Shown here piece after piece: positions 1-64,000 of a stretch of DNA of 64,000 nt. Location: assembly GCF_049295055.1 (NCBI RefSeq), contig NZ_JBAQQF010000053.1, positions 61,871 through 125,870 on the forward strand, given 5' to 3'. A program made the translations under genes and the position numbers. This stretch comes from Psychrobacter sp. GTDB lineage: Bacteria; Pseudomonadota; Gammaproteobacteria; Pseudomonadales; Moraxellaceae. The notes beneath the pieces were generated by a model. The model searched no databases. It was not told the DNA's origin and worked only from the letters and a program-made list of their open reading frames with translations. Numbering within the stretch: the first letter of the stretch is position 1; each line of letters begins with the position of its first letter.

Positions 1-394
1 GCGCAACGGTACCATCTAAAGCGTCCACGTACGATTTTCCTACCATAACAGGTGTCAGTCGCCAAATATAATCGGCGCATATACTGCCGACGTGCGGTGT
101 ACCAAGTGTCACGCAACGTCCAATCTGCCACTGTGGATAATGATAAACAAAATCACGAATGATAAGCCCGCCTAGACTATGACCAACAAGGTCTATAGGC
201 TGGTCAGGATGATGGTTTTTCTCAAGCCACTTATTAAGGCGCTCACTATTGGTTTGAATACCATCACGCATACTACGATAGCCATATTGATGCGTATCAA
301 GCCCCTGCGCCTGTAGGCGCTTAGCGAGCGGTCGCATAATCAATGCCGTCTGATGCAAGCCATGAACCAGAATAGTGCGGTTTTTTTGCTGCAT
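1..394 (-). CDS. alpha/beta-fold hydrolase (lipase/esterase-like), N-terminal ~131 codons; the gene runs off the window edge
   Basis: My own translation of the minus strand from ATG at 394-392 gives MQQKNRTILVHGLHQTALIMRPLAKRLQAQG...IDLVGHSLGGLIIRDFVYHYPQW...TLGTPHVGS. GHSLGG is a G-x-S-x-G nucleophile elbow and VHG an oxyanion-hole-type motif. It is absent from the ORF track because it is truncated. Confidence 0.7.
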   Translation of the reverse strand, partial: MQQKNRTILVHGLHQTALIMRPLAKRLQAQGLDTHQYGYRSMRDGIQTNSERLNKWLEKNHHPDQPIDLVGHSLGGLIIRDFVYHYPQWQIGRCVTLGTPHVGSICADYIWRLTPVMVGKSYVDALDGTVA

Positions 395-540
395 AATATT
401 GTCCAAAAGATATTTCAATCGAATTAAGCTAGCTTGTACTTTTATTATATTAAGCTTTTATAGCAGCTTTCAATACTGAAGGTACATAAATAACTGAATG
501 TAAATAAATAATGTATGACTGAATAATAAACAGAACAAAT

Positions 541-579
541 AAAAACCTCCAAATCAATAACTGACTTGGAGGTTTTTTT
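541..579 (-). terminator. Rho-independent terminator downstream of gcvP
   Basis: An 8-bp stem ACCTCCAA (545-552) / TTGGAGGT (566-573) is flanked by an A-run on one side and a T-run on the other. It lies about 45 nt after the gcvP stop. Confidence 0.6.
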
Positions 580-623
580 AAAACTTATAATAGACTATTC
601 AATAAATAGTCCGTTATTAAAGA

Positions 624-3524
624 CTACATATAGTTTTCGATACTTGGGCAAGAACACATTAAGTTCTTATCACCGTAAGCGTCATCAATACGACCAACGC
701 TTGGCCAGAACTTATTGTTACGAACATATGGTAATGGGAATGCGGCGACATCACGGCTATAAGGATGCGACCAGTCGCTGCCAGTAATCACAGCAGCGGT
801 ATGCGGTGCATTGACTAATGGATTATCCTCTAACGTCCAACCATCTTCGCCAGCTTTGGCTTTCATCGCTTCAGCTTTGATAGATTTCAGTGCACTGATG
901 AAGCGATCCAATTCTTCTTTTGATTCAGACTCAGTAGGCTCAATCATCAAGGTGCCTGATACTGGGAAGCTCATGGTTGGGGCATGGAAGCCATAATCCA
1001 TTAAGCGTTTTGCAATATCACTTTCACTGATGCCAGTTTCGTCTTTTAGTGGGCGAATATCGATGATACATTCGTGCGCCACACGGCCGTTTTTGCCCGC
1101 ATACAAGATAGGGTAGTCACCTTTAAGCTGATCAGCGACATAGTTAGCGTTTAATAATGCAAGATTGGTCGCTGCTAACAGACCGTCACGGCCCATCATA
1201 GCAATATACATCCAAGAGATTGGTAAAATGCTCGCTGAACCATAAGGCGCAGCTGACACGGCTGAGCAATCATTCTGTGCATTATGTACAGGAATGATTT
1301 TGTGGTTAGCAATAAACGGTGCCAAATGCGCTTGCATACCGATAGGACCCATACCTGGACCGCCACCGCCATGAGGAATACAGAAAGTTTTGTGCAAGTT
1401 CATATGCAATACATCAGCACCTACTTCCGCTGGTTGCATGATAGCGACCTGTGCGTTCATATTGGCGCCATCCATATAAACCTGACCACCATGCTTATGA
1501 ATCAAGTCACAAATTTTGCGGATACCTTCTTCAAAAACACCATGTGTTGATGGATAAGTAATCATCAACGCACCTAGATTGGCGCTGTGCTCTTCACATT
1601 TAGCCGTCAAGTCAGCAATATCAACGTTACCATTGTCATCGGTACTGACGACGACGACTTTCATACCCATCATGATGGCTGTTGCTGGATTGGTGCCATG
1701 AGCAGATTGTGGAATCAAGCAGATATCACGATTCATTTCACCTAATGACTCATGATAACGACGGATAGCAAGGATACCGGCATATTCACCAGAGGCACCA
1801 GAGTTTGGTTGCATAGAGATTTCATCAAAACCAGTAATGGCTTTAAGTTGCTCTTGCAAGCTATCAATCATCGCCACATAGCCAGTGACTTGATCGACTG
1901 GTGCAAAAGGATGAACATTCGCAAATTCAGGCCAAGTAATCGGAATCATTTCACTGGTTGCATTCAACTTCATGGTACAACTACCAAGGGCAATCATACT
2001 ACGGTTCATTGCTAAATCTTTATCTTCTAAAGATTTTAAATACCGTAGCATTTCATGTTCGGTATGATGCGAGTTAAATACTGGATGGCTTAAGATGTCA
2101 TCGGTACGTAAATGTGCCGCATCTAATGAAACGGTAGCCGCTTCTGGTAAGTCATGCGCTTTGCTGACGAATAATTGAGTTAAGACACTAAAGTCTTCTT
2201 GGTCACTGGTTTCACTAAAAGCAACGCCCAGTTTATTATTGCCAAGACGCCATAAGTTATAACCAACGTTGTCCGCATTTTCAAATATTTGTGTCGCAAG
2301 TTGCTCTGAACCACAATCAACCACCACGGTATCGAAAAATTGGTCGTGAACAACACTTAACTTATTATCACCATTGGCATTTTTGATAACATCAGCAAAA
2401 GCCGTAGCAAACGCATGAATACGCGTAGCAATCCGCTTAACGCCCGTTGGACCATGATAGACCGCATACATGCCGGCTAGATTGGCAAGTAATACTTGTG
2501 ACGTACAGATGTTTGAGTTGGCTTTTTCGCGGCGAATATGTTGCTCACGAGTTTGTAGCGCCATACGTAGAGCAGTATTGCCTTGCGCGTCTTTTGATAC
2601 GCCAATGATACGACCAGGTGCTGAGCGCTTGGCTTTATCAGAGAAGGCAAAGTAAGCGGCGTGTGGACCACCAAAGCCCATAGGAATACCAAAGCGCTGT
2701 GTGCTACCAAGTGCTACGTCTGCACCCATATCAGCAGGTGATTTTAATAATACTAAGCTCATGATGTCGCTGACAACTGAGGTATAAGTTTTATTTTCTT
2801 TCACTGCAGTGATAACGTCGGTTAAATCTTTAACATCGCCTTCTTGACCGACATATTGGAATAATGCGCCAAAGTAGTCGCCAGATTTAGCCAGTTCAAA
2901 ATCACCAACGACCACGTCAAAACCAAAGTATTTGGCACGAGTATGGATAACGTCTAGCGTTTGTGGATAAATGCGCTCATCAACAAAGAACTGGTTTGAT
3001 TTGCTTTTGCTCATGCGCTTTGACATGGCCATAGCTTCTGCAGCAGCCGTCGCTTCATCAAGTAATGAAGCACCAGCAAGCTCAAGACCCGTTAAATCAA
3101 TACAAACTTGTTGAAAGTTAAGCAAGGCTTCTAGACGACCTTGGGCGATTTCTGCTTGATAAGGAGTGTAAGCCGTATACCAGCCTGGGTTTTCTAACAC
3201 GTTACGTTGAATAACGGCTGGCATACGCACAGGCGAATAGCCTTGACCGATATAGCTTTTATTCACGGTAATATTGTCTGCCATCTTGCGTAATTTGGCG
3301 AGAGCAGCGTGCTCACTCATAGCAACTGGCAAATCTAATGCTTTATGCATGCGTACTGGCTCAGGAACCGTATCATCGATAAAGGTTGCCATGTCTTTAT
3401 AGCCAATAGCACTAAGCAGGTCAGCTTGTTTGGCATCATTGGAGCCAAGATGGCGATAAACAAATTCAGCTTCGTTGAACAAGCCTTTAAAGGTATCAAA
3501 CGTTGGGTTTTGAGAGATAGTCAT
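624..3524 (-). CDS. gcvP: glycine dehydrogenase (decarboxylating), glycine cleavage system P protein
   Basis: A 966-aa ORF of full single-chain P-protein length. It carries the PLP-lysine context LHMNLHKTFCIPHGGGGPGMGPIG and is clustered with gcvT and gcvH. Confidence 0.97.
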   Translation of the reverse strand: MTISQNPTFDTFKGLFNEAEFVYRHLGSNDAKQADLLSAIGYKDMATFIDDTVPEPVRMHKALDLPVAMSEHAALAKLRKMADNITVNKSYIGQGYSPVRMPAVIQRNVLENPGWYTAYTPYQAEIAQGRLEALLNFQQVCIDLTGLELAGASLLDEATAAAEAMAMSKRMSKSKSNQFFVDERIYPQTLDVIHTRAKYFGFDVVVGDFELAKSGDYFGALFQYVGQEGDVKDLTDVITAVKENKTYTSVVSDIMSLVLLKSPADMGADVALGSTQRFGIPMGFGGPHAAYFAFSDKAKRSAPGRIIGVSKDAQGNTALRMALQTREQHIRREKANSNICTSQVLLANLAGMYAVYHGPTGVKRIATRIHAFATAFADVIKNANGDNKLSVVHDQFFDTVVVDCGSEQLATQIFENADNVGYNLWRLGNNKLGVAFSETSDQEDFSVLTQLFVSKAHDLPEAATVSLDAAHLRTDDILSHPVFNSHHTEHEMLRYLKSLEDKDLAMNRSMIALGSCTMKLNATSEMIPITWPEFANVHPFAPVDQVTGYVAMIDSLQEQLKAITGFDEISMQPNSGASGEYAGILAIRRYHESLGEMNRDICLIPQSAHGTNPATAIMMGMKVVVVSTDDNGNVDIADLTAKCEEHSANLGALMITYPSTHGVFEEGIRKICDLIHKHGGQVYMDGANMNAQVAIMQPAEVGADVLHMNLHKTFCIPHGGGGPGMGPIGMQAHLAPFIANHKIIPVHNAQNDCSAVSAAPYGSASILPISWMYIAMMGRDGLLAATNLALLNANYVADQLKGDYPILYAGKNGRVAHECIIDIRPLKDETGISESDIAKRLMDYGFHAPTMSFPVSGTLMIEPTESESKEELDRFISALKSIKAEAMKAKAGEDGWTLEDNPLVNAPHTAAVITGSDWSHPYSRDVAAFPLPYVRNNKFWPSVGRIDDAYGDKNLMCSCPSIENYM

Positions 3525-3592
3525 GATAATCCTTGCAAAAGGGTGATAAAAGAGATGGCTATAATAAATAATAAAAAGAATAACTTAATGAA

Positions 3593-4375
3593 TTAAACGT
3601 AATGGACGAACTGGTCTTGATCAAAACGAAACTGGGTGTTGTAAACGCCATTATCAGCACGCTCGCCCGCACCAATCATCATAACGATATGATGATCGTC
3701 GCCTAATTTTAACAAGCGTTTCATCGCAGGTTCATCAAAACCGCCCATCGGACAGCTATCAAAGCCGTGTGCTCGCAGTGCCAGCATCAAGTTTTCGGCA
3801 GCTAATGAGGTGTTATTAGTTGCCCAGTTTTTGGTATCTTCAAAGGTATAATAAGGCGATTTAATTGGACCTTTGACGCGTCTGACCACTTGAGTTGCAC
3901 CCCATTTAGCAGCTGATATCACATTGGCTGGCCCACGCAAAAAGTCCATGGCAACGACTTTGGTATAGTAGTCTTTCACTTTTTTTGGCACAGGAGTATC
4001 AGGATATTCACGTAGAATCTGTTTAGCATGGTCGTGCCAAACGTCAGTACGAGCAACGACAGCGATTAAGCGTGCTGATGTTTTTGCCGCATTTTGATTC
4101 ATGCAGTTTTTGACCGCACGTTTGCGCTTATCTGCATCATTAATGACGTAAAACTCCCACGGCTGTAGATTGCTAGAGTTTGGCGCTAGCATAGCCAGAC
4201 GCAGACAGTCTGCTAACACATCGTCAGGTATCGGTGTATCCGTAAAACGGCGTACCGAACGGCGTGACTCTACTATGTCGCGAAACGCTTGTAGCTGTGG
4301 CGTATTATCGGGGGTGGCAATGTTTGCTTGAGAGTTTGCTTGATTATCAGTGTCAGGAGTCATATTAGGATCCAT
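3593..4375 (-). CDS. nitroreductase-family protein
   Basis: A 260-aa ORF with RRSVRRFTDTPIPDDVLADCLRLAMLAPNSSNLQPWEFYVI, typical of the FMN nitroreductase fold. The start could be the downstream Met (MTPDTD). Confidence 0.85.
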   Translation of the reverse strand: MDPNMTPDTDNQANSQANIATPDNTPQLQAFRDIVESRRSVRRFTDTPIPDDVLADCLRLAMLAPNSSNLQPWEFYVINDADKRKRAVKNCMNQNAAKTSARLIAVVARTDVWHDHAKQILREYPDTPVPKKVKDYYTKVVAMDFLRGPANVISAAKWGATQVVRRVKGPIKSPYYTFEDTKNWATNNTSLAAENLMLALRAHGFDSCPMGGFDEPAMKRLLKLGDDHHIVMMIGAGERADNGVYNTQFRFDQDQFVHYV

Positions 4376-4522
4376 GCTGAGGAGTGAGTAATCAACTTAG
4401 TCATTATTGAGGGCACTTTTCAATATTATCTGACCAGTGATTAATACGAATAAATCAGATAGCGATTGAGAGCAATAGTATCGAGTAGTGATAATTCTGG
4501 TAATAGCTTTTACAATAAATCA

Positions 4523-4552
4523 TATAGATACCAGCTGACGCAAGTATCTATA
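4523..4552 (-). terminator. hairpin between gcvH and the nitroreductase gene (possible terminator or attenuator)
   Basis: A 9-bp perfect stem TATAGATAC (4523-4531) / GTATCTATA (4544-4552) with a 12-nt loop. On the minus strand it is followed by a U-rich stretch (UGAUUUAUUGU). It lies 72 nt after the gcvH stop. Confidence 0.3.
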
Positions 4553-4623
4553 GTTGTCATTTACCTCTATAAAACAGCAATGCTAAGATTAAATGCTGCT
4601 TTTAAGAAAGCGTAAGACTAATA

Positions 4624-5004
4624 TTACAGCTCGTTTTCGTACTCGTCAGCTGTTAGCAGTGCTTCATAATCAGCCATGTTATCAGGCTTCATTCTAAAGA
4701 ACCAACCTTCACCGTATGGATCAGAGTTGATGATTTCTGGATCTTCTTCTAATGCTTCGTTGATGGCAACGACTTCACCTGAGATAGGCGCATAAACGTC
4801 AGAAGCGGCTTTTACTGATTCAACCACTGAGATTTCGTCATCAACAGCGATGATGTCACCCACGTCTGGTAATTCAACAAATACCACATCACCCAATAGG
4901 TCTTGAGCATGGTCAGTGATACCAACAGTGATAGTACCGTCGTCTTCTAAGCGTAACCACTCATGGCTGGCAATGTATTTTAGTTCTGCTGGGATATTAC
5001 TCAT
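4624..5004 (-). CDS. gcvH: glycine cleavage system H protein
   Basis: A 126-aa ORF with the lipoyl-lysine motif [18 protein letters not shown]. Confidence 0.95.
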
Positions 5005-5084
5005 GGTCTCTCTCCTAAGTGATAGAGGTTAATTAATAAAATTAATTAATAAAAAAAGAAAGCTAATAATAGTGTTTATGATGC

Positions 5085-6263
5085 CTATGCGTCAAATTGC
5101 TGCTTGCCATTACGGACAAACGGTAGCTTAAGAACGCGCACATCAACGAATTTACCTTTGCCGCGTAAATCAATTTGCACATTGTCATCGTCTGCTAGGG
5201 TAGCAGGAACACGGGCGATGGCGATAGAGTTTTTGAGGCTAGGAGAGAAAGTACCACTGGTAATGATACCTTTTTGCTCTTTATCAGACCCTTGATTGAT
5301 GGTCACTTCCATACCTTCACGTAATACGCCACGGCTGGTCATTAATAGACCGACTTGTTTCATCGCGGTGTTGTCATCTTTGGCTTGCTTACGTTTACTA
5401 ACAAGTGCTTCGCGACCAATAAAGTCACGCTCATCTTTGAGGGCAAGTGTCCAACCCATGTTTGATTCGTAAGGGCTGATGCTCTCATCCATATCATGAC
5501 CATAAAGGTTCATACCTGCTTCCATACGCAAGGTATCACGAGCGCCAAGACCGGCAGGTTTTATGCCATTGGCTTTTAATTGCTCAAAGAATGCTGGTGC
5601 GTCATCACCGTGCATGATGACTTCGACGCCATCTTCACCAGTGTAGCCAGTACGAGCGACAAACCAATCTTTGCCTTCGATATTGGTTAAGTCAGCACCA
5701 ACAAAAGGCTTGATCGCTGCTAACGTATCCGCCCAGCTAGGTTTGACTTGTGCCAGTTTTTCAACGGCATTGGGTCCTTGAACGGCAAGCATAGCAAGCT
5801 CTGTACGCTCAGTTAACGACACATCATAGTCTGCCGCAGTTTTTTCAAAATGTGCCATGTCTTTATCGCGTGTGCCAGCATTTGATACGATACGGTATTG
5901 CGTTTCTTCGCTATTCGATAAATAAACGATTAAGTCATCGATGATGCCGCCTTGCTCATTTAGCATAGGAGAATATAAGGCTTTACCAACCGTTTTTAGC
6001 TTGTCGACATCATTGGCCAATAATTTCTGCAGCCACGCTTTACTGTCTGCGCCTTGCACATCAACAATGACCATATGTGAGACATCAAACATACCTGCAT
6101 CGCTACGTACTGCTTCATGTTCTTCGATTTGTGAGCCGTAATGAATAGGCAATTCCCAGCCAGAAAAATCTACCAGTTTGCCATCACTATCGACGTGAGA
6201 CTGGTAAAGGGGAGTGCGTTGAGGGGCTTGGGTGCTAGTATTTTGGCTATTGGTATCAGTCAT
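5085..6263 (-). CDS. gcvT: aminomethyltransferase, glycine cleavage system T protein
   Basis: A 392-aa ORF with [30 protein letters not shown] and [18 protein letters not shown]. It is the first gene after the glycine riboswitch. Confidence 0.95.
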
Positions 6264-6460
6264 AACAAATCCTTATGGATACATCATTCGTACTCGATAA
6301 CCAGTAGTAAAAACAAGTATCGAAGTATGAGGGTCGATGCACATTATCATAGTAGCGAGAAGCAATATTGCAGGGTGCAAGCATTGCAACCAAGAGTAGT
6401 ACAGAAAAAAGATAAAACTATCCACCAAACAGACGCTAAACGTCGGTTTAGGCAAAAGCC

Positions 6461-6785
6461 CTATCTGTCCTGTAACCTGAGATTTTCAACACGAATCATT
6501 GTCTATATATGTTCAATATAGCACTAATGATAACGTATTTTCTCCCCTTCGGTGGGTAAGACGTCGTCCGCCTTTACCGCTCTCCAGATTTGTTATGCCT
6601 TATGTTTGAGTGTAATGCGCGATTGACGGCACACTACTAAACCATAATGACATGTGTTTTTCAGTCCTTTTACCTGAGCGATTGGCAGGGTGTATGCGCC
6701 TTCGGTGGTCGAATGGCAATCAATATATCGTATGACCAATGCAGTTTAATACGATATCAACGCCTAAAGACTCTCTCCTGAAAAA
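6461..6785 (-). promoter_or_regulatory. tandem glycine riboswitch (two aptamers) in the gcvT leader
   Basis: On the minus strand, aptamer 1 reads CAGGAGAGAG...CCACCGAAGGCGCA...CUCAGGUAAAAGGACUG (about 6785-6661). Aptamer 2 reads CUGGAGAGCGG...CCACCGAAGGGGAGAA...CUCAGGUUACAGGACAG (about 6590-6463). Both match the conserved GGAGAG / CACCGAAGG / CUCAGG..AGGAC cores, and the element sits directly upstream of gcvT. Confidence 0.8.
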
Positions 6786-7027
6786 CGCTTTTATTATGAA
6801 AGGTTCACAGCATTTTTACAAGTCATCAAAGGTATCAAAGTGAATAATTTTGGCAAAAATGATTTTTTATGATGCTAATCGGTCAAAGTGTAGAGAAATA
6901 AAGCATTTTTATGTCTATGGTAGTGCATAGCTTGTAAAGCGATTTACCATATCAAAACGTAAAGCGACTAATGATATTAGCTTGAAATATGCTAATCTAT
7001 GACCATAGTTTCTGATAGGTTATTCTT

Positions 7028-7348
7028 ATGCATTGCGATATTTATAAATTCCCTAAACATAACGACATGTATGTCTATGTTGCGCGTCCTGATTATCCTA
7101 ACGATACCGACGAGATTAAGGATTGGCTAGGCGTTTTACCAAAAGATTTTCGTGCCAGCTTAGGTCGTAGTGAATTTGTCATGCATTTGGATTTGGCGGC
7201 CACGCCAACGCTTGCTCGTGTCGACAAAGAAGAGGTATTGGCAAAATTACAGTCACAAGGGTATTTTGTACAAATGCCACCCCAAGACGTCATGCGTCGC
7301 CAAGCAGAGTTGCGTGCGCGCGAAGCCCAAGACAATATTTATGATTAG
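7028..7348 (+). CDS. YcgL-domain protein
   Basis: A 106-aa ORF. MHCDIYKFPKHNDMYVYVARPD...LQSQGYFVQMPP resembles the E. coli YcgL pattern (CxIYrS.k....YLYV...GyylQlPP), from memory. Confidence 0.7.
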   Translation: MHCDIYKFPKHNDMYVYVARPDYPNDTDEIKDWLGVLPKDFRASLGRSEFVMHLDLAATPTLARVDKEEVLAKLQSQGYFVQMPPQDVMRRQAELRAREAQDNIYD

Positions 7349-7618
7349 GGTGTATATTTAAAAGCGGTTATTGCTAAATAACTTTAGGATTTCGTCTTTA
7401 ATTTCTTATTTAAAAGTCATGCAATAAAAAATATACTTAACATCGGCTGGTATGCATTTTTGTAGATAGTCGTGATAAACTAATAGCCTATTAAGTGTTG
7501 AATGTGAATGATATGTTGGCGGTATTTATAGTCAAACGGTATATACCGTGTAGCTTTAAAAAAACGCTGAACATAAAAACGTGACGCACAATCTATAAAC
7601 GCAGGTAATAAAACACGC

Positions 7619-8296
7619 ATGGACTGGTTAAAAAATCTCTTACACAGCTTACCGCTGGAAGCCATCAGTGACATTCTCGGTGAGATTGCTATTTGGTGGG
7701 GGCAGCTGGTAAAAGACGTGCCACCGGCCGACTTACCGATGTATGCGTATCTTGGCGGTGTCATTATCGTGTTGATACTTTGGGTACTAGTCGCTCGCGT
7801 ATTGCCACGGCCATTAGGTGGTATGAGCTGGATGATATTGTTTGCCGTTCTGCTCGCTCCGGGGACTGCACTTGGTGATCCGAGTGTGATTGCACCGGCT
7901 AGTATCAGTGTCGTCTATGCGATTATGATGAAAGACACGGCTGGCGCGATTGCTAATTTGTCACCCATATTAGTAGTGCTGGTAGTAGGCTTGTTTGTTG
8001 GCTTTGTTTGGCAGCTCATTCGCGGAGCATTTGAGTCAAGTTTAGATAAAGCGCGTCGCCGTACTTCTGAGGATACGCAAGCTAATATGCAGCTGGCGAC
8101 CGGTAACTATATGGCAGAAAGTGCGACTTTAACGGAAACCTCTGAATTAAATGACAAGTCTAACTTAATCCAGCAGCCCAATAGTACGCCTTTGGCAGCT
8201 AAACCTGAAACAGAGATCAGCTTAAAAAAAGGCAGTTCGAAAATAGATAGTATTTTCGCTAAAAAACGGGATGCAAAAAAACCTGATAAGCGGTAA
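7619..8296 (+). CDS. hypothetical membrane protein
   Basis: A 225-aa ORF with about 4 hydrophobic helices, then a polar Lys-rich tail. It is followed by a terminator. I recognise no family. Confidence 0.6.
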   Translation: MDWLKNLLHSLPLEAISDILGEIAIWWGQLVKDVPPADLPMYAYLGGVIIVLILWVLVARVLPRPLGGMSWMILFAVLLAPGTALGDPSVIAPASISVVYAIMMKDTAGAIANLSPILVVLVVGLFVGFVWQLIRGAFESSLDKARRRTSEDTQANMQLATGNYMAESATLTETSELNDKSNLIQQPNSTPLAAKPETEISLKKGSSKIDSIFAKKRDAKKPDKR

Positions 8297-8354
8297 AACG
8301 AGATTGAAATATCAATAAAGACAATGAGATTTTGTCTTTATTGATAAATAGAAT

Positions 8355-8380
8355 AAAAGACACCGTGAGTGTCTTTTTTT
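8355..8380 (+). terminator. Rho-independent terminator
   Basis: Stem AAGACAC (8357-8363) / GTGTCTT (8369-8375), loop CGTGA, then a T-run to 8380. A second, longer hairpin lies just upstream (8311-8345, ATCAATAAAGACAA / TTGTCTTTATTGAT). Confidence 0.6.
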
Positions 8381-8586
8381 ATGCGTCATAAGTATTGTGA
8401 AGTTATTAGATCTATAAATTGCGTCTTTTTGACAGGTCTTGAGTATAAGGAATTGCGAACGCATGAGTATTTTGGCAATCAACAAGGCTGTGCTAACCTA
8501 AATGATTATTTATCATCCATCGATTACCTATAAACCTTTTATTACTCTTAAATCCTTTAACGTATAACAATAACTGAGATTTCATT

Positions 8587-9450
8587 ATGACTACAACGGA
8601 TAAAACGAAGAAAAAATTTACTGGTACACAAAGCTATATCGCTACTGATGATTTACAATTAGCTGTCAATGCGGCGATGACGTTACAAAAACCGTTGCTG
8701 ATCAAAGGTGAGCCGGGTACCGGTAAGACATTGCTGGCTGAAGAGGTTGCTGAGAGTTTAGGTATGCCACTGATTACATGGCATATTAAATCGACTACCA
8801 AAGCAGAGCAGGGACTGTATGAATACGACGCGGTATCGCGTTTGCGTGATTCGCAAATGGGTGACGATAAGGTGTATGAGATTGGCAACTATATCAAACC
8901 GGGTAAGTTATGGGATGCCTTTACCAGTAAAGAGCGTAGCGTATTATTGATTGACGAGATTGATAAGGCGGATATTGAGTTCCCGAATGACTTGTTGCAT
9001 GAGCTTGATAAGATGTCTTTTTATGTTTATGAGACGGGCGAGACCATTACCGCTGAGCAGCGCCCTGTGGTCATTATCACCTCAAACAATGAAAAAGAGC
9101 TGCCGGATGCATTTTTACGTCGCTGTTTCTTCCATTATATCGATTTCCCAGAAGAAGAAACCATGCGCCAAATTATTGAGGTGCATTTTCCTAATATTCA
9201 AGAAAAACTGGTCAATGATGCGCTCGATATTTTTTACAAATTACGTAACGTTCAAGGACTTAAAAAGCCGCCGTCAACCTCTGAATTGGTCGATTGGTTA
9301 ACGCTATTGCTTGCTGATGATATGGCGCAAGCAGAATTAGAAGAAAACTTGCGTGGTGAAAAGTCTATTCCACCGTTATACGGTGCGCTGCTTAAAAACG
9401 AAGCCGATGTGAATCTATTGCAGCGTTTTGCCAATATGATGCGTCGTTAA
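8587..9450 (+). CDS. MoxR/CoxD-like AAA+ ATPase
   Basis: A 287-aa ORF with Walker A GEPGTGKT and Walker B VLLIDEIDKA. It is paired with a downstream VWA protein. Confidence 0.9.
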   Translation: MTTTDKTKKKFTGTQSYIATDDLQLAVNAAMTLQKPLLIKGEPGTGKTLLAEEVAESLGMPLITWHIKSTTKAEQGLYEYDAVSRLRDSQMGDDKVYEIGNYIKPGKLWDAFTSKERSVLLIDEIDKADIEFPNDLLHELDKMSFYVYETGETITAEQRPVVIITSNNEKELPDAFLRRCFFHYIDFPEEETMRQIIEVHFPNIQEKLVNDALDIFYKLRNVQGLKKPPSTSELVDWLTLLLADDMAQAELEENLRGEKSIPPLYGALLKNEADVNLLQRFANMMRR

Positions 9451-9531
9451 GCGTAAGCTTTGCAGCGAAGATTGAAGCTTAGGCAAACGTTTAAATATTA
9501 ATCATATCAGCCAATAAGTGATGCGACTCTT

Positions 9532-10767
9532 ATGTTTATCAAACTATTCTATACCTTGCGTACTTACGGCGTGCCGGTCAGTACCCGTGAGCTACTTGAC
9601 CTAAATGCCGCGCTTGAGCAAGGGCTGATGATGCAGCCAGTTCTCTCATCAAAGCAGGAAGATTCAGCATTGGCTACCTTTGCCAGCCGCGAAGATATGT
9701 ACCGATTAATTCGGCTTTGTATGGTCAAAGACGAGCGCCACTTTGATAAATTTGATCGAGCAATGGCGGATTACTTTGAAGGCGTTGATAGTCTTGATAT
9801 GGATGAGCTTATGTCTAAGCTGACTGACGTCCCTAAAGAGTGGCTCGACTTAAAATTAGATCCTAAAAACCTCACTGAAGAACAGCGTCGTCTGCTCAAA
9901 AAATATGGCTCGCTTGAAGAGTTGATGAAAGCGCTTGAAGAACGTTTAAAAGAGCAAAAAGAGCGTCATCAAGGCGGTAGTAAATGGGTCGGGACTGGCG
10001 GTACGTCGCCATTTGGCGCCTATGGCGATCATCCAGAAGGCGTGCGCGTTGGCGGTGAGTCGCGTAAACGCAGCGCAGCCAAAGTTTGGGAACAGCGTAA
10101 ATACCGCAACCTCGATGACGATAGTCAGCTTGGTACCCGCCAAATTCAGATGGCACTACGCAATTTGCGCCAGTTTGCACGGACGGGCAGTGCTGATGAG
10201 TTAGATATTCATGAGACCATCAAGCGTACTGCGAAAAAAGGTGTGCTCGATATTCATATGCAAGCGGAGCGTCGCAACCGAGTTAAGGTGCTGATGCTGT
10301 TTGATGTTGGCGGTAGTATGGATATCCATGTTGAAGCACTAGAAAAGCTGTTTTCTGCGGCAAAGAATGAATTTAAAACTTTAGAGTTTTTTTACTTTCA
10401 TAACTGTCTGTATGATTATGTTTGGAAAGACAATGAACGTCGCCATAGCGCACCGATGCCGACCTTTGAGCTGCTCAATAAATACGGTCGCGAATATCGC
10501 GTTATCTTCGTCGGTGATGCCTCAATGTCGCCCTATGAGCTTATGACAGTGGGCGGCAGTGTTGAGTATATGAATAATGAAGCGGGTATCGTCTGGCTAA
10601 AACGCATGCTTGCGCATTTTGATAAAGTCGCGTGGCTCAATCCTGAAGATCCAGCGTACTGGCAATATACCCAAACCATCGTTGAGATTAAAAAACTGTT
10701 TGATAATAAGATGTACCCTATGACTTTGCATGGCGTAGAAGAGATGACCAACTATATGGCGCGGTAG
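9532..10767 (+). CDS. VWA-domain protein (CoxE-like partner of the MoxR ATPase)
   Basis: A 411-aa ORF with a MIDAS-like LMLFDVGGSMD and a C-terminal VWA-like fold. Adjacent to the AAA ATPase. Confidence 0.8.
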   Translation: MFIKLFYTLRTYGVPVSTRELLDLNAALEQGLMMQPVLSSKQEDSALATFASREDMYRLIRLCMVKDERHFDKFDRAMADYFEGVDSLDMDELMSKLTDVPKEWLDLKLDPKNLTEEQRRLLKKYGSLEELMKALEERLKEQKERHQGGSKWVGTGGTSPFGAYGDHPEGVRVGGESRKRSAAKVWEQRKYRNLDDDSQLGTRQIQMALRNLRQFARTGSADELDIHETIKRTAKKGVLDIHMQAERRNRVKVLMLFDVGGSMDIHVEALEKLFSAAKNEFKTLEFFYFHNCLYDYVWKDNERRHSAPMPTFELLNKYGREYRVIFVGDASMSPYELMTVGGSVEYMNNEAGIVWLKRMLAHFDKVAWLNPEDPAYWQYTQTIVEIKKLFDNKMYPMTLHGVEEMTNYMAR

Positions 10768-10843
10768 TGACGGTTTTGAGCATTACTGGACTCACTTCAG
10801 TCATAAATCACTTAATAAAAGTAGCCGTTATGATTCATAACGG

Positions 10844-11710
10844 CTACTTTTTAGTTTCAATGACGCCAATGATAACACCCATCTCTTTCTTATCGTGTTT
10901 ATCGATGCTAGGCGCATACAATGCCGAAGCAATCCCGCCATCCAAAAATAAAGCATTTGGACACTTTAGATAATCTTTGAACAGCGCTGCAAACTGATAA
11001 AAAGTCACAGGCTCATCACTATTGACAAACTGTATGCTGCCATCGTTGCAAACGCCTGCGCCATTACGGAGCTTGGCTGATGCGCTATTGGGGTTAAACT
11101 GTGGGTGAATCTTATTATTGATAACCAGCATCGGCCCTGATTGAGTGGCATACCAAGGTTGTGCTTGACCGCTTTTTAGCTGCTCGTCTAAGGCGTTGCT
11201 TTCAGTGATTTGTACTGCGCCAGTCTTATCCCACCACATGACACCGTTGGGCAATAAGTGAAAGTTGCCGCCACCTTCTTTGAGATTTAACGAATGAATC
11301 TCTTTACCTTCAATGACGGTATAGCCGATAGGCGCGTAGTTCTCATCATACATGCCAGCGTTCATGGCAAAATTCAGCCTTTGGTTATCTGGTAAAGTCG
11401 TCAATAAGTTAGCAAAAGACAGCAATGGCTGAGTGCTATTAGGCTGCTGCCAAAACAGTTGTAATGAATAGTGTCCACTAGTGAGCGCTTCCGCTTTAAC
11501 ACTACAAACACTATAAGCAAATGGTGATTTCTGCGACTCACACGACCCGCTTTCTGTATTGCTATCAGTCACATTATTTTTTGTATCGTCTATTGGCTGA
11601 CAAGCGCTAACACTTAATGCAATCAGCGCTACCGTCAGTAGAGAGGTGGGTGAATTAAAAATGGCGTTTAGCATCAATAACTTATCTTTTATCATAAGGA
11701 AAGATATCAT
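10844..11710 (-). CDS. phosphodiester glycosidase-family lipoprotein (DUF2233-like)
   Basis: A 288-aa ORF with lipobox LSVSAC. NFAMNAGMYDENYAPIGY...FHLLPNGV...QSGPMLV...ALFLDGGIASALY resembles the phosphodiester glycosidase family, from memory. Confidence 0.7.
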   Translation of the reverse strand: MISFLMIKDKLLMLNAIFNSPTSLLTVALIALSVSACQPIDDTKNNVTDSNTESGSCESQKSPFAYSVCSVKAEALTSGHYSLQLFWQQPNSTQPLLSFANLLTTLPDNQRLNFAMNAGMYDENYAPIGYTVIEGKEIHSLNLKEGGGNFHLLPNGVMWWDKTGAVQITESNALDEQLKSGQAQPWYATQSGPMLVINNKIHPQFNPNSASAKLRNGAGVCNDGSIQFVNSDEPVTFYQFAALFKDYLKCPNALFLDGGIASALYAPSIDKHDKKEMGVIIGVIETKK

Positions 11711-11748
11711 AGGAACAGAGTTTGTCTATTTTAATCAGTCAATAGTGC

Positions 11749-13557
11749 TTAGTCGTCTGTAGGTGGAAATTCGCGAAAAGTATTATTGACGTTACCGATT
11801 AACTGTCCACCGTCGTTAATGTTAACAAAACTTCCAAGACCTTGTTCGGCTGTCGCACTGGTTTCTCGACCTTTATCACGCGAGTCTTTGTTATAAGCAA
11901 TTAAGGCGTCGTTATTGGCTAAAAAGCTATCAGAATTTGCCATCACCCACATTTGATTAAATACGTCCGCGCGCGCACTATTATTAAGTAACGCTCCCTT
12001 ATCGGTAAAATAAAAGAATTTAGACAATAGTTTAATCTGCCCGTCATCTAAACGGCGAGCAATATGATAAGGCTGCAATTGGCTTGGGTGTTGCAGACCA
12101 ACTGCACCTACAATGCTGGCCAGTGATTTAAGCGTATTCTTATGGAAGCTTGCGACGCGATCAGCTTTGCTAGGCACATCAAGTGCCTTTTGACGATATG
12201 GGTCTTGCGTTGCAACACCGGTTGGGCAGGTATTGGTATGACATGAGCGCGATTGGATACAACCAACGGCAAACATAAAGCCACGTGCTGAATTACACCA
12301 GTCCGCGCCCAATGCAATCAAACGAGCAATGTCAAAGCCGGAAACGATTTTACCGCTGACACCGAGTTTGATTTTGTCACGGATACCGGCACCGACTAAG
12401 GTATTGTGCACCAATAAAAAGCCATCGACCATCGGCATGCCGACATTATCCATAAACTCTACGGGTGCCGCACCTGTACCGCCTTCAGCGCCATCAATAA
12501 CGATAAAGTCAGGATAATTGTCGGCTTCAATCATTGCTTTAACAATCGCCATAAACTGCCAAGGCTGCCCGATACAAAGCTTAAAACCAACCGGTTTCCC
12601 CTCTGATAATTCACGTAGTTGTTGCCAAAACGCGACCAGCTCACGTGGATTACTAAAAGCTGAGTGCGAAGAGGGCGATACGCAATCCTGTCCCATCGGT
12701 ACTTGGCGGGTATCGGCGATTTCTTGCGTAATTTTCTCTGCTGGTAGGACGCCTCCCTGACCAGGTTTCGCCCCTTGTGATAGTTTAATCTCTATCATTT
12801 TAACTTGTGGATCGACGGCCTTTTCGGCAAAAGATTGCGGATCAAAATGACCGTTGTCATCACGGCAACCAAAATAACCCGTGCCCAGCTCCCAAATCAA
12901 GTCGCCACCGAACTTACGATGATAAGGACTGATTGCCCCTTCACCGGTATCATGGGTGAAGCCGCCCATCTTTGCGCCTTGATTGAGCGCCATAATGGCG
13001 TTAGCGGACAAACTGCCAAAGCTCATCGCTGAGATATTAAACACCGACATATCGTGTGGCTGCTGACAACGCTCGCCACCAACAATGATACGAAAGTCTT
13101 TGTTTATGATCGGTTCACTGACAGCTGACTGCAAAAACCATTCTTTACCATGGGCGTATAAATTGTCTAAAGTACCAAAAGCATTGGTATCACTGACGTT
13201 TTTTGCACGTTGATAAACAAGTGCACGCTGCTGACGCGAAAACGGCACTTGTTCCTTATCATCTTCAAGTAAATACTGACGAATCTCAGGACGAAAATCC
13301 TCCAGCACGTAACGAATATGCCCAGCAACCGGATAGTTGCTCAATATCGCATGCTTCGATTGAATTAAATCATAAATACCCAAACCTACACCAATGCCAC
13401 CAATAATAATCAGCCACCAGTTAAACAATAACAGCCCAGCTAAGAACAGCAATATAGTTGCGCCAAAAGTGCCATAGCGCAGCAGCATGCCAGTCAGATA
13501 AGGAGAGGAATTATGATGTTTAGGCTTTGGATTTAGATTGGTACGAGATTGGGGCAT
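11749..13557 (-). CDS. FMN-binding glutamate synthase-family protein with N-terminal TM helices
   Basis: The ORF track gives 11749..13626. I prefer ATG at 13557 (MPQSRTN...). It shows GltB FMN-domain-like motifs: IKLSQGAKPGQGGVLP, IVIDGAEGGTGAAP and SGKIVSGFDIARLIALGADWCNSARGFMFAVGCIQ. Confidence 0.85.
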   Translation of the reverse strand: MPQSRTNLNPKPKHHNSSPYLTGMLLRYGTFGATILLFLAGLLLFNWWLIIIGGIGVGLGIYDLIQSKHAILSNYPVAGHIRYVLEDFRPEIRQYLLEDDKEQVPFSRQQRALVYQRAKNVSDTNAFGTLDNLYAHGKEWFLQSAVSEPIINKDFRIIVGGERCQQPHDMSVFNISAMSFGSLSANAIMALNQGAKMGGFTHDTGEGAISPYHRKFGGDLIWELGTGYFGCRDDNGHFDPQSFAEKAVDPQVKMIEIKLSQGAKPGQGGVLPAEKITQEIADTRQVPMGQDCVSPSSHSAFSNPRELVAFWQQLRELSEGKPVGFKLCIGQPWQFMAIVKAMIEADNYPDFIVIDGAEGGTGAAPVEFMDNVGMPMVDGFLLVHNTLVGAGIRDKIKLGVSGKIVSGFDIARLIALGADWCNSARGFMFAVGCIQSRSCHTNTCPTGVATQDPYRQKALDVPSKADRVASFHKNTLKSLASIVGAVGLQHPSQLQPYHIARRLDDGQIKLLSKFFYFTDKGALLNNSARADVFNQMWVMANSDSFLANNDALIAYNKDSRDKGRETSATAEQGLGSFVNINDGGQLIGNVNNTFREFPPTDD

Positions 13558-13771
13558 AGTAACGCTCAACAATAAGACATGAAAGTTAAAAAACGCACTA
13601 ATTACGAGTAAAAATAAAAGTAACATACTCCAACTATCGATATAGATGATTTGGAAGTAAGCCAGCTTTATCTTAACTTATAATTAACGCGCATATTATA
13701 CGCCTATGATATCACTGCATCGGTGTCATTGGGTAACAGTGTGCTAATGCGGGTTTTGCAGCCCAGTTATT

Positions 13772-14875
13772 TTAAGCTGTAACCTTTACCACTGTTTTTT
13801 TATTATCAATCACGTCAAAGGTAATCTCAACCGGTAAAAACTGTTTTATTAACCAAGCTTGAGTCTCAGTATGCTGACTAATGACGCGTGCAGTAAACTC
13901 ACCGCCACCTGATAAAGCTAAAGGCAGCAGCAACTGGTCGGTTAGATACTCGTCAACTAATGCATCGGTTTTAAACAAGTAACGCTTCACCAAGCCTGCT
14001 AAGCGATTACCCATCTTTTCAGCCGAAGTACGTTTTTCTCCGAGCAAAGTAAATATTTCTTGATGACAGTGTTCGTTATTGTTAGTTTCACCAACTTTAT
14101 GAGTTACTTTTGCGTAGCAAGTATTACCTTCACCGATACCGAGCAGTTTATGGCCTCTTGTGGTAATAAGGGTGTCGTCGATTCCAGATTCAACCAATAC
14201 CGCTTTCGCGCTGGCAAGCTCACGTGTACCAATATCATATTCCAAATTGAGCACACTGGCGACTAGCTCTACGCTCATCATCTCACCACGTTCAATAATT
14301 TTGAAAGGCAACGAGTTAGCACGGCGTAAAAACGGCGTTATCGTTGCTTTGATGGTGCCACCGCCAACGGGCGCGAAGCCTGCTTGTAGACATTCAATAT
14401 CTATTTGCATACCCAACTTAGTAAGCGCAGGAATAAACGCCTGTTGTAAGAAATCTGTGGTTGGTGCCAGTGGATTGTGGGTTCCACCTTTAATCGTTAC
14501 GGTCGATTTTGAATGTTGATTGGTGTTAGCAAAGAGCAGAGCAGGTAATAGCGTTTGTAGCACCAGACTGGTACTGCCAGCCGAGCCAATATCAAAAGTA
14601 TAATCACCTGACTTAATCGTATTTGGCGTAAAGCTAAAACTGCTGCTGCCTAAATCAGCGCCTGACACGTTGGCATCTGATATCGCTTGTGACGCTTGCA
14701 CGCACATTAAATGTTGACGCATTAATCCAGGTTTAGATCGACCAGCACGGATATTGCTAATCTCAATAGGAATGCCCGTCAGCATAGATAGTGATAGGGC
14801 GGTACGGATAATTTGTCCACCGCCTTCGCCTGTGCTGCCGTCGATTTTTAGGGATTTAGTTTTTGATATTGGCAT
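13772..14875 (-). CDS. rtcA: RNA 3'-terminal phosphate cyclase
   Basis: A 367-aa ORF with the RtcA N-terminal signature GSTGEGGGQIIRTALSLSMLTGIPIEISNIRAGRSKPGLMRQHL. Located in the rtc locus. Confidence 0.92.
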   Translation of the reverse strand: MPISKTKSLKIDGSTGEGGGQIIRTALSLSMLTGIPIEISNIRAGRSKPGLMRQHLMCVQASQAISDANVSGADLGSSSFSFTPNTIKSGDYTFDIGSAGSTSLVLQTLLPALLFANTNQHSKSTVTIKGGTHNPLAPTTDFLQQAFIPALTKLGMQIDIECLQAGFAPVGGGTIKATITPFLRRANSLPFKIIERGEMMSVELVASVLNLEYDIGTRELASAKAVLVESGIDDTLITTRGHKLLGIGEGNTCYAKVTHKVGETNNNEHCHQEIFTLLGEKRTSAEKMGNRLAGLVKRYLFKTDALVDEYLTDQLLLPLALSGGGEFTARVISQHTETQAWLIKQFLPVEITFDVIDNKKTVVKVTA

Positions 14876-15084
14876 GATATTAGACTTTCTTATTTTTGGG
14901 GAGGCTTTTAGATTTTTTTAATGATGCTTATCGCATCAGGATAATTAAATAGGTTTTATAAAAATGGAAAGGTTAGAGCGCAATAAAAATAAAATTGAGA
15001 CCGACTGTCATTGTCTGGTGGTAAGGTCTAAATGGTACTTTGTGCCTAGTGAAGTGTATGGGGCATGAGGTGTAAAAAAGACGT

Positions 15085-15190
15085 TTGCCCACAACGCGTG
15101 GCAGCCACTACAGTATATTTTCAACCCCCTGTTGTGGAAGTAAGGGGTCTGACACTCGCCCAGTCGGTTCCAAACGGGTAGTCTGCTTAC
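15085..15190 (-). ncRNA. candidate structured RNA or processing element in the spacer between the DIP1984-like gene and rtcA (strand assumed from operon context)
   Basis: A G+C-rich core sits inside an otherwise A+T-rich 360-nt spacer and contains several complementary segments. These are CCACAAC 15089-15095 / GTTGTGG 15131-15137, ACCCCCT 15124-15130 / AGGGGT 15143-15148, and GCAG..CTAC 15101-15111 / GTAG.CTGC 15178-15186. Some are mutually exclusive. I recognise no known RNA family. Confidence 0.25.
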
Positions 15191-15235
15191 TTACATTAAG
15201 CGCGCAGAGAATTCTGAAATTGGTTTTAAAAATAA

Positions 15236-15694
15236 TTATTCTATCAGGTCAATTTGCCAGTTATTAGCTTGAATAACAATGTTAATCTTGCGAAGTTTCA
15301 TGGCGATGTCATCGGCTTGCTTTTGTAATCCTGACACAGAAACTATAATATTCCATTTAATTTCACGATGGCTATAACGATCTGCTTCAGTCTGTGTCGC
15401 TTCAATGGCATCCACCAATAGCTTATGACGCATCTCTAATGTATCGCGCTCTACCAATAGCGCCAGCATTGACTGACCTTTATCGGTCTGAGCAATGGCA
15501 TTAGTACGATGAATGCGCTCAATCAAAACACTTAGCTCCGTAATGATTTGACTGGCATCAATCATCAGCGTATTAGGATCTTCGCTTGGTGTATCGCCCT
15601 CTTGAACTTTGACATTGTTACGAATACGACCTTTAATCTGTGCTAGCTTTTTTTGCATATCGCTACGGATAAGTAGGGCTTCTGCGAGTTTCAT
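15236..15694 (-). CDS. DIP1984-family (septicolysin-like) protein
   Basis: A 152-aa ORF. MKLAEALLIRSDMQKKL...VKVQEGDTPSEDP...RTN...LLVERD...REIKW...NWQIDL matches my recollection of the DIP1984-family consensus. It starts 29 nt downstream of the HEPN gene. Confidence 0.7.
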   Translation of the reverse strand: MKLAEALLIRSDMQKKLAQIKGRIRNNVKVQEGDTPSEDPNTLMIDASQIITELSVLIERIHRTNAIAQTDKGQSMLALLVERDTLEMRHKLLVDAIEATQTEADRYSHREIKWNIIVSVSGLQKQADDIAMKLRKINIVIQANNWQIDLIE

Positions 15695-15723
15695 TTTGGT
15701 TCTCTCTAAATGTTGATTTCATT

Positions 15724-17355
15724 TTAAATATATATTTTTCGCTCAATAAACTTGCTTTGAATTAAATTATCAGACATATCTTCAAGAGCTTCTTTCTCAG
15801 CTTTGATCCTAACTGCAAAGACGAAAGAGAAAATAGCTGAACGTGTCAATTGTAAAACATGCTCTGCGCTTTCAACAAATTCAGATTCTGGAATAAAAAC
15901 TGGTTCTTCGTAATAAGCTAATGAATTTTCAATACTTTCAGGTTTTTCATTCTCGTAAACAAATACAAAACTATGTTCCAATGCATTCCGCCACTGCTTA
16001 TAAAAACTAAGTTCACCTTCTAGGTTATGATTCAAACCGCAAGCTATGCTATATAAACCAATCAAGCCTTCATTATTATAAGCTTCGAACTTTTGAAGTC
16101 TGTCTTCGTCTTCAAGTTCCCAAAAAGTATGGAAATACGAAGGCCTGACTTTTCCTTTCTTAGTTTTAAGTTGTAAGTCAAACAACAAACCAATAGCGTT
16201 ACCTATTTTATCTAGTACGCCAAAGCAAATCCTAAAAGCGGTACGAAGCTTTTCGATATTTGTTCCTAGTAACTCATTGTCATGCAACTCTGCATAGCAA
16301 GCATCATCGTCTATATTGTTATCTCTCTTAGCAACCTTATATTCGTATAACATTAGCCTAGCAAGTCCAAATTCCGATTTAAGCCTATTTAGTACCTTTT
16401 GCATTAGTAATATGAAATCTCCAGAAATCGCTCTAATAGACATTGGGATATTTAAATTATCACTTGCACTTCCGTAGCATTTGCAATATAAACCATGCTC
16501 ACTAAGACTTAGGAAATTATCCAAACACCATTTTCTAAATTCTGATAAGGATTGGTATTCTTGCTCATCTAAGTGGCTATCATCTTCTATAGCTACTCCC
16601 ATATCTAAACAATCTTTTTCGATATCACTATCTATTTTCTCGGCTCTTATGAGATAAGATTTTGCCCACTGAGGTGGTAATTTGTTAGATTTGCTAGCAT
16701 TCCTAAAACCTAAAGCAATTTCTCTACCTTGTTTAATTGAAGAAGAGTTATTTATTCGACTTATCACACTCAAACACTCACTACGATTTGTCCAAACTTG
16801 TGGAATGTCTAAATTCATTGCGATAACTTGATCATACAAGGCTAACGCCTCGGGAAATCTATATTGCTTTTGCAGGTTTATAGCTAAATTAACAAGATAT
16901 TCAGGTTGAGAGTCTACATCCTGCTTTCTACAAGACAAAATTGCTTTAAAAAATAGAGAGCTTACCTCTGCAAGTTGCTTTATTAGTTCTACATCGGTAT
17001 CAAGTTGATCTCCAGATGAACTTTGAATTAAGTTGCTTTTTGCATTTCCCAGATTGTAGTAATAACTATCCCGAGTTAAAATGTTTGCAAAAACTTCGGA
17101 CTCCATTATGTCAATACCTAGCTCAGATGCTTTATTATTTGACGCCATGTTGCCTAAATCAACGAACAACATTCCCAGCTTGTAAAGTGTGTAAGAGTAT
17201 TGAGTATCATCTTTGTTTACTTCCTCACTCAAAATTGTCTCTATATCTAAACATAGTTTAAAACTTTGATTAAAGTTTCCTAGGTCAATCATTTTTGAAG
17301 CACTTTCAAGTTGAAAATTAATATTTTCAAAATTAATTTGCTCGTGACTTTTCAT
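15724..17355 (-). CDS. helical-repeat (TPR-like) protein with C-terminal HEPN-type domain (LA2681-like); predicted RNase
   Basis: The ORF track gives 15724..17358, which starts at TTG. ATG at 17355 has an AAGGAT RBS 8 nt upstream. The HEPN R-x4-H motif WRNALEHSF is encoded at 15990-15973. The N-terminal half is predicted to be helical repeats. Sampled 60-nt lines give about 32-35% G+C, versus about 55% in rtcB. Confidence 0.7.
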   Translation of the reverse strand: MKSHEQINFENINFQLESASKMIDLGNFNQSFKLCLDIETILSEEVNKDDTQYSYTLYKLGMLFVDLGNMASNNKASELGIDIMESEVFANILTRDSYYYNLGNAKSNLIQSSSGDQLDTDVELIKQLAEVSSLFFKAILSCRKQDVDSQPEYLVNLAINLQKQYRFPEALALYDQVIAMNLDIPQVWTNRSECLSVISRINNSSSIKQGREIALGFRNASKSNKLPPQWAKSYLIRAEKIDSDIEKDCLDMGVAIEDDSHLDEQEYQSLSEFRKWCLDNFLSLSEHGLYCKCYGSASDNLNIPMSIRAISGDFILLMQKVLNRLKSEFGLARLMLYEYKVAKRDNNIDDDACYAELHDNELLGTNIEKLRTAFRICFGVLDKIGNAIGLLFDLQLKTKKGKVRPSYFHTFWELEDEDRLQKFEAYNNEGLIGLYSIACGLNHNLEGELSFYKQWRNALEHSFVFVYENEKPESIENSLAYYEEPVFIPESEFVESAEHVLQLTRSAIFSFVFAVRIKAEKEALEDMSDNLIQSKFIERKIYI

Positions 17356-17396
17356 CAAAATATCCTTATTTTCTTAGAATATATTTTATGTCTAAC

Positions 17397-18629
17397 TTAG
17401 CCTTTAACACAAACCACTTGCCTCAAAGTATGTACGATCTCTACCAAATCACTCTGCGCTTTCATCACGTCGTCAATATTCTTATACGCTGCTGGGATTT
17501 CATCAATCACGTCTACATCTTTGCGGCATTCTACGCCCTCCGTTTGGGCAATTTGATCGGCGACCGTGAAGACTTTTTTGGCTTCAGTACGTGACATCAC
17601 TCGACCTGCGCCATGTGAGCAAGAACAAAACGATTCTTCGTTACCTTTGCCGCGGACGATAAAGGATTTCGCGCCCATCGACCCCGGAATGATACCGTAT
17701 TCACCAACGCGGGCACGTACTGCGCCTTTGCGAGTGACAAAGATTTCCTCACCGTAATGCTCTTCTTTTTCCACATAGTTGTGGTGACAGTTCACCGCTT
17801 TTACGGCGGCATTAAACGGCTTGTTAATGATTTGACGTAGCGCCTTGATGGCTTTTTCCATCATGATCTCACGGTTCTTAAAGGCGAATCGCTGCGCCCA
17901 ACCGACCGCAAACCAGTAATCATCAAAATGCTCTGTGCCTTCCGCAAAGTAGGCCAAATCTTTGTCAGGCAGGTTGATAAACCACTTGCGCATATCTTCA
18001 CGTGCCAGCTCAATAAAGTAGCGACCAATAGCATTACCGACGCCACGAGAGCCTGAGTGCAGCATAATCCATACTTGATTGGTCTCATCAAGACATACTT
18101 CCACGAAGTGATTGCCTGTGCCAAGCGTACCCAAATGATTGAGATTGTTGGTGTTTTTAAGCTTAGGATGCTTTTGAGTCAGATAATTAAAATCATTGAC
18201 CAGCGTTCCCCAACCATCCGTTACACTATTATCAGGGTTTGACCACGCACCAACATCACGACGTGAACCGCGTCCACGAGTTTTACTACGTCCATGAGGA
18301 ATCGCTTTTTCAAGTTCGGTACGTAGACCCAGCAAATTATCAGGCAAATCATTCGCGGTCAGCGTCGTTTGTACGGCCATCATCCCGCAACCGATATCGA
18401 CACCGACCGCCGCTGGGATAATGGCTTCTTTGGTCGGCAGCACCGTACCGATAGTCGCGCCAATCCCGACATGGACATCAGGCATTACCGCGAGCCACTT
18501 ATAAATAAACGGCATTTGCGAGGCTTTAATCAATTGGTTATGAGCTTTAGGATCGACAGGTACACCCTTTGTCCAAAGTCGAATAGGGGTTCCGCCGTCC
18601 TGAATAATATTATGAGTGGTAGGTTGCAT
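17397..18629 (-). CDS. rtcB: RNA-splicing ligase RtcB
   Basis: Motifs PDVHVGIG, GVDIGCGM, GTGNHFVE, HSGSRGVGN, NCHHNY and SCSHGAGR. I prefer ATG at 18629 (MQPTTHN), with AGGAAAG upstream, over the ORF-track start at 18665. Confidence 0.95.
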   Translation of the reverse strand: MQPTTHNIIQDGGTPIRLWTKGVPVDPKAHNQLIKASQMPFIYKWLAVMPDVHVGIGATIGTVLPTKEAIIPAAVGVDIGCGMMAVQTTLTANDLPDNLLGLRTELEKAIPHGRSKTRGRGSRRDVGAWSNPDNSVTDGWGTLVNDFNYLTQKHPKLKNTNNLNHLGTLGTGNHFVEVCLDETNQVWIMLHSGSRGVGNAIGRYFIELAREDMRKWFINLPDKDLAYFAEGTEHFDDYWFAVGWAQRFAFKNREIMMEKAIKALRQIINKPFNAAVKAVNCHHNYVEKEEHYGEEIFVTRKGAVRARVGEYGIIPGSMGAKSFIVRGKGNEESFCSCSHGAGRVMSRTEAKKVFTVADQIAQTEGVECRKDVDVIDEIPAAYKNIDDVMKAQSDLVEIVHTLRQVVCVKG

Positions 18630-18688
18630 CGCACTTTCCTTATATTTAAAAATATAATTTATCATTGAATAATCTGTACTTTATATAA

Positions 18689-18705
18689 TGCTAGGAGTAT
18701 GCCAA
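18689..18705 (-). promoter_or_regulatory. sigma-54 (-24/-12) promoter of the rtcB operon
   Basis: The minus strand reads TTGGCATACTCCTAGCAT, i.e. TGGCAT-N5-TAGCA against the consensus TGGCAC-N5-TTGCW, with correct GG-N10-GC spacing. It lies about 60 nt upstream of the rtcB ATG, and the cognate activator gene rtcR is adjacent. Confidence 0.65.
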
Positions 18706-18821
18706 GTCTTGATAATTGAAGCTATTAATATCCAAGATACTGATATTGTTAATTTAAATTATTAATTTTAGTTGTGTAAGAAGTTTGGCTAAATATACTA
18801 TAGTGTTGGTTTATAGAAAAT

Positions 18822-18839
18822 ATTCTATTCTAATAGAAT
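18822..18839. promoter_or_regulatory. perfect 8-2-8 inverted repeat, candidate upstream activator site (UAS) or operator in the rtcB/rtcR divergent region
   Basis: ATTCTATT ct AATAGAAT, about 120 nt upstream of the -24 element. Confidence 0.4.
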
Positions 18840-18860
18840 TTAAGATATAATTTTGTTTAG

Positions 18861-18889
18861 CGATAATTCAAACTATATATGAATTATCG
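18861..18889. promoter_or_regulatory. perfect 10-9-10 inverted repeat, candidate upstream activator site (UAS) or operator in the rtcB/rtcR divergent region
   Basis: CGATAATTCA aactatata TGAATTATCG. It lies about 160 nt upstream of the -24 element and about 120 nt upstream of the 136-aa ORF. Confidence 0.4.
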
Positions 18890-19009
18890 ATGCTTAATGA
18901 ACCAAACTATCTTTTACATTTTAATCTAGTGAATTTAGCTACCATATTAACTAAACCAAACTTGCTATTATCAACACTAACCAACTGTATAAACCACAAG
19001 GAGATAAAA

Positions 19010-19420
19010 ATGGGTGCTGAAAGTTATCGGAGTGTCACAAAATACCAAGAAGATACCGAGCAAGCATTAAGCGATTTACAACAGCAAATATTTGCAGCAG
19101 GAGAATATCGCTACAGTGAGGATGCTGAAGCTGGTGATATCGATGAGGCACGCGAGTTTGCAGCCGAGGACGGTACGAAATCTGTGTTAGATATCTATGG
19201 GATTAGTGATGAACCTACAATGGCTCATGCAGCGTTAGTGACCGATGATGAAGCCAGATCATGGTTTGGTTGTACGGAAATCGATGAAAAAGATATACAT
19301 AAGATTGATGATTGCAGCGATTTTTGGACAAGTATGGATAGGGGCGAGGCGCGCTATTTAATTTTATATAAAGATGGTAAGCCTTCGCAGTATTATTTTG
19401 CTGGGCTATCTTTTGATTAA
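19010..19420 (+). CDS. hypothetical acidic 136-aa protein immediately upstream of rtcR
   Basis: ATG at 19010 is preceded by AAGGAGAT (18999-19006). The longer ORF-track start (18890) lacks an RBS and adds an A+T-rich leader. The protein is MGAESYRSVTKYQEDTEQAL...ARYLILYKDGKPSQYYFAGLSFD. I recognise no family. Confidence 0.6.
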   Translation: MGAESYRSVTKYQEDTEQALSDLQQQIFAAGEYRYSEDAEAGDIDEAREFAAEDGTKSVLDIYGISDEPTMAHAALVTDDEARSWFGCTEIDEKDIHKIDDCSDFWTSMDRGEARYLILYKDGKPSQYYFAGLSFD

Positions 19421-19456
19421 TTTGAGCCTAAATATTATTAAGCGATTGAACACTAA

Positions 19457-21154
19457 ATGCGTAAAAATAAAACCGCCGTCATCGGATTTCTCGGAACCAC
19501 GCTAGATAATGGCTTTAATGATAAACGTTGGCAGCGTTGGCGACCGACGGTTAGCCTAGGTTTGCATGATGAGTTACTGGTTGATGAGCTGCATATCTTA
19601 TATAGCACCCGTGATAAGCGGTTGTTTAAGATAATAGTTGATGATATTGCACAGGTCAGTCCGCAGACTAAAGTGATTGGTCACCATGTCTCGTTATCTA
19701 GTCCGTGGGATTTTGCGGAAGTCTATGCTGAGCTATATGACTTTGCGGCAGCGTTTGATTTTCAAGATAATACGGACTATTTGCTGCATCTGACTACGGG
19801 CACGCATGTAGCACAGATTTGCTGGTTTTTATTGGTAGAGGCGGGCTTTATTCCAGCAGATTTGCTGCAGACGTCTCCTTGTCCGAGACCAGATCAAGCG
19901 GATCCGCAAGGTCGCTATCAAGTCATAGATTTGGACGTGTCGCGATATGATGGTTTACGTGCACGCTTTGAGGCGGAAAAACAGCAGCATTGGCAAACCT
20001 TGCAAGCCAATCTGGTTACCCAAAATGCTGCTTATCAACAGCTCATATCCGATATCGAAAAGGTGGCTACGCGCTCAACTGCGCCGATACTATTGATGGG
20101 TGCAACAGGGGCTGGCAAGTCGCAATTGGCTAGCCAAATTTACGCGCTAAAGAAAGCCAAAGCGGATAACTCCGTTCAAAATAAATATGCGTTAAATAAA
20201 TTTGTCGAAGTCAACTGCGCCACCTTGCGCGGTGATACGGCAATGAGTGTGCTGTTCGGTCATGTCAAAGGCGCATTTACGGGTGCAGCTTCAAATCGTG
20301 ATGGGCTATTAAAATCAGCTGACGGTGGCTTGCTATTCTTAGATGAAATCGGTGAATTGGGACTTGATGAGCAAGCGATGTTATTAACCGCATTAGAGGA
20401 GCAGCGCTTTTATCCACTCGGTAGTGATACGTCGATTAACGTCTCGTTTCAGTTGATGGCAGGAACCAATAAAGACTTGCGACGAGCGGTTGCTAATGGC
20501 GAGTTTCGTGCCGATTTATTTGCTCGACTCAATACGTGGACGTTCTTTTTGCCATCGCTGAAAGATCGTCTTGAGGATTTACCCGCAAATATTGATTATG
20601 AGCTGGCACGCCTTGGTAGTGAGCAACAGCAGCAATTTCGCTTTGAGCCAAGCGCACGGCAGTTATACGAAGACTTTGCGATGAGTCGCGAGGCAACATG
20701 GCAAGGAAACTTTCGGGATTTGACCGCCAGTATGATTCGCCTGACCACGCTGGCTGAAAGTAAAGTTATTAGGGTAGAGGATGTGCAAGTAGAGATTGAG
20801 CGTTTGTCCAATCTTTGGGGCTTGCCTGACCATTTTAATAGCATGGCTAATAATAGCCTAAGTAGTTTTAACTCTGACTCTAGTTTAGCGTTAGACAGGC
20901 ATTTAATTGAAACCACAAGTCAGAATACTTTAGATAAATATCTTGATAAAGATATCCTTATGAAGGTTGATACATTCGATGCGGTACAACTGGCCTATGT
21001 CATTGAGGTTTGCATCCAGCATAAGAATCAAGCAGCCGCCGGTCGTTATCTTTATGCTCAAACGCGTGATAAGCTGAAAAGTCCCAATGATAGCGATCGT
21101 TTGCGTAAGTACTTAATGAAGTTTGGGCTTAAGTTTGACGAGCTGATTCGATAA
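19457..21154 (+). CDS. rtcR: sigma-54-dependent transcriptional regulator RtcR (CARF-like N-terminal domain, AAA+ domain, HTH)
   Basis: A 565-aa ORF with an RtcR-type N-terminus (KTAVIGFLGTTLDNGF..RWQRWRPTV). It has Walker A GATGAGKS, the sigma-54 contact loop KGAFTGA, and Walker B LLFLDEIGEL. It is divergent from rtcB. Confidence 0.92.
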   Translation: MRKNKTAVIGFLGTTLDNGFNDKRWQRWRPTVSLGLHDELLVDELHILYSTRDKRLFKIIVDDIAQVSPQTKVIGHHVSLSSPWDFAEVYAELYDFAAAFDFQDNTDYLLHLTTGTHVAQICWFLLVEAGFIPADLLQTSPCPRPDQADPQGRYQVIDLDVSRYDGLRARFEAEKQQHWQTLQANLVTQNAAYQQLISDIEKVATRSTAPILLMGATGAGKSQLASQIYALKKAKADNSVQNKYALNKFVEVNCATLRGDTAMSVLFGHVKGAFTGAASNRDGLLKSADGGLLFLDEIGELGLDEQAMLLTALEEQRFYPLGSDTSINVSFQLMAGTNKDLRRAVANGEFRADLFARLNTWTFFLPSLKDRLEDLPANIDYELARLGSEQQQQFRFEPSARQLYEDFAMSREATWQGNFRDLTASMIRLTTLAESKVIRVEDVQVEIERLSNLWGLPDHFNSMANNSLSSFNSDSSLALDRHLIETTSQNTLDKYLDKDILMKVDTFDAVQLAYVIEVCIQHKNQAAAGRYLYAQTRDKLKSPNDSDRLRKYLMKFGLKFDELIR

Positions 21155-21322
21155 ACTAATGTAATGGTTTGGTTTGGTTTGATGAGCTGGTTTGACGGAT
21201 TTTTTTAATAAGTTAGGCTGATTTTTTTAATCATTACTTTCTATCTCATGTGCTAGCATTTAGAACTGAGAGAAAATTCTCACTATTTATTGTTCAGGAT
21301 AACTGAAGCTAAGGAGAACTAT

Positions 21323-22507
21323 ATGGCAAATTCCACCAAATCACGCTTTGATTGGGAAGACGCGTTTTTATTGCGCGACCAATTAACCGAAGAAGAGCGC
21401 ATGGTTACTGACAGCGCACGTCAATTTTGTCAAAAAGAGCTAATGCCTGGAATCATTCAGGCCAATCGCCATGAGCAGTTTGATCGTAATATTATTCGTC
21501 AGATGGGTGAGATGGGGTTTCTTGGTGTCACTATCGAAGGCTACGGATGTGCAGGCTTGTCGAGTGTCGCTTATGGTTTAATTGCCCGTGAGGTAGAAGC
21601 CGTAGATTCAGGCTATCGTTCAGCAATGAGCGTGCAGTCAAGCTTGGTCATGCATCCGATTTGGGCGTATGGCACTGAAGAGCAGAAAGAAAAGTATCTG
21701 CCTAAGTTGGCTAGTGGTGAGTATGTCGGTTGCTTTGGTCTAACCGAGCCAGATTCAGGATCGGACCCTGCTTCGATGTTAATGCGCGCACGAAAAGTCG
21801 CTGGCGGTTATGAGCTGACGGGTAATAAGATGTGGATTACCAACAGTCCTATCGCTGATGTGTTTGTCATTTGGGCGAAAGATGATACAGGTGAGATTCG
21901 TGGTTTTGTCTTAGAAAAAGGTATGAAAGGCTTGTCCGCTCCTAAAATTGAAGGTAAGTTCTCATTGCGAGCATCAGTTACTGGTGAGATTGTCATGGAT
22001 AAAGTATTCGTCCCTGAAGCCAATGCTTTTCCAGATATCCGCGGTCTCAAAGGCCCGTTTGGTTGTTTAAATAAGGCGCGTTACGGTATTGCATGGGGCT
22101 CGATGGGCGCAGCTGAATTCTGCTGGAAAGCTGCCCGGCAATATACTCTTGACCGCATTCAATTTGACCGTCCGCTAGCAGCAACCCAATTAGTACAGTT
22201 AAAACTTGCTAATATGCAAACAGAGATTACCCTTGGCTTACAAGCGGCGCTACGTGTTGGACGTCTAATGGATGACAATAAAGCCACGCCAGAGATGATT
22301 TCAATGATTAAGCGTAACAATTGCGGTAAGGCGCTGGATATTGCTCGCGTTGCCCGTGATATGCATGGCGGTAATGGTATCTCTGATGAATATCACGTCA
22401 TCCGCCATGTGATGAACTTAGAAGCGGTGAACACTTATGAAGGCACGCATGATATTCATGCGCTTATCTTAGGTCGCGCGCAGACTGGCATTCAAGCTTT
22501 TTCATAA
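21323..22507 (+). CDS. gcdH: glutaryl-CoA dehydrogenase (acyl-CoA dehydrogenase family)
   Basis: ATG at 21323 has AAGGAG at 21311. [20 protein letters not shown] and the C-terminal [22 protein letters not shown] are typical of GCDH. Confidence 0.88.
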
Positions 22508-22606
22508 CTGCTAGCCAAGTTTTATGGCGTTATAGTTAATAGTTACATGCATAAGGTGATTGGAAGTATAGTCAGTCCTAAATAAAAGAAATACAAACAT
22601 TATAAT

Positions 22607-22690
22607 GTGCTACTGGTATCAATTTTTCTTACTTGCTGTGCTTACGCAGACAGAGGCTGCGAATAATTAATCCCAGCAGCACTGTATTCT
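22607..22690 (+). repeat. copy A of a ~80-nt hairpin-forming intergenic repeat
   Basis: It aligns colinearly, about 70% identical by eye, with 39643-39725. The shared core is TACGC.GACAGAGGCTGC.AA.AATT.ATCC.AG, and the flanking arms are inverted repeats (CTACTGGTATCAATT / AATTAATCCCAGCAG). Confidence 0.6.
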
Positions 22691-22907
22691 CTTAAAAGTA
22701 GAACCACTACATAAAGATAAAAGAATTTGTTCTTAGGTGTATTAGCAAAACGTTATAACAGTAATGCTTAACTTAGAATGGTGATAGAAGTGTTAGTGAG
22801 GGTTGCGAATGGCTTCTTATCGTTCTTATAATAATAGTTGTTAATATTATCTGTAATCATTAATTGACGAATAACTATAAATAAGCCCAGCGCCAAGGAG
22901 CGTTAAC

Positions 22908-24374
22908 ATGTCTAAAAATACATTAAAGCTATCAAATCCAGATTTACTCAAACAACAATGCTTTATTAAAGATGGCTGGCACGCTGCCAGTGATGCCGCG
23001 ACTATCGATGTGAGCAATCCTTTTAACGGTGAGGTTATTGGTAACGTCCCAAGTCTTACTGAGCAAGATGTTAAAGATGCTGTCGCTTATTCTCATAAAT
23101 TACAGGTTAGTTGGGCAGCAAAAACGGCGCAAGAGCGTAGTGATTTGCTACAGAAATGGGCCGATCTCATTGATGATAATAAAGAAGATTTGGCGATTAT
23201 TATGACCGCTGAACAAGGCAAGCCATTGACCGAGTCGCGCGGTGAGATTGGTTATGCCAACAGCTTTATCCGCTGGTTTGCAGAGGAGGGTAAACGCGTC
23301 TACGGTGATGTCATTCCTGCTACCAAGTCGCAGCTGCGCCATGTCATTATAAAACAGCCTATCGGTGTTTGCGCGGCAATCACGCCGTGGAACTTCCCAG
23401 CGGCTATGATTACTCGTAAGGCGGCTCCGGCATTAGCTGCTGGCTGTACCATGATTATCAAACCTGCTACTGCCACGCCATTTTCTGCCTTAGCACTTGG
23501 CGTATTGGCTGAGCAAGCAGGCATCCCAGCCGGTGTCATCCAAGTAGTTACTGGTAAATCCTCAGTTGTCGGTGATATTTTAACCGGTGATGCACGTATT
23601 CAAAAGTTATCATTTACTGGCTCTACTGAAGTAGGCCGTAAATTGATGGCGCAATGTGCGCCTACGGTTAAAAAACTATCTTTAGAATTAGGTGGCAATG
23701 CGCCATTCATTGTATTTGATGATGCTGATTTAGAAAAAGCCGCTGAAGGCTTAATTGCCTCTAAATTTCGTAATGCTGGTCAAACCTGTGTTTGTGCCAA
23801 TCGTGTTTATGTGCAAGACAGCATTAAAGATAAGTTTTTAGACATCTTTGTCAAAAAGGTAGAAGCGTTAAAAGTTGGTAATGGCATGGATGAAGGCGTT
23901 GATATTGGCCCTTTAATCAATAAAGATGGCTTAGAGAAAGTCCAAGCATTACTAAAAGATGCGCTTGCTAAAGGGGCAACCATAGTCACTGGCGGTGATA
24001 AAAACGATGCTTCAGCGCTTAGCTTTAATCCTACAGTGATTACTAACCTTAGTAGCGATATGGATATTGCCAGTGAAGAAATATTCGGTCCTATCGCCTC
24101 AATATTTACCTTTGAGACCGAAGAACAAGCTATTCAAGCCGCTAATGATACTATTTATGGGCTCGCTGCTTACTTCTATAGTAGTAACTTTGCACGCTCG
24201 TGGCGCGTAACAGAAAGTCTTGAGTACGGCATAGTGGGGCACAATACCGGCATGATATCGACCGAAGTGGCGCCATTTGGCGGTGTAAAGCAGTCTGGCT
24301 TTGGTCGTGAAGGTTCTAAATACGGTATCGAAGAGTATGTCGTAACTAAATACTGGTGCTCTGACATTAGCTAA
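22908..24374 (+). CDS. gabD: NAD(P)-dependent succinate/glutarate-semialdehyde dehydrogenase (GabD/DavD family)
   Basis: A 488-aa ALDH with ELGGNAP and the catalytic Cys context GQTCVCANR. It lies next to gcdH. Confidence 0.88.
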   Translation: MSKNTLKLSNPDLLKQQCFIKDGWHAASDAATIDVSNPFNGEVIGNVPSLTEQDVKDAVAYSHKLQVSWAAKTAQERSDLLQKWADLIDDNKEDLAIIMTAEQGKPLTESRGEIGYANSFIRWFAEEGKRVYGDVIPATKSQLRHVIIKQPIGVCAAITPWNFPAAMITRKAAPALAAGCTMIIKPATATPFSALALGVLAEQAGIPAGVIQVVTGKSSVVGDILTGDARIQKLSFTGSTEVGRKLMAQCAPTVKKLSLELGGNAPFIVFDDADLEKAAEGLIASKFRNAGQTCVCANRVYVQDSIKDKFLDIFVKKVEALKVGNGMDEGVDIGPLINKDGLEKVQALLKDALAKGATIVTGGDKNDASALSFNPTVITNLSSDMDIASEEIFGPIASIFTFETEEQAIQAANDTIYGLAAYFYSSNFARSWRVTESLEYGIVGHNTGMISTEVAPFGGVKQSGFGREGSKYGIEEYVVTKYWCSDIS

Positions 24375-24452
24375 TAGGGTTTATCGTAAAACTGATCACT
24401 TTTTCTAATAAAGAACATATAATTCTAGGGTAGTAAACCAAAAGATTTTTAT

Positions 24453-24487
24453 AAAAAAAGCCTAACGTTTAATGCTAGGCTTTTTTT
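24453..24487. terminator. bidirectional Rho-independent terminator between convergent genes
   Basis: AAAAAAAGCCTA acgtttaatgc TAGGCTTTTTTT, with an A-run and a T-run flanking a 5-6-bp stem. Confidence 0.55.
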
Positions 24488-24508
24488 GGCATACTGATAG
24501 CTGGCAGG

Positions 24509-26011
24509 TTATAAAAGCTCACTAGTTGAAGATTCTTCATCAAGACTTTTATCTTTTAGTACTAAAGAGTCAGGATGCTTTGGCAGTACTTTTTCAGGGT
24601 CGATGGGTTCAGTAGCTATAATTTTAGGATCTAAAGATTTCGTTGCTGGTATGCGTTCATTTTTGCCAGTGGTTTTATAACCAATAACTTTATCATCATT
24701 GGTTTTATAATTAGTGCCTTTATCAATCGCTTTCTTTTTAAGAATAATGGACGGAGTAGGCTGTTGAGTAACTAAGCGCTCGGATGGTTTATTAAAAGGT
24801 TTCATTATCGGTTTAAGGCTTTTTTTAACTCGTCTTACGGCGGCCGCATCAGCTTGTACCTGTTCTTCTGCTAGCGATTTTTCATACAAACCTTTGTACA
24901 CAGTAAGGGTTTCTTCAATCATTTCACGCATAGTGAATTTATTGGTCATCTCAGGGCGAGTGACGCTTTCTAACTGGTTTCTTACTGCTTTACAGAGCGC
25001 ATGGGCATTGTATTTCTTGACCAACCCTTGTGGGTATAAGGGCTGCAAGATTTCGCTAAAGGCGGCTTGATCCCAGCCAATCACAGGCGTACCTAAATGA
25101 ATGGCTTGCAGGGCGTTAATACCGATTGATTCAGGCTCGTTAGCAAGCGCCAACACGATATTGGCCGCTGATAACCACTCACGCATATCGTTACGTTTAC
25201 TACCTACATAGGTAATGCGTTTAGAAAAACCTAAAGTATTGCTGCGTTGGCGAAAGTCTTCATGTGCGACATCACCAGGTCGATAATCCTCATCCATAAT
25301 AATGACATGAATATTCGGGAAATCTGCTTCTAAATTACCCAAGATGTCAATGAGCCATTCTTGTCCATATTCCTTACCAATAATGGTGGGGAATACCAGC
25401 CATTTTTTATTTTCAAGCTCAGGATATTCAGCAAAGGTGTAGCGCAGCCAATATACCGATGGATTATGGCGATAAGGATAACGGCGCGTATCAATACCGC
25501 GATAAATCCGCTTAATCACTTTAGGATCAAGGTCTTCACGGCGTAGGCCTTTTTTAAGGTAATCGGTCACACTATCAGACACGGTAATGATGGTATCAAC
25601 ATCAAGCAATGCTTGTGAATATTTATTAATAGGATAAAAACCATACATGGTTGAGACAAGCTTAGGTCGACGTTTCACACGCGCACGGCGCAGTGCTAAA
25701 TGTAATATCCATGCAGGTGTACGCGAGTGCACATGAATGATATCAGGGTCATATTTTTCGATCAGACGACGCAGCGGCGCGACTTGTAGTAATGACAACC
25801 AAGACTTTTTATTCATATATAGCTGGTGGTAATTATTACCATCACGCTTTAAACGCCTGACCAAATCATTGTCTTCATCAGCACTAGAGATAATGATTGA
25901 AGTATGCTCATTTTTGACCAATGCGCGTCCAAGATGAAAAATACCGCGCTCGGATTCATCATGCTTTAAAGACGATAGTAAGCGCATAACTTTCATAATG
26001 GCGTAGGTCAC
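24509..26011 (-). CDS. glycosyltransferase family 4 (GT-B) with a ~130-aa Lys-rich, low-complexity C-terminal extension
   Basis: A 500-aa ORF with IIHVHSRTPAW in the N-domain and EPESIGINALQAIHLGTPVIG in the C-domain. The start is uncertain: GTG 26011, ATG 25996 or ATG 25987. Confidence 0.75.
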   Translation of the reverse strand: MTYAIMKVMRLLSSLKHDESERGIFHLGRALVKNEHTSIIISSADEDNDLVRRLKRDGNNYHQLYMNKKSWLSLLQVAPLRRLIEKYDPDIIHVHSRTPAWILHLALRRARVKRRPKLVSTMYGFYPINKYSQALLDVDTIITVSDSVTDYLKKGLRREDLDPKVIKRIYRGIDTRRYPYRHNPSVYWLRYTFAEYPELENKKWLVFPTIIGKEYGQEWLIDILGNLEADFPNIHVIIMDEDYRPGDVAHEDFRQRSNTLGFSKRITYVGSKRNDMREWLSAANIVLALANEPESIGINALQAIHLGTPVIGWDQAAFSEILQPLYPQGLVKKYNAHALCKAVRNQLESVTRPEMTNKFTMREMIEETLTVYKGLYEKSLAEEQVQADAAAVRRVKKSLKPIMKPFNKPSERLVTQQPTPSIILKKKAIDKGTNYKTNDDKVIGYKTTGKNERIPATKSLDPKIIATEPIDPEKVLPKHPDSLVLKDKSLDEESSTSELL

Positions 26012-26157
26012 TGGTTTAGAATATTAAGTTGCTATTGTCAGTTAAAAGTCGCTAAAACTCAACCATCAAGATAAAAACATAGCGTTAGATAGTTGGTTTT
26101 TCTAAAGAGAGTTGAAACAGTGTTATACATGAAGGCTTTAAGTAAGTGATAAAACGA

Positions 26158-27042
26158 TTAGCGACGTTTTTGTAGATGCTCGGCATTCGGCAGTACTTGT
26201 TTTTCGCTGAGATATTTCCAATAGCGCTGCGGCAAATATTGCTTATGCAAGCGCGGATTTTTACGCTCTTTAATATTGACGTTGGTAAAGTAACCTTGCC
26301 AAAATTTTTGATAACGAAGTTCGTCCTCGCTATGAATGCTGGCAGGATTACGCAATACCGCATCATCAAGGTCAGTGATGGTTTGCAAAGCGGCAGGGCG
26401 CGAGGGTGTACTTAGACTTTTGTCATAATAAATACCAAAACCGCGACGGATATCATAAATTGCCCAATGTTGATCTTGATAACGCTGGCGAAAATGCTCA
26501 CCAATCAATGGCAATACATTAAAGTCAGGCTCCACGCGCGCAAAATAGATATCATCAACCGTATGCTCAAAGCGCACAAATGCTTCCATACGATGCTTCT
26601 CACGACCAACGGACTTGACCGTTTGTACCAGCTCTAAAACATTCAGATTGCCTAAATCGTCCATAACAGAACGACTCGGGTAGTCAATGGCGTATTTTAC
26701 CACTCGAAACAAGATGCTACCGATATTATATTTCTCTGATAAAAATCCCCATAGGATATTGCGCAACCCTGAGCGACCTAAGAGTGTATTCAGTTTTACT
26801 AGCACTCGCTCAGCTTTGTCGCCATCAGTATCAACGCTGGTCGCTTGAGCAATTAATGAGGGTACATAACAATCTTGTGCCGTTAATTGAAGCGATACAT
26901 CGTCTTGTAATTTGTGGGCGTAGACATAAGACACAGCACTGAGCCAACCTTCAAAACTTGGCTCATAAAGTACGATACTTGGCGTCAATTGACCCACAGG
27001 ATACGTTGCACTCTGGGTAAGCTCCGATATCGGTTGCGACAT
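26158..27042 (-). CDS. TIGR03915-like putative DNA metabolism/repair protein (partner of the radical SAM protein)
   Basis: A 294-aa ORF immediately downstream of the radical SAM gene. The pairing and size match my recollection of the TIGR03915/TIGR03916 pair. Confidence 0.65.
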   Translation of the reverse strand: MSQPISELTQSATYPVGQLTPSIVLYEPSFEGWLSAVSYVYAHKLQDDVSLQLTAQDCYVPSLIAQATSVDTDGDKAERVLVKLNTLLGRSGLRNILWGFLSEKYNIGSILFRVVKYAIDYPSRSVMDDLGNLNVLELVQTVKSVGREKHRMEAFVRFEHTVDDIYFARVEPDFNVLPLIGEHFRQRYQDQHWAIYDIRRGFGIYYDKSLSTPSRPAALQTITDLDDAVLRNPASIHSEDELRYQKFWQGYFTNVNIKERKNPRLHKQYLPQRYWKYLSEKQVLPNAEHLQKRR

Positions 27043-27123
27043 TATTTATCCTAAGATAGCTTTAAAAAGTATGACTTTTAAAATATAACTTTATGTTTTA
27101 AAAGCCCTTTACTGATAGTAGGT

Positions 27124-28392
27124 CTAAAATAAAGACAGCTGTCCGCTACGTTGATCTTTAAATTTTGTCTGCGTTTGTGCTAGTACGTATTGACGAAAGT
27201 TATCACGGGTTAGATGAGCAAGGTGCTCGTTTTTACCGGTAGTAGCGATGAAGTATTTAGCACGATTGACCGCTGCACCCATTTTCTTCAAATGATAAAG
27301 TGTCAATTGATTAAACTTGCGTGCTTTGATAATTTTTTTAGCCGTTTTCGTACCGATACCGGGAATACGCACAATCATTTCATAAGTGGCGGTTTGAATA
27401 TTGACCGGGAAATGCTCACGATGGCGGATTGCCCACGCCAGCTTCGGGTCACAGTCCAAATCTAGAAACGGCGAGTCTGGTTCAACAATCTCGTGCGCAC
27501 CAAAACCATAAAAACGCATCAGCCAATCGGCTTGATAGAGACGGTTTTCCCGCACCATCGGTACAGGCGTGCCAATGGCTGGCAAGCGATCATCAGATAA
27601 CATTGGCACATAGCCAGAGTAGTAAACGCGCTTAAGATCGTATTGTTTATAGAAATGACTCGATAACTGAATGACTTGTAAATCGGTCTCATTGCTAGCG
27701 CCAACAATCATCTGACTGGTTTGACCGGCAGGTACAAATTTAGGCGCTTTTTTATGGGTTTTACGACTTTCACGAATGGTAATGATTTCTTCTTTTACGG
27801 TTTCCATCGGCGCTTTTAGCTGCTCGTGCGATTTTTCTGGTGCGAGTAAAGCAAGGCCAGATATTGTCGGAATCTCAATATTAACACTTAAACGATCAGC
27901 ATAGAGTCCTGCCTCGAGTAATAACTCCTTTGAGGCACCCGGAATGGTTTTTAGATGGATATAACCATTAAAACGCTCACGGGTACGTAGTATCTTAGCT
28001 ACTTCGACCAGTCGCTCCATCGTATAGTCGCCACTTTTAAAAATACCAGAGCTGAGAAATAGCCCTTCGATGTAATTACGCCGATAGAATTGCATGGTTA
28101 AATCAACGACTTCCTCGACACTAAAAGCTGCGCGCGGGGTGTCGTTACTCTTTCTAGAGGTGCAGTAAGCGCAGTCGTAAATACAATGATTGGTCAGCAG
28201 GATTTTGAGCAAACTGACACAGCGGCCATCTTCGGTATAGCTGTGACAGATACCAGATTGCGAGGCATCACCGAGACCACCGCCTTGGTTTTTGCGCGTG
28301 CCAGCGGAGGAGGAACAAGAGACATCATACTTCGCCGCATCAGCTAAGATATTGAGCTTGCCTTGCAGTCTTTCATAATTGATGGTTGCCAT
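27124..28392 (-). CDS. putative DNA modification/repair radical SAM protein (TIGR03916-like)
   Basis: A 422-aa ORF with radical SAM cluster motif CIYDCAYC and a C-terminal helix-hairpin-helix, IPGIGTKTAKKIIKAR. Confidence 0.8.
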   Translation of the reverse strand: MATINYERLQGKLNILADAAKYDVSCSSSAGTRKNQGGGLGDASQSGICHSYTEDGRCVSLLKILLTNHCIYDCAYCTSRKSNDTPRAAFSVEEVVDLTMQFYRRNYIEGLFLSSGIFKSGDYTMERLVEVAKILRTRERFNGYIHLKTIPGASKELLLEAGLYADRLSVNIEIPTISGLALLAPEKSHEQLKAPMETVKEEIITIRESRKTHKKAPKFVPAGQTSQMIVGASNETDLQVIQLSSHFYKQYDLKRVYYSGYVPMLSDDRLPAIGTPVPMVRENRLYQADWLMRFYGFGAHEIVEPDSPFLDLDCDPKLAWAIRHREHFPVNIQTATYEMIVRIPGIGTKTAKKIIKARKFNQLTLYHLKKMGAAVNRAKYFIATTGKNEHLAHLTRDNFRQYVLAQTQTKFKDQRSGQLSLF

Positions 28393-28554
28393 AAGCAGTA
28401 TTTACTATGTCAGTAATGAAAGACTATTTTAACAAAATTAGTGATAAGTCTTTGTATTTAAGAGTGAAATTATAGAAGTGTACGACAACGGTTGTCGCCT
28501 GCTAGCTATTCGTAACCCTCAAAGAATAGTTTGTATTTAGATATTATTGGACAT

Positions 28555-28580
28555 AAAAAAAGTCCTGCATAAGCAAGACC
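28555..28580 (-). terminator. Rho-independent terminator after the secreted-protein gene
   Basis: On the minus strand, GUCUUGC uuau GCAGGAC is followed by U7. One mismatch in the stem. Confidence 0.5.
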
Positions 28581-28626
28581 TTTGGTAAAACTATTGAATA
28601 GGGTGCGCCGCTATACGAAGCAATAA

Positions 28627-29565
28627 TTATTGAACTTTAGCGCGTATAACCACCGTTTGTGCTGCATTGGGGTTAAGATTGACTAAGTTCCACTTAAGAC
28701 CAGAGTAATTCTCTTGGACAACCACCGTATTACCGACTTGCTGGATGGTTTGATAGCTGTCACCACCAGTGGTTGCAAGTGTTGGTAGCGGACTGTTCAA
28801 TGACACCAATCTCACGCCATTTGGTAAAGATACCATGGCATTGATATCAGTTACCGGCTGCGCTGTGGTATTAGTATAAACGGTATGATACTCAATAATA
28901 TCACCAGGAGCGATATGGTTAGCTGGTACTGCTATTTCACGTCCATCGCTATTTTTGAGGATTTTCATAACCTTGGTTTGTGCATTGACCACATCAGGTG
29001 TACTAAAAGTTGGTTTTAGTTGTAAGGCATCTATAGTGGTTATTGTAGTTACTTGATTAGTCACTGGTTGAAGCACTGATTGATTAGCAATGACTTGAGT
29101 AGTCACAGGTGCATTAATGACTGGCAGCTGAGTAACAGGAGTGACAGGCAATACTTGTGTCACCGTACTCATAGGCACCGCTATTACGTCAACACGGCTG
29201 CTTTGATTGGTTATCTGATTGGTCACAGGTACGCTAGTAACGGTCGCACTCCCTTGAGTCACAACAGTATTAATAGCGCCTTGGCGCACCACGTAGCGCG
29301 GTATATTAGTAACCTGCGTCACAGCAAACGGCATTCCATCTTGCATACCAATGCTATTAGGTGTAGCGGTGATAACAGCTGTTTTACCATCAGAATACTG
29401 CTCGACTACGGTGGTACTGCCACCCGTAGATGGTAGAACAGTCACCTCAGTAGCGGCATTGGCTGAGGACATAGCCAGTACAGTGCCTGCCAACAGTGCG
29501 GATATTGCCGTGAATGTAGCTGTTTTTTGCATCACACCTGATGAATGATTAGTAGTGTTGGTCAT
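28627..29565 (-). CDS. secreted protein with Thr/Val/Gln-rich VT(N)Q repeats and a C-terminal beta-rich (DUF11-like) domain
   Basis: I prefer ATG at 29565 (MTNTTNHSSGVMQKTATFTAISALLAGTVLAMSSANA, a signal peptide) over the ORF-track 29703. It contains repeated PVTNQ / VTQV / PVTTQV motifs. Confidence 0.7.
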   Translation of the reverse strand: MTNTTNHSSGVMQKTATFTAISALLAGTVLAMSSANAATEVTVLPSTGGSTTVVEQYSDGKTAVITATPNSIGMQDGMPFAVTQVTNIPRYVVRQGAINTVVTQGSATVTSVPVTNQITNQSSRVDVIAVPMSTVTQVLPVTPVTQLPVINAPVTTQVIANQSVLQPVTNQVTTITTIDALQLKPTFSTPDVVNAQTKVMKILKNSDGREIAVPANHIAPGDIIEYHTVYTNTTAQPVTDINAMVSLPNGVRLVSLNSPLPTLATTGGDSYQTIQQVGNTVVVQENYSGLKWNLVNLNPNAAQTVVIRAKVQ

Positions 29566-29945
29566 AGTAAAGTCCTTTAAAATTATAATAAGTAAAACAA
29601 AAATAGAGAGTAGTGAGATAAGAAAACCCTCGTTAATTGACACTACAAAGCAGGTCAAATAACGAGGGCAATAGTACTGAACTGATAATAAACAGCCAAG
29701 CAATATCAGCTATCTATCAAAGCATGCTATCAAACTATAAAATTACCGATTTATCCGTCATTATTTTAATGAATAGCTAAGCACTCGCCCAGTCATTTCA
29801 ACTCAACAATTATGCGCTAAAACGAATTGAGTAAAATAGCAGCGTTGTGTAACTGCTGTCATATAAACGACGACTCTTTATGTGCTTTACTTTATCTGAC
29901 TTTTAAGAAAATCACTATTCGACTCACTAGTAAAAGCTTATTAGA

Positions 29946-30422
29946 TTAATCATAAATGACTTTCATGATTTCGTATTCGACCACGCCTTTAGGCGTTTCA
30001 ATACGTGCTTCATCGCCTTCAGATTTACCGATAAGACCACGAGCAATCGGCGAGTTCACAGAGATTTTACCGGCTTTAAAGTCCGCTTCATCATCGCCAA
30101 CGATTTTGTATTGTTTTTCTTCTTCAGTGGCCATGTTTTCAATAACGACGCTCACGCCGAATATCACACGACCGTCTTTTGGTAAAGTCGCAGGATCGAT
30201 CACTTGGGCACCGCCAAGCTTGGCTTCGATATCACGGATACGCGCTTCACAAAATCCTTGCTGTTCACGAGCAGCATGATATTCAGCGTTTTCTTTTAAA
30301 TCGCCGTGTTCGCGTGCTTCAGCAATAGAAGCAGTGATGCGTGGACGGTCAATACTTTTTAACTGCTTTAATTCCGCTTCTAAAGCGGCATGTCCTTGCG
30401 GAGTCATGGGATAACGTTGCAT
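29946..30422 (-). CDS. greA: transcription elongation factor GreA
   Basis: A 158-aa [32 protein letters not shown]...; full-length GreA. Confidence 0.95.
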
Positions 30423-30447
30423 GTTTTTTCCTTAAACCAATAACACC

Positions 30448-30479
30448 ACACCATCTCCTAGTGAATAGTGAGATGGTGT
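30448..30479 (-). promoter_or_regulatory. 10-bp hairpin in the greA leader
   Basis: ACACCATCTC (30448-30457) / GAGATGGTGT (30470-30479). On the minus strand it is followed by GGUGUUAUUGGUUU and ends about 25 nt before the greA ATG. Confidence 0.35.
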
Positions 30480-30608
30480 CAGTGTTGTTGCAATGGGTAT
30501 AAAATATAAAAAGAGTAATGGTTAAGACTGCGTAATAATTAAGTTGGCTATTATTTATGAAGTTATTTCACCGCAATTCAATAATAGGTGCACTTAAGCT
30601 TACGTAAT

Positions 30609-30644
30609 AAAAAGCATAGTCGCAGTTTAGCCACTATGCTTTTT
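30609..30644 (-). terminator. Rho-independent (bidirectional-looking) terminator downstream of carB
   Basis: AAAAAGCATAGT cgcagtttagcc ACTATGCTTTTT, a 9-bp stem flanked by an A-run and a T-run. Confidence 0.6.
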
Positions 30645-30779
30645 AGGTCTATCATTATAAAGATGTTGTTTTTCAAGCATTGTTGTCATCTTAAACAATG
30701 AGCAATGCTTGAATAAGCTTTTAGGCAAGCCTATCGGTTATGCTTAATTTACTGAAATTCTTCAGGCAAGTCAATAGAG

Positions 30780-33700
30780 CTAGACAATAGACTTTGCTTG
30801 TTCATGTAAATCTTGTAGTTTATAAACCTCAAATGGCAAGTCAATCGCATAAGATTTACAAACAGCATCTGCCGCGCCTAAAGTGGTGACGTAGAATACT
30901 TTACCTTGTAGCGCGCTACGGCGGATAGAGAATGAATCCTCTTGTGCCTGCTTGCCTTCGGTCGTGTTAATAATCATATCGATTTTGCCATTTTTCAAGG
31001 CATCAACGATGTGCGGGCGACCTTCGGTAACTTTATTAATTTGCTTACATTCGATGCCGTTTTCCGCCAGTACTTTTTGGGTGCCAGTGGTCGCGACAAT
31101 GTTAAAGCCGAAGTCGATTAGCTGACGGGCGATAGGCGCAACTTGTTCTTTATCGCTATCACGTACAGAGATAAAGACGGTTTTGGTCTCGCCTTCAGTT
31201 GGTAGACCGGGCAGACGCTCATTACTACCGATGACGGCTTTATAGAAGGCTTCGCCAAAGGTTTTGCCAACGCCCATGACTTCGCCGGTTGATTTCATCT
31301 CAGGGCTCAAGATTGGGTCAACACCCGGGAATTTGGCAAACGGGAAAACCGCTTCTTTAACGGCAAAAAACGACGGTACGATTTCAGTAGTAAAGCCTTG
31401 GTCTTTTAGCGACGTGCCAGCCATACAGCGAGCCGCGATTTGTGCTAATGAGATACCAATACATTTAGATACGAAAGGTATGGTACGCGCAGCACGTGGG
31501 TTCACTTCTAAGATGTAAACTGTTTCACCTTTTACCGCAAACTGAACGTTCATCAAACCGATAACGCCCAGCTCTTTTGCCATGGCGACAGTTTGTGCGC
31601 GCATGACATCACACAATTCTTCTGATAGCGAGTATGGCGGCAATGAACAGGCTGAGTCACCAGAGTGAACACCAGCCTGTTCGATATGCTGCATGATACC
31701 GCCAATTACCACATCCGTACCGTCGCTAACACAGTCGACATCGACTTCGATGGCATCGTCTAAGAAGCGATCTAATAATACTGGCGCTTCGTTTGATGCT
31801 TGTACGGCGGTACGTAGGTAATGTCTGAGCTCATCTTCGTTATAGACAATTTCCATCGCGCGACCACCGAGTACATACGATGGACGTACCACTAACGGAT
31901 AACCAACGTCTTTAGCTTTGACCAAACCGTCTTCTAAGCTGGTCGCCAAGGCATTGGTTGGTTGAATAAGATTCAACTGATGAATCATATGCTGGAAGCG
32001 TTCGCGATCTTCAGCGCGGTCAATCGCATCAGGGCTCGTACCAATGATTTTGACGCCAGCGGCTTCAAGAGCACGGGCTAGTTTCAATGGCGTTTGTCCA
32101 CCGAACTGAACAATGACGCCATCAGGATTTTCGATACGGACAATCTCTAACACGTCTTCAAGCGTGATTGGCTCAAAGTAGAGACGATCAGAGGTGTCAT
32201 AATCGGTTGAAACCGTTTCAGGGTTACAGTTGACCATGATGGTCTCATAGCCGTCTTCGCGCATGGCGAGTGCAGCATGTACACAGCAATAGTCAAACTC
32301 GATACCTTGACCGATACGGTTAGGACCGCCACCGATAACCATGATTTTCTTGTTATTCGTTGGATTGGCTTCACATTCGCTATCGTATGTTGAGTACATA
32401 TAAGCGGTGCTAGTAGCAAATTCTGCGGCACAAGTATCGACGCGCTTATAGACTGGATAAACATTTAGGTCCCAACGCTTAGTGCGTAGCTGCTTTTGTG
32501 AGACACCAAGCAGTTTGGCTAAACGCAAATCTGACAAACCTTTACGTTTAAAGCCACGCAAGTTCTTTTCAGTTAAGCCACCGAAGCCTAAGGCTTTAAC
32601 GGTCGCTTCAGTTTTCACGATATCTTCAATTTGTACCAAGAACCATGGGTCGATTTTGGTTAAATTAAATACCTCATCGACGCTCATGCCAATACGGAAA
32701 GCATCGGCAATATAATAGATGCGCTCAGGCGTTGGAATGGTCAAGCGATTGGTAATATCGCTGCGTGCTTTTTCAATGCTTACTTTTGATAAGTCAATTT
32801 GCTCGTCAAAACCATCATTACCTGTTTCCATGCCGCGTAATGCTTTTTGCATCGACTCTTGGAAGTTACGACCGATAGCCATGACTTCACCAACCGACTT
32901 CATTTGCGTTGATAAAACATTATCGGCTTGTGGGAATTTTTCAAAGTTAAAACGAGGTATTTTAGTAACGACATAATCAAGCGCAGGCTCGAAGCTGGCT
33001 GGTGTTTTACCACCGGTAATGTCATTTTGTAATTCATCTAGCGTGTAACCAACGGCTAACTTGGCAGCGATTTTAGCAATTGGGAAGCCAGTCGCTTTTG
33101 AAGCAAGCGCTGAAGAACGTGAGACGCGTGGGTTCATCTCGATGACGACCATACGACCAGTATCAGGGTTGATACCGAACTGGACGTTTGATCCGCCTGT
33201 TTCAACACCAATCTCACGTAATACTGCCAATGAGGCATTACGCATGATTTGGTATTCTTTGTCTGTCAGCGTTTGTGCTGGCGCAACGGTGATAGAGTCA
33301 CCGGTATGTACGCCCATTGGGTCAAAGTTTTCAATCGCGCAGATGATAATGCAGTTGTCGTTTTTGTCACGAACCACTTCCATCTCGTATTCTTTCCAAC
33401 CAATCAATGACTCATCGATAAGTAGTTGATGGTTGGGTGATAAGTCAAAGCCGCGCTCGCAAATCTCGATAAATTCATCGCGGTTATACGCGATACCGCC
33501 ACCTGAACCGCCCATGGTAAATGACGGACGAATGATACATGGATAGCCCATTTTTTCTTGGGTGATAAATGCTTCTTCCATCGTTTCAGCGGTTTCAGCG
33601 CGCGGACATTCAAGACCGATACGCTTCATTGCTTTATCAAATAAGTTGCGGTCTTCTGCCATTTCAATAGAATCTTTGGTCGCGCCAATCAATTCGCAGT

Positions 33701-34034
33701 TATACTTGGTCAATACGCCATGCTTGTCTAGTTCTAAGGCACAGTTTAGAGCGGTTTGTCCGCCCATCGTTGGCAAGATGGCATCAGGACGTTCTTTGGC
33801 AATGATTTGCTCAACCGTCTGCCAAGTAATCGGTTCGATATAAGTGGCATCTGCCATGGCAGGGTCGGTCATAATGGTTGCAGGGTTAGAGTTAACCAAG
33901 ATGACGCGGTAGCCTTCTTCTTTTAGCGCTTTACACGCCTGTGCGCCTGAATAGTCAAACTCGCACGCTTGCCCGATGACGATAGGGCCTGCGCCAATGA
34001 TAAGAATACTTTTTATGTCGGTACGTTTTGGCAT
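30780..34034 (-). CDS. carB: carbamoyl-phosphate synthase large subunit
   Basis: A 1084-aa ORF with duplicated ATP-grasp halves. It starts [30 protein letters not shown]. Confidence 0.97.
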
Positions 34035-34085
34035 AATTAGGGCTACCTTCGTTTGGGTGATATTTTATTGAATTTATATTTTATT

Positions 34086-34135
34086 AAATGCTATATCTGA
34101 ATAAATGCTATATCTGAATAAATACTATCGTATTT
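34086..34135. repeat. 17-nt tandem repeat in the carA-carB spacer
   Basis: AAATGCTATATCTGAAT occurs twice (34086-34102 and 34103-34119), followed by a degenerate third unit, AAATACTATCGTATTTT. Confidence 0.8.
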
Positions 34136-34219
34136 TGCGTGGGTCAGCTTAAACCACCGTTAGTGATTCAAGCTTTATAACGAATGTCTAATTATTAATA
34201 ATGGTTTATGATTAATAAA

Positions 34220-35452
34220 TTAAGCCTTAGCTGCTGCCATCATATCTGCAAACTTATCAAACAGTGGCGCGGCATCATGTGGACCAGGGCTGGCTTCTGG
34301 ATGACCTTGGAAGCTAAAGACGGGCTTATTGGTCAGCTCGATACCTTGATTAGTGCCATCGAACAAAGAGCGATGGGTAGATTTGACGTTGTCTGGCAAA
34401 GTGTCTTCATCAACCGCGAAACCATGATTTTGACTGGTAATCATGACTGTACCCGTGGCTAAATCTTGTACCGGATGATTAGCACCATGATGACCGGTTT
34501 TCATTTTGATGGTTTTTGCGCCGCTAGCAAGACCAATCAGCTGATGACCTAAGCAAATACCAAAGGTTGGAATATTGGTTTCTTCAATGATATGACGTAC
34601 GGCATCAATGGCATAATCACACGCAGCAGGGTCGCCAGGACCATTTGATAAGAAGATGCCGTCCGGATTCATTGCTAGCACGTCTGCGATAGGCGTTTGC
34701 GCTGGCACGACAGTCACATGACAACCACGGTCAACGAGCATGCGTAGGATATTGGTTTTACTACCGAAGTCATAGGCGACAACATTGTACTTTGCTTCAA
34801 CATGCATGCCCAAATGCTTAAAGAAACCGCCCGTACCGCTTTCATGGCTACCCGCTATGTCGCGGTTGAGTAGGGTGTCTGATAAATCCCAGCTACCTGC
34901 TGTCCATTCAAAGCTGCTTGGCGTACAGCATTCTTTTGCCAAGTCCATACCTTCAATACCAGCGAATTCTTGCGCCAATTTAATCGCTTGTTGCTCGTCG
35001 TCGCGGCTAATCGTTTCACCGTCAGAGGCAGTCATGATACAGCCGTTCTGAGCGCCTTTATCACGTAATAAGCGCGTCAGTTGGCGGGTGTCGATGTCAG
35101 CAATGGCGACGGTATCGTGGCTCTGTAGATAATCGCTCAGTGATTGTGAATTGCGGAAGTTTGAAGTAACCATGGTGGCATCACGGATGATAAGACCGTC
35201 TGCCCAGATTTGGTGACCATTACCAGACTCGACATCTTCAGCGTTGGTGCCGGTATTGCCGATGTGCGGATAGGTGAGGGTCACTAGCTGACGCGCGTAG
35301 CTTGGGTCGGTCAGGATTTCTTGATACCCTGTCATGGCTGTATTAAAAACCACCTCACCGACACGATGACCTTGACTACCGATACTAATACCACGAAAAA
35401 TCGTACCATCTGCTAGTGCCAAAATTGCTTGTATTTCTGTCGATGAATTCAA
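34220..35452 (-). CDS. carA: carbamoyl-phosphate synthase small (glutaminase) subunit
   Basis: A 410-aa ORF. It has a TTG start at 35452 with GGAGG 8 nt upstream, and the glutamine amidotransferase motif GICLGHQ. Confidence 0.95.
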
Positions 35453-35667
35453 GGGTTGCCTCCGCTGTTATTGGTAAGTGCTGTGCTGTTTTTTGGTTAA
35501 AATAAAGCGCTGCTTTTTTGATTATTGCTATTTAACTGCGGCTAAATAACCATAATAAAAGAGACAGCGCCAAAATTTTCCCACAAAAAAGCGAGAAGAC
35601 ATCATAGATGAAAAGGTACAGGATTCACTAAGGGTGAATAAGTAACTTACATCATGTCCGCTCGCTT

Positions 35668-35682
35668 TGGCACAGATTTTGC
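35668..35682 (+). promoter_or_regulatory. orphan sigma-54 consensus (TGGCAC-N5-TTGC)
   Basis: TTGGCACAGATTTTGCG is a perfect -24/-12 core. No annotated plus-strand gene lies downstream. The only candidate is a 20-codon ORF at 35731-35793, then the convergent PAP2 gene. Confidence 0.35.
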
Positions 35683-35703
35683 GCATTATACTAGAGTTTT
35701 GCG

Positions 35704-35722
35704 TTAAGGGCTAGCACCTTAA
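35704..35722. promoter_or_regulatory. third copy of the TTAAGG-N7-CCTTAA palindrome
   Basis: TTAAGG gctagca CCTTAA has the same arms and spacing as the site upstream of the first BCCT gene. It lies 22 nt downstream of the sigma-54 consensus. Confidence 0.4.
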
Positions 35723-35845
35723 GGATAAGTATGGTGAATAATATTAAGATAACGCTTAAGTGCTTCCCAAATATTACCAATCATACTCAATAAATAATAA
35801 GCTGTTATAGGTAAAAAAACAACTATGAGCAATAAAGCTTATCAA

Positions 35846-36415
35846 TTAAAAATTATAATGTACCGATAAGCCATAATAATCTGGCGATAAGTTGGTAGCG
35901 ATATGTAGCTGGTCGTCTTGATAGCTTTTGGTTAGATACATACTGCTCGCCATACCTAGGGCAGCGCCCGCTAATACATCAATAGCATCGTGCTCATCGG
36001 CTTCGACACGGCTATAGGCGACAAAACCTGCGCCAACATAGGCGGGAATACTATATTTTAGCCCATAGCGCTTATGAATAAAGCTAGCGCCTTGGAACGC
36101 TCTTGAAGTATGACCCGATGGATAAGAATCATCGTCGCTGCCATCTGGTCGCTCTTTATCAATCACCGATTTTAGCGCATAAGTGGCTGCAACATTGGTT
36201 GCAAATGAATAATAAAATTGCTCTCGTCCCTCTTTATCATCCATATAATAAGTGCTACCGTAAGCAACTGCTGGTATGGCGAAAGATAAAATGTCGCCTG
36301 CCTTGTCGATATTATCGCTACTACTGGCATGGGCTGGGATAGCGATAAGCAAACTGCTCGATAATAAAAAACTACTGGGTAATAAAATGATAGCGGAAGC
36401 GTTTTTGCTGATCAT
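35846..36415 (-). CDS. PAP2-family acid phosphatase (membrane/secreted)
   Basis: A 189-aa ORF with PAP2 motifs KERPDGS, PSGHTS and SRVEADEHDAIDV, plus an N-terminal signal/TM segment. Confidence 0.85.
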   Translation of the reverse strand: MISKNASAIILLPSSFLLSSSLLIAIPAHASSSDNIDKAGDILSFAIPAVAYGSTYYMDDKEGREQFYYSFATNVAATYALKSVIDKERPDGSDDDSYPSGHTSRAFQGASFIHKRYGLKYSIPAYVGAGFVAYSRVEADEHDAIDVLAGAALGMASSMYLTKSYQDDQLHIATNLSPDYYGLSVHYNF

Positions 36416-36589
36416 TGCGGCAATCCTAAAAAGGTTTGGTAGAGCGGATAGAGGAAAATGGCATTACACTACAAATGCTTGCTGTCACATGACGCGCTCA
36501 CCTATTTATAGGTCAGTTTTATAGCCGACATCCGTGCCAACGACGTTTATGAATAATAACAACTGAATAAAACCCATCAAGGATAGATT

Positions 36590-37126
36590 ATGATTTATCA
36601 ATATTTAGACAAAGTACCTGAGTTTGCCGTTCCCTTTAACGGTTGGGTGGCAGACTCAGCACGCGTGATAGGCGATGTGTATTTGGGTCATCAGGCAAGC
36701 GTTTGGTTTGGCGCAGTGATTCGTGGTGACAATGAGCGTATTCATATCGGCGACTATAGTAATGTACAAGAAAATAGCGTGATTCATACCGATGCCGGTA
36801 TTGAGGTAAAAATTGGCAATCATGTCACTATTGGTCATTTAGCGATGCTGCATGGCTGCGAAGTCGGTGACAATAGCTTAATCGGTATCGGTGCAGTGAT
36901 ATTGAATAACGCCAAAATCGGCAAAAACTGTATTATTGGTGCCAAAGCCTTAGTCACTGAAGGCAAAATCATTCCGGATAATTCTCTGGTTGTGGGTGCC
37001 CCTGCAAAGGTAGTCAAAACCTTAACGGATGAGCAAGCATCGATGTTGAAGTTGTCAGCAATACATTATGCGGAGCGTTGTCAGAAGTTTAAAACCGGTC
37101 TTAGAGAGATTGAGCAACCAGAGTAA
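36590..37126 (+). CDS. gamma-carbonic-anhydrase-like hexapeptide-repeat protein (YrdA/PaaY family)
   Basis: A 178-aa ORF with a left-handed beta-helix repeat pattern and His ligand context (HTD, GH.AMLHGC). Confidence 0.85.
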
Positions 37127-37218
37127 ATGGGTTTTAACAATGATTAATATGAACAGTAACTAGCATTAACGGTAATTAGCCTTATCACACTTCATCTATT
37201 ATTAACGAGTATTCTTCT

Positions 37219-37974
37219 ATGAGCACGCCTGCTATCGATACTATGAACGCTACCAATAACGACATGCCATCTGCTAACCCAAAAAGTGAGCCACGCACCT
37301 TACGCACATTAGCGCTCTTTGATTTAGACCATACCTTACTCGATGTCGATAGTGACTATTTATGGGGCGAATATATCGTCAAGCATAATCTGGTTGATGA
37401 AGCTGAATATCGTACCGCCAACCAGAAGTTTTATAACGACTATATCGAAGGCACCCTTGATGCGACGGAATATAACGAATTTGTGGCACAGTTTTTAAGC
37501 AGCTTACCGATGGATAGATTACATGAGCTGCGAGAAGATTATATTAAAAGTGAAATCGAGCCGCATATCCGCCCAAAAGCGATGGAAGTCCTTTGTCAGC
37601 ATGTCGAAGCAGGTCACGATGTAGTTATTATTTCGGCGACCAATGATTTTGTGGTATCTGCGATTGCAAAACGCTTTGGGATTGAAGATGGTAATGTGCT
37701 CTCAACGCCGCTCGAAATAAAAAATGAGCGTTATACCGGTAAATTAACGGACAAGCCAAACTTTAAAGAAGGTAAGATTTATCACTTGGATAAATGGATT
37801 GGCAAGCAGCAATTGGCTGGCATTCATTTTGACAAGACTTATGCCTATTCTGATTCCAAAAATGACATACCGCTACTCGAGTGGGCGGATGTGGCTATTT
37901 GTGTGTCACCGGACGATGCGCTACATGCTCATGCGTTGTCGCATCGTTGGGCAGTAGAAGACTGGTCAATTTAG
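37219..37974 (+). CDS. HAD-IB family hydrolase
   Basis: A 251-aa ORF with the DxDxT motif LALFDLDHTLL and a distal YSDSKNDIPLL. Confidence 0.8.
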   Translation: MSTPAIDTMNATNNDMPSANPKSEPRTLRTLALFDLDHTLLDVDSDYLWGEYIVKHNLVDEAEYRTANQKFYNDYIEGTLDATEYNEFVAQFLSSLPMDRLHELREDYIKSEIEPHIRPKAMEVLCQHVEAGHDVVIISATNDFVVSAIAKRFGIEDGNVLSTPLEIKNERYTGKLTDKPNFKEGKIYHLDKWIGKQQLAGIHFDKTYAYSDSKNDIPLLEWADVAICVSPDDALHAHALSHRWAVEDWSI

Positions 37975-38083
37975 AGGACGTACGCAGCGGCTAAAATTAG
38001 CCAAACATTTCCTCTGAATCTCATTTAAAATAGCGCCACCGTTATTTTTTAAGAATAATCGTCTAAAATATATAGGAACCCTT

Positions 38084-39179
38084 ATGGAAATCAATCCGTA
38101 TCAAGAAAGAATTAAAGACTTATCTGAGCGTGGGCAGGACTTGCGGAGGTATCTTTGACTTCGATGGCAAGCAAGAACGCTTAGAAGAAGTCAATTTGGA
38201 ACTAGAAAACCCTGAGCTATGGAATGATCCAGAACGCGCGACTAAGATTAATAAAGAAAAAAGTCAGCTTGATGGGGTGATTGATGTCGTGGTGTCGCTT
38301 GAAACCACTTTGGAAGATGCGGCTGCGATGCTGGAGCTTGCAGTGGATGAAGATGACGAGTCATTACTTGCCGATGTACAAGCTGAATTAGATGATGCTG
38401 AAAAGCGCGTTGCCGATTTAGAGTTCCGCCGGATGTTTAGCGGTGAGATGGACCCCAATAATTGCTACTTGGATATTCAGTCGGGCAGTGGCGGCACCGA
38501 AGCGCAAGATTGGGCGGAGATGCTACTGCGTATGTACACGCGCTGGGCAGAAACGCACGGTTTTAAAGTAGACGTTATCGAAGTATCTGCTGGTGGTGTG
38601 GCGGGTATCAAGTCAGCAACGATTGAGATTAAAGGCGATTATGCTTTTGGTTGGCTACGTACCGAAATTGGTGTTCATCGCCTAGTACGTAAATCACCGT
38701 TTGATAGTAATAATGGTCGTCATACTTCATTTGCAGCAGTATTTGTGTCACCTGAGATTGATGATAATATCGAGATTGATATCAATCCGGCAGATTTGCG
38801 CATTGATACTTATCGCTCATCTGGCGCAGGTGGTCAGCACGTAAACACTACCGATTCTGCGGTACGTATCACCCACGAACCGACTGGTGTGGTGGTAACT
38901 TGTCAAAACGAGCGCAGCCAGCATGGTAACAAAGCAACGGCAATGAAAATGCTACGTGCCAAGCTTTATGAGCTTGAGATGCAAAAGCGGATGGAGTCAC
39001 AACAAGCGGTCGAAGATGGTAAGTCTGACGTTGGTTGGGGTAGTCAAATTCGCTCTTATGTACTCGACGACTCACGTATTAAGGATTTACGTACTGGCGT
39101 TGAAACTTTTAATACCGGTGCAGTACTCGATGGCGACCTCGATCAATTTATTGAAGCGAGTCTAAAAGCGGGTCTTTAA
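38084..39179 (+). CDS. prfB: peptide chain release factor 2, expressed through a programmed +1 frameshift: join(38084..38155,38157..39179)
   Basis: Frame 0 reads [24 protein letters not shown] then TGA at 38156-38158. The +1 frame continues [12 protein letters not shown]... and carries SPF (KSPFDS) and GGQ ([19 protein letters not shown]). The combined length is about 364 aa. Confidence 0.95.
38146..38159 (+). other. prfB +1 frameshift site (internal SD-like GGAGG, then UAU CUU UGA C)
   Basis: The sequence is cGGAGGtatCTTTGAc, identical in logic to the classical RF2 autoregulatory site. Confidence 0.9.
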
Positions 39180-39228
39180 CTATTGATATCGTTTTTTAAA
39201 ATTAAACAAAAGCTACTTAGGAAAAATT

Positions 39229-39513
39229 ATGCCAAGTGTTAATAACTATTTTGATGATAAAGTCACTTCTATTGCCTTTCAGACGAGCACTCTCCCTGCC
39301 ACTGTTGGAGTAATGGAGATTGGTGAGTACGAGTTTGGCACTAGCGAATTTGAAACGATGAGCGTGGTTAGCGGTGCATTAACCGTTAAATTACCAGAGA
39401 GCGACGAATGGCAAACGTTTAATGCTGGCGAGCAGTTTACTATTGACGCCAACCAGAAATTTCAAGTAAAAGTTGCAGTGGAAACGGCTTATTTATGTGT
39501 TTATGGTAAATAG
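39229..39513 (+). CDS. ppnP: pyrimidine/purine nucleoside phosphorylase PpnP (DUF1255)
   Basis: A 94-aa [20 protein letters not shown]...; size and N-terminus are typical of PpnP/YaiE. Confidence 0.85.
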
Positions 39514-39544
39514 CTTTTTAAGATAAAACAGTCGTCAAACAATT

Positions 39545-39577
39545 AACGCCAAGGGTTTAGCGCTTGGCGTTTTTTTA
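39545..39577 (+). terminator. Rho-independent terminator after ppnP
   Basis: AACGCCAAG ggtttagcg CTTGGCGTT followed by TTTTTT. Confidence 0.8.
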
Positions 39578-39642
39578 TGGCTATTGAATTTTGGTTTGAT
39601 ATATAGCCGATATCCAATAAAACAGATACATTATTTTATAAC

Positions 39643-39725
39643 GTGAGACTAGGATGAGTTTTTCTGGCTTACTATGCCTACGCCGACAGAGGCTGCAAAA
39701 AATTCATCCTAGTTCCGTTGTATCG
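39643..39725 (+). repeat. copy B of the ~80-nt hairpin-forming intergenic repeat
   Basis: It aligns with 22607-22690. The arms ACTAGGATGAGTTTTT / AAAAATTCATCCTAGT pair at 15 of 16 positions. Confidence 0.6.
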
Positions 39726-39760
39726 TTTTTACATTGAGCTCACTATAGAGTGCCCTTACA

Positions 39761-40237
39761 TTATAAACTCTTCCTATATTGAATCATATCTGTCTTGGTC
39801 GCTAGCGTGTCATAAAGGCGGCGTGCGGCTGTATTGTCTTCTTGGGTCGTCCAATAAACACGGTTGCAGTTCTGCTGGCGCGCAAACGCATAGACATGCT
39901 CAATCAATGCCCGTCCTACGCCTTGCCCACGTACCGATTCATTTACATACAAGTCCTCTAAATAGCAGCATTCAGTGGTATTCCAAGTATTGGGATGTAG
40001 CACTACATGAGTGATGCCTACTAATACGTCATTTTGCCAAGCACCAAATCCATAAATAGGCATACTGCTATCGAGCACATTGTGCCACGTTACATTCGTC
40101 GTTTCTAACGGCAAGCTGCTCTCATAAAATCTAAGATAGCTTTGCCATAAGTCGAGCCAAAGCTCGTAATTGTCTTTAGATAATGGCGCTATTTTTAAAG
40201 AGCGATTGGTTGAGTTTGTAAGAGTGGGATTTGTCAT
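39761..40237 (-). CDS. GNAT-family N-acetyltransferase
   Basis: A 158-aa ORF with the acetyl-CoA binding motif VNESVRGQGVGRALIEHV. Confidence 0.85.
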   Translation of the reverse strand: MTNPTLTNSTNRSLKIAPLSKDNYELWLDLWQSYLRFYESSLPLETTNVTWHNVLDSSMPIYGFGAWQNDVLVGITHVVLHPNTWNTTECCYLEDLYVNESVRGQGVGRALIEHVYAFARQQNCNRVYWTTQEDNTAARRLYDTLATKTDMIQYRKSL

Positions 40238-40410
40238 ATTAGTGGTGTCTCCAGTAAATTATCTTAAATTATGCCTTAGCGACTAAAATCCACAAGCCTT
40301 TTATCGGTTTTATTTTACACAGGATTACACATTGTCCATGGCAAGTACACAGCAATGATAATGGCAGTTGATTATGCTAAAACAACGATATTATCAAATG
40401 AGTATTTTTT

Positions 40411-41544
40411 ATGGCGAAGTCAAATCAACCAACCAATACGCAAGATATACGCCATGATTATGAGCACTTAGCGAGCCTAGCGAATTTGCGTTATGCCAAT
40501 GACGATGAGCCTGGTTATGGGCGCAGACGTTGGGGGCGCGGCTTTAGTTATCGAGACGTTACTGGCAAGACTGTCAAAGACAAGGCTCTGCGCCAGCGCT
40601 TTGATGCCTTGGTGATACCGCCGATGTGGTCAGAAGTGTGGATATGCCATGATGACAAAGGGCATCTACAATCGACAGGGCGGGATGATAAAGCGCGTAA
40701 GCAGTATTTATATCATGCAGAGTGGGATCGCGTTCGAGATCAGGCTAAATTTAATGCCATGATTGGGTTTGCAGAGGCGTTACCAGCGTTGCGCGCGCAA
40801 GTTGAGAAAGATTTAGAAGCGCCGCCACTATCGCGTGATAATGTGTTGGCAGCAGTGGTCAAATTGCTTGAGACTACCTTAATCCGTATCGGTAATAGCC
40901 GCTATGCTAAGCTCAATAAAAGCTATGGTTTGAGTACCTTACGCAGCAAGCATGTGAGCGAAACTGACAATGGACTGGCTTTTGACTTTGTCGGTAAAAG
41001 TGCTAAGACCCATCATATTGAGTTACAAGATGAGCGTTTAATTGACATTATCCAAGCCTGTTCTGAGCTGCCAGGCTATCAGATTTTTAAATACTTAGAT
41101 GAACAAGGTGATAAACAAGTGGTGGATAGTGCTGATATCAATGACTATCTGCGAGCGCATACCTGTGGTAATAAGTGTAACAGTGAAAGCTATAGCGGCA
41201 ATTTATACAGTGCAAAAGACTTTCGTACTTGGATGGCAAGTGTGTTGGCAGCAAGCTACCTTTATGATGAGCTGCAAACCAAGTCTGGCAAACTAATTTT
41301 AGCCAGTGCACCTGATAGTAAAGAGCGCCAGCAACTGGTAACTGATATGGTGAAAAGTGTTGCTGATGAGCTGGGCAATACGCCTACCGTCTGCCGGGCT
41401 TCTTATATTAACCCTATTGTCATTGAGCAGTTTTTAGCAGGGCAGTTTTTTGAGCCTTATAAACAAGCACGCCGTGGACGTACTAAGCAATATCAAAGCT
41501 GTGAAGAGAAGGCATTGCTTGGATTTTTAAGTACTTTACAGTAA
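40411..41544 (+). CDS. DNA topoisomerase IB (bacterial, poxvirus-like)
   Basis: A 377-aa ORF with N-terminal GYGRRRWGRGFSY, a central LSTLRSKHV, and a C-terminal catalytic-Tyr context CRASYINP. Confidence 0.8.
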   Translation: MAKSNQPTNTQDIRHDYEHLASLANLRYANDDEPGYGRRRWGRGFSYRDVTGKTVKDKALRQRFDALVIPPMWSEVWICHDDKGHLQSTGRDDKARKQYLYHAEWDRVRDQAKFNAMIGFAEALPALRAQVEKDLEAPPLSRDNVLAAVVKLLETTLIRIGNSRYAKLNKSYGLSTLRSKHVSETDNGLAFDFVGKSAKTHHIELQDERLIDIIQACSELPGYQIFKYLDEQGDKQVVDSADINDYLRAHTCGNKCNSESYSGNLYSAKDFRTWMASVLAASYLYDELQTKSGKLILASAPDSKERQQLVTDMVKSVADELGNTPTVCRASYINPIVIEQFLAGQFFEPYKQARRGRTKQYQSCEEKALLGFLSTLQ

Positions 41545-41746
41545 ACCTTTATTAAGTAAATATCTTTAGCAAATTATAAGAATGATACGTTATGTATTGA
41601 AATAATTATAAAAATACGTTACTAATAGAGCGTATGCCATTTAAAATATTTAAACGGTTAATAGAATATGACTGTTTTACAGTTTTTATTATTATTTCTA
41701 AATCTCTGGTTTTTTCAGTGATTCTCGATTGCTAAAGGATTAGCTT

Positions 41747-43453
41747 ATGAATACCTCATCTATAGAAACCACAGTAAATACTGTCGATACCATAAAAAGT
41801 TATAACGATTATTATCATAATTTTGATATGGATACCTTATTGACAGAAATATTTGGCGAGCATTTAGACGACCGCCTCAATGCTTATGTGGCCTGCTGTG
41901 GTCGTCATGTACGTGATGGTCGCGGTGATAATATCGCACTGGTGCATGAAGATACCGCTGGCAAGATTACCCGTATGAGTTTCGGTGAGCTGGATAAAGC
42001 AAGTGCACAAGTTGCCAATTTATTACAGTCTTATGGCGTGCAAGCGGGCGACCAAGTGGCGACTATGCTACCGCGTACCCCTGAGCTACTCACGATTGTA
42101 TTAGCCACTTGGCGGATTGGTGCAGTCTATCAACCGCTATTCACCGCCTTTGGTTATGACTCTATTAAGTATCGGATGGATAAGGCTAATACCAAGGTTG
42201 TTTTTACCAATCAAGAAAATCGTGGCAAGTTTGACGACTTGGCTAAGCAAACCAAAATGGTGTTGGTTGGTAGTAAGGTAGATGCGCAAAGCTGGGGTGA
42301 TGATAACTATGCTGAAAAGATATCGAAGCAGCCGCAAACGGTAGACGCTGTTATTTTGAGTACGGATGCACCGTTTTTACAGATGTTTACCTCGGGTACG
42401 GTTGGTAAATCAAAAGGGGTCAGCGTACCACTTGCTGCCTTATCTTCGTTCTATCTATACATGCGTTACGCGATTGATTTACGCGAAGACGATAACTACT
42501 GGAATATGGCAGATCCAGGTTGGGCATACGGTCTGTACTATGCGATTACAGGACCTTTATTATTAGGGGTCACAACGTATTTTAATGAAGCGGGCTTCGA
42601 TGCACAAAATACGCGCGACTTTATGGTACGCCATAAGATTAGTAATTTGGCGTCCTCACCGACGGCATTTCGTATGATGAAATCAAGCGGTGTGTTTGAA
42701 AGTGCTCACGATGATGCTAATGTTAATGCCGAGGCTAAATTATCGCTGCGCTGTGCCAATTCAGCAGGTGAGACCTTAAATACTGAAGTGGTTAGTTGGG
42801 TAGAAACCTATCTTAACTGTAAGGTTTTCGACCAGTACGGACAGACAGAAACCGGCATGACTTGCTGTGAGCACCATGCATTGGAACATAAACGTCCTGT
42901 TGGCTCAATGGGTATGGCGCTACCTGGTCATACACTGGTGGTCTTAGATGATGACATGCAAGTGTTACCTGATGGTGAGCAAGGACAATTGGCAGTGGTG
43001 GTCAGTCAATCACCAGCGTTTTATTTCCGCGGCTATAGCTGGAATGAGAAAGATGCCTTTTTTGAAGATTACTATCTAACAGGCGATGTAGTCGAGCGTC
43101 ACACTGACGGCAGTTATTGGTTTTCAGGGCGTGATGATGACATTATTACTACCGCAGGCTATCGAGTAGGACCGACTGATGTTGAAAATACGGTGCTTGA
43201 GCATGAAGCGGTTGCAGAGTCAGCGGCAGTTGGCGTGCCAGACGAAGTGCGCGGTCATACGATTAAGTCTTTTGTAGTGTTAAAAGATGGTATCGAAGGA
43301 ACCGATGAGCTGGCTCAGCAAATCAAAGACTTAGTACGTGAGCGTTTATCTACTCATGCTTATCCCCGTGAAGTTGAGTTTGTTGCAGCATTACCAAAGA
43401 CGCCAAGTGGCAAAATTCAGCGCTTTTTGCTGCGCAGTTTATCTGCTGGATAA
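41747..43453 (+). CDS. AMP-forming acyl-CoA synthetase
   Basis: A 568-aa ORF with the AMP-binding motif FTSGTVGKSKGV, YGQTE, TGD, and the C-terminal PKTPSGKIQR. Confidence 0.88.
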   Translation: MNTSSIETTVNTVDTIKSYNDYYHNFDMDTLLTEIFGEHLDDRLNAYVACCGRHVRDGRGDNIALVHEDTAGKITRMSFGELDKASAQVANLLQSYGVQAGDQVATMLPRTPELLTIVLATWRIGAVYQPLFTAFGYDSIKYRMDKANTKVVFTNQENRGKFDDLAKQTKMVLVGSKVDAQSWGDDNYAEKISKQPQTVDAVILSTDAPFLQMFTSGTVGKSKGVSVPLAALSSFYLYMRYAIDLREDDNYWNMADPGWAYGLYYAITGPLLLGVTTYFNEAGFDAQNTRDFMVRHKISNLASSPTAFRMMKSSGVFESAHDDANVNAEAKLSLRCANSAGETLNTEVVSWVETYLNCKVFDQYGQTETGMTCCEHHALEHKRPVGSMGMALPGHTLVVLDDDMQVLPDGEQGQLAVVVSQSPAFYFRGYSWNEKDAFFEDYYLTGDVVERHTDGSYWFSGRDDDIITTAGYRVGPTDVENTVLEHEAVAESAAVGVPDEVRGHTIKSFVVLKDGIEGTDELAQQIKDLVRERLSTHAYPREVEFVAALPKTPSGKIQRFLLRSLSAG

Positions 43454-43541
43454 ATATGTGTTGTAGACAATATTTTACGCTGAGAATTTAAGAATAATTA
43501 GCCAGTTAACCTATTATAAAATAATACATTAGGATTAAATT

Positions 43542-44330
43542 ATGCATATTGAAGACAAAAGCTTTTTGGTAACCGGTGGCGCATCAGGGTTAGGTGAAGC
43601 AGTCGTGCGCGCTATCATCGCTCAAGGTGGCAAGGTGGTCATCGCTGATTTGAATGAATCGGCTGGGCAAGCTTTAGTTGATGAGTTGGGAGATAGCGCC
43701 CGTTTTATCCGTTGTGATGTGACCAGTGGCGAAGAAGTACAAGCGGCTGTTGATTTAGCGGAACAAGCATTTGGTGGCTTAAAGGGTTCGATCAACTGTG
43801 CTGGTATCGCTGTGGTACAAAAACTCTTAGACCGCGACAATAATCCAGCAGATCTCGATGCCTTTAGCCGCGGCGTTACTATCAATCTTGTCGGTTCTTT
43901 TAACGTGGCGCGTTTAGTTGCGGCTAGTATTGCGCGCCGAGTTGCTGCGGCAAAAGACAGTGGTAATACAAAGAAGAATGTCGATCAAGGTATCATTATT
44001 AATACGGCCTCTATTGCCGCCTTTGATGGGCAAGTCGGGCAAGCAAGCTATGCATCGTCAAAAGCGGGTGTGGTCGGTCTGACATTACCGCTGGCTCGTG
44101 AGCTGACACGTCATGGTATTCGTGTGATGGCTATTGCACCAGGCGTATTTGCTACCCCAATGATGGATACTATCCCTGATAAGGCTCGTGAGCAGTTAGA
44201 AATGGCAGTGCCTTATCCTAAGCGTCTGGGCGAACCGAGTGAGTTTGCCAAACTGGTACTACATATTATTGACAATAGTTATCTAAATGGAGAAGTGATT
44301 CGCTTAGACGGTGCGATTCGTATGGTGTAA
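43542..44330 (+). CDS. short-chain dehydrogenase/reductase, 3-hydroxyacyl-CoA dehydrogenase type-2-like
   Basis: A 262-aa ORF with TGGASGLG and the catalytic YASSKAG. Confidence 0.85.
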   Translation: MHIEDKSFLVTGGASGLGEAVVRAIIAQGGKVVIADLNESAGQALVDELGDSARFIRCDVTSGEEVQAAVDLAEQAFGGLKGSINCAGIAVVQKLLDRDNNPADLDAFSRGVTINLVGSFNVARLVAASIARRVAAAKDSGNTKKNVDQGIIINTASIAAFDGQVGQASYASSKAGVVGLTLPLARELTRHGIRVMAIAPGVFATPMMDTIPDKAREQLEMAVPYPKRLGEPSEFAKLVLHIIDNSYLNGEVIRLDGAIRMV

Positions 44331-44455
44331 TAGGGTGTTGGACATTTAATAGCGAAGCTTTACGCGCTATTCATATAACTTGCACAATACGTGGCATGGT
44401 TTTTTGCTATCTTATAGGTAATAATTTTATCTATTCATTATAAGAAGCAAAAACC

Positions 44456-45034
44456 ATGTCATTTTTTTATTTAACGACTTATAAAAATACTCGTGGGTTA
44501 CTAGCGGCTGTCGTGCTTGCTATAGTAGCGATTATAAGCAGCAGTGCCAGTGCTGCTATGGCTTCTACTAAGAACAGCTTGAACAATACAGACGCCATTC
44601 CTAAGAATGTCATTATTGATAAAGTGTTTGTCGATAAGTCCAAGCGTATTCTGCAGTTATTAAGTGATAACAAAGTTATTAAAACTTATCATGTTGCGTT
44701 AGGTGGTAATCCGACAGGCCATAAGCAGAAACAAGGTGATAGTCGCACACCAGTAGGCAGTTATAATTTAGATTATAAAAATGAGAAATCTAAATTTTAT
44801 CGCTCTATCCATGTCAGTTATCCAAATGCAGCTGATAAGGCATTTGCTAAAAAACTGGGCGTCAGTCCTGGCGGTGATATTATGATTCATGGACAGAAGA
44901 ATGGCTTTGGTGCACTGGCTTCAATTACTCAGAAGCTGGACTGGACGGAAGGCTGTATCGCAGTTACCAATGATGAAATAGATGAAATCATGGCGGCGGT
45001 TAAGGTTGGTATTGCTATTGAAATCATCGAGTAA
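44456..45034 (+). CDS. L,D-transpeptidase (YkuD-domain) protein
   Basis: A 192-aa ORF with a signal peptide and the catalytic IMIHG...TEGCIAV. Confidence 0.85.
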   Translation: MSFFYLTTYKNTRGLLAAVVLAIVAIISSSASAAMASTKNSLNNTDAIPKNVIIDKVFVDKSKRILQLLSDNKVIKTYHVALGGNPTGHKQKQGDSRTPVGSYNLDYKNEKSKFYRSIHVSYPNAADKAFAKKLGVSPGGDIMIHGQKNGFGALASITQKLDWTEGCIAVTNDEIDEIMAAVKVGIAIEIIE

Positions 45035-45264
45035 GGCAGTTGGCTTGTTGTCTATTAATCCACTTTTTTAACCGTACTGTTAATTATCACGCCTTTAGTT
45101 GTTGTGCTTTTAATTGTCGTGCTTGTAATTATCGTATTTTAAATTATACAGGCATTCATCTTCCTTTTATTTCTCATCTTTGTTCTTAAAAACTCCTTTC
45201 GTTTCAGTCATTAATCCATAACGACTAATATCATTGTTATTAGTAAGGTTTATCGTATTGGTCA

Positions 45265-45293
45265 GTTGAAATTTTCCACGACATACCACATAT
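45265..45293 (+). promoter_or_regulatory. sigma-32 (heat-shock) type promoter of clpB
   Basis: GTTGAAA-N14-CCACATAT against the consensus CTTGAAA-N13-15-CCCCATNT, about 80 nt upstream of the clpB ATG. Confidence 0.55.
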
Positions 45294-45374
45294 ATATAAC
45301 AGTTGACGGTAAGCGCTATTTGATAAAGGGCTGCCAGATATAGATATTAATACTAATTATAAAAGGATACCAAT

Positions 45375-47972
45375 ATGAGATTTGAGAAATTTACCCAAAA
45401 ACTGCAATCTGCTATTCAAGAAGCACAAAGTTTGGCACTAGGGCGTGACCATACGGGGATAGATCCAGTACATTTGCTCGCGGTCTTATTACAAGACGAG
45501 GCTAACTTATCTATCTGTCAGCAAGCCGGTGCTTCTATTCCAGCGCTAAAGAACGGCGTGGCAAAAGCATTGGACAATCAAGCAACGATTTCGGAGCCGA
45601 CAGGCGACGTTAATCTCAATCCGAATTCGGTCAAGATTTTGAACTTGGCAGACCGCCAAGCGCAAAAAGAAGGCGATGATTTTATCGCGACTGAATGGGT
45701 GATACTGGCACTCGCTGAACAAGGCGACACCAAAAAGATATTTGAAAAAGCTGGCGTGACGGCAAGTAAATTAAAAGCGGTGATTGAGCAATTGCGCGGT
45801 GATGATACTGTAAACAATCAAAACGCCGAAGATCAGCGTGATGCACTGAATAAATATACGATTAACTTAACGGAGCAAGCAGAGCTAGGTAAGCTTGATC
45901 CGGTGATTGGTCGTGATGAAGAGATTCGCCGTACCATTCAAGTATTGTCACGCCGTACCAAGAATAACCCGGTACTTATCGGTGAGCCGGGTGTTGGTAA
46001 GACGGCTATTGTCGAAGGGTTAGCGCAAAAAATCATCAATGGCGATGTGCCAGAAGGTTTGCGTCATAAAGAAGTATTGTCTCTAGATTTAGGCTCACTG
46101 ATAGCAGGTGCGAAGTTCCGTGGTGAGTTTGAAGAGCGCCTCAAAGCAGTACTTAGCGACTTATCAAAGCAAGAAGGCAATGTCATTCTATTTATCGATG
46201 AATTGCATACACTAGTCGGTGCCGGTAAAGCGGATGGCGCGATGGATGCAGGTAATATGTTAAAGCCTGCGCTAGCACGAGGCGAGTTACATTGCGTCGG
46301 TGCGACGACTCTCGATGAATATCGCCAATATATCGAAAAGGATGCCGCACTTGAGCGTCGTTTCCAAAAAGTGCTGGTTGATGAACCAACGGTCGAAGAC
46401 ACTATTGCGATATTGCGTGGTCTAAAAGACCGTTATGAGCTGCATCATGGCGTTGTTATTCAAGATAGCGCAATTATTGCCGCTGCTCGTATGAGCCACC
46501 GTTATATCACCGATCGCAAGCTACCGGATAAAGCGATTGATTTAATTGATGAAGCCGCGAGTCGTCTGCGTATGGAGATGGACAGCAAACCTGAAGCATT
46601 GGGTAAGCTCGATAGCCGCCGTATTCAGCTAAAAATGCAGCGTGAAGTGCTCAAAAATGAAGAAGATGCGGGCGCGCAAGCAGAGCTTAAAATATTAGAT
46701 GCTCAGATCGAAGAGCTAGAGAAAGAGTATGCAGATCTTAATGAGATTTGGCAGGCTGAAAAGGCGTTAGTCGAAGGCAGTAAACAGCATAAAGAAAACT
46801 TGGATAAAGCCCGTATTCAGTTAGAGAAAGCCACGCGTGATGGCGATTATGCAGAGATGTCTCGATTACAATACGGTGTCATACCTGAACTTGAAAAACA
46901 AATTGCTGATATTGATTCGGCTGAGCAAAAAGAGCAAACGGGCGAGCCAATCATTGTAAAATTGCTGCGCAATAAAGTCACCGATCATGAGATTGCCGAA
47001 GTCGTTGCCGCAGCAACAGGTATTCCGGTTAATAAAATGATGCAAGGCGAGCGTGACAAGATGTTGGCAATGGAAGAAAAACTCCATGAGCGCGTCATTG
47101 GTCAAGATGAGGCAGTCGAAGCGGTAGCTAATGCCGTGCGTCGTAGTCGTGCTGGCTTGTCTGATCCGAATCGTCCATCAGGTTCGTTCTTGTTCTTAGG
47201 ACCTACGGGTGTTGGTAAGACTGAGCTGACTAAGTCACTAGCGAACTTCTTATTTGATAGTGAAGATGCGATTGTTCGTATCGATATGAGCGAGTATATG
47301 GAGAAACACAGTGTCAGTCGTTTGGTCGGCGCGCCTCCAGGCTATGTCGGTTATGAAGAGGGTGGCGCTTTGACGGAAGCGGTACGCCGTAAGCCTTATA
47401 GTGTGATTTTGTTTGATGAAGTCGAAAAAGCGCATCCTGATGTGTTTAATATCTTGCTACAGGTATTGGACGATGGTCGCTTAACGGATTCACAAGGTCG
47501 CGTCGTTGACTTTAAAAACACCGTCATTATTATGACCAGTAACTTGGGTTCGCACAAAATCCAAGAAATGGTTGGTGAGAGCTATGAAGACATCAAAGCG
47601 GAGGTGATGGAAGCAGTTGGACAGCATTTCCGTCCAGAGTTTGTAAACCGTATCGATGAGATTGTGGTCTTTCATCCACTTGGTCTGTCGCAGATGTCAG
47701 GTATTGCTGCGATTCAGTTGGATCGCTTGCGTCAGCGTTTACATGAGCGAGAGTTAGACATCGAGTTATCAGCGGATGCTATGAACAAGCTAGTGGCAGT
47801 TGGTTACGATCCTGTATACGGTGCGCGTCCACTAAAACGTGCTATCCAGCAAGAGATTGAAAACCCATTATCATTGAAACTGCTAGCAGGTGACTTTGTC
47901 GCTGGTGATATCATCAAAGTCGATGTCGGTGCTGATGATAAGCTGACCTTTAATAAGCTTAGAATGAGCTAA
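45375..47972 (+). CDS. clpB: ATP-dependent chaperone/disaggregase ClpB
   Basis: An 865-aa ORF with two AAA modules (GEPGVGKT and GPTGVGKT) and a long coiled-coil middle domain. Confidence 0.97.
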
Positions 47973-48008
47973 TAGTAAACTCTAGCTATCGTTTTAAACG
48001 TTATATTG

Positions 48009-48047
48009 AACCCCTTACTTGCAATAAATAAGTAAGGGGTTTTTTTA
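48009..48047 (+). terminator. Rho-independent terminator after clpB
   Basis: CCCCTTACTT gcaataaat AAGTAAGGGG followed by TTTTTTT. Confidence 0.85.
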
Positions 48048-48142
48048 TGCGCAATGATTGTTTTACTGCCTGAATGTTTTTACTGTGTTATAAATAGCCT
48101 AAGCTCTAATAATATGACTGCAAAATTAATGGAGATAATAAA

Positions 48143-49396
48143 ATGACAATTATACAAACTAAGAGCATCCATGTGTCTTTGGCCTTACCTATCCTCATAA
48201 CTACGCTGCTGTTTAGCGCCTCTGCTTGTTCTAATCCTTCCGCAGTCAATACCAATGACGATCTTGCTCAATACAAAGAAGCAGAAAATCCTGCCACTGA
48301 TACGCAAGTAGAGGCTGATAAACCTGCCTTTACTACTAAAGCGGTGACAATCTTCAATGAACCTTGGGCAATGACTGCTTTACCTACCGTTAATAATGAG
48401 CTACCCAAATTACTTGTCACCCAGAAAACAGGCGAGTTATTCATAGTTGATACGACGACCGGTACTAAGACAGTAGTGACTGGTATACCAAAAGTCGCTT
48501 ACGGCGGGCAGGGCGGTCTCGGTGATATTGTCATTGCACCAGATTTCGCCACCTCAAAGAACATCTACCTTAGCTATATTGAAGCAGGCAAAGGAGATGA
48601 TAGCAATAAATTTGGGGCAAAAGTTATCAAAGCTAAACTATCAGGGTTAGATAGCAACGCGCCAAGTTTGCAAGCGATTACTCCTATTTGGCAGCAGAAT
48701 CCAAAAATTGACGGACAAGGGCATTATAGTCACCGCTTGCTATTCTCTCCTGATGGGCAGTATTTATATATTAGCTCAGGCGAGCGCCAAGAAAAAACCC
48801 CAGCGCAAGATATGAGTGGTAATTTGGGCAAAATAATTAGATTAAATCTCGATGGTTCGCTACCAACGGATAACCCTTTTGCAGATGATAACAATGACAT
48901 CGCTGCTCAGTTTTGGAGCATAGGACATCGTAATGTACTGGGTATGGCATTTGATACTAAAAGGCAATTATGGGCGCATGAAATGGGTCCACGCGGTGGT
49001 GATGAGTTCAATCTCATTGAAAAAGGTAAAAATTATGGTTGGCCAATCGTATCAAATGGTCGCAACTATTCCGGTGTTGATATTCCCGACCACGATACCC
49101 GCCCCGAATTTGCAGCGCCCGTCATTACGTGGACACCAGTGATATCGCCTTCATCAATAAGTATTTATTCCTCTGGTAAATATAATGATTTTCCGGCGTG
49201 GCAAGGAAACGCCCTTATCAGTGGTTTATCATCCGAAGCGCTGATAGTTGTTGATTTTGATGAAAATAATGCGGCTTCTGAGCGTTATCGCTATGATATG
49301 GGAGAGCGAATTCGTAGTGTACTGAGTGTCGATGGGCAAGTATGGTTATTAGAAGATGGTGCTGAGGCTAAGCTGCTGCGATTGCTCCCCAATTAA
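48143..49396 (+). CDS. PQQ-dependent (soluble) sugar dehydrogenase, YliI/sorbosone dehydrogenase-like lipoprotein
   Basis: A 417-aa ORF with lipobox FSASAC and beta-propeller motifs (GGLGDI, HYSHRLLFSPDG, WSIGHRN, GPRGGDE.N, GKNYGWP). Confidence 0.85.
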   Translation: MTIIQTKSIHVSLALPILITTLLFSASACSNPSAVNTNDDLAQYKEAENPATDTQVEADKPAFTTKAVTIFNEPWAMTALPTVNNELPKLLVTQKTGELFIVDTTTGTKTVVTGIPKVAYGGQGGLGDIVIAPDFATSKNIYLSYIEAGKGDDSNKFGAKVIKAKLSGLDSNAPSLQAITPIWQQNPKIDGQGHYSHRLLFSPDGQYLYISSGERQEKTPAQDMSGNLGKIIRLNLDGSLPTDNPFADDNNDIAAQFWSIGHRNVLGMAFDTKRQLWAHEMGPRGGDEFNLIEKGKNYGWPIVSNGRNYSGVDIPDHDTRPEFAAPVITWTPVISPSSISIYSSGKYNDFPAWQGNALISGLSSEALIVVDFDENNAASERYRYDMGERIRSVLSVDGQVWLLEDGAEAKLLRLLPN

Positions 49397-49454
49397 ACAG
49401 GGTATTTATACATTTATTCAGATATTTATTCTGAGCAATTATCCAGTAACTAAA

Positions 49455-49488
49455 CCGCGCATTTGCTTGAGTAAATGTGGGGTTTTTT
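49455..49488 (+). terminator. Rho-independent terminator
   Basis: CCGCGCATTT gcttgagt AAATGTGGGG (one mismatch and one G-U pair) followed by TTTTTT. Confidence 0.6.
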
Positions 49489-49610
49489 AGGCGTTATTGT
49501 TTAATATAAGTTATTATTTAATTGAAAATTTAATATAAAGTGTTGAAAATAAATCGGTTATTTTTTTCAAGTTTTATTTTGTAAAAAATTGATAAATAAT
49601 GGTTATTTTG

Positions 49611-49629
49611 TTAAGGTGGCTACCCTTAA
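49611..49629. promoter_or_regulatory. TTAAGG-N7-CCTTAA palindrome 16 nt upstream of the first BCCT start codon
   Basis: TTAAGG tggctac CCTTAA, preceded by TTTTG. An equivalent site lies before the second paralog and a third at 35704. Confidence 0.45.
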
Positions 49630-49645
49630 ATCACGAGATTAAAGT

Positions 49646-51295
49646 ATGAACGAAGTAAAAGTAGGCCGACTGGGCCCTTTTCCACGGGTGAGTAAACCTG
49701 TGTTCATTGTATCAATGGTATTAATCGTCGGATTTATCATTTTTGGGACTTTCTTTACCGAAACTGCGGGTGTGCTTTTTAGCTTTTTACAAAACTTTAT
49801 TACCCACAAATTTGGTTGGATGTTTATTATTCTAGTCAATGTGGCGCTCTTACTTTGTATTTATCTGGCCATGAGCCGCTACGGTGACATTCGCTTGGGT
49901 GCGCAAACTGAGACCCCGCAATATAGCTTATTCTCATGGATTGGGATGTTGTTCTCTGCTGGTATCGGCATCGGGCTACTGTATTGGGGCACCGCAGAAC
50001 CCTTGTATCATTTTATGGCACCACCGCTGGGGGAAGCTGAAACTATAGCCGCCGCCAAACAAGCGATGAATCTGTCATTCTTGCATTGGGGGCTGCACGC
50101 TTGGGCGTTATATACCATCGTTGCTTTGGCCTTAGCTTATTTTCATTTTCGTCGCGGGCTACCGTTATCGATTCGCTCAACCCTATATCCACTATTGGGT
50201 AAAAAGATTTATGGCCCATGGGGACATACCGTTGATATTTTAGCGGTATTTGGCACCATGTTTGGGGTGGTCACCTCACTGGGTCTAGGCGTCATGCAAA
50301 TCAACTCTGGTCTAACCAGTTTATTTGGTATTCCCAATAATATAACCGTCCAGTTTATTCTAATTGCTTTTGTTACCGCAATGGCCGCCTTGTCAGTGAT
50401 GATGGGACTGAATAAAGGGGTTAAGCGCCTAAGTGAAATCAATATTGCCCTGACTCTGTTGATGCTGATATTTATGGTCGCACTGGGACCAACTCTATTT
50501 ATTTTCGACAGTTATATAGAAAATATCGGCAATTATGTTTCGGCGCTAGCGACTTTAGGGACGTGGGGTGAGTCTTATAGTGGTACAGATTGGCAAAGTG
50601 CTTGGACGATATTCTATTGGGCATGGTGGGTGAGCTGGTCGCCATTCGTGGGCATATTTATTGCCCGTATCAGTCGTGGCCGTACTATTAGAGAATTTAC
50701 CCTTGGGGTATTGCTTATACCCATGATGATTTTGTTTTTTTGGTTCACTACTTTTGGCGGTGTTGCTATCAATATGGAATTATTAGCGGGAGCTGATCCT
50801 AGTATAGTCAGTCCTGGGCTTATTGAAGCGGTGCAAGCCGATACTGGTAGTGCTATTTTTAAATTAATTGAATACTATCCGTTTGCCAAGCCGATTACCT
50901 TAATGATTGTGGTTATGATTATGCTGTGGTTTGTCACCTCATCGGATTCAGCCAGTCTCGTCATTGATATGTTGACTGCTGGTGGTGATACCAACCCACC
51001 GCGGATTCAGCGCTTATTTTGGGCGACAACCCAAGGGGTGATTGCAGCAATATTACTGGCAGCTGGTGGCTTATCTGCCCTACAAGCTGCTGCTATCATT
51101 GCTGGCCTGCCATTCGCGCTAGTCATCTTTGTTATTATGTATGCGCTGCTGCGTGGGCTTAGCCGAGATCGCTTGATTCTATATCGAGCTCAGCAGTATT
51201 TTATCACTGAAGAATCGGCAGATCATAATTCGGCCAATGAGTTTGTTGATGAGCACTTACTAAAAGGGCCTCCTAAGATTATAGAAGGAGATTAA
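49646..51295 (+). CDS. BCCT-family (betaine/carnitine/choline) transporter, paralog 1
   Basis: A 549-aa ORF with about 12 TM helices and the BCCT signature WTIFYWAWWVSWSPFVGIFIARISRGRTIREF. Confidence 0.92.
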   Translation: MNEVKVGRLGPFPRVSKPVFIVSMVLIVGFIIFGTFFTETAGVLFSFLQNFITHKFGWMFIILVNVALLLCIYLAMSRYGDIRLGAQTETPQYSLFSWIGMLFSAGIGIGLLYWGTAEPLYHFMAPPLGEAETIAAAKQAMNLSFLHWGLHAWALYTIVALALAYFHFRRGLPLSIRSTLYPLLGKKIYGPWGHTVDILAVFGTMFGVVTSLGLGVMQINSGLTSLFGIPNNITVQFILIAFVTAMAALSVMMGLNKGVKRLSEINIALTLLMLIFMVALGPTLFIFDSYIENIGNYVSALATLGTWGESYSGTDWQSAWTIFYWAWWVSWSPFVGIFIARISRGRTIREFTLGVLLIPMMILFFWFTTFGGVAINMELLAGADPSIVSPGLIEAVQADTGSAIFKLIEYYPFAKPITLMIVVMIMLWFVTSSDSASLVIDMLTAGGDTNPPRIQRLFWATTQGVIAAILLAAGGLSALQAAAIIAGLPFALVIFVIMYALLRGLSRDRLILYRAQQYFITEESADHNSANEFVDEHLLKGPPKIIEGD

Positions 51296-51373
51296 TAATC
51301 GACTTTCTAATCAGCCGTCAGCGTTAGTATTAGTACAATTAATACTAAAGTGAAAGGTTAAAGTTACAGTAAT

Positions 51374-51411
51374 AAAAAATCCTAAGAGGCACTATTATCT
51401 TAGGATTTTTT
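51374..51411 (+). terminator. Rho-independent terminator between the BCCT paralogs
   Basis: AAAAAATCCTAAGA ggcactatta TCTTAGGATTTTTT. Confidence 0.8.
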
Positions 51412-51465
51412 CGTTTTTAAAACTGGAAGGTGTCCAAACAAATTTGATAGTTACTATCTATCTTG

Positions 51466-51483
51466 TTAAGGTGGGCACCTTAA
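51466..51483. promoter_or_regulatory. TTAAGG-N6-CCTTAA palindrome 17 nt upstream of the second BCCT start codon
   Basis: TTAAGG tgggca CCTTAA. It can also be read as a perfect 8-2-8 repeat, TTAAGGTG gg CACCTTAA. Confidence 0.45.
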
Positions 51484-51500
51484 AAAATTGAGATGACTAA

Positions 51501-53156
51501 ATGGATCATGTAAAAGTTGGCCGATTGGGGCCTTTTCCTCGCGTTAGTAAGCCAGTATTTTTATCCTCGGCAATTTTAATTGTCGCGTTTATTATTTTCG
51601 GTGCTTTCTTTAATGAACTTGCAAATGAAGTATTTGGCCAAGCAAAGGCATTTATTTCTGTACGCTTTGGCTGGTTCTTTATTGTCGTCGTCAATCTAGC
51701 CTTAGTAATGAGTATATATTTAATATTTAGTAAATATGGTGATATCAGGCTTGGATACCAGACAGAAAAGCCTGAATACAATTTGATTTCTTGGATTGGT
51801 ATGTTGTTTTCAGCCGGTATCGGTATTGGTTTACTCTACTGGGGTACTGCTGAACCGCTACAGCATTTTATGGCACCGCCACTAGGTGAGCCTGAGACGA
51901 TTGCCGCTGCCAAGCAAGCGATGAATATCTCGTTCTTACATTATGGCCTGCATGTATGGGCCATCTATGGCATGGTTGCGCTGTCATTGGCCTACTTTCA
52001 CTATCGCCGCGGTTTGCCATTGGCGATTCGATCGACGTTATATCCTTTGATTGGTAAAAAAATCTATGGTCCATGGGGTCATACGGTTGATACTTTAGCG
52101 GTATTCGGTACGATGTTTGGGGTAGTAACGACTTTGGGTCTTGGCGTATTGCAAATTAACTCTGGCCTTGAAACCTTATTTGGCATTCCTAATAACATTA
52201 CCGTACAGATTATTTTGATAGCTTTTATCACTATGCTTGCCGGTCTGTCACTGATGATGGGCTTGGACAAAGGTATCAAGCGCTTAAGCGATATCAATAT
52301 TTTCCTGACCATTGTACTGCTAAGCTTTGTGATTATTTTAGGGCCGACCCAGTTTATTATAAATAGTTTTGTAGAAAACATCGGTAACTATATACATCAA
52401 GTGATTCCATTGGGTCTTTGGACGGAATCGTATGCTGGCAAAGAAAACTGGCAGTCGTCTTGGACGATTTTCTATTGGGCATGGTGGATTAGTTGGTCGC
52501 CATTCGTTGGGGTATTTATCGCGCGTATTTCTCGTGGTCGTACTATTCGCGAGTTTATATTGGGTGTACTGCTTATTCCCATTACAATTCTATTTCTATG
52601 GTTCACAGCGTTTGGTGGCTCGGCGGTGCATATGGAGTTGATGGCTGCGGCTGATCCTAGTCTAGCAAGCCCCGGTCTTGTCGAAGCAGTAAAGGTTGAT
52701 TATGGTAGTGCTATCTTTAAACTGATGGAGTTTTACCCCTTTGCAGAAGCGGCAACCTTACTGATTATTGTGATGATTGTGCTGTGGTTTGTGACGTCAT
52801 CAGATTCAGCCAGCTTTGTGATTGATATGCTGACTTCAGGTGGTGATGCCAATCCACCAAAGATTCAGCGTTTATTTTGGGCAGGTACTGAAGGTGTTAT
52901 CGCTGCGGTATTATTGGCAGCAGGTGGATTAGGCGCTTTACAAGCGGCTTCCATTGTCTCAGGCTTCCCCTTTGCCGTTGTTATACTGATTATGCTGTAT
53001 TCATTACTGCGCGGCTTAAGTCGAGATCGCTTGATTTTGTACCGCAATCAGCAATGGTTTATCACTGAAGAGTCCGCCGAGCATAATTCAGCCAATGAGT
53101 TCCGCGATGAAGACTTACTCACGGGTCCACCTGATATTGAAAAACCGTCCGAATAA
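51501..53156 (+). CDS. BCCT-family transporter, paralog 2
   Basis: A 551-aa ORF, colinear with paralog 1 and roughly three quarters identical by eye. Same BCCT signature, WTIFYWAWWISWSPFVGVFIARISRGRTIREF. Confidence 0.92.
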   Translation: MDHVKVGRLGPFPRVSKPVFLSSAILIVAFIIFGAFFNELANEVFGQAKAFISVRFGWFFIVVVNLALVMSIYLIFSKYGDIRLGYQTEKPEYNLISWIGMLFSAGIGIGLLYWGTAEPLQHFMAPPLGEPETIAAAKQAMNISFLHYGLHVWAIYGMVALSLAYFHYRRGLPLAIRSTLYPLIGKKIYGPWGHTVDTLAVFGTMFGVVTTLGLGVLQINSGLETLFGIPNNITVQIILIAFITMLAGLSLMMGLDKGIKRLSDINIFLTIVLLSFVIILGPTQFIINSFVENIGNYIHQVIPLGLWTESYAGKENWQSSWTIFYWAWWISWSPFVGVFIARISRGRTIREFILGVLLIPITILFLWFTAFGGSAVHMELMAAADPSLASPGLVEAVKVDYGSAIFKLMEFYPFAEAATLLIIVMIVLWFVTSSDSASFVIDMLTSGGDANPPKIQRLFWAGTEGVIAAVLLAAGGLGALQAASIVSGFPFAVVILIMLYSLLRGLSRDRLILYRNQQWFITEESAEHNSANEFRDEDLLTGPPDIEKPSE

Positions 53157-53182
53157 TGATTCAGTAGATTATCGTTGAATAG

Positions 53183-53219
53183 AAAAGCCCCAACTTTATC
53201 ATAAGCTGGGGCTTTTTTT
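53183..53219. terminator. bidirectional Rho-independent terminator (BCCT paralog 2 and the convergent lipoprotein gene)
   Basis: AAAAGCCCCA actttatcataagc TGGGGCTTTTTTT. Confidence 0.75.
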
Positions 53220-53272
53220 ATGTTGGCTGTTCTCTTGTCAATAATAAAGGAGGTCTAACTAAGGTTATGAGC

Positions 53273-53656
53273 TTAGGAACATTGCCCTTTTACATAACCG
53301 ACGGCTGCCGTTGTGCCACAAGCTGAGCATGAATTGCCTGCAGTGCGATAGCTTACTCCTGATTTGGTTTTTACGGTGACACAAACAGGATCATATTGCG
53401 CAGTGCACATGGTTTGCTCAGGATTGTACGGCGGACACTTGGTAAAAGCGTTGCTATTAGAGCCCTGATTGGTCGTATAACTTTGGTTCTTATCATATTC
53501 AATAGTATGAATGGGGGAGGTATCAGGCGCATCGATGCTTTGGATATTATTACAGCCGGCTAAGGCCATGGTTGCTGATAATCCTAATAATGATAAATAT
53601 GATAGCGATGACAGCCATGATAATGATGAAAACCAAGATTTGGATAAATACTTCAT
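53273..53656 (-). CDS. lipoprotein with a C-terminal Kazal-like cysteine-rich domain
   Basis: A 127-aa ORF with lipobox LAGC. The C-terminus CPPYNPEQTMCTAQYDPVCVTVKTKSGVSYRTAGNSCSACGTTAAVGYVKGQC has 6 Cys, including C-x7-C with YDPVC and C-x2-C. Confidence 0.6.
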   Translation of the reverse strand: MKYLSKSWFSSLSWLSSLSYLSLLGLSATMALAGCNNIQSIDAPDTSPIHTIEYDKNQSYTTNQGSNSNAFTKCPPYNPEQTMCTAQYDPVCVTVKTKSGVSYRTAGNSCSACGTTAAVGYVKGQCS

Positions 53657-53788
53657 AATAATATTTCCTTATAAATAGCGCTCGATAACTTCCTGTTATT
53701 GACAGTCAGCTTTAACCATATAAGTCATAAAGGGATCTAAATTCATAGTAGCTTATTTATCAGCAGTCATCCACTGAATGATCGTCAA

Positions 53789-53822
53789 TAAAAAACCCAA
53801 GCTTAATAATAAGCTTGGGTTT
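53789..53822 (-). terminator. Rho-independent terminator after the DUF3144-like gene
   Basis: Stem ACCCAAGCTT (53795-53804) / AAGCTTGGGT (53811-53820), followed by a U-run on the minus strand. Confidence 0.75.
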
Positions 53823-53881
53823 GAATTTTAATACTATAAAAATATTCGCAACTTTAGAGTATTCTGCTAAATACGGTAGTG

Positions 53882-54250
53882 TTATTTAACAGGCTTATCG
53901 TCTTGATTAAGCTGGATATATTTATCGAAATTTTGGGCATAATCAGTCAAGTTGTCGCTGAGCATTTGACGATATTGTTTGGTGTAAAACTCAACAATAT
54001 CATCTTTTTCTTTGGCGAAATCATCACCCTTTACAAAGCCAATAGAAGCAACAGACGAGCTATAGCGTGCAGCGGCATAAAGCAATGAAGCACCTACTTG
54101 TCCTGAATGCGCATCAGAACCCAATTGACTGTTTGCTACACCGATAATGGCATCGGCACGTTGATAAAACGCCTGCATTTCAGGGGTGATTTCAAGCGCG
54201 GCGTCAATCTCGTCATTTTGAGTATTATTTGGCATGTTGTCTTGAGACAT
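53882..54250 (-). CDS. DUF3144-like small acidic protein
   Basis: A 122-aa ORF. FYQRADAIIGVANSQ...GASLLYAAARYSS resembles my recollection of DUF3144. Confidence 0.55.
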   Translation of the reverse strand: MSQDNMPNNTQNDEIDAALEITPEMQAFYQRADAIIGVANSQLGSDAHSGQVGASLLYAAARYSSSVASIGFVKGDDFAKEKDDIVEFYTKQYRQMLSDNLTDYAQNFDKYIQLNQDDKPVK

Positions 54251-54354
54251 AAGCGACTCCTAATAATGGTCGGTGAATTTATATTTATCACAGCAGTCTA
54301 ATGACTGAATAAGATAATAAGTAATTAAGGATAAAAAACGTTTAAGCACAAATT

Positions 54355-55521
54355 TTATAGACCAGCGTCCGCTTTTAAAATGTCAGCTTTGTCTGTTTTT
54401 TCCCAAGTAAAGGCCGTTTCAGAACCTTGGCGACCAAAGTGTCCAAAACTAGCCGTTTGCTGATACATCGGCTGTAATAAATTCAGCATACGGGTAATGC
54501 CATACGGACGTAGGTCGAAATGTTTACGGATTAAACGAATGATCTCATCGTTGCCGATTTTATTAGTACCAAAGGTATTGATCGAAATAGACGTTGGTTC
54601 AGCAACGCCAATTGCATAGCTTATTTGGACTTCACAGCGATCGGCAATACCGGCGGCAACTAGATTTTTGGCGACATAACGTACCGCGTAAGCTGCACTG
54701 CGATCGACTTTTGAAGGATCTTTACCACTAAATGCACCGCCGCCATGACGCGCCATGCCGCCATAAGTATCAACGATAATTTTACGACCAGTAAGACCGG
54801 CATCACCGACTGGGCCGCCAATGACGAATTTGCCTGTTGGATTAATATGATAGCGCGTACCAGCATGCAATAGATCCGCTGGCAATACTTGCTTAATAAT
54901 GGATTCCATTATCGCTTCTTGCAAATCTGCTTGTGAGATACTTGGATCATGTTGGGTCGATAGCACCACCGCATCAATAGCAACGGGTTTATTGCCGTCA
55001 TATTTAAGGGTAACTTGTGCTTTGGCATCCGGACGTAACCATGGTAGCTCACCTGCACGGCGCAATTCAGACTGACGCTGCATCAAGCGATGCGCATATT
55101 CGATAGGAGCAGGCATGAGAACTTCAGTTTCATTACTGGCATAGCCAAACATCAAACCTTGATCGCCTGCACCTTGCTCTTCAGGGTCACTGCGATCGAC
55201 ACCTTGGGCAATCTCAGGAGATTGCTTGCCAAGCATATTAATCACAGCGCAAGTCTCGCCATCGAAGCCTAAGTCTGAATGATGGTAGCCAATACCGTTC
55301 ACGGTATCACGGACAATACGCTCAAAATCGATGTTGGCGGTTGTGGTTATTTCACCGGCCAATACGACTGCGCCAGTTTTGACCAGTGTTTCACACGCCA
55401 CACGCGCATGAATATCTTCACGCAAAATAGCATCAAGGATAGCATCTGAGATTTGGTCAGCCATTTTATCAGGATGACCTTCGCTCACAGATTCTGAGGT
55501 AAATAAGTTATATTCGCGCAT
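54355..55521 (-). CDS. metK: S-adenosylmethionine synthase
   Basis: ATG at 55521 ([27 protein letters not shown]); the ORF-track start at 55542 is a TTG. It has [19 protein letters not shown]. Confidence 0.96.
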
Positions 55522-55716
55522 AATAGGATCGCTTAGTTGCAAGGACTGTAATCTATAAACTCAGTCATTATTAAATGTTAACAGAAAAATAGGAGATAAA
55601 ATTGAATCAAAAAATTATGCCATTTTAACGTGAATTGAGGTAAAACTCTAGCTGTTGATATTAATGAAGAGATACTGTGTAGCAACTGGACAAAAAGACT
55701 GAAGAGTATTATGATT

Positions 55717-56061
55717 TTATCTCATATGTTGAAGTAAATAAGCATTTACTGATTCTGTTAACCATTTAATTAATTCGTCATCCATATATTGATATTCGTC
55801 AGGAATATCTAGAACAATCAGTCTTTTATTATTAAGTTGGTCGCGGAAATGGTCAGTGATATAACTTTTATGCTTATTTTCCATCACAAATATGATGTCT
55901 GACCAATTAATATCTATCGAATTTATAAGTTTACGAGCTGATTGGCTAATACCAGCAGAGCGAACATTTAAATTAGGATGGTCTTGGTAAATTCTCTCAG
56001 CAGTTGGACTACGCCATTGGTTTTTGCTGCAAACAAACAATAAATTCATTAAAGCCTTCAT
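55717..56061 (-). CDS. low-molecular-weight phosphotyrosine phosphatase-family protein (short form)
   Basis: A 114-aa ORF with the C-x5-R(S) P-loop, VCSKNQWRS. Confidence 0.7.
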   Translation of the reverse strand: MKALMNLLFVCSKNQWRSPTAERIYQDHPNLNVRSAGISQSARKLINSIDINWSDIIFVMENKHKSYITDHFRDQLNNKRLIVLDIPDEYQYMDDELIKWLTESVNAYLLQHMR

Positions 56062-56073
56062 TATAAAGTGTAT

Positions 56074-56769
56074 TTATACTTCTACAAACGCCGCTTTATC
56101 CTTAAACATACATTCGTCATAGACAGGACAAGCGCCACATTTCGGCGTGCGTGCTTGACAAGTATAGCGCCCATGCAAAATCAGATAATGATGCGCATCA
56201 ACGATAAAGTCGTCTGGAATGCGTTCAACCAGTTTTTTTTCAACGATTAAGACATTCTTACCTGTCGCAAGCCCCGTCCGATTGCCAACGCGAAATATAT
56301 GGGTATCGACTGCCATCGTAGGTTGCCCAAAGGCGGTATTTAACACCACATTTGCCGTCTTACGCCCAACGCCAGCCAGTGATTCCAAGTCTTTACGGTT
56401 ATCAGGAACGGTACTATTAAATTTCTCTATCAAATCACGGCAGGTTTTGATCACATTTTTAGCTTTGGCATTAAATAAGCCGATATTTTTAATATACGCT
56501 TTAAGTCCTTCCTCACCTAATGCCAAAATGGACTCAGGCGTGTTTGCTAACGGATATAACTTGCGAGTGGCAATATTGACACTCACATCAGTTGCCTGTG
56601 CCGATAAAATCACCGCGATAAGTAGTTCAAAATTGCTGCCATAGTTCAGCTCAGTGACTGGCTCATCAATCGTTGCTGCCAATTTTTCAAAAAACGGACG
56701 TACGTCACGATTGGGCATGCGCCTCGATGGTGGTGTATCAGCAGTTTTATGTTTGACGGTTTTACTCAT
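56074..56769 (-). CDS. nth: endonuclease III
   Basis: A 231-aa ORF with HhH-GPD (LESLAGVGRKTANVVL) and the FeS cluster loop CQARTPKCGACPVYDEC. Confidence 0.95.
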   Translation of the reverse strand: MSKTVKHKTADTPPSRRMPNRDVRPFFEKLAATIDEPVTELNYGSNFELLIAVILSAQATDVSVNIATRKLYPLANTPESILALGEEGLKAYIKNIGLFNAKAKNVIKTCRDLIEKFNSTVPDNRKDLESLAGVGRKTANVVLNTAFGQPTMAVDTHIFRVGNRTGLATGKNVLIVEKKLVERIPDDFIVDAHHYLILHGRYTCQARTPKCGACPVYDECMFKDKAAFVEV

Positions 56770-56848
56770 GGCATTGACTATTACTTTGATTATGAATGAT
56801 AAGAATTGATAAGTTGATGGCTTTATATGATAAAAAATTTATCTGTTA

Positions 56849-57691
56849 TTAAAGCTGTAAAAGTTCTGCTTGCAATGCCTCAAGCTCTGCTTGTTTACTA
56901 TCATTTGCTCGCATACTAAGCTGCTTTTCTAGTTTTTTAATTTTGCTGCGTAGTTTGGCGGCGGCAATGGTGTTTTTTGCTTGCGCTTCACTGATATTTA
57001 ACGACTGACTAGCAGCATTATTTAGTTTCGCTTCTACCATACTGACCACGGGTCTGTCGTTGCTGCTATCAGCAAGCTGCTCACTGACTCGTCTTAAATG
57101 GGTATGGTAACGCTGGCGCAAATCATCTTGCTCAAGGGTGCGCTCAGGGGTCGAAAGCGTGCGCTCAACCGTGACCAAATCAATGCAATCAACAGGGCAG
57201 GGCGCGATACATAGCTCACAGCCGGTGCATAAATCGGTGAAAATAGTGTGCATATGCTTGCCAGTACCAACGATGGCGTCGACTGGACAAGCGGGAATAC
57301 ATTTTGTACAGCCGATGCAATCATCTTCACGGATGACGGCTCGCACTTCAACAGGACGCTGAGAAGTAACATCTAGCGGCCATTTTGAAGATTCAGCGCT
57401 TAGTGTTGGCATACCAGCATTGATAATCTGCGCAATAGTATCTGTTACAGGCTGACCACCAGGCACACATTTATTATGTGGCTCACCATCCATAACGATT
57501 GCAACTGCATATGGTAAGCACCCATCGGCATGGTCGCAGAGACCGCACTGTGTTTGCGGTAGGCTGGCATCAATACGCGCAATCTGTTCCTGAATATCGG
57601 CAGGCAACGTTTCTATATTCAGCGAATCGAATAAGATTGGCAGATTGATTAATCGGATATTGATACTGCTTTTGCTAACGGTGCTTTGCAT
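56849..57691 (-). CDS. RnfB/RsxB-like ferredoxin-type protein with a C-terminal coiled-coil extension (no other rnf genes nearby)
   Basis: A 280-aa ORF with LPQTQCGLCDHADGCLPYAVAI, NKCVPGG, and two 4Fe-4S motifs, CIGCTKCIPACP and CTGCELCIAPCP. Confidence 0.8.
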   Translation of the reverse strand: MQSTVSKSSINIRLINLPILFDSLNIETLPADIQEQIARIDASLPQTQCGLCDHADGCLPYAVAIVMDGEPHNKCVPGGQPVTDTIAQIINAGMPTLSAESSKWPLDVTSQRPVEVRAVIREDDCIGCTKCIPACPVDAIVGTGKHMHTIFTDLCTGCELCIAPCPVDCIDLVTVERTLSTPERTLEQDDLRQRYHTHLRRVSEQLADSSNDRPVVSMVEAKLNNAASQSLNISEAQAKNTIAAAKLRSKIKKLEKQLSMRANDSKQAELEALQAELLQL

Positions 57692-57814
57692 GTGCTTTAA
57701 AACCTTCGTATCAGTGCTAAATGCTTATGATCATTGAGCGCTGATAGTAGAATAAATAAGATAATGGCGATATGGATAAATGCCGAATGATGCATGATGC
57801 CATGATATTATAGA

Positions 57815-58837
57815 TTAAAGCGCTACACCTTGCTCATTGGCAATTTGTGCAATCAGCTCATAAGCAATGCTACCTTTAAATGGTATCTTTGGCAGATTTG
57901 AGAGATCGAAAAAGTCGGCGTGTGATAGCTCATCTTCTTGTATAACAATGTCACCACCCGCATAAGATGCTCGAAAACCCAGCATCAAATTAGAAGGAAA
58001 CGGCCACGGTTGACTGCTCACGTAGCGAATATCGGATAAGCTAATACCCACTTCTTCTGCCACTTCGCGTACCACCGCATGCTCTAGACTTTCACCGGCT
58101 TCTACAAAGCCTGCAATTAAACCGTATTGTAGACCTTGTTCAGAGGTCGTTTGCTGAACGTAACGATGGTGATGAGCGAGCAAAATTTGTATTTCACCCG
58201 TTTGCGGATTGGGTCGGGTAATGGCGGTAATAATGCAAGGCTGTACCCGTGGATACTGCCGCAATCGGCAAACTTGACATACCATGGCGCGCTCACCATG
58301 CTTAGCATGAACAACTGGCGCCGCGCAACGACTACAAAACCGCGTATCTGCTTGCCAACGCAAGAGCTGTATGGCTTTGCTAATTTGGGCAGAAAGCGCG
58401 ACTGGTAGCTGAGTAATGAGTAGGCGATAAGGGACAAAGGCGTTAATACTGATTTCTAAGTGATTGTTGTCTGAACTTCTAGTAGCCAAGTTATTACTTT
58501 CTAAAGCATCGCTTTCTAAAATTATGGGTAAGGAAATATTATTTGCTATTGCATAGTCATAAGTAATGGCGCTGGCTGCTTCAGCGGTTATATCATTATG
58601 GCGAGTATTTGCATTCGCTTTATTTATAGTATCTGTATCGTCACTAGATAGCCAGTGAGTGGGCGCTAAGCTTTCAAATAGTGCTACCTGCCCAATTTGA
58701 TAAGCTTGCTGATAGTCGCTAGCGCTTGCTTCGGTAGGATTATCTGATTGAGGCAACTTAACCTGCAAAGGCCACCAGCCGTTAGGCGTCTGACGACATA
58801 AGATGGTTTCGTCATTAAGTATAAAGGCAAAGGACAT
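57815..58837 (-). CDS. nudC: NAD(+) diphosphatase / NADH pyrophosphatase (Nudix)
   Basis: It has a zinc ribbon (CSRCAAPVVHAKHGERAMVCQVC) and a Nudix box (GFVEAGESLEHAVVREVAEEVGI). I prefer ATG at 58837 over the TTG at 58852. Confidence 0.88.
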   Translation of the reverse strand: MSFAFILNDETILCRQTPNGWWPLQVKLPQSDNPTEASASDYQQAYQIGQVALFESLAPTHWLSSDDTDTINKANANTRHNDITAEAASAITYDYAIANNISLPIILESDALESNNLATRSSDNNHLEISINAFVPYRLLITQLPVALSAQISKAIQLLRWQADTRFCSRCAAPVVHAKHGERAMVCQVCRLRQYPRVQPCIITAITRPNPQTGEIQILLAHHHRYVQQTTSEQGLQYGLIAGFVEAGESLEHAVVREVAEEVGISLSDIRYVSSQPWPFPSNLMLGFRASYAGGDIVIQEDELSHADFFDLSNLPKIPFKGSIAYELIAQIANEQGVAL

Positions 58838-58934
58838 AAAACAAGTTTCCAAACGGTCAAAGATAAGCTCACACCAGCTTAGATATGAGCCTACTAAAAT
58901 TATTTATTAAGCAACAAGCAGCGGACTCAAGTTA

Positions 58935-60617
58935 TTAAGCAGCAAGTAACTGGCTCAAGCTCTGCTGTCCGACATCAAGTGCCTGCTTACTGACTGGGCG
59001 ATTATTTTCAAAACCATCTAGATGATGATCTACTGCCATCATCACATCAGCGATATAAGCTAATGTGCCATCATCAATACGGGTCCCACCATTGATACGT
59101 TGCTGCAAGTAACTCGCCAACTGGCTAAGCATACTAGCAGGCGTTGGCAGTTGCAAAAATCGTACGGCACCAGACACTTGACGTAGCATTTCAGGAATGT
59201 TTTGAATATTAAGTACATCGCGTTCAGGCTCAGCTAGATAGTCATTGATGCCTTGCTCGGCACTAGCAATAGCCGTACGGCTTTCTTGTATCAACGTATC
59301 ATAGGCGGTGTTGAGCTGGTGCAATGAAATATGTGGATTATTCAAAGGCAGATAGATTGCACCTGGCGTATGCATTTCTGCCATCGCGATGGTGGCATTT
59401 TCAGCATGCATCAATGCCAATAGTAAATGGTCAAAATCTTCAGGAGAAGGCGCACGCCACGTAGTCACCGCTTCTGCTGCTTTCGTAAGGCTATTGGCAG
59501 CATTTGATAGACCCAGCAGATGTAATGATGAGCTCAATGTGGTCAGATCTTCAATGATTTGAGAAGTCTGCATATCAACAGGATTGATGGAGTCGCCACG
59601 CGCATAGCTATCGACGTTTTCTTTAATGGTATTGATTTGAGTCTGAATGATCGTATTCAAAGTGTCGGTGAGCGCGCGGTTAGGGCCGAACAAGAAGCGC
59701 TCCATTTGTTTGCGTTGCGGATCTTCTAGCTGATTTGCCGCATATTGCTCACGTAATATTTTTGCTTCTTCAACATCACGCTGGCAGGCAAAACTGACCA
59801 AATCTGCGAAACGCGTATCCATCACAGGTAAGTAGCTTTGGAACTGCTGTTCTAAGTAAATGAGTGTGTGTTTTTGGCTCAAGTTAAGAGGTAAAATGGT
59901 TGCGATATCAGTGACCGCTACGGCTGCTGCTTGCCAAAACAGACTGCTGCTATTTACCGCTATCAAAGCGCAAGCCGCTGACATTGCATCCAGTTTTTGC
60001 TGATCGTCTTGGCTAATGTTACCGTCTTGATTAATCAAAGCTACGCCAAGACCAGTACGATAAGCATAGGTCAATAAGTCACTATCAAGATTTAGCTCAT
60101 TAAGCGCTTGAAAGTTTTGTTCAGGATTGGCAATGATAACGCTACTATTACCGAAAGTAGCAAAATACTCTGCATCAATAGGCGCAACTTGACTATGAGC
60201 ATTGAGCTTATTAATAATAGGTAATAATAAAGTCGGCTCTACTGATTCTGTCAGCAGCACGAACTCAATATAACGATCAAGCGTCATAATGGCTTCTGAC
60301 AAATCCATAATCAATTCGACATTGCTATTGTCGCCACTATCATAAAGTTGTTGTAAGCCCTGTACAACCGCTATGTTAAGCGTTTCTGCACCGACCGAAG
60401 ATATGAGCTGAAAAATACAAGTCAGCTGTTTTAATACAATAATAGAATCTAACAATAAAGGTGCTTGGCTATTGTCGTCAGTAAATTCGCCCAAATGAAT
60501 CTCAGTGTCTTTAAGTATGACATTGATCTCATCGTGCAATAAATGGAGCGATGGTAGATTAAAGTTAGTCACACTCAGCGTTGGCGCAGTTAATTTCATT
60601 TGGTTGGATTTATTCAT
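58935..60617 (-). CDS. hypothetical protein, possibly a FimL-like scaffold (related to the ChpA N-terminus)
   Basis: About 560 aa from ATG at 60617. The call rests on size, helical character, and position between nudC and dnaQ/rnhA. That position resembles my recollection of the Pseudomonas fimL neighbourhood. The sequence itself has no motif I can name. Confidence 0.35.
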   Translation of the reverse strand: MNKSNQMKLTAPTLSVTNFNLPSLHLLHDEINVILKDTEIHLGEFTDDNSQAPLLLDSIIVLKQLTCIFQLISSVGAETLNIAVVQGLQQLYDSGDNSNVELIMDLSEAIMTLDRYIEFVLLTESVEPTLLLPIINKLNAHSQVAPIDAEYFATFGNSSVIIANPEQNFQALNELNLDSDLLTYAYRTGLGVALINQDGNISQDDQQKLDAMSAACALIAVNSSSLFWQAAAVAVTDIATILPLNLSQKHTLIYLEQQFQSYLPVMDTRFADLVSFACQRDVEEAKILREQYAANQLEDPQRKQMERFLFGPNRALTDTLNTIIQTQINTIKENVDSYARGDSINPVDMQTSQIIEDLTTLSSSLHLLGLSNAANSLTKAAEAVTTWRAPSPEDFDHLLLALMHAENATIAMAEMHTPGAIYLPLNNPHISLHQLNTAYDTLIQESRTAIASAEQGINDYLAEPERDVLNIQNIPEMLRQVSGAVRFLQLPTPASMLSQLASYLQQRINGGTRIDDGTLAYIADVMMAVDHHLDGFENNRPVSKQALDVGQQSLSQLLAA

Positions 60618-60766
60618 AGTTGTTTTTCCATAAGATACTGACGAAAATAGCAATTATTTAAATAATAGACTAAAAAAGGTATGTGGCTAAGGATTTAACG
60701 CTTATCATTATAATAATCAAGACTATATCTCCTAATGGCCATTTTAAGAAGCTATTTTAATGTCTG

Positions 60767-61912
60767 TTACATTTTGGCTCTTAGCTCAGGATAGTCTTCT
60801 GCGAGCGCAGCATACCAAATTTGATTGGCGTTCTCATTAATACTCGACTCAAGCAATAAGTTGGCTAAACTTGCAAAGCTAGCATGGGCAGTCTGTCCAC
60901 CATCTGCTTGGGTATCTTCCTCAATCGCTAACGTGACCTGTCCACCGGTCATCGCCAGATAAACTTCCGCTAAAATCTCTGAATCTAGTAATGCCCCGTG
61001 AAAAGTACGGTCTTGCTTGCCAACATCTAAGCGGCGCACGAGAGCATCTAGGGTGTTTTTTTGCCCAGGATATTGCTGTTTGGCCATTACCAGCGAGTCG
61101 GTCACTTTTACCCGCTCGGCAAAGTCATGCATACCAACTTTGGCAAACTCCATATTTAGGAAGTTCATATCAAACGTGGCGTTATGAGCGATGACCTCTG
61201 CACCGTCCATAAAATCATAAAGCGATTGAGCAACTTGATTAAAGGTTGGTTTATCGCTCAAAAACGCTTCAGAGATACCGTGAATCCGAATAACTTCTTC
61301 ATCCATGCCGCGCTGTGGATTGATATAGACGTGTAGCTTTTCGCCGGTAAACTTACGCCCGATCATCTCCACAATACCAACCTCGACAATGCGATCGCCC
61401 TTTAACGGATCAAGACCTGTGGTCTCAGTATCCATGATAAGTTGGCGGTCCGATTCATGACGATTGATAGGCTGAGGTAGCAGCGCTTTAAAATGTGGAT
61501 TGGCACGGCTCGTGTCGCCATCGAATTTTGGTATTTCAGTATCCATACCAGCTTCTATATCAGTATTTATATTGGGCATATTAGCGTTTATCGTGGTATC
61601 AGTCATAATAGTCTGGGCTTCCAGTATATCTTTGGTAGTCATTGGTTTACTAATATTATTCTGATAGTAATTTACTTCTATTATGTTCTTTTTATTCACC
61701 ATATCATCGACATGATTTCTATCAGCAGCAGAGTTTTTTGCTACATAGCTGTCTAATATGTCGCTTTCTAGAGTCTGGCTTTCTAGCATAGGATCATCTG
61801 ATGGCTCTTCATCAAGCTCATCATTCATCATATCAAAACCCAATGGATCGAACTTTAGCCAATCATCGCTTGTAGAGGGGTTTTTATCAGAGGCTATTTG
61901 CTGAACAGACAC
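60767..61912 (-). CDS. dnaQ: DNA polymerase III epsilon subunit (3'-5' exonuclease) with a ~148-aa acidic N-terminal extension
   Basis: Exo motifs IMDTETTGLDP, HNATFDMNFL and HGALLDSEILAEVY. The ORF opens with a GTG that overlaps the rnhA stop (TAGTG). The true N-terminus is uncertain; see the findings. Confidence 0.85.
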   Translation of the reverse strand: MSVQQIASDKNPSTSDDWLKFDPLGFDMMNDELDEEPSDDPMLESQTLESDILDSYVAKNSAADRNHVDDMVNKKNIIEVNYYQNNISKPMTTKDILEAQTIMTDTTINANMPNINTDIEAGMDTEIPKFDGDTSRANPHFKALLPQPINRHESDRQLIMDTETTGLDPLKGDRIVEVGIVEMIGRKFTGEKLHVYINPQRGMDEEVIRIHGISEAFLSDKPTFNQVAQSLYDFMDGAEVIAHNATFDMNFLNMEFAKVGMHDFAERVKVTDSLVMAKQQYPGQKNTLDALVRRLDVGKQDRTFHGALLDSEILAEVYLAMTGGQVTLAIEEDTQADGGQTAHASFASLANLLLESSINENANQIWYAALAEDYPELRAKM

Positions 61913-62472
61913 TATGCTTGCTCTTTTTTTTTAGCAGTATCTTGTGTTTCCACTATCGATAAACCTTCACTACTAGACGTTACGCCCAAATTTGCTAGCT
62001 CATCTGCCTTTTCATTACCAGCATGTCCAGCATGACCTTTGACCCAATGCCAATCAACATCGCGTGGTTGGCAAAGCTCGTCTAACTGTTGCCAAAGGTC
62101 TTGATTGGCGACTGGTTTTTTACTGGCTGTTTTCCAGCCTCGTTTTTTCCAACCTTCAATCCATTCGGTGATGCCTTTTTTAACATAGCTTGAGTCTGTC
62201 CAAATCTCAAGATTCTGCTCATGTGGACTGTATTTTAATGCTTGTATTGCGCCCATCAGCTCCATACGATTATTGGTCGTCTGACTATCGCCACCATACA
62301 AATCCTGCGTACGCCCGTCACTAAATATAAGATGCGCGCCCCAACCGCCAGCGCCAGGATTACCTTTACATGCACCGTCGGTATAGGCAACCGTCGTATC
62401 TGATTTGGCGGCCAACGGATTCACGGCGTTATTGGTATTGAATTGCTGCGCTGAGATAGGATTGTCTGACAT
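61912..62472 (-). CDS. rnhA: ribonuclease HI
   Basis: A 186-aa ORF with [29 protein letters not shown], and [18 protein letters not shown]. Confidence 0.93.
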
Positions 62473-62764
62473 AAAAATTTGTTGACCTAATAAGGATAAT
62501 TATAGGGTAGCGCGAAGAGGTTTTGCTCACGTTTTTTACGATGGCTATTCCTGCGTATGCTGAGGCTAAGTATAACAAATCTAGCATTAGGATGGGCAGT
62601 TGCCATGCACAAAAACGCAAAACCCTATATCATAACAGTAACCATGCCGTTTTCTGTTAAAATATAAACGCTCATGAAACATCTACTGAGATGCTGAGTA
62701 TTGTCAGCGTGATGATGTTGTAAAAATGCCAGCAATTATAGTAATGCCAGTAATGCTACATATT

Positions 62765-62870
62765 TTGATACTGTTATTTGATGGTAATGCTTGATGATAA
62801 TGTTCGATAATAGTGTTAGACGATACTGTTAAATAGTAACGCATAAACGATAACGCGTAAACAGTACCGC
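62765..62870. repeat. about 8 degenerate tandem 13-nt repeats in the rnhA / lipoprotein divergent intergenic region
   Basis: The units are TTGATACTGTTAT / TTGATGGTAATGC / TTGATGATAATGT / TCGATAATAGTGT / TAGACGATACTGT / TAAATAGTAACGC / ATAAACGATAACGC / GTAAACAGTACCGC. Confidence 0.6.
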
Positions 62871-62896
62871 GCCCAATCAAAGCTTTTAATGCACGA

Positions 62897-63487
62897 ATGC
62901 AGGATAACCCTACTATGTCCTTACGCTCAAAGTCCTTACGCTCAAATATTTTTTATAAAAATCTCAGCCACTTAATGGTTGGGGTAGCTGCGAGCAGCGT
63001 ACTATTTTTGACTGCTTGCAATGACAGCAGTAGCAGCAAAATCGATGCTAAAACAGTCGAGACTGCAGCAGATTTGTCGGTCTTTGAAGGTTGTTATACT
63101 GTCAGTCACGACGAGCCTGCGCAAATAAAAGTCAGCCAACAGGGCGGCTCGTGGGTGATGCAAATGAAAGAGCCAGCTAGCGCTAAGCGCGTTTGGGATG
63201 ACGCTGAGCCATTAGAGGTGATTGAAAGCAGTGATATACCAAAGTTTTTCTCTATCGACCCTGATAACGTCGACGCAGTCATTGGTCGTCCGGATAGAGT
63301 GCTGGTACTGGCGCATGTCAAACCCGTTTATGCTAATATCGATCCGCTACTAGATAGTGAATATTTATCTTATATCTATAAAGGTGCCAATACCATTTAC
63401 CGTGTCGAATGTGATGACGTCAATACTGATATTTTAGCCAATCCACATGCCAATATCATTATTGATAACGTTAACGATAGTGTTTAG
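62897..63487 (+). CDS. hypothetical lipoprotein
   Basis: A 196-aa ORF with lipobox LTACNDSSSS. I recognise no family. Confidence 0.6.
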   Translation: MQDNPTMSLRSKSLRSNIFYKNLSHLMVGVAASSVLFLTACNDSSSSKIDAKTVETAADLSVFEGCYTVSHDEPAQIKVSQQGGSWVMQMKEPASAKRVWDDAEPLEVIESSDIPKFFSIDPDNVDAVIGRPDRVLVLAHVKPVYANIDPLLDSEYLSYIYKGANTIYRVECDDVNTDILANPHANIIIDNVNDSV

Positions 63488-63571
63488 GTAAGCGTTATAA
63501 ATAAGTATTCAATAAATAATTATCGAAAACATCTTTTGTTATAAGCCATCCTATTAGTAAAGTTGGACAAT

Positions 63572-63877
63572 ATGAATTTTTTCAGTTATGTGGTGTTGGG
63601 TGGATTCTCTTATGCCGCCGGTTGGGCAATCAGAACCTATGTACTCAATAAACAGCCAAAACCTGAGCAGCCTTATAATCTAAAGCATCCAGCCATCTTG
63701 GCATACTTAGGCGGCTTCTTTATTATTATGCTGATTGTCTCATGGCTAATCGGTCGCTATATACTTGGGCATATCACTATTGATTTGCCATTTATTATTA
63801 TGAACAGCATAGTGGCTACTTTTGTGTATTCATTCGGTCTTAATCCCGAAAAGTCTAATTATAATGTACCTGACTAG
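63572..63877 (+). CDS. small hypothetical membrane protein
   Basis: ATG at 63572 (MNFFSYVVLGG...); the ORF-track start at 63563 is a TTG. It has three hydrophobic segments. Confidence 0.5.
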   Translation: MNFFSYVVLGGFSYAAGWAIRTYVLNKQPKPEQPYNLKHPAILAYLGGFFIIMLIVSWLIGRYILGHITIDLPFIIMNSIVATFVYSFGLNPEKSNYNVPD

Positions 63878-63944
63878 AGCACTTAAATAAGCAGCTCATA
63901 ATAAGTAACTCATATAAGTAGCTTAGTTAATTAGCTAACTTTAA

Positions 63945-63990
63945 TAAAAAAAGCCACGACCGATAAGTTAATTATCAGCCGTGGCTTTTT
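63945..63990 (+). terminator. Rho-independent terminator
   Basis: AAAAAAAGCCACG ...loop... CGTGGCTTTTT (stem 63952-63958 / 63980-63986). Confidence 0.75.
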
Positions 63991-64000
63991 AATGTCTTTA

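Follow-up and report, generated by a model that had tools for sequence, protein, structure and literature searches.

[quoted passage not shown] In the strain studied here (Psychrobacter sp., GCF_049295055.1; the window is a 64,000-nt stretch, NZ_JBAQQF010000053.1:61871-125870), it is occupied by a gene for a predicted RNase, a TPR-HEPN protein of the LA2681 family. Our preferred reading, which we put at about an even chance, is that of an RtcR/sigma-54-controlled operon that works by cleaving and resealing RNA and whose rtcB-rtcA interval carries two separate add-ons: a cargo slot, filled here by the LA2681 gene and in sister strains by different genes of anti-phage or toxin type, and a module typical of Moraxellaceae that pairs a DIP1984 gene with its own structured RNA. 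An earlier note on this DNA had proposed a cleave-and-reseal circuit; the insert identities and operon layout on which it built stood up and the linkage proved to be recurrent, whereas DIP1984 as a modulator of the nuclease found no support.

Every gene that the earlier note named lies where it had been placed (Table 1), in the order rtcR (divergent), sigma-54 promoter, rtcB, TPR-HEPN gene, DIP1984, 360-nt spacer and rtcA. While its gaps of 29 nt (HEPN-DIP1984) and 360 nt (DIP1984-rtcA) are exact, the 38 nt given for rtcB-HEPN are likely 41 nt: the likely HEPN start codon is the ATG at 17355, which an AAGGA ribosome-binding site precedes, with an in-frame TTG upstream at 17358 (544 aa). The most likely start of rtcB is 18629 (MQPT...) rather than 18665. 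The -24/-12 element was confirmed 5' of rtcB and is kept in six Psychrobacter loci; its pattern (TGGCAT-N5-TAGCA) has two matches in 64 kb against 0.46 expected, the rtc promoter being one of them. From rtcB to rtcA, a search for terminator-like sites returned none and promoter-like sites numbered 13 against a shuffled mean of 18.4, i.e. below expectation, and the hairpin beyond rtcA is the sole minus-strand terminator-like site within 13500-19500. Since the HEPN and DIP1984 genes also share the operon's orientation, are tightly spaced and have ribosome-binding sites, we infer a single transcript for rtcB, HEPN, DIP1984, its RNA and rtcA.

Table 1. Features of the rtc locus, in window coordinates.
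Feature	Position	Strand	Basis
Terminator-like hairpin, probable operon end	13689..13703	-	3' of rtcA
rtcA, RNA 3'-terminal phosphate cyclase	13772..14875	-	PF01137 E=2e-74; TIGR03399 326 bits (cut-off 250)
DIP1984-associated structured RNA, ~195 nt	14982..15176	-	Covariance model R1, 198 bits
DIP1984/DUF6847 protein, 152 aa, helical	15236..15694	-	PF20935 E=6e-47; NF038048 167 bits (cut-off 70)
TPR-HEPN protein, LA2681 family, 543 aa	15724..17355	-	PF18733 HEPN_LA2681 117 bits (cut-off 27); weak TPR matches
HEPN domain, Pfam-matched, residues 320-518	15805..16401	-	PF18733
RNALEH, Rx4H catalytic motif of HEPN RNases	15973..15990	-	Translation
SEHGLYCxCxGSxxDNLxIP motif, between TPR and HEPN parts	16471..16530	-	Invariant
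N-terminal TPR-like helical-repeat domain, ~residues 1-255	16594..17355	-	Foldseek and PDB profile matches
rtcB, 3'-phosphate/5'-OH RNA ligase	17397..18629	-	PF01139 E=6e-131
Sigma-54 (-24/-12) promoter, TGGCATactccTAGCA	18689..18704	-	TGGCAT-N5-TAGCA
136-aa ORF, between promoter region and rtcR	19010..19420	+	Hypothetical in NCBI annotation
rtcR, CARF + sigma-54 AAA+ + HTH activator	19457..21154	+	NF038308 693 bits (cut-off 650); PF06956, PF00158; PADLOC RtcR--CARF_AAA_HTH

By their profiles, the two inserted proteins are what they had been taken for, a HEPN protein with an RNALEH motif and a DIP1984-like protein. In the former, which is 100% identical to an NCBI entry, R457, N458, L460, E461 and H462 of RNALEH are invariant across 49 homologues, as are E287, H288, Y291, C292, C294 and D300 of the SEHGLYC-type motif (n=49 sequences). 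The AF2 model of the protein has pLDDT 86 and pTM 0.89. With the N-terminal half, Foldseek hit structures of KLC and of consensus TPRs (prob 1.0), and profiles matched PDB TPR chains down to 5e-15; this half may serve as a sensor or interaction module. When the C-terminal domain alone was searched by fold, no significant HEPN match came up, and the HEPN assignment thus rests on sequence profile and motif. The gene is under purifying selection (dN/dS 0.11-0.17; DIP1984 0.05-0.09, rtcB ~0.02), and its GC content (0.33-0.35) lies below that of the flanking DNA (0.41-0.49).

Across Psychrobacter and Acinetobacter, the slot holds at least 12 different kinds of content. Among them are PDC-S39 (a DUF7380-DUF4209 HEPN protein with RNNIAH, E=3e-162), PD-T7-4 (zinc finger plus DUF4145 HEPN, E=1e-15), PDC-S32 (E 8e-80 and 6e-55) and PIN toxin-antitoxin pairs, so that three different HEPN families occur in the same slot within the genus Psychrobacter. 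PD-T7-4 is a known defence protein with HEPN and zinc-finger domains (10.1101/2025.01.08.631726; 10.1101/2022.05.12.491691). Homologues of these single-gene defence systems or candidates (PADLOC; Vassallo et al. 2022, preprint 10.1101/2022.05.12.491691) sit in the exact slot of LA2681, with which PD-T7-4 and PDC-S39 share HEPN-type domains; unlike them, the LA2681 protein is matched by no PADLOC model, and its position suggests a role in defence. The defence-type slot genes are all co-oriented with the rtcB operon. Other slot genes, namely a 169-aa ORF and a VapBC-type PIN/antitoxin pair in locus L154, lie on the opposite strand, which suggests a plain recombination hotspot. The position directly 5' of rtcR is a second variable one: the 136-aa ORF found there in our strain, which the earlier note had passed over, has no Pfam, NCBIfam or PADLOC match, and elsewhere it is replaced by DUF4062, an S9-like hydrolase or a 504-aa ORF without a Pfam match.

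The HEPN insertion is not peculiar to this strain; had it been, the earlier note would have counted this against its own proposal. An LA2681 HEPN gene lies between rtcB and rtcA in six further Psychrobacter species, two Acinetobacter species and one gammaproteobacterial MAG (rtcB-HEPN-rtcA loci L001 and L003-L007 in Psychrobacter, L022 and L029 in Acinetobacter, and L024), the MAG operon also containing rsr. Independently of this linkage across Moraxellales, the gene adjoins an RtcB paralogue in two Chitinophagaceae (L031, a Band-7/RtcB system, and L040). In the tree, the rtc-linked HEPNs form a basal group within the proteobacterial clade, and their identity between Psychrobacter and Acinetobacter (43-44%) is not far from the 48-53% of RtcA and RtcR, both of which fit an old association of HEPN and rtc. 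The earlier note had set the insertion against E. coli rtcBA and Salmonella rsr-yrlBA, a background that is too narrow: it is common for rtcB and rtcA to be separated by inserts, some of them known already, e.g. RlaP (PMC12776372), the commonest insert in our unbiased sample (10 of ~47 sampled loci). In Pseudomonas rtcB-rlaP-rtcA operons, RlaP is a nucleotidyltransferase (PF10127; Burroughs & Aravind 2016, as relayed in PMC12776372). As there, an accessory gene is inserted between rtcB and rtcA under RtcR; yet RlaP is a predicted repair-side enzyme, whereas the Psychrobacter insert is a predicted nuclease in a strain-variable slot.

With its divergent RtcR (CARF plus sigma-54 AAA+), -24/-12 promoter, RtcB and RtcA, the locus resembles the Salmonella-type operon and differs from it in having a predicted HEPN RNase and DIP1984 with its RNA between rtcB and rtcA (PMC7790460). 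RtcR activation by RNA fragments ending in 2',3'-cyclic phosphate is established in Salmonella (PMC7790460), and RNA damage would act likewise in Psychrobacter. Sigma-54-dependent transcription would then supply both repair enzymes together with the HEPN protein, DIP1984 and the DIP1984 RNA. To express a nuclease from the same promoter as the ligase that reverses its effect is a paradox unless some gate restrains the nuclease; we purely infer such a gate, the TPR half probably keeping the HEPN part latent until a trigger arrives. HEPN RNases characteristically cut RNA independently of metal, leaving cyclic-phosphate and 5'-OH ends. Cutting of this kind would halt translation (abortive infection or dormancy) and may sustain RtcR activity, while the co-made RtcA and RtcB would limit or reverse self-damage once the nuclease has gone off. 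Cleave-and-reseal, still a hypothesis, is now better motivated as RtcR driving interchangeable RNase effectors that are made with the repair enzymes. HEPN-type tRNA damage by the anticodon nucleases PrrC and RloC in phage-infected cells is countered through end-healing and sealing by phage T4 Pnkp/Rnl1; in that conflict, the nuclease is encoded on one side and the repair enzymes on the other, whereas in Psychrobacter both would be host genes of one operon. CoCoNuT systems of type II/III-A combine HEPN nucleases with RtcR-like CARF/sigma-54 regulators, and feedback of cyclic-phosphate HEPN products onto these regulators has been proposed (Bell et al. 2024, PMC11090510). However, CoCoNuTs are McrBC-type and have no RtcB/RtcA in the operon, whereas the Psychrobacter operon co-encodes canonical repair enzymes.

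A serious rival, which we nonetheless hold to be less likely, is the plain defence hotspot: the interval would collect mobile defence or toxin genes, as intervals between conserved core genes do elsewhere, the HEPN protein would act alone, and its placement among rtc genes would carry no mechanistic meaning. The diversity of the slot, with its opposite-strand genes and self-contained PIN pairs, agrees with this, as do the low GC content of the HEPN gene and the unrelated genes gathered 5' of rtcR (e.g. DUF4062), along with PT-HINT toxin-like fragments beyond rtcR in locus L153. Moreover, ~47 of 58 LA2681 loci are not near rtc genes (in Enterobacterales, for instance, the gene follows one for a 1356-aa P-loop protein), and P. 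immobilis A-11 (L002) has lost rtcR, rtcB and rtcA but keeps HEPN, DIP1984 and the RNA, with their place on the chromosome unchanged. These last two points, the opposite-strand genes, the count of 0 of 10 RtcB-anchored Moraxellaceae rtcB-rtcA loci with LA2681, the missing PADLOC model and the C-terminal fold search all count against cleave-and-reseal. What speaks against mere hitch-hiking is that all five HEPN/defence-type occupants are close to and co-oriented with rtcB, with no promoter or terminator of their own seen in the window, and that most of the recognizable occupants are RNases, from three HEPN families and PIN, with products or effects that bear on the chemistry of RtcB and RtcA. 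The HEPN-RtcB adjacency in Chitinophagaceae and retention of the arrangement over family-level divergence point the same way.

Alternatively, the HEPN protein might be a repair or processing partner that trims damaged or blocked RNA ends into clean cyclic-phosphate and 5'-OH ends for RtcB, or that excises a segment from a specific RNA, which RtcB then reseals. In metazoans, the KEN/HEPN RNase Ire1 is sensor-gated and cuts XBP1 mRNA, and RtcB joins the cyclic-phosphate and 5'-OH ends in splicing; that system is eukaryotic, with unlinked genes and a specific substrate, and the likeness is functional only. End chemistry, known from the family, the tight operon, the structured RNA within it, and HEPN genes in the rsr-containing and Band-7/RtcB operons would suit such a partner, yet a housekeeping role is at odds with exchange for PD-T7-4, PDC-S39, PDC-S32 or PIN toxins, with the absence of HEPN from most rtc operons, with its faster evolution than the repair genes and with its uncoupling from the RNA, which 8 of 11 HEPN loci lack; we regard it as improbable. 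Least probable is a catalytically silent scaffold whose TPR and HEPN-like halves bind RNA or protein without cleaving. Non-catalytic HEPN families do exist (PMC3710099), and the fold search gave no confirmation of such an RNase fold, but all 49 aligned homologues have an unbroken Rx4H motif in which N follows R, as is typical (RNxLEH), and Anantharaman et al. list LA2681 among families with a conserved catalytic motif.

DIP1984, a homologue of PDB 3kdq (E=3e-22), is found almost constantly in the rtc operons of Moraxellaceae and is no partner of the HEPN protein. Of the 10 RtcB-anchored loci mentioned above, all without LA2681, 9 have it, whereas 8 of 11 HEPN-bearing rtc loci lack it; it also sits on ~345 Acinetobacter plasmids, on which neither rtc nor HEPN genes were seen. 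This pattern and the tie to its own RNA speak against a modulator role. This RNA accounts for the G+C-rich core previously remarked on in the 360-nt spacer: the core is there, and it is a conserved structured RNA (140-195 nt). It is closed by an 11-bp stem and further comprises an internal loop with conserved GGCG x GA, a second stem of 6 bp and two hairpins, one of them pseudoknotted; in 12 sequences, 94.5% of cells are paired and 19 of 35 pairs show compensatory changes, which 0 of 500 shuffles reach. It lies downstream of every Moraxellaceae DIP1984 gene examined, and loci without DIP1984 have none. The Salmonella rtc operon likewise holds a scaffold protein and non-coding RNAs (PMC7790460), though neither rsr nor YrlA was found in the scanned Psychrobacter rtc region. 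By analogy with Ro60 (Rsr) and Y RNA/YrlA, where RtcB operons likewise encode a small scaffold-type protein along with its own structured RNA, DIP1984 and its RNA most likely serve the repair arm as a protein-RNA cofactor and do not regulate the HEPN protein. In 2016, Burroughs and Aravind reportedly described Band-7 with a tRNA-like RNA. DIP1984 differs in being unrelated to TROVE or SPFH domains and in occurring alone on plasmids, and its RNA matches no Rfam family, i.e. it is a previously unlisted structured RNA, distinct from the YrlA-type RNAs of Acinetobacter-like relatives (L074). Beyond Moraxellaceae, it occurs in Cyanobacteria, Actinobacteria, Alphaproteobacteria and Enterococcus, the actinobacterial RNAs carrying a T-arm-like hairpin (GGGGUUCGACUCCC).

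The gene order that the earlier note had read at the rtc locus holds, with all six open reading frames found in the window where it had placed them, and profile searches identified RtcA, DIP1984/DUF6847, an LA2681-type HEPN protein with weak TPR matches, RtcB and RtcR far above the curated thresholds. The RtcB ligase (PF01139, E=6e-131) and the RtcA cyclase (PF01137, E=2e-74) are encoded on the minus strand, while the product of the divergent rtcR gene, comprising a CARF-like domain, a sigma-54 AAA+ domain and an HTH (PF06956, PF00158), scored 693 bits against the NF038308 equivalog cut-off of 650 and also matched the PADLOC RtcR model. The predicted sigma-54 promoter upstream of rtcB was likewise recovered as a -24/-12 element (TGGCAT-N5-TAGCA), which is conserved in other Psychrobacter, ~55 nt before rtcB. 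The genes from rtcB to rtcA form a compact, co-oriented run. Scanning the window, we found no terminator-like sites between rtcB and rtcA, and promoter-like sites in the operon did not exceed the chance expectation. The dN/dS of the repair genes is 0.02 for rtcB and 0.08 for rtcA. A tRNA/tmRNA scan of the whole window found none, and a weak Rfam match to PinT inside rtcB (25.8 bits, gathering score 60) was put down to chance.

The HEPN protein was assigned to the LA2681 family by PF18733 (117.3 bits vs a curated threshold of 27; residues 320-518 covered), and its RNALEH motif, from which the HEPN identity had originally been proposed, conforms to the Rx4-6H criterion, with R457, N458, L460, E461 and H462 invariant in a 49-sequence alignment. 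AlphaFold returned a confident, all-helical model (pLDDT 86, pTM 0.89), whose N-terminal half (residues ~1-255) is TPR-like both by fold search and by profile, in agreement with the description of the LA2681 family as "fused to TPR" (Anantharaman et al. 2013). TPR matches dominated the fold search with the full-length protein, a PDB profile search retrieved TPR chains only, and a PDB sequence search gave no match. As the C-terminal half has no significant PDB neighbour (AF2 model of residues 255-544 alone, pLDDT 83; best non-significant matches Csm6 6tug, E=1.0, and the HEPN protein 2hsb, E=2.1), the HEPN call is based on the profile and the motif and not on the fold. The most likely start is an ATG behind AAGGA, giving 543 aa. 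The gene is AT-rich compared with its flanks and under purifying selection (dN/dS 0.11-0.17), evolving faster than rtcB, rtcA and the DIP1984 gene. Both the HEPN and the DIP1984 protein are 100% identical to NCBI Psychrobacter entries, and neither matched the PADLOC 2.0 defence models. Besides RNALEH, the block SEHGLYCxCxGSxxDNLxIP is also invariant; it sits between the TPR and HEPN parts, ahead of the Pfam match, and its His, two Cys and Asp may bind a metal or contribute to the active centre.

A scan for LA2681 relatives, full-length or partial, in one genome per species yielded 61 loci. The rtcB-HEPN-rtcA arrangement proved not to be strain-specific, as it recurs in six further Psychrobacter species, in Acinetobacter marinus and A. 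rongchengensis, and in one gammaproteobacterial metagenome-assembled genome, where rsr (Ro60) is also present between rtcR and rtcB. In two Chitinophagaceae loci the LA2681 HEPN gene adjoins that of a different, 489-aa RtcB, next to a 1070-aa VIT/Plug/TPR protein and, in one of them (L031), a Band-7 protein; here HEPN and RtcB are linked independently. The neighbours of the remaining ~47 LA2681 loci are unrelated and variable. In a neighbour-joining tree, the rtc-linked HEPN proteins fall together at the base of the proteobacterial group. Between Psychrobacter and Acinetobacter, the HEPN proteins share 43-44% identity, close to the 48-53% of RtcA and RtcR, and these sequence comparisons thus fit an association of long standing in Moraxellales better than a recent insertion. 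P. immobilis A-11 is a deletion derivative: at the same chromosomal site rtcR, rtcB and rtcA are gone, and an IclR gene is followed directly by the HEPN gene, the DIP1984 gene and its RNA, and then by a glutamate-synthase-like gene. Its HEPN may end ~19 codons early, the dN/dS analysis having flagged an internal stop near the poorly conserved C-terminal tail. As a side observation, the HEPN gene of five Enterobacterales loci always follows that of a 1356-aa protein with an N-terminal P-loop (a weak NPHP3_N/STAND-like match, no PADLOC match), and the two may constitute a two-gene system.

The LA2681 gene is one of several occupants of the hypervariable interval behind rtcB, which we surveyed through the DIP1984 and RtcB homologues of other assemblies. 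In other Psychrobacter, this slot holds a DUF7380-DUF4209 protein with an RNNIAH motif (PADLOC PDC-S39, E=3e-162), a Zn-finger and DUF4145 protein (PD-T7-4, E=1e-15), a 242-aa protein (PDC-S32, E=8e-80), small proteins without family match, an opposite-strand 169-aa ORF, or an opposite-strand PIN/antitoxin pair; in one Moraxellaceae-like metagenome contig, a MazE-like antitoxin and a PIN toxin lie between rtcB and rtcA. DUF4209 and DUF4145 are both HEPN families (Anantharaman et al. 2013), and PD-T7-4 is known from the literature as a defence protein with HEPN and zinc-finger domains. All five HEPN or defence-type occupants are oriented like rtcB, and for most the distance to the neighbouring genes is short. 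The post-rtcB position behaves as a defence hotspot inside an operon. For comparison, about half of the generic rtcB-rtcA pairs in an RtcB-anchored metagenome sample are contiguous, and the commonest insert there is the RlaP nucleotidyltransferase, which was already known. Variable content is also seen at a second position, between the rtcB promoter and rtcR; there the window has, just before rtcR, a 136-aa ORF without family match, whereas the gene in other loci encodes an S9-like hydrolase, a DUF4062 protein or a 504-aa product without Pfam match. In L153, PT-HINT toxin-like fragments are present beyond rtcR.

The DIP1984 gene belongs to a separate module. Its assignment is firm (NF038048, 166.9 bits vs 70; PF20935, E=6e-47; solved homologue 3kdq, E=3e-22), and its dN/dS is 0.05-0.09. 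Among ten RtcB-anchored Moraxellaceae rtcB-rtcA loci, nine contain DIP1984, sometimes in two copies, and none contains LA2681. HEPN and DIP1984 occur together only in the window, in P. immobilis A-11 and in one further locus each from Psychrobacter and Acinetobacter (L003, L029); eight HEPN-rtc loci lack DIP1984, and DIP1984 stands without HEPN in the nine RtcB-anchored loci and on ~345 plasmids (344 from Acinetobacter and one from Psychrobacter). Two of these plasmids were examined, and on both it stands alone, under the annotation "DIP1984 family protein" or "septicolysin". On this inconsistent co-occurrence we reject a pair of HEPN toxin and DIP1984 antitoxin or modulator, and the suggestion that the DIP1984-like protein modulates the HEPN nuclease was therefore wrong: DIP1984 and its RNA are a module separate from HEPN.

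That RNA is predicted from the 360-nt spacer between DIP1984 and rtcA, whose first ~250 nt are more conserved than the flanking coding DNA. A 12-copy alignment from Psychrobacter and Acinetobacter chromosomes and plasmids supports five helices: after the closing stem of 11 bp and the GGCG x GA internal loop come a stem of 6 bp and two hairpins, the first of them pseudoknotted. Here, pairing holds in 94.5% of cells and compensatory changes were seen for 19 of the 35 pairs, values reached by none of 500 shuffles, and pairing fell to 26-42% in a control with slid partners. As the thermodynamic stability of the spacer RNA alone was not significant (z=-0.09) and hence uninformative, covariation is the decisive test. 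With a covariance model, we found the element 3' of every DIP1984 gene in the Moraxellaceae loci, twice in three of them (L068, L074, L166), and nowhere else among the ~70 loci searched; on plasmids, it is present in 347 Acinetobacter records vs 344 with the DIP1984 gene. No feature is annotated under the Acinetobacter plasmid copies, among the records listed. Further afield, a filters-off search placed it directly 3' of DIP1984 on a Picosynechococcus plasmid (38 bits, E=3e-10) and 3' of DIP1984 in Mycobacterium branderi (E=0.0025) and Paracoccus (E=0.013). By inspection, the same plan is seen in Streptomyces and, probably, in Enterococcus, with closing stems that differ wholly yet remain complementary and with the (R)GCG x GA loop kept, and actinobacterial copies have a T-arm-like GGGGUUCGACUCCC hairpin. 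The element thus ranges over Moraxellaceae, Cyanobacteria, Actinobacteria and Alphaproteobacteria, directly 3' of DIP1984, and an Rfam search of the spacer and of the DIP1984 3' flanks in six lineages gave no match. Given covariation above the controls and a fixed genomic association, this predicted RNA is a structured, non-coding RNA of a new family linked to DIP1984.

Two known identities were considered for it and rejected. A bacterial Y RNA (YrlA, RF02553) is excluded since the search gave no match on the spacer even at E<=10 and the same search did find four tandem YrlA-like RNAs after rsr in the Acinetobacter-like locus L074 (three at 53-55 bits, one at 29 bits, all below the Rfam gathering score of 69). 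The GGCGA x UGA internal loop was likewise discarded as a canonical kink-turn, the pairing register being unfit by inspection. As side observations, copies outside Moraxellaceae are directly followed by a conserved G-rich tract, GAGGGUGGG-N3-GGGG, and in two Acinetobacter-type loci (L074, L166) rtcB is preceded by rsr (Ro60) and a gene for an Apyc1/RNase Z-like metallo-beta-lactamase, with DIP1984 and its RNA downstream of rtcB.

Positions of features in the window and in the compared loci
Feature	Window position	Position in compared loci
RNALEH motif	15973-15990 (-)	
SEHGLYCxCxGSxxDNLxIP block	16471-16530 (-)	
HEPN start, most likely	17355	
rtcB start, most likely	18629	
Sigma-54 -24/-12 element, predicted rtcB promoter	18689-18704	
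Further -24/-12 pattern match	24487-24502 (+)	
End of aldehyde-dehydrogenase-like ORF	24374	
Interval lacking the IclR-type gene	21154-21290	
Spacer segment of the YrlA search	14900-15240	
Predicted DIP1984 RNA, about 140-195 nt	14982-15176 (-)	L151 5481-5694; L167 3478-3660; L170 1986-2153; L168 1978-2134
G-rich tract after the RNA		L167 3631-3660; L170 2137-2165; L169 2143-2170; L168 2111-2140
Post-rtcB defence/toxin genes		L068 4224-5984; L069 1345-2055; L153 6311-7039; L071 1637-2074; L154 6867-7556; L075 2454-3114
Variable position between rtcB promoter and rtcR	19010-19420 (+)	L001 7478-8482; L003 7559-8515; L153 321-2989; L161 4110-5624
Chitinophagaceae HEPN-RtcB loci		L031 2821-11360; L040 684-6955
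P. immobilis A-11 deletion derivative		L002 9001-13200
Enterobacterales loci with 1356-aa protein		L015, L016, L018, L021, L030, about 5870-11515
Metallo-beta-lactamase and rsr loci		L074 2569-7890; L166 1232-6000

How the nuclease-like occupants relate to the repair genes can be read in more than one way. We favour a functional coupling, to which we assign a roughly even probability, in which RtcR would drive an effector together with repair and so allow a reversible shutdown. By analogy with Salmonella, where RtcR responds to cyclic-phosphate RNA fragments (PMC7790460), such fragments would be the signal; the HEPN nuclease, presumably gated by its TPR half, would cleave RNA and leave RtcB-compatible ends, and RtcB and RtcA would reverse the damage. 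The strong rival, possible though clearly less probable, is that the slot is a plain hotspot whose cargo has no functional coupling to rtc. This would readily account for opposite-strand cargo and self-contained toxin-antitoxin pairs in the slot, for the low GC of the HEPN gene, for the many LA2681 genes unlinked to rtc and for P. immobilis A-11, which kept HEPN without the rtc genes. However, a neutral hotspot hardly explains why HEPN and defence-type occupants are co-oriented with rtcB, why the slot is biased toward RNases, why the arrangement has persisted and why HEPN and RtcB are linked independently in Chitinophagaceae; on these grounds coupling is preferred. A constructive role of HEPN in repair or splicing seems improbable, and a non-catalytic role highly so. 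Of the self-amplifying or reversible circuit put forward in the earlier note, the locus is thus real and recurrent and the mechanism plausible but unproven, whereas its DIP1984 component did not stand.

A broader and rather doubtful reading has two parts. In the first, the Moraxellaceae rtc operon would be an inducible, reversible immune module: on sensing RNA fragments with cyclic-phosphate ends, RtcR would turn on an interchangeable RNase or defence effector (LA2681, PD-T7-4, PDC-S39, PDC-S32 or PIN) along with the enzymes that repair its damage, the ligase and the cyclase, the outcome being abortive infection or dormancy with built-in recovery. Separately, DIP1984 with its conserved RNA may be a new ribonucleoprotein cofactor of RNA repair that spans phyla, a third protein-RNA pair beside Ro60/Y RNA and Band-7/tRNA-like RNA.

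The natural substrates and purpose of bacterial RtcB and RtcA are still debated. An rtc operon that carries RNases would offer a direct genetic handle on this matter (nuclease on/off, ligase on/off, RtcR reporter), and such a lineage could show whether Rtc serves recovery from self-inflicted, immunity-related RNA damage. If true, the coupling would add a case of defence effectors controlled by a CARF/sigma-54 regulator that senses damage, with a repair arm at their side, and would make LA2681 TPR-HEPN a candidate defence gene that the 2023 catalogue PADLOC 2.0 lacks. The nearest published idea is the feedback proposed for CoCoNuT systems between HEPN products and RtcR-like CARF regulators. A HEPN candidate for RtcR activation on Salmonella Gifsy-1 is not a precedent, since its authors found it dispensable. 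In the literature searched, which did not reach Burroughs & Aravind 2016, we met no account of the DIP1984 RNA, nor of rtcBA operons that contain HEPN or defence genes; that paper may mention HEPN or DIP1984 in RtcB operons. Among the papers listed by a search on DIP1984, DUF6847 and septicolysin, none names DIP1984 or DUF6847. For this family, whose structure is solved (3kdq) but whose role is not known, the linked RNA is a first functional lead and, with its strong covariation, a concrete, testable new RNA family. The gene is misleadingly named "septicolysin", a cytolysin mis-annotation, on widespread Acinetobacter plasmids associated with carbapenem resistance, including hundreds of clinical A. 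baumannii plasmids. Together, the defence-gene slot and the phylum-spanning DIP1984-linked RNA, both directly testable, raise the interest of the locus above that of a single odd operon.

Two minor observations concern the surroundings of the operon. The IclR-type regulator gene that other Psychrobacter (e.g. L062) have between the acyl-CoA dehydrogenase gene and rtcR is absent from the window, and a further match to the -24/-12 pattern, TGGCATACTGATAGCT, lies downstream of an aldehyde-dehydrogenase-like ORF.

Follow-up and report, generated by a model that had tools for sequence, protein, structure and literature searches.

Why would an operon for RNA repair carry, among its ligase and cyclase genes, a gene whose product is predicted to cut RNA? 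And how long has it been there? Both questions are raised by a TPR-HEPN gene lying between rtcB and rtcA in a 64,000-nucleotide stretch of Psychrobacter sp. DNA (here called the window; Table 1). A sequence-only reading of the locus had described the gene as a sharp low-GC island and proposed that a sensor-plus-HEPN cassette had recently been inserted into a pre-existing operon. The best overall explanation, to which we give a probability of roughly 0.55, is that a resident, exchangeable TPR-HEPN cassette belongs to the RtcR operon and that the products of its RNase would feed both RtcR and RtcB.

Table 1. Features of the rtc locus, in positions of the window
Feature	Position	Strand	Remarks
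Terminator-like hairpin just past rtcA	13689..13703	-	Sole one on the operon strand
rtcA, RNA 3'-phosphate cyclase	13772..14875	-	Pfam RTC, E 2e-74
Slot 2	14876..14981	-	Empty in the window; cargo-bearing in other genomes
Conserved structured RNA element	14982..15174	-	Directly 3' of the DIP1984 gene; ends in a T-run
DIP1984-family/DUF6847 gene	15236..15694	-	PF20935, E 6e-47; NCBIfam NF038048, E 3e-49
Replaceable cassette (slot 1)	15708..17396	-	TPR-HEPN gene and two short spacers; from blastn breakpoints
LA2681-family TPR-HEPN gene	15724..17355	-	543 aa; ATG 17355 with AAGGA ribosome-binding site
HEPN_LA2681 domain (PF18733)	15802..16398	-	aa 320-518; Pfam match, E 8e-34
RNALEH, Rx4H HEPN motif	15973..15990	-	R456, N457, E460, H461
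N-terminal TPR-like alpha-solenoid	16600..17331	-	About aa 9-252; predicted model and profile
rtcB, RNA ligase	17397..18629	-	Pfam RtcB, E 6e-131
Putative sigma-54-type promoter element upstream of rtcB	18689..18704	-	TGGCAT-N5-TAGCA, GG-N10-GC spacing; read from sequence
rtcR	19457..21154	+	CARF-type RtcR domain and sigma-54 AAA+ activator; divergent from the operon

What does the gene encode? The mechanical open reading frame begins at TTG 17358, and the ATG three nucleotides further on is the more likely start. The protein is 100% identical to the NCBI entry [quoted passage not shown]. Its PF18733 score is 117.3 bits for the whole protein and 119.7 for the domain alone, above the curated cut-off of 27. 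The N-terminal part yields an AF2 model of pLDDT 82.7 in which helix pairs are present, Foldseek matches it to KLC1/CTPR solenoids, and a profile search against the PDB finds a consensus TPR (E 3e-21). Both the Rx4-6H motif and fusion to TPRs have been described for the LA2681 family (Anantharaman et al. 2013, PMC3710099), and the window protein shares them along with the strong HMM match. The sequence-only reading was right on this architecture, N-terminal TPR-like repeats followed by a C-terminal HEPN domain, and right in placing RNALEH at nt 15990-15973. The four motif residues R456, N457, E460 and H461 are invariant in an alignment of 44 homologues reaching down to 38% identity. By these matches, the gene is shown to encode a LA2681-family TPR-HEPN protein with an intact Rx4H motif.

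The fold of the C-terminal part is less readily matched. Its AF2 model (pLDDT 80) is all-alpha with long helices. Foldseek against the PDB gave no significant HEPN match; the best target-normalised TM scores fell on HEPN toxins (7ae8, 0.52), HepT and Csm6, all at E>1. Searching the same model against BFVD gave nothing significant, and the full-length model returned TPR proteins alone. Sequence and profile searches found no solved relatives of the HEPN part, no other HEPN-clan Pfam family matched the domain at E<=10, and we found no biochemical characterisation of any LA2681 family member in the literature. The strict invariance of R, N and H across the family argues for enzymatic function, and the protein is predicted to be an RNA-cutting enzyme.

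Under what control is it made? The window has the parts of an RtcR-regulated rtcBA operon, namely RtcB, RtcA and a divergently encoded RtcR with CARF and sigma-54 AAA+ domains (Pfam RtcR, E 6e-71; Sigma54_activat, E 1.5e-48). The likely start of rtcB is ATG 18629, which is preceded by the ribosome-binding site AAGGAAAG and gives 410 aa like the orthologues; the open reading frame reaches 18665. The TPR-HEPN gene is separated from rtcB by 41 nt, counted from ATG 17355, and from the DIP1984 gene by 29 nt; the gaps of 38 and 29 nt given earlier were correct, the former becoming 41 with the ATG start. No terminator-like site was found on the operon strand between the promoter element and the rtcA stop codon. 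The gene lies inside a predicted sigma-54/RtcR-controlled transcription unit; with no separate promoter, it would depend on RtcR for expression. It appears that the predicted RNA-cutting enzyme and the repair enzymes are induced jointly. Comparison with other genomes shows this to be the Moraxellaceae form of the RtcR/sigma-54-type operon, with two hypervariable cargo slots, in the order rtcB, slot 1, DIP1984 gene, structured RNA, slot 2 and rtcA.

The compositional island itself is real. Whole-gene GC is 0.336 (GC1 0.439, GC2 0.297, GC3 0.272), while the 50 window ORFs of at least 100 aa average 0.437 (SD 0.031) in GC and 0.399 (SD 0.042) in GC3, which puts the gene at z about -3.3 and -3.0, respectively. 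Of all 1635-bp windows across the 64 kb, just 63, with start positions in 15689-15766 and the gene at their centre, have a GC of 0.336 or less. No other 1.6-kb stretch is as low in GC, the lowest one clear of the gene having 0.375. It also ranks first among 38 ORFs in synonymous-codon divergence (KL 0.169; mean 0.063, SD 0.026), and the amino acids are shifted as well (FYMINK 0.329 vs 0.261; GARP 0.158 vs 0.247). GC change-points at about 15688 and about 17486, together with breaks in homology to operons with other cargo at 15704-15717 and 17394-17401, place the island at the gene borders. The sequence-only reading had thus recognised both the island and its edges. The direction of the contrast that it drew from sampled lines also stands, with values that were too high for rtcB (about 0.55, actually 0.470) and for the DIP1984-like gene (about 0.48, actually 0.410); rtcA has 0.439.

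Does low GC mean recent arrival? That was the earlier proposal, an insertion from a low-GC donor not yet ameliorated. The sharp, border-exact island speaks for it, as does the closest backbone, L169, which is 91-94% identical to the window flanks and has other genes in the slot, so that a recent recombinational import from another Psychrobacter is possible. Much more stands against it. In P. aquimaris, P. piscatorii and further Psychrobacter lineages the slot is filled by orthologues of 54-88% amino acid identity, and the Psychrobacter copies form a single deep clade, with that of L164 basal in a neighbour-joining (NJ) tree without support values. Compared with its P. aquimaris orthologue, the gene shows a saturated dS of about 2.1, a dN of 0.16 and a dN/dS of 0.07, similar to rtcA (dS 1.5, dN 0.156), and the P. 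aquimaris gene has the same low GC (0.332). In L171, which has the closest allele, identity is 86.7% for the HEPN gene, 85.3% for rtcB and 77% for rtcA; gene and flanks have thus diverged together. Finally, the LA2681 gene is more AT-rich than its host or flanks in 30 of 34 loci, whatever the host, and low GC is therefore unusable as a clock; these loci show AT-richness to be a property of the gene family. A recent horizontal insertion is largely refuted and improbable. What survives of the proposal is an accessory sensor-plus-HEPN cassette within rtcB...rtcA, from a family generally foreign there. The gene is under purifying selection, and the distribution of orthologues shows that the cassette was already part of the rtc operon when the sampled Psychrobacter species diverged. 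For genome scans there is a caution in this: the sharp drop in GC marks the gene as belonging to an AT-rich mobile family and does not date its insertion.

How can an old resident look like an insertion? By blastn against six operons with other cargo (L007, L008, L011, L013, L169 and L170), homology ends exactly at the rtcB stop codon and resumes 13-23 nt ahead of the DIP1984 start codon. In other genomes slot 1 holds unrelated AT-rich genes; sister operons carry SUKH-like and DUF7684 genes and many for uncharacterised small proteins. Slot 2 elsewhere contains an AAA ATPase, ORFs of 140-175 aa or, in Acinetobacter rongchengensis, a LA2681 HEPN gene. In L164 a remnant of the DIP1984 5' end lies behind the HEPN gene, and L165 and L171 retain the first 9-10 DIP1984 codons; such remnants point to homologous recombination. 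In flank trees, HEPN and non-HEPN operons are interleaved (these and the HEPN tree were built by NJ from saturated data and carry no support values). Identity between the window and L169 is a mosaic, and no clean recombination tract was seen beside the cassette in that comparison. Taken together, the breakpoints and remnants show that the cassette has evidently been gained, lost or replaced through homologous recombination in the rtcB 3' end and the DIP1984 5' end, and the recent event is replacement of the cassette. An integron gene cassette was considered and rejected, as the spacers of 41 and 29 nt are too short for attC and the breakpoints fall within conserved genes. Exact-breakpoint polymorphism among near-identical backbones offers natural isogenic comparisons.

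The element between the DIP1984 gene and slot 2 is supported as a structured RNA by an alignment with RNAalifold, by covariation counts and by a covariance-model match of 163.9 bits. It always directly follows the DIP1984 gene. It measures 185-205 nt, as against 80-130 nt for bacterial Y RNA, and has an invariant loop, G(G/A)GCGA(G/A)U; the L011 sequence fits exactly the motif GNCGAAN0-1G, which Y RNAs have near the 5' end. The 64-kb window contains no Ro60 gene, the expected neighbour of a Y RNA, and no Rfam or tRNA/tmRNA identity was found for the element. This linked RNA may help to explain a protein family that is only named by NCBI and Pfam.

Where else is the LA2681 family found? It comprises about 115-259 clusters among 1.84 billion representatives, and about 58 of 60 metagenomic LA2681 loci are not near rtc genes. 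The contexts without an rtc link and with enough flank number 29 (27 metagenomic, Pseudomonas L004 and Vibrio L006). In every one the gene is solo with no recurrent partner: the 96 neighbouring ORFs include no conserved operon partner, and no MNT gene adjoins any of the 29 loci. The Pseudomonas gene adjoins a PAAR-Ntox44 toxin pair and a pyocin-immunity gene. Searches for carriage gave four distant plasmid matches and no phage match. Outside rtc operons, these surveys show LA2681 genes to stand alone, in variable regions of a mobile or defence type. PADLOC v2 matched no known anti-phage defence system at E<=0.01; it has no model for this protein, and a defence role is thus assigned by analogy only. 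A HEPN-MNT (HepT/MntA) type II/VII toxin-antitoxin pair was rejected, the neighbours being rtcB and a DIP1984-family gene with no nucleotidyltransferase antitoxin gene. Independent LA2681 copies do occur in slot 2 of A. rongchengensis, as mentioned, and beside rtcR in a Sphingobium, where the motif is likewise RNALEH, and a different HEPN family (PF18867) occupies slot 1 of Acinetobacter sp. ANC 4805. A further candidate, L139, was set aside as mere proximity, since its HEPN gene and the convergent PRTase-rtcA pair are 5.5 kb apart and an R-M system separates them. Three independent juxtapositions, another HEPN family in slot 1 and the rarity of the family suggest that the affinity of LA2681 for rtc loci may be non-random.

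How might the cassette work within the operon? [quoted passage not shown] Activation of RtcR by cyclic-phosphate tRNA fragments has been reported (PMC7790460), and the Salmonella RtcR regulon includes dinJ-yafQ (PMC9879122). The TPR domain would keep the RNase inactive until a trigger is bound, e.g., a phage or toxin-related protein; alternatively, the RNase may stay inactive until concentrated enough to dimerise. Once released, the HEPN domain would cleave RNA independently of metal, into products with 2',3'-cyclic phosphate and 5'-OH ends. These ends would be both the inducer of RtcR (positive feedback) and the substrate of RtcB (reset), so the operon could amplify an RNA-damage alarm into translation arrest that is reversible afterwards. 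A feedback loop from HEPN to RtcR has been proposed for CoCoNuT loci (PMC11090510).

Is the gene perhaps only a passenger? A self-contained defence or conflict gene might ride operon transcription from a recombination-permissive slot while being functionally unrelated to RNA repair. The family does work elsewhere as a solo gene without a conserved partner, the heterogeneous and unrelated cargo suggests that the slot may simply tolerate insertions, and lineages without the DIP1984 gene and RNA still keep the HEPN gene. The repeated juxtaposition of a rare family with rtc loci, the other HEPN family in the same slot, the lack of a separate promoter and long-term retention at one position weigh the other way, and we regard a passive role as unlikely, if a serious contender. 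Another rival is a cut-and-rejoin pair, in which HEPN cuts a defined RNA (tRNA, tmRNA, mRNA or the structured RNA of the operon) at specific sites that RtcB then religates, as in splicing by Ire1(KEN/HEPN) and RtcB or in end-healing before ligation. HEPN chemistry gives exactly the ends that RtcB can join (PMC11090510), the gene directly follows rtcB, and the operon also encodes a conserved RNA. Solo family members, however, have no ligase nearby, the gene outlasts deletion of the RNA and DIP1984 gene, and unrelated genes can fill the slot instead, which leaves this pairing very improbable. Might the protein not cut RNA at all, and rather bind and neutralise an RNase toxin or phage factor entering the cell? 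TPR domains bind proteins, sister slots hold SUKH-like immunity-type and other small acidic proteins, and the toxin and immunity genes beside the Pseudomonas copy would suit such protection. The family-wide invariance of the catalytic residues makes it a slight prospect indeed. The exchangeable cassette feeding RtcR and RtcB remains the preferred reading.

A wider version would make the Moraxellaceae rtc operon a cassette-exchanging RNA-damage response island with interchangeable effectors, a TPR-HEPN cleavage-religation circuit and a ribonucleoprotein of DIP1984 protein and RNA; as a whole we hold it to be decidedly doubtful. If it were true, RtcR would sense cyclic-phosphate RNA and turn on effectors kept in two slots. 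The TPR-HEPN cassette would then make the operon a self-amplifying yet reversible circuit that unites nuclease, sensor and ligase, the bacterial equivalent of the Ire1-RtcB logic, and the DIP1984 protein with its dedicated structured RNA would be a further, previously undescribed ribonucleoprotein component. An operon with its own predicted HEPN nuclease offers, in any case, a testable source-and-sink pair for RtcR-inducing cyclic-phosphate RNAs and RtcB/RtcA repair.

How does this arrangement compare with known systems? Pairing of a HEPN-type nuclease with RNA end-healing and ligation is familiar from the anticodon nuclease PrrC, which is opposed by T4 Pnkp/Rnl repair, and from Ire1(KEN)-RtcB splicing. 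In the former case nuclease and ligase belong to opposing genomes and in the latter to a eukaryotic stress pathway, whereas in the window both genes share one bacterial operon. PrrC and KEN are HEPN members (PMC3710099). The 2013 description of the LA2681 family gave no link to RNA repair, in contrast to the window and related Psychrobacter copies embedded in rtcB...rtcA. Other rtcBA operons under RtcR/sigma-54 control also have an extra co-oriented gene, as in Pseudomonas, where the order rtcB-rlaP-rtcA places it between the enzymes (PMC12776372), and in Salmonella, where rsr-yrlBA-rtcBA-dinJ-yafQ has an RNase toxin module (YafQ) in the same regulon (PMC9879122). RlaP is a nucleotidyltransferase, however, and DinJ-YafQ a classical toxin-antitoxin pair downstream of rtcA, while the accessory gene of the window encodes a predicted HEPN RNase without antitoxin, in a slot hypervariable between close relatives. 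Similar in logic are the CoCoNuT/HEPN superoperons associated with RtcR homologues (Bell et al. 2024, PMC11090510), in which HEPN RNases likewise stand under an RtcR-like CARF activator and HEPN cleavage is proposed to yield cyclic-phosphate RNA that acts through RtcR to raise transcription. The window operon is not itself a CoCoNuT (an RtcR-associated type IV restriction system), as it has no McrB, McrC or CnuH components. What it would add to that loop is a reset arm, with the HEPN gene sharing its operon with the repair enzymes.

The gene lodged between rtcB and the DIP1984 gene of this operon encodes a predicted RNase of the LA2681 HEPN family. Its probable start is ATG 17355, which lies 8 nt after an AAGGA ribosome-binding site and gives 543 aa, and a 100%-identical protein at NCBI is an LA2681-family HEPN protein of Psychrobacter sp. 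Pfam assigns HEPN_LA2681 to residues 320-518 (E 8e-34; 1.4e-34 for the domain alone), and none of the 44 aligned homologues, with identities down to 38%, departs from R456, N457, E460, or H461. The AlphaFold model is all-alpha (pLDDT 82.7, pTM 0.87), with an N-terminal half that resembles TPR solenoids (Foldseek; profile search E 3e-21). For the C-terminal domain modeled alone (pLDDT 80.3), Foldseek found no significant structural neighbor; HEPN toxins (7ae8, HepT) and Csm6 are among the best target-normalised TM scores, all at E>1. The HEPN assignment thus relies on the sequence profile and motif rather than on structural comparison. The sequence-only reading had described TPR-like repeats followed by a HEPN domain, and both this description and its motif coordinates were correct.

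Surrounding the gene are those for RtcB, the DIP1984-family/DUF6847 protein, RtcA, and the divergent RtcR, which combines a CARF-type domain with a sigma-54 activator. The sequence TGGCAT-N5-TAGCA upstream of rtcB is spaced as in sigma-54 promoters (GG-N10-GC). Gaps of 41 nt, counted from ATG 17355, and 29 nt flank the HEPN gene (the earlier 38 and 29 nt hold for the ORF start at 17358), and the sole terminator-like hairpin on the operon strand comes just past rtcA. From these features we infer that the HEPN gene is co-transcribed with the rtc operon. The start of the longest rtcB ORF (422 aa) is probably overcalled; ATG 18629, preceded by a AAGGAAAG ribosome-binding site, gives 410 aa, as in orthologues.

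The wider locus shows further variation. A gene for an acidic protein of 136 aa that matches no family (mechanical ORF from 18890) lies 36 nt upstream of rtcR, co-oriented with it, and is identical in sequence in L169, one of the comparison loci from other genomes (L numbers). P. aquimaris and P. piscatorii have a Peptidase_S9 gene there instead, which makes this a third variable position. Just downstream of rtcR, these two species carry two genes with weak matches to PT-HINT/Hint_2, polymorphic-toxin-type domains; the window lacks the pair. Ro60/TROVE (rsr) genes occur in some Moraxellaceae rtc loci (L011, L164, L015, L016, and L019) and are absent from the window, L001, L007, L008, and L009, so the rsr module is also variable within the genus.

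At a GC content of 0.336 and a GC3 of 0.272, the HEPN gene stands apart from the window's 50 ORFs of at least 100 aa (mean GC 0.437, SD 0.031; mean GC3 0.399, SD 0.042). Across the 64 kb, 1,635-bp windows with GC of 0.336 or less begin at 63 positions only, all centered on this gene, and the lowest value away from it is 0.375. Of 38 ORFs, this one deviates most in synonymous codon usage (z about 4), and its amino acid composition is likewise shifted relative to the other ORFs. The AT-rich island reported by the sequence-only reading is thus borne out over the full gene; its sampling by hand overstated rtcB and the DIP1984-like gene, which actually stand at 0.470 and 0.410. The sole other strongly AT-rich ORF (GC 0.319, 114 aa), flanked by endonuclease III and metK, matches low-molecular-weight phosphotyrosine phosphatase over just its first ~40 residues; the gene may have been truncated or be evolving fast.

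What does the low GC content signify? LA2681 genes fall below their flanks in 30 of 34 loci, in hosts whose flank GC runs from 0.28 to 0.68 (mean difference -0.074, Wilcoxon p 2e-7; extremes 0.384 versus 0.589 and 0.338 versus 0.542), so the compositional island is a signature of the family. It marks slot cargo generally as well, and it is no clock for insertion age.

An RtcB scan of one genome per species yielded 80 loci, onto which the window proteins were then mapped. In Psychrobacter and Acinetobacter, the operon runs rtcB, a variable stretch (slot 1), DIP1984, a second variable stretch (slot 2), and rtcA. Slot 1 cargo differs by genome, with ORFs of 148, 166, 191, 219, 265, and 326 aa among others, a seven-ORF array in L011, and one larger still in L164; almost all of these genes are more AT-rich than their own locus. 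The few that can be annotated include a weak SUKH-like match, DUF7684, and, in Acinetobacter sp. ANC 4805, the different HEPN family PF18867. A recurrent 148-aa family is confined to slot 1 in every context examined. In other genomes slot 2 holds an AAA ATPase or uncharacterized 140-242-aa ORFs, and in A. rongchengensis it holds an independent LA2681 HEPN gene, 44% identical.

How is this cargo exchanged? Compared with operons carrying other cargo, the window's nucleotide homology ends at 17394-17401, where the rtcB stop codon lies (17397-17399), and restarts at 15704-15717, 10-23 nt before the DIP1984 ATG. L169 matches the window at 91-94% identity over about 15 kb on both sides of the slot, in a mosaic profile (61-100% per 150 nt), yet a 139-aa and 148-aa pair, bounded by the same breakpoints, takes the place of the HEPN gene there. 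The HEPN gene of L164 and the same junction are followed by a 5' remnant of DIP1984, new cargo, and then a complete DIP1984 gene, the footprint of cassette stacking. L165, L009, and L171 keep the first 9-10 codons, after which the DIP1984 gene and the downstream RNA are deleted; these loci and L087 are footprints of deletion of that module. The remnants point to cassette exchange by recombination within conserved flanks rather than site-specific integration.

Coordinates of features in the window and in comparison loci
Feature	Position	Strand	Remark
HEPN ORF	window 15724-17358	-	
Longest rtcB ORF	window 17397-18665	-	
Acidic protein gene	window 19010-19420	+	
Other AT-rich ORF	window 55717-56061	-	
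Conserved structured noncoding RNA	window 14982-15174	-	about 190 nt; directly 3' of DIP1984/DUF6847 gene
Slot 2	window 14876-14981	-	between RNA element and rtcA; empty here
Slot 2 cargo elsewhere	L011 14655-15842; L164 12131-14947; L173 10368-10895; L017 10484-12052		
DIP1984 5' remnant after HEPN gene	L164 9633-9737		29 codons
DIP1984 5' remnant after HEPN gene	L165 about 9664-9690		9 codons
DIP1984 5' remnant after HEPN gene	L171 about 2195-2225		10 codons
Diverged tandem RNA copies	L013 2675-2879 and 3398-3582; L015 10615-10818 and 10844-11047; L016 9908-10110 and 10136-10337		
PT-HINT/Hint_2 gene pair	L001 2311-3662; L173 1951-3830		P. aquimaris, P. piscatorii
rsr	L011 3246-4880; L164 961-2745		
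Sphingobium LA2681 gene	L038 3747-5327	-	MAG

The RNA linked to DIP1984 is 185-205 nt long, has four helices, and is kept in Psychrobacter and Acinetobacter. Over 20 copies, 94% of cells pair, versus 30-40% with partners slid, and double changes are seen at 14 of 22 pairs. A covariance model built from the copies and run on 1.33 Mb of comparison loci (88 sources) gave 25 matches, exactly in the loci bearing a DIP1984-family gene and none outside them; these include loci outside model building and two Undibacterium loci whose genes are ordered differently. Adding the copies from those loci raises the covarying pairs to 16 of 22, in an alignment fitted to the model. Neither Rfam nor ARAGORN supplied an identity. 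Three loci carry diverged tandem copies. The internal loop is invariant, reading G(G/A)GCGA(G/A)U, and resembles the motif GNCGAAN0-1G of bacterial Y RNAs (PMC4201824), although this RNA is longer than Y RNAs; the 64-kb window has no Ro60 gene.

Is the HEPN cassette a recent arrival, as the sequence-only reading proposed? Same-slot orthologues occur in P. aquimaris (73% amino acid identity), P. piscatorii (70%), and further Psychrobacter lineages (67-88%), and L164 has one at 54% inside its larger array. Compared with its P. aquimaris orthologue, the window's HEPN gene shows a dN of 0.160 and a dS of about 2.1 (dN/dS 0.07), beside a dN of 0.156 and dS of 1.5 for rtcA and a dS of 1.3 for rtcB, and the P. 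aquimaris orthologue is equally AT-rich (GC 0.332, GC3 0.271). L171 shows flank-like divergence, with identities to the window of 86.7% for the HEPN gene, 85.3% for the adjacent rtcB end, and 77% for rtcA. Neighbor-joining trees, merely indicative given saturated sites and no support values, place the Psychrobacter HEPN proteins in one clade and interleave HEPN-bearing with other operons for rtcB, rtcA, rtcR, and flanks. The simplest reading is an old capture followed by repeated replacement. Despite the island, recent insertion is improbable on these data, which lend no support to a recent origin in a distant low-GC donor; re-import into the window's lineage from another Psychrobacter by recombination may have occurred. 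A foreign-type TPR-HEPN cassette does sit in an RNA-repair operon, then, as an old, selected, exchangeable resident rather than a newcomer.

Does the gene belong functionally to the operon? The LA2681 family has few members (115 clusters at 50% identity, E<=1e-30, among 1.84 billion representatives). It is spread widely across Proteobacteria, and its architecture is constant, at about 510-550 aa; it is rare on plasmids and was not found in the phage collection searched. That it is a functionally independent passenger merely lodged in the slot is unlikely but deserves real weight. The Pseudomonas gene has a PAAR-Ntox44 toxin pair next to it, together with integrase and transposase genes; the Vibrio lentus copy is solo; and among about 60 metagenomic loci the gene is rtc-linked only in one Psychrobacter-type contig. 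The 96 ORFs around 29 loci include resolvases, transposases, TIR proteins, DUF4145, a restriction enzyme, ArdC, and an integron-cassette protein, with no recurrent partner of solo LA2681 genes. Viewed from the rtc side, the association recurs: besides the slot 2 copy of A. rongchengensis, a Sphingobium MAG carries a TPR-HEPN gene of the LA2681 family at full length (E 2e-65, with the same RNALEH motif as in the window; GC 0.575 versus 0.618 for the locus), directly downstream of rtcR at a distance of about 410 nt and in its orientation. Such recurrence despite the family's rarity suggests functional affinity.

HEPN RNases leave 2',3'-cyclic phosphate and 5'-OH ends, which are substrates for RtcB ligation, and RtcA makes cyclic phosphates. 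With functional affinity as the preferred reading, the TPR-HEPN protein would be produced only following an initial RNA-damage signal and would be gated by its TPR domain; once active, it could amplify cleavage, bringing translation arrest and further RtcR induction, while co-expressed RtcB and RtcA would permit recovery. A specific cut-and-rejoin partnership with RtcB would suit the chemistry of the ends, but is very doubtful for a family so often found solo. Slightly less credible still is a non-catalytic protective protein, set against the invariant motif residues.

Parts of this scheme have precedents. tRNA fragments with cyclic-phosphate ends activate the RtcR CARF domain (PMC7790460), a proposal for RtcR-associated CoCoNuT loci has HEPN cleavage looping back to activate RtcR (PMC11090510), and the Salmonella RtcR regulon contains the RNase toxin pair dinJ-yafQ (PMC9879122). 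Both the LA2681 genes and the notion that rtc operons carry accessory genes were already known, and in Pseudomonas an accessory gene between rtcB and rtcA is rlaP (PMC12776372); this operon adds a predicted HEPN RNase in that position, within a hypervariable two-slot arrangement.

Follow-up and report, generated by a model that had tools for sequence, protein, structure and literature searches.

A conserved A9 run at the RNase HI/DnaQ junction of Psychrobacter as a candidate dnaX-like slippage site

The split rnhA-dnaQ locus and its A9 run

The 64-kb stretch of Psychrobacter DNA analyzed here, referred to as the window, contains an N-terminal RNase_H and a C-terminal RNase_T domain at one locus, in that order and both complete according to Pfam. 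The two domains are not found in a single ORF but in two intact ORFs in different frames, rnhA and dnaQ. The features of the locus are as follows.

61912..62472, minus strand: rnhA ORF, RNase HI, 186 aa, with the stop codon TAG at 61914-61912
~61984-62394, minus strand: RNase_H domain (PF00075), aa 27-163 of the rnhA ORF (Pfam)
61923..61933, minus strand: T-A9-G motif; the A9 at 61924-61932 codes for KKK, the T is at 61933 and the G at 61923
61910..61914, minus strand: TAGTG overlap of the rnhA stop and the dnaQ GTG, without a Shine-Dalgarno sequence
60767..61912, minus strand: dnaQ ORF, 381 codons, with the GTG start at 61912-61910
N-terminal part of the dnaQ ORF, before the epsilon exonuclease domain: 158-aa linker
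61887..61889, minus strand: TGA closing the +1 frame (frame translation and direct sequence reading)
61832..61867, minus strand: conserved linker motif DDWLKFDPLGFD, located before any in-frame ATG of the dnaQ ORF
~60959-61438, minus strand: epsilon exonuclease domain RNase_T (PF00929), DEDDh, aa 159-318 of the dnaQ ORF (Pfam)

The rnhA ORF ends with GAT ACT GCT AAA AAA AAA GAG CAA GCA TAG on the minus strand. Relative to rnhA, dnaQ lies in the -1 frame, which has a stop at 61933-61931 (TAA, with T 61933 as its first base) and stays open from the A-run on (AAA AAA AGA GCA AGC ATA GTG). The original prediction had described this 3′ end, the TAGTG overlap, the position of the A9 run and the state of the -1 frame, all of which were confirmed on the minus-strand sequence. 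It had further proposed that one added A or a -1 event at the run would join the two ORFs. Frame translation bore this out, as either event yields a 568-aa RNaseH-linker-epsilon ORF, and the slippery heptamer A_AAA_AAA is present in zero-frame phase within the run. An A8 transcript would encode RNase HI with an 11-residue tail. As the conserved linker motif lies 5′ of the first in-frame ATG of dnaQ, ribosomes have to enter this frame at the GTG or earlier.

The A9 run is the only homopolymer of at least 9 nt in the window. With a single A9/T9 in 64 kb, versus 2.98 ± 2.6 in dinucleotide shuffles, A9 showed no excess over chance in the window, and the significance of the run lies in its position and conservation rather than in its frequency.

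Conservation of the run and of off-frame stops in fused genes

Fusion of RNase H and DnaQ had been put forward as the normal state in relatives, and this view held: the best 120 homologues are all single RNaseH+exonuclease proteins of 519-604 aa, and the literature restricts the RNase HI-epsilon fusion to Moraxellaceae (PMC3290774). The domains of that fusion and their order match those of the window, and rnhA-dnaQ is followed by a gene with a FimL_C domain in both, but it is a single ORF there and two overlapping ORFs in the window.

We analyzed the junction in 80 Psychrobacter species genomes that were the best matches to a fused query; because of this choice, split species are under-sampled among them. 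rnhA-dnaQ is a single ORF in 80/80 of these genomes, three of which have draft frameshifts elsewhere in the gene. Exactly A9 is found at the domain boundary in 78 of the 80, and the linker that surrounds it is hypervariable. Flanks, codons and stops were counted in the 76 intact genes of this set that carry A9; because the species are phylogenetically related, these counts are not independent and have no valid P value. A T precedes the run in 76/76 genes, versus 23 expected, and the codon to which it belongs varies (GCT, ACT, TCT, CCT, AAT, GTT or GGT). A G follows the run in 74/76 genes. Constraint on the flanks of the run thus acts on nucleotides rather than on the encoded residues. For the conserved T, no role in slippage is established.

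KKK is conserved as protein, at the exact end of the RNase H domain. AAG is absent from the three Lys columns of the run in all 76 genes, whereas 20 of the 20 other conserved Lys columns have between 1 and 62 AAG codons. None of the 35 other KKK triplets within the same genes is encoded by A9, and the mean divergence at 4-fold sites of the 76 genes is 0.49. The run thus appears to be conserved beyond the demands of codon usage and protein sequence.

In 72 of the 76 fused genes, the +1 frame is closed exactly two codons past the run, by a stop built from nine different tetranucleotides (ATAG, ATAA, TTAA, CTGA, CTAA, GTGA, TTGA, ATGA and GTAG); ATA represents 13% of the Ile codons in the window. 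A stop within two codons is present in 73/76 genes, versus 28.9 expected by synonymous resampling. A -1-frame stop occurs within six codons in 73/76 (39 expected), its distance of 5-6 codons being equal to the background median for that frame and, taken alone, not above background. Fused relatives therefore have close downstream stops in both non-zero frames, the arrangement typical of dnaX-type sites.

The cassette is kept in fused genes of approximately 50% identity, reading ATT A9 CGC TTA A in L091, CAT A9 GTA A in L092, and ACT A10 TAG in L089, whose gene has a GC content of 50%. A K-run is missing from the junction of several fused representatives (P0123-P0128, P0135 and P0138), and thus the cassette is not universal in Moraxellaceae. 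The original prediction had proposed a comparison of the junction in relatives and had named unlinked frames with no homopolymer there as the outcome that would speak against it. As the homopolymer is conserved across Psychrobacter, that outcome was not observed.

Origin and recurrence of the split

In an alignment of the locus, the closest fused relatives of the window, L001 and L002, carry the same A9, in frame. Relative to them, the window has a 20-nt insertion, made up of a tandem duplication of 18 nt and 2 further nt, which breaks the frame 6-9 nt downstream of A9.

61904..61923, minus strand: duplication copy 1, GAGCAA-GC-ATAGTGTCTG-TT, 20 nt, corresponding to the insertion relative to the fused relatives
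61916-61917, minus strand: extra, frame-breaking dinucleotide inside duplication copy 1
61886..61903, minus strand: duplication copy 2, CAGCAAATAGCCTCTGAT, 18 nt, matching the single GAGCAAATAGTGTCTGAT of the relatives

Alignment to the relatives identified the TAG of the window as the stop that ancestrally closed the +1 frame and that is now in frame, and the GTG as an ancestral Val codon, which has become a possible reinitiation codon. A homopolymer miscount, with A10 read as A9, had been considered as the cause of the split; it was ruled out, since the A9 of L001 and L002 is in frame, the lesion is the 20-nt insertion, and six assemblies are identical at this site. At least six independent metagenome contigs or assemblies from different samples share this junction; they are 99.2-100% identical to the window, and all six window-lineage contigs carry A9. 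More than 30 distinct RnhA variants of 185-186 aa were collected, with endings that include EQA, EQI, EQT and EQV before the stop, and a DnaQ homologue of 381 aa that is 94% identical retains the duplication. These sequences indicate that the split is real and old and has since diversified. A9 itself is an ancestral conserved element older than the split, a point that the original prediction had overlooked.

Three further split lineages (L094-96, L098 and L180) were checked at the DNA level; L094-96 and L180, like L003-L008, come from sewage and marine samples. Every one of the three branches within fused relatives, has its own lesion and keeps A9, and in each case +1A or a -1 shift would join the ORFs; they are apparently independent splits. 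The heptamer A_AAA_AAG is present in L094, L098 and L180. All four lesions, that of the window included, belong to the class rescued by +1A, which by chance alone would occur approximately 1 time in 16. In all four lineages, moreover, a start codon is found at the RNase HI stop or close by, in the form of TAGTG, ATGA, TAATG, or an ATG 12 nt on, and coupling alone could therefore supply epsilon.

A putative slippage mechanism and its alternatives

RNAalifold detected no conserved RNA structure around the run (0 pairs in 36 diverse sequences), and no stimulatory stem-loop or pseudoknot was found in the window (fold z = -0.84). By inspection, no conserved GGAGG-like SD stimulator was seen in the 24 nt upstream of the run, which are variable. 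Because there is no conserved structure, no SD-like motif was seen and all nine A's are conserved, slippage of the polymerase fits better than classical -1 ribosomal frameshifting. No Shine-Dalgarno sequence precedes the dnaQ GTG, the anti-SD duplex having a dG of -2.1 kcal/mol, at the 40th percentile of background windows; the corresponding energy at the rnhA start itself is -3.6. No internal promoter or terminator was found near the junction: consensus matches are at shuffle level (9 versus 7.1 and 3 versus 1.6), and none of them falls at the junction.

Taken with the conservation of the run, we lean toward a model in which A9 is a selectively maintained, dnaX-like slippage site that would let one locus produce free RNase HI as well as RNase HI fused to DnaQ. 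In the Moraxellaceae rnhA-dnaQ fusion, A9 would be the ancestral slippage site where RNase HI meets the linker. The most likely route would be realignment of the RNA polymerase on a 9-bp rA:dT hybrid, as for Thermus thermophilus dnaX; that the Psychrobacter enzyme slips on A9 is assumed by analogy with E. coli and Thermus. A ribosomal -1 shift on A_AAA_AAA, or on A_AAA_AAG in the other split lineages, may add to slippage. In ordinary Psychrobacter, A9 transcripts would give the full RNaseHI-linker-epsilon fusion, and A8, A10 and similar transcripts would meet the downstream stops of the other frames and give free RNase HI. In the window lineage, the 18-nt duplication and the 2 nt after the run would have brought the old +1-frame TAG into frame and thereby "inverted" the arrangement: faithful transcripts would yield the 186-aa RNase HI, and A10 transcripts or -1-shifted ribosomes the 568-aa fusion. 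Epsilon with its linker may also start there by termination-reinitiation at the overlapping GTG. We infer that the fused and the separate proteins are both made and both relevant.

The closest known parallel is T. thermophilus dnaX, which according to PMC1088944 and PMC5009743 produces tau and gamma via transcriptional slippage at A9 (Larsen et al. 2000). As described there, that gene shares with rnhA-dnaQ a sense-strand A9 in a replisome gene and near stops in both non-zero frames; faithful transcripts give the full-length product and slipped ones the truncated product, and no RNA structure is needed. It differs in that the truncated product of rnhA-dnaQ would be RNase HI, a complete enzyme in its own right rather than a shortened form of the full-length protein, and that the arrangement is inverted in some rnhA-dnaQ lineages, including that of the window. 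Reversed dnaX genes in which tau requires a shift are mentioned in PMC5009743, and parallel the window lineage, where the longer product would need a shift. With the -1 frameshift of E. coli dnaX at A_AAA_AAG (PMC5009743), the window shares an in-phase heptamer of Lys codons, A_AAA_AAA. Unlike E. coli dnaX, however, rnhA-dnaQ has no conserved hairpin or visible upstream SD-like stimulator, and the conservation of nine A's and the flanking T exceeds what a heptamer needs. PMC1088944 and PMC5009743 also cite the Shigella flexneri mxiE gene, in which T9 slippage joins two ORFs, and frameshifted genes of Buchnera and Blochmannia that are rescued at poly(A) tracts. As in mxiE, one non-templated base in a 9-nt run would join overlapping ORFs into a longer product, and as in Buchnera and Blochmannia, a frame-breaking lesion would be compensated at the RNA level. 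In contrast with these cases, the lesion in the window lies 6-9 nt downstream of the run, and the run pre-exists in unbroken orthologues.

The main rival to slippage is reinitiation at the overlapping GTG. The 20-nt insertion would then simply have split the gene, epsilon and linker would be made only by TAGTG termination-reinitiation, A9 would be a leftover, and any slipped fusion would be noise. We consider this unlikely but a serious contender, given the stop/start overlaps or near-overlaps of all four split lineages, the ATG or GTG codon that overlaps the +1-frame stop in 37 of 79 fused genes, and the DWLxFDPLG motif, which is upstream of the first ATG and hence translated upon GTG entry. 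Nevertheless, the GTG has no Shine-Dalgarno sequence, and coupling leaves unexplained the invariant A9, T and G in lineages whose split is old enough for them to have diversified, and likewise the persistence of the run in fused genes, where one synonymous AAG would abolish a harmful slippery site. The +1A-rescuable nature of all four lesions also argues against coupling. An improbable alternative is that the run is kept for a reason other than frameshifting, such as a poly-lysine AAA stretch that would slow translation at the domain boundary to allow folding, or a DNA A-tract signal, with nearby off-frame stops merely limiting the cost of accidental slips. The conservation of KKK where the RNase H domain ends agrees with this idea, and off-frame stops are also predicted by the "ambush" model; yet it still needs slippage frequent enough to select stops, and it accounts neither for the invariant T nor for the repeated survival of frame-breaking lesions beside the run.

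Quite improbable, in our estimation, is phase variation, in which A9 would be a DNA-level contingency tract and replication slippage would heritably switch between fused and split or truncated forms. Near-identical public sequences do differ solely in run length: P0319, with an A8-type end (KKKSK before the stop), and the fused P0420 fall into the same 90% cluster, and P0406, P0411 and P0311 behave as A8, A10 and A11 alleles of a P. piscatorii-type gene. Some public RNase H-only proteins are just A8, A10 or A11 alleles. Most of these run-length alleles lie on short or low-coverage contigs and may reflect sequencing errors. The exact A9 in 78/80 best-match species and in all six window-lineage contigs argues for stability, and the window was split by the insertion, not by run length. 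It is similarly doubtful that the tract acts at two levels, combining RNA slippage with a heritable, reversible A8/A9/A10/A11 switch that sets the amount of epsilon and its tethering to RNase HI; if it did, Psychrobacter populations would have a phase-variable mutator or replication-fidelity state, and the recurrent "inversions" of the cassette would be the traces it has left in evolution. Hardly credible is the suggestion, made in part by the original prediction, of an artefact of assembly or sequencing, or else of a dying pseudogene. Homopolymers are error-prone and three draft genomes of the set have frameshifts elsewhere in the gene, but the frame is broken by an insertion rather than by a run-length difference, and the junction is identical in the six independent assemblies from different samples. 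Both ORFs are intact with complete domains, and the lineage has diversified without further disruption. dnaQ is required for normal growth.

If the slippage model is correct, rnhA-dnaQ would be the second replisome-associated gene, after dnaX, whose product ratio is set by A9 slippage. Slippage would provide a reason for the Moraxellaceae fusion, namely a fixed ratio of Pol III core-tethered to free RNase HI, and the lineages with a swapped zero-frame product would show, as a natural experiment, how frame-breaking mutations are buffered by recoding sites. The literature searched contains no mention of slippage or frameshifting in rnhA-dnaQ, and the cassette is undescribed there. Annotation pipelines treat these loci as one gene of ~540 aa ("DNA polymerase III subunit epsilon") or as rnhA plus dnaQ, and the alternative products, truncated or fused, go unflagged. 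A homologue search with P0144 returned mostly Chloroflexi tandem-RNase H proteins, as well as many RNase H-only ORFs that end right after KKK. In a metagenome scan with an RNase H-only alignment, generic RNase HI was dominant among the matches listed, and the scan yielded no DNA for the RnhA groups that end in KKKSQ or KKKLK before the stop; the four best loci examined were three fused genes (L100-L102) and an unrelated adjacent pair (L103).

The rnhA-dnaQ junction and its frame-breaking lesion

Reading of the minus strand confirmed all sequence statements of the original prediction on the junction between rnhA (RNase HI) and dnaQ (epsilon proofreading exonuclease).

Features of the rnhA-dnaQ junction
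61912-62472, minus strand: rnhA, 186 aa, Pfam RNase_H, 3′ end GCT AAA AAA AAA GAG CAA GCA TAG
61931-61933, minus strand: TAA closing the dnaQ frame directly 5′ of A9 (frame reading)
60767-61912, minus strand: dnaQ ORF, 381 codons, GTG start, 158-aa linker followed by the epsilon exonuclease domain (Pfam RNase_T)

The GTG begins on the G of the rnhA TAG, and the dnaQ frame, -1 relative to rnhA, is shut by the TAA and open from the run onward. Conceptual insertion of one A into the run joins the two into a 568-aa ORF, whose junction reads [15 protein letters not shown]. A9 (61924-61932) is the only homopolymer of at least 9 nt in the 64-kb window, against 2.98 A9 runs expected from composition; as there is no excess, the case rests on its position and conservation. 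Besides A9, the window has a single long homopolymer, T8 on the plus strand (56233-56240).

Among homologues of the conceptual fusion, the best 120 are without exception single 519-604-aa proteins with both domains, and the named organisms among them are all Psychrobacter; PMC3290774 describes the fusion as restricted to Moraxellaceae. In the closest relatives, Psychrobacter sp. DAB_AL62B (L001) and a metagenome contig (L002), with 87-89% protein identity, the junction reads GCT AAA AAA AAA GAG CAA ATA GTG TCT GAT, with the same A9 in frame. Alignment placed 20 additional nt in the window directly 3′ of A9, where direct reading gives GAGCAA-GC-ATAGTGTCTG-TT and then CAGCAAATAGCCTCTGAT. The lesion thus consists of an in-frame tandem duplication of the 18-nt GAGCAAATAGTGTCTGAT plus 2 extra nt in its first copy, so that the rnhA stop is the +1-frame TAG of the relatives, now in frame. 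A miscounted homopolymer, one origin proposed for the split, is contradicted by the in-frame A9 of these relatives and by the insertion that follows it.

Six independent contigs, sampled from different sources, encode exactly this 186-aa RnhA and, overlapping it by 1 base, a 381-aa ORF. Over 2-5 kb they match the window at 99.2-100% identity, and their junction is the same. Together with the 20-nt insertion, this rules out a sequencing or assembly artefact. More than 30 distinct RnhA sequences of 185-186 aa form two 90% clusters, with endings including AKKKEQA*, EQI*, EQT* and EQV*; at the protein level, the EQI form suggests that the original lesion changed ATAG to ATATAG. A 381-aa DnaQ (MSDQQIASNK...) 94% identical to that of the window retains the duplication. 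Both keep the motif STSDDWLKFDPLGFD intact. As this motif precedes the first in-frame ATG of dnaQ, ribosomes have to enter that frame no later than the GTG. The split is thus genuine and not of recent origin.

Conservation of A9 and of off-frame stops in fused genes

We compared the junction in 80 Psychrobacter species-representative genomes, the 80 best of 211 matches to a fused query, a choice that under-samples split species. This comparison, proposed as a check, found exactly A9 in 78 of the 80 (exceptions, AAAAACAAA and A6). The run encodes KKK where the RNase H domain ends, within an otherwise hypervariable linker. AAG is absent from the three junction Lys columns in all 76 genes analyzed, the sole such case among 23 conserved Lys columns, as each of the remaining 20 contains 1-62 AAG. 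Pairwise divergence at 4-fold sites averages 0.49, and none of 35 KKK triplets elsewhere in these genes is encoded by A9. The codon 5′ of the run (GCT, ACT, TCT, CCT, AAT, GTT or GGT) varies in amino acid but ends in T in 76/76 genes (about 23 expected), and the base 3′ of the run is G in 74/76.

The +1 frame meets a stop two codons 3′ of the run in 72/76 genes, built by nine codon-pair solutions (ATA-G, ATA-A, TTA-A, CTG-A, CTA-A, GTG-A, TTG-A, ATG-A and GTA-G). Codons ending in TG are followed by A in every case, and Ile is encoded there by ATA in 59/61, a codon that accounts for only 13% of Ile codons across the window. Synonymous resampling predicted a stop within two codons in 28.9 genes, compared with 73 observed. 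It likewise predicted closure of the -1 frame after 5-6 codons in 39 genes, compared with 73/76 observed, the raw distance being equal to the background median. On these comparative grounds, A9 is an ancestral, constrained element.

Three loci carry frameshifts elsewhere in the gene with the junction A9 intact: L043 (JCM 18903), L081 (WY6 complete genome) and L084 (JCM 18901, two frameshifts at A8 runs within the RNase H domain). Homopolymer errors of draft quality are the probable cause.

The cassette is retained in fused genes only ~50% identical, namely L091 (ATT-A9-CGC TTA A), L092 (CAT-A9-GTA A) and L089 (ACT-A10-TAG, in a gene with 50% GC). Other fused representatives beyond Psychrobacter lack a K-run at the junction. 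In one relative, L099 (L099:1-1777), rnhA and dnaQ are unfused, in the same frame, with a ~170-nt spacer containing stops and no A-run, either a pre-fusion state or a secondary separation.

Other split lineages and candidate slippage mechanisms

We checked three further split arrangements at the DNA level.

Junctions of further split arrangements
L094-96, on 10 contigs: GAG GTA AAA AAA AAG CCA TGA, dnaQ ATG overlapping as ATGA
L098: GAC GTA AAA AAA AAG CCC...
L180 (GCA_038235315.1): CTA AAA AAA AAG AGT CAA TAA TG, lesion a ~14-nt tandem duplication 5′ of the run

In all three, A9 is intact, the dnaQ frame is in the canonical NNT AAA AAA AAA G phase, and +1A or a -1 shift joins the ORFs. The epsilon domain of the window shares 94% identity with that of fused L001, and the domain of L180 shares 85% with that of fused L074. 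Those of L094 and L098 share ~66-75% with all the rest and 68% between themselves. As no split lineage among the four has another as its closest relative, the events appear independent. We disregarded a fifth case, L097 (A10), with 1.7x coverage. At the protein level, other species have further DnaQ-only ORFs whose first codon is the fourth one past the run (e.g., P. fozii, 373 aa), and further RnhA ORFs end KKKSQ*, KKKSK* or KKKLK*. Some RnhA-only ORFs (P0319 versus P0420; P0406, P0411 and P0311) clearly correspond to A8, A10 or A11 alleles of genes that are otherwise fused; such endings in near-identical genes from public assemblies are KKKSK*, KKKTA*, KKKRPHSD* and KKKKTA*, and may reflect genuine variation in run length or sequencing errors in the homopolymer.

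The run could be read through in another frame if RNA polymerase realigned on the 9-bp rA:dT hybrid at A9, or ribosomes may slip on A_AAA_AAA (window) or A_AAA_AAG (other split lineages). No conserved secondary structure was predicted on either side of the run (0 pairs across 36 diverse sequences; window fold z = -0.84), inspection revealed no conserved upstream SD-like element, and conservation covers all nine A's and the T, not the heptamer alone. For these reasons polymerase realignment fits the data better than classical -1 ribosomal frameshifting. The invariant T also forms the -1-frame TAA; a speculative role for it is to lengthen the all-weak hybrid to 10 bp. Psychrobacter rnhA-dnaQ shares A9 and stops in both other frames with Thermus dnaX, in which about half of the product is truncated (PMC1088944, PMC5009743); according to the same review, insertions predominate, and "reversed" dnaX genes exist whose long product needs the shift. 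Instead of slippage, or in addition to it, reinitiation at the TAGTG overlap could supply epsilon in the window lineage. The GTG lacks a Shine-Dalgarno sequence, and only 37/79 fused genes have ATG or GTG as the equivalent codon.

Polymerase realignment would allow both products. The original prediction that fused and separate forms are both made is plausible and has gained comparative evidence, while its artefact alternative is refuted; we infer everything concerning expression. The literature searched, with term searches within a replication review, the GeneTack survey and a large review of recoding, yielded no paper that links rnhA-dnaQ or Psychrobacter with slippage or frameshifting, and Baranov et al. 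explicitly describe cases with a truncated product as hard to detect computationally. The mechanism class is already known; rnhA-dnaQ would be a new gene using such slippage.

Synteny and linker motifs

A FimL_C-domain gene of ~560 aa lies 3′ of rnhA-dnaQ (window 58935-60653, minus strand) in every lineage examined (window, L001, L003, L089, L091, L094, L099 and L180). As these include distant lineages and unfused L099, the synteny predates the fusion and its variants.

The otherwise hypervariable acidic linker contains D-W-L-x-x-D-P-L-G-[FL]-D 10-25 residues past the A-run (window 61832-61867, minus strand), also found in L089, L094, L098, L180, P0126 and P0375 and retained in fused proteins only ~45-50% identical (e.g., SDWLIDDPLGLD and LDWLTSDPLGFD); it might be a protein-docking peptide. 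A second conserved block, FDGDTSRANP[HY]F.[PA]LLP.PI.R (window ~61450-61520, minus strand; dnaQ ORF aa ~130-155), lies just 5′ of the exonuclease domain in Psychrobacter and in the more distant fused P0123-P0125. Just past the run, L053 (about 2050-2130) and its neighbours L042-L072 carry expanding (ACT AAC / GAT ACT AAT)n repeats coding for TNTNTN or DTNTD tracts whose length differs greatly between species, a microsatellite-like variation within an essential gene.
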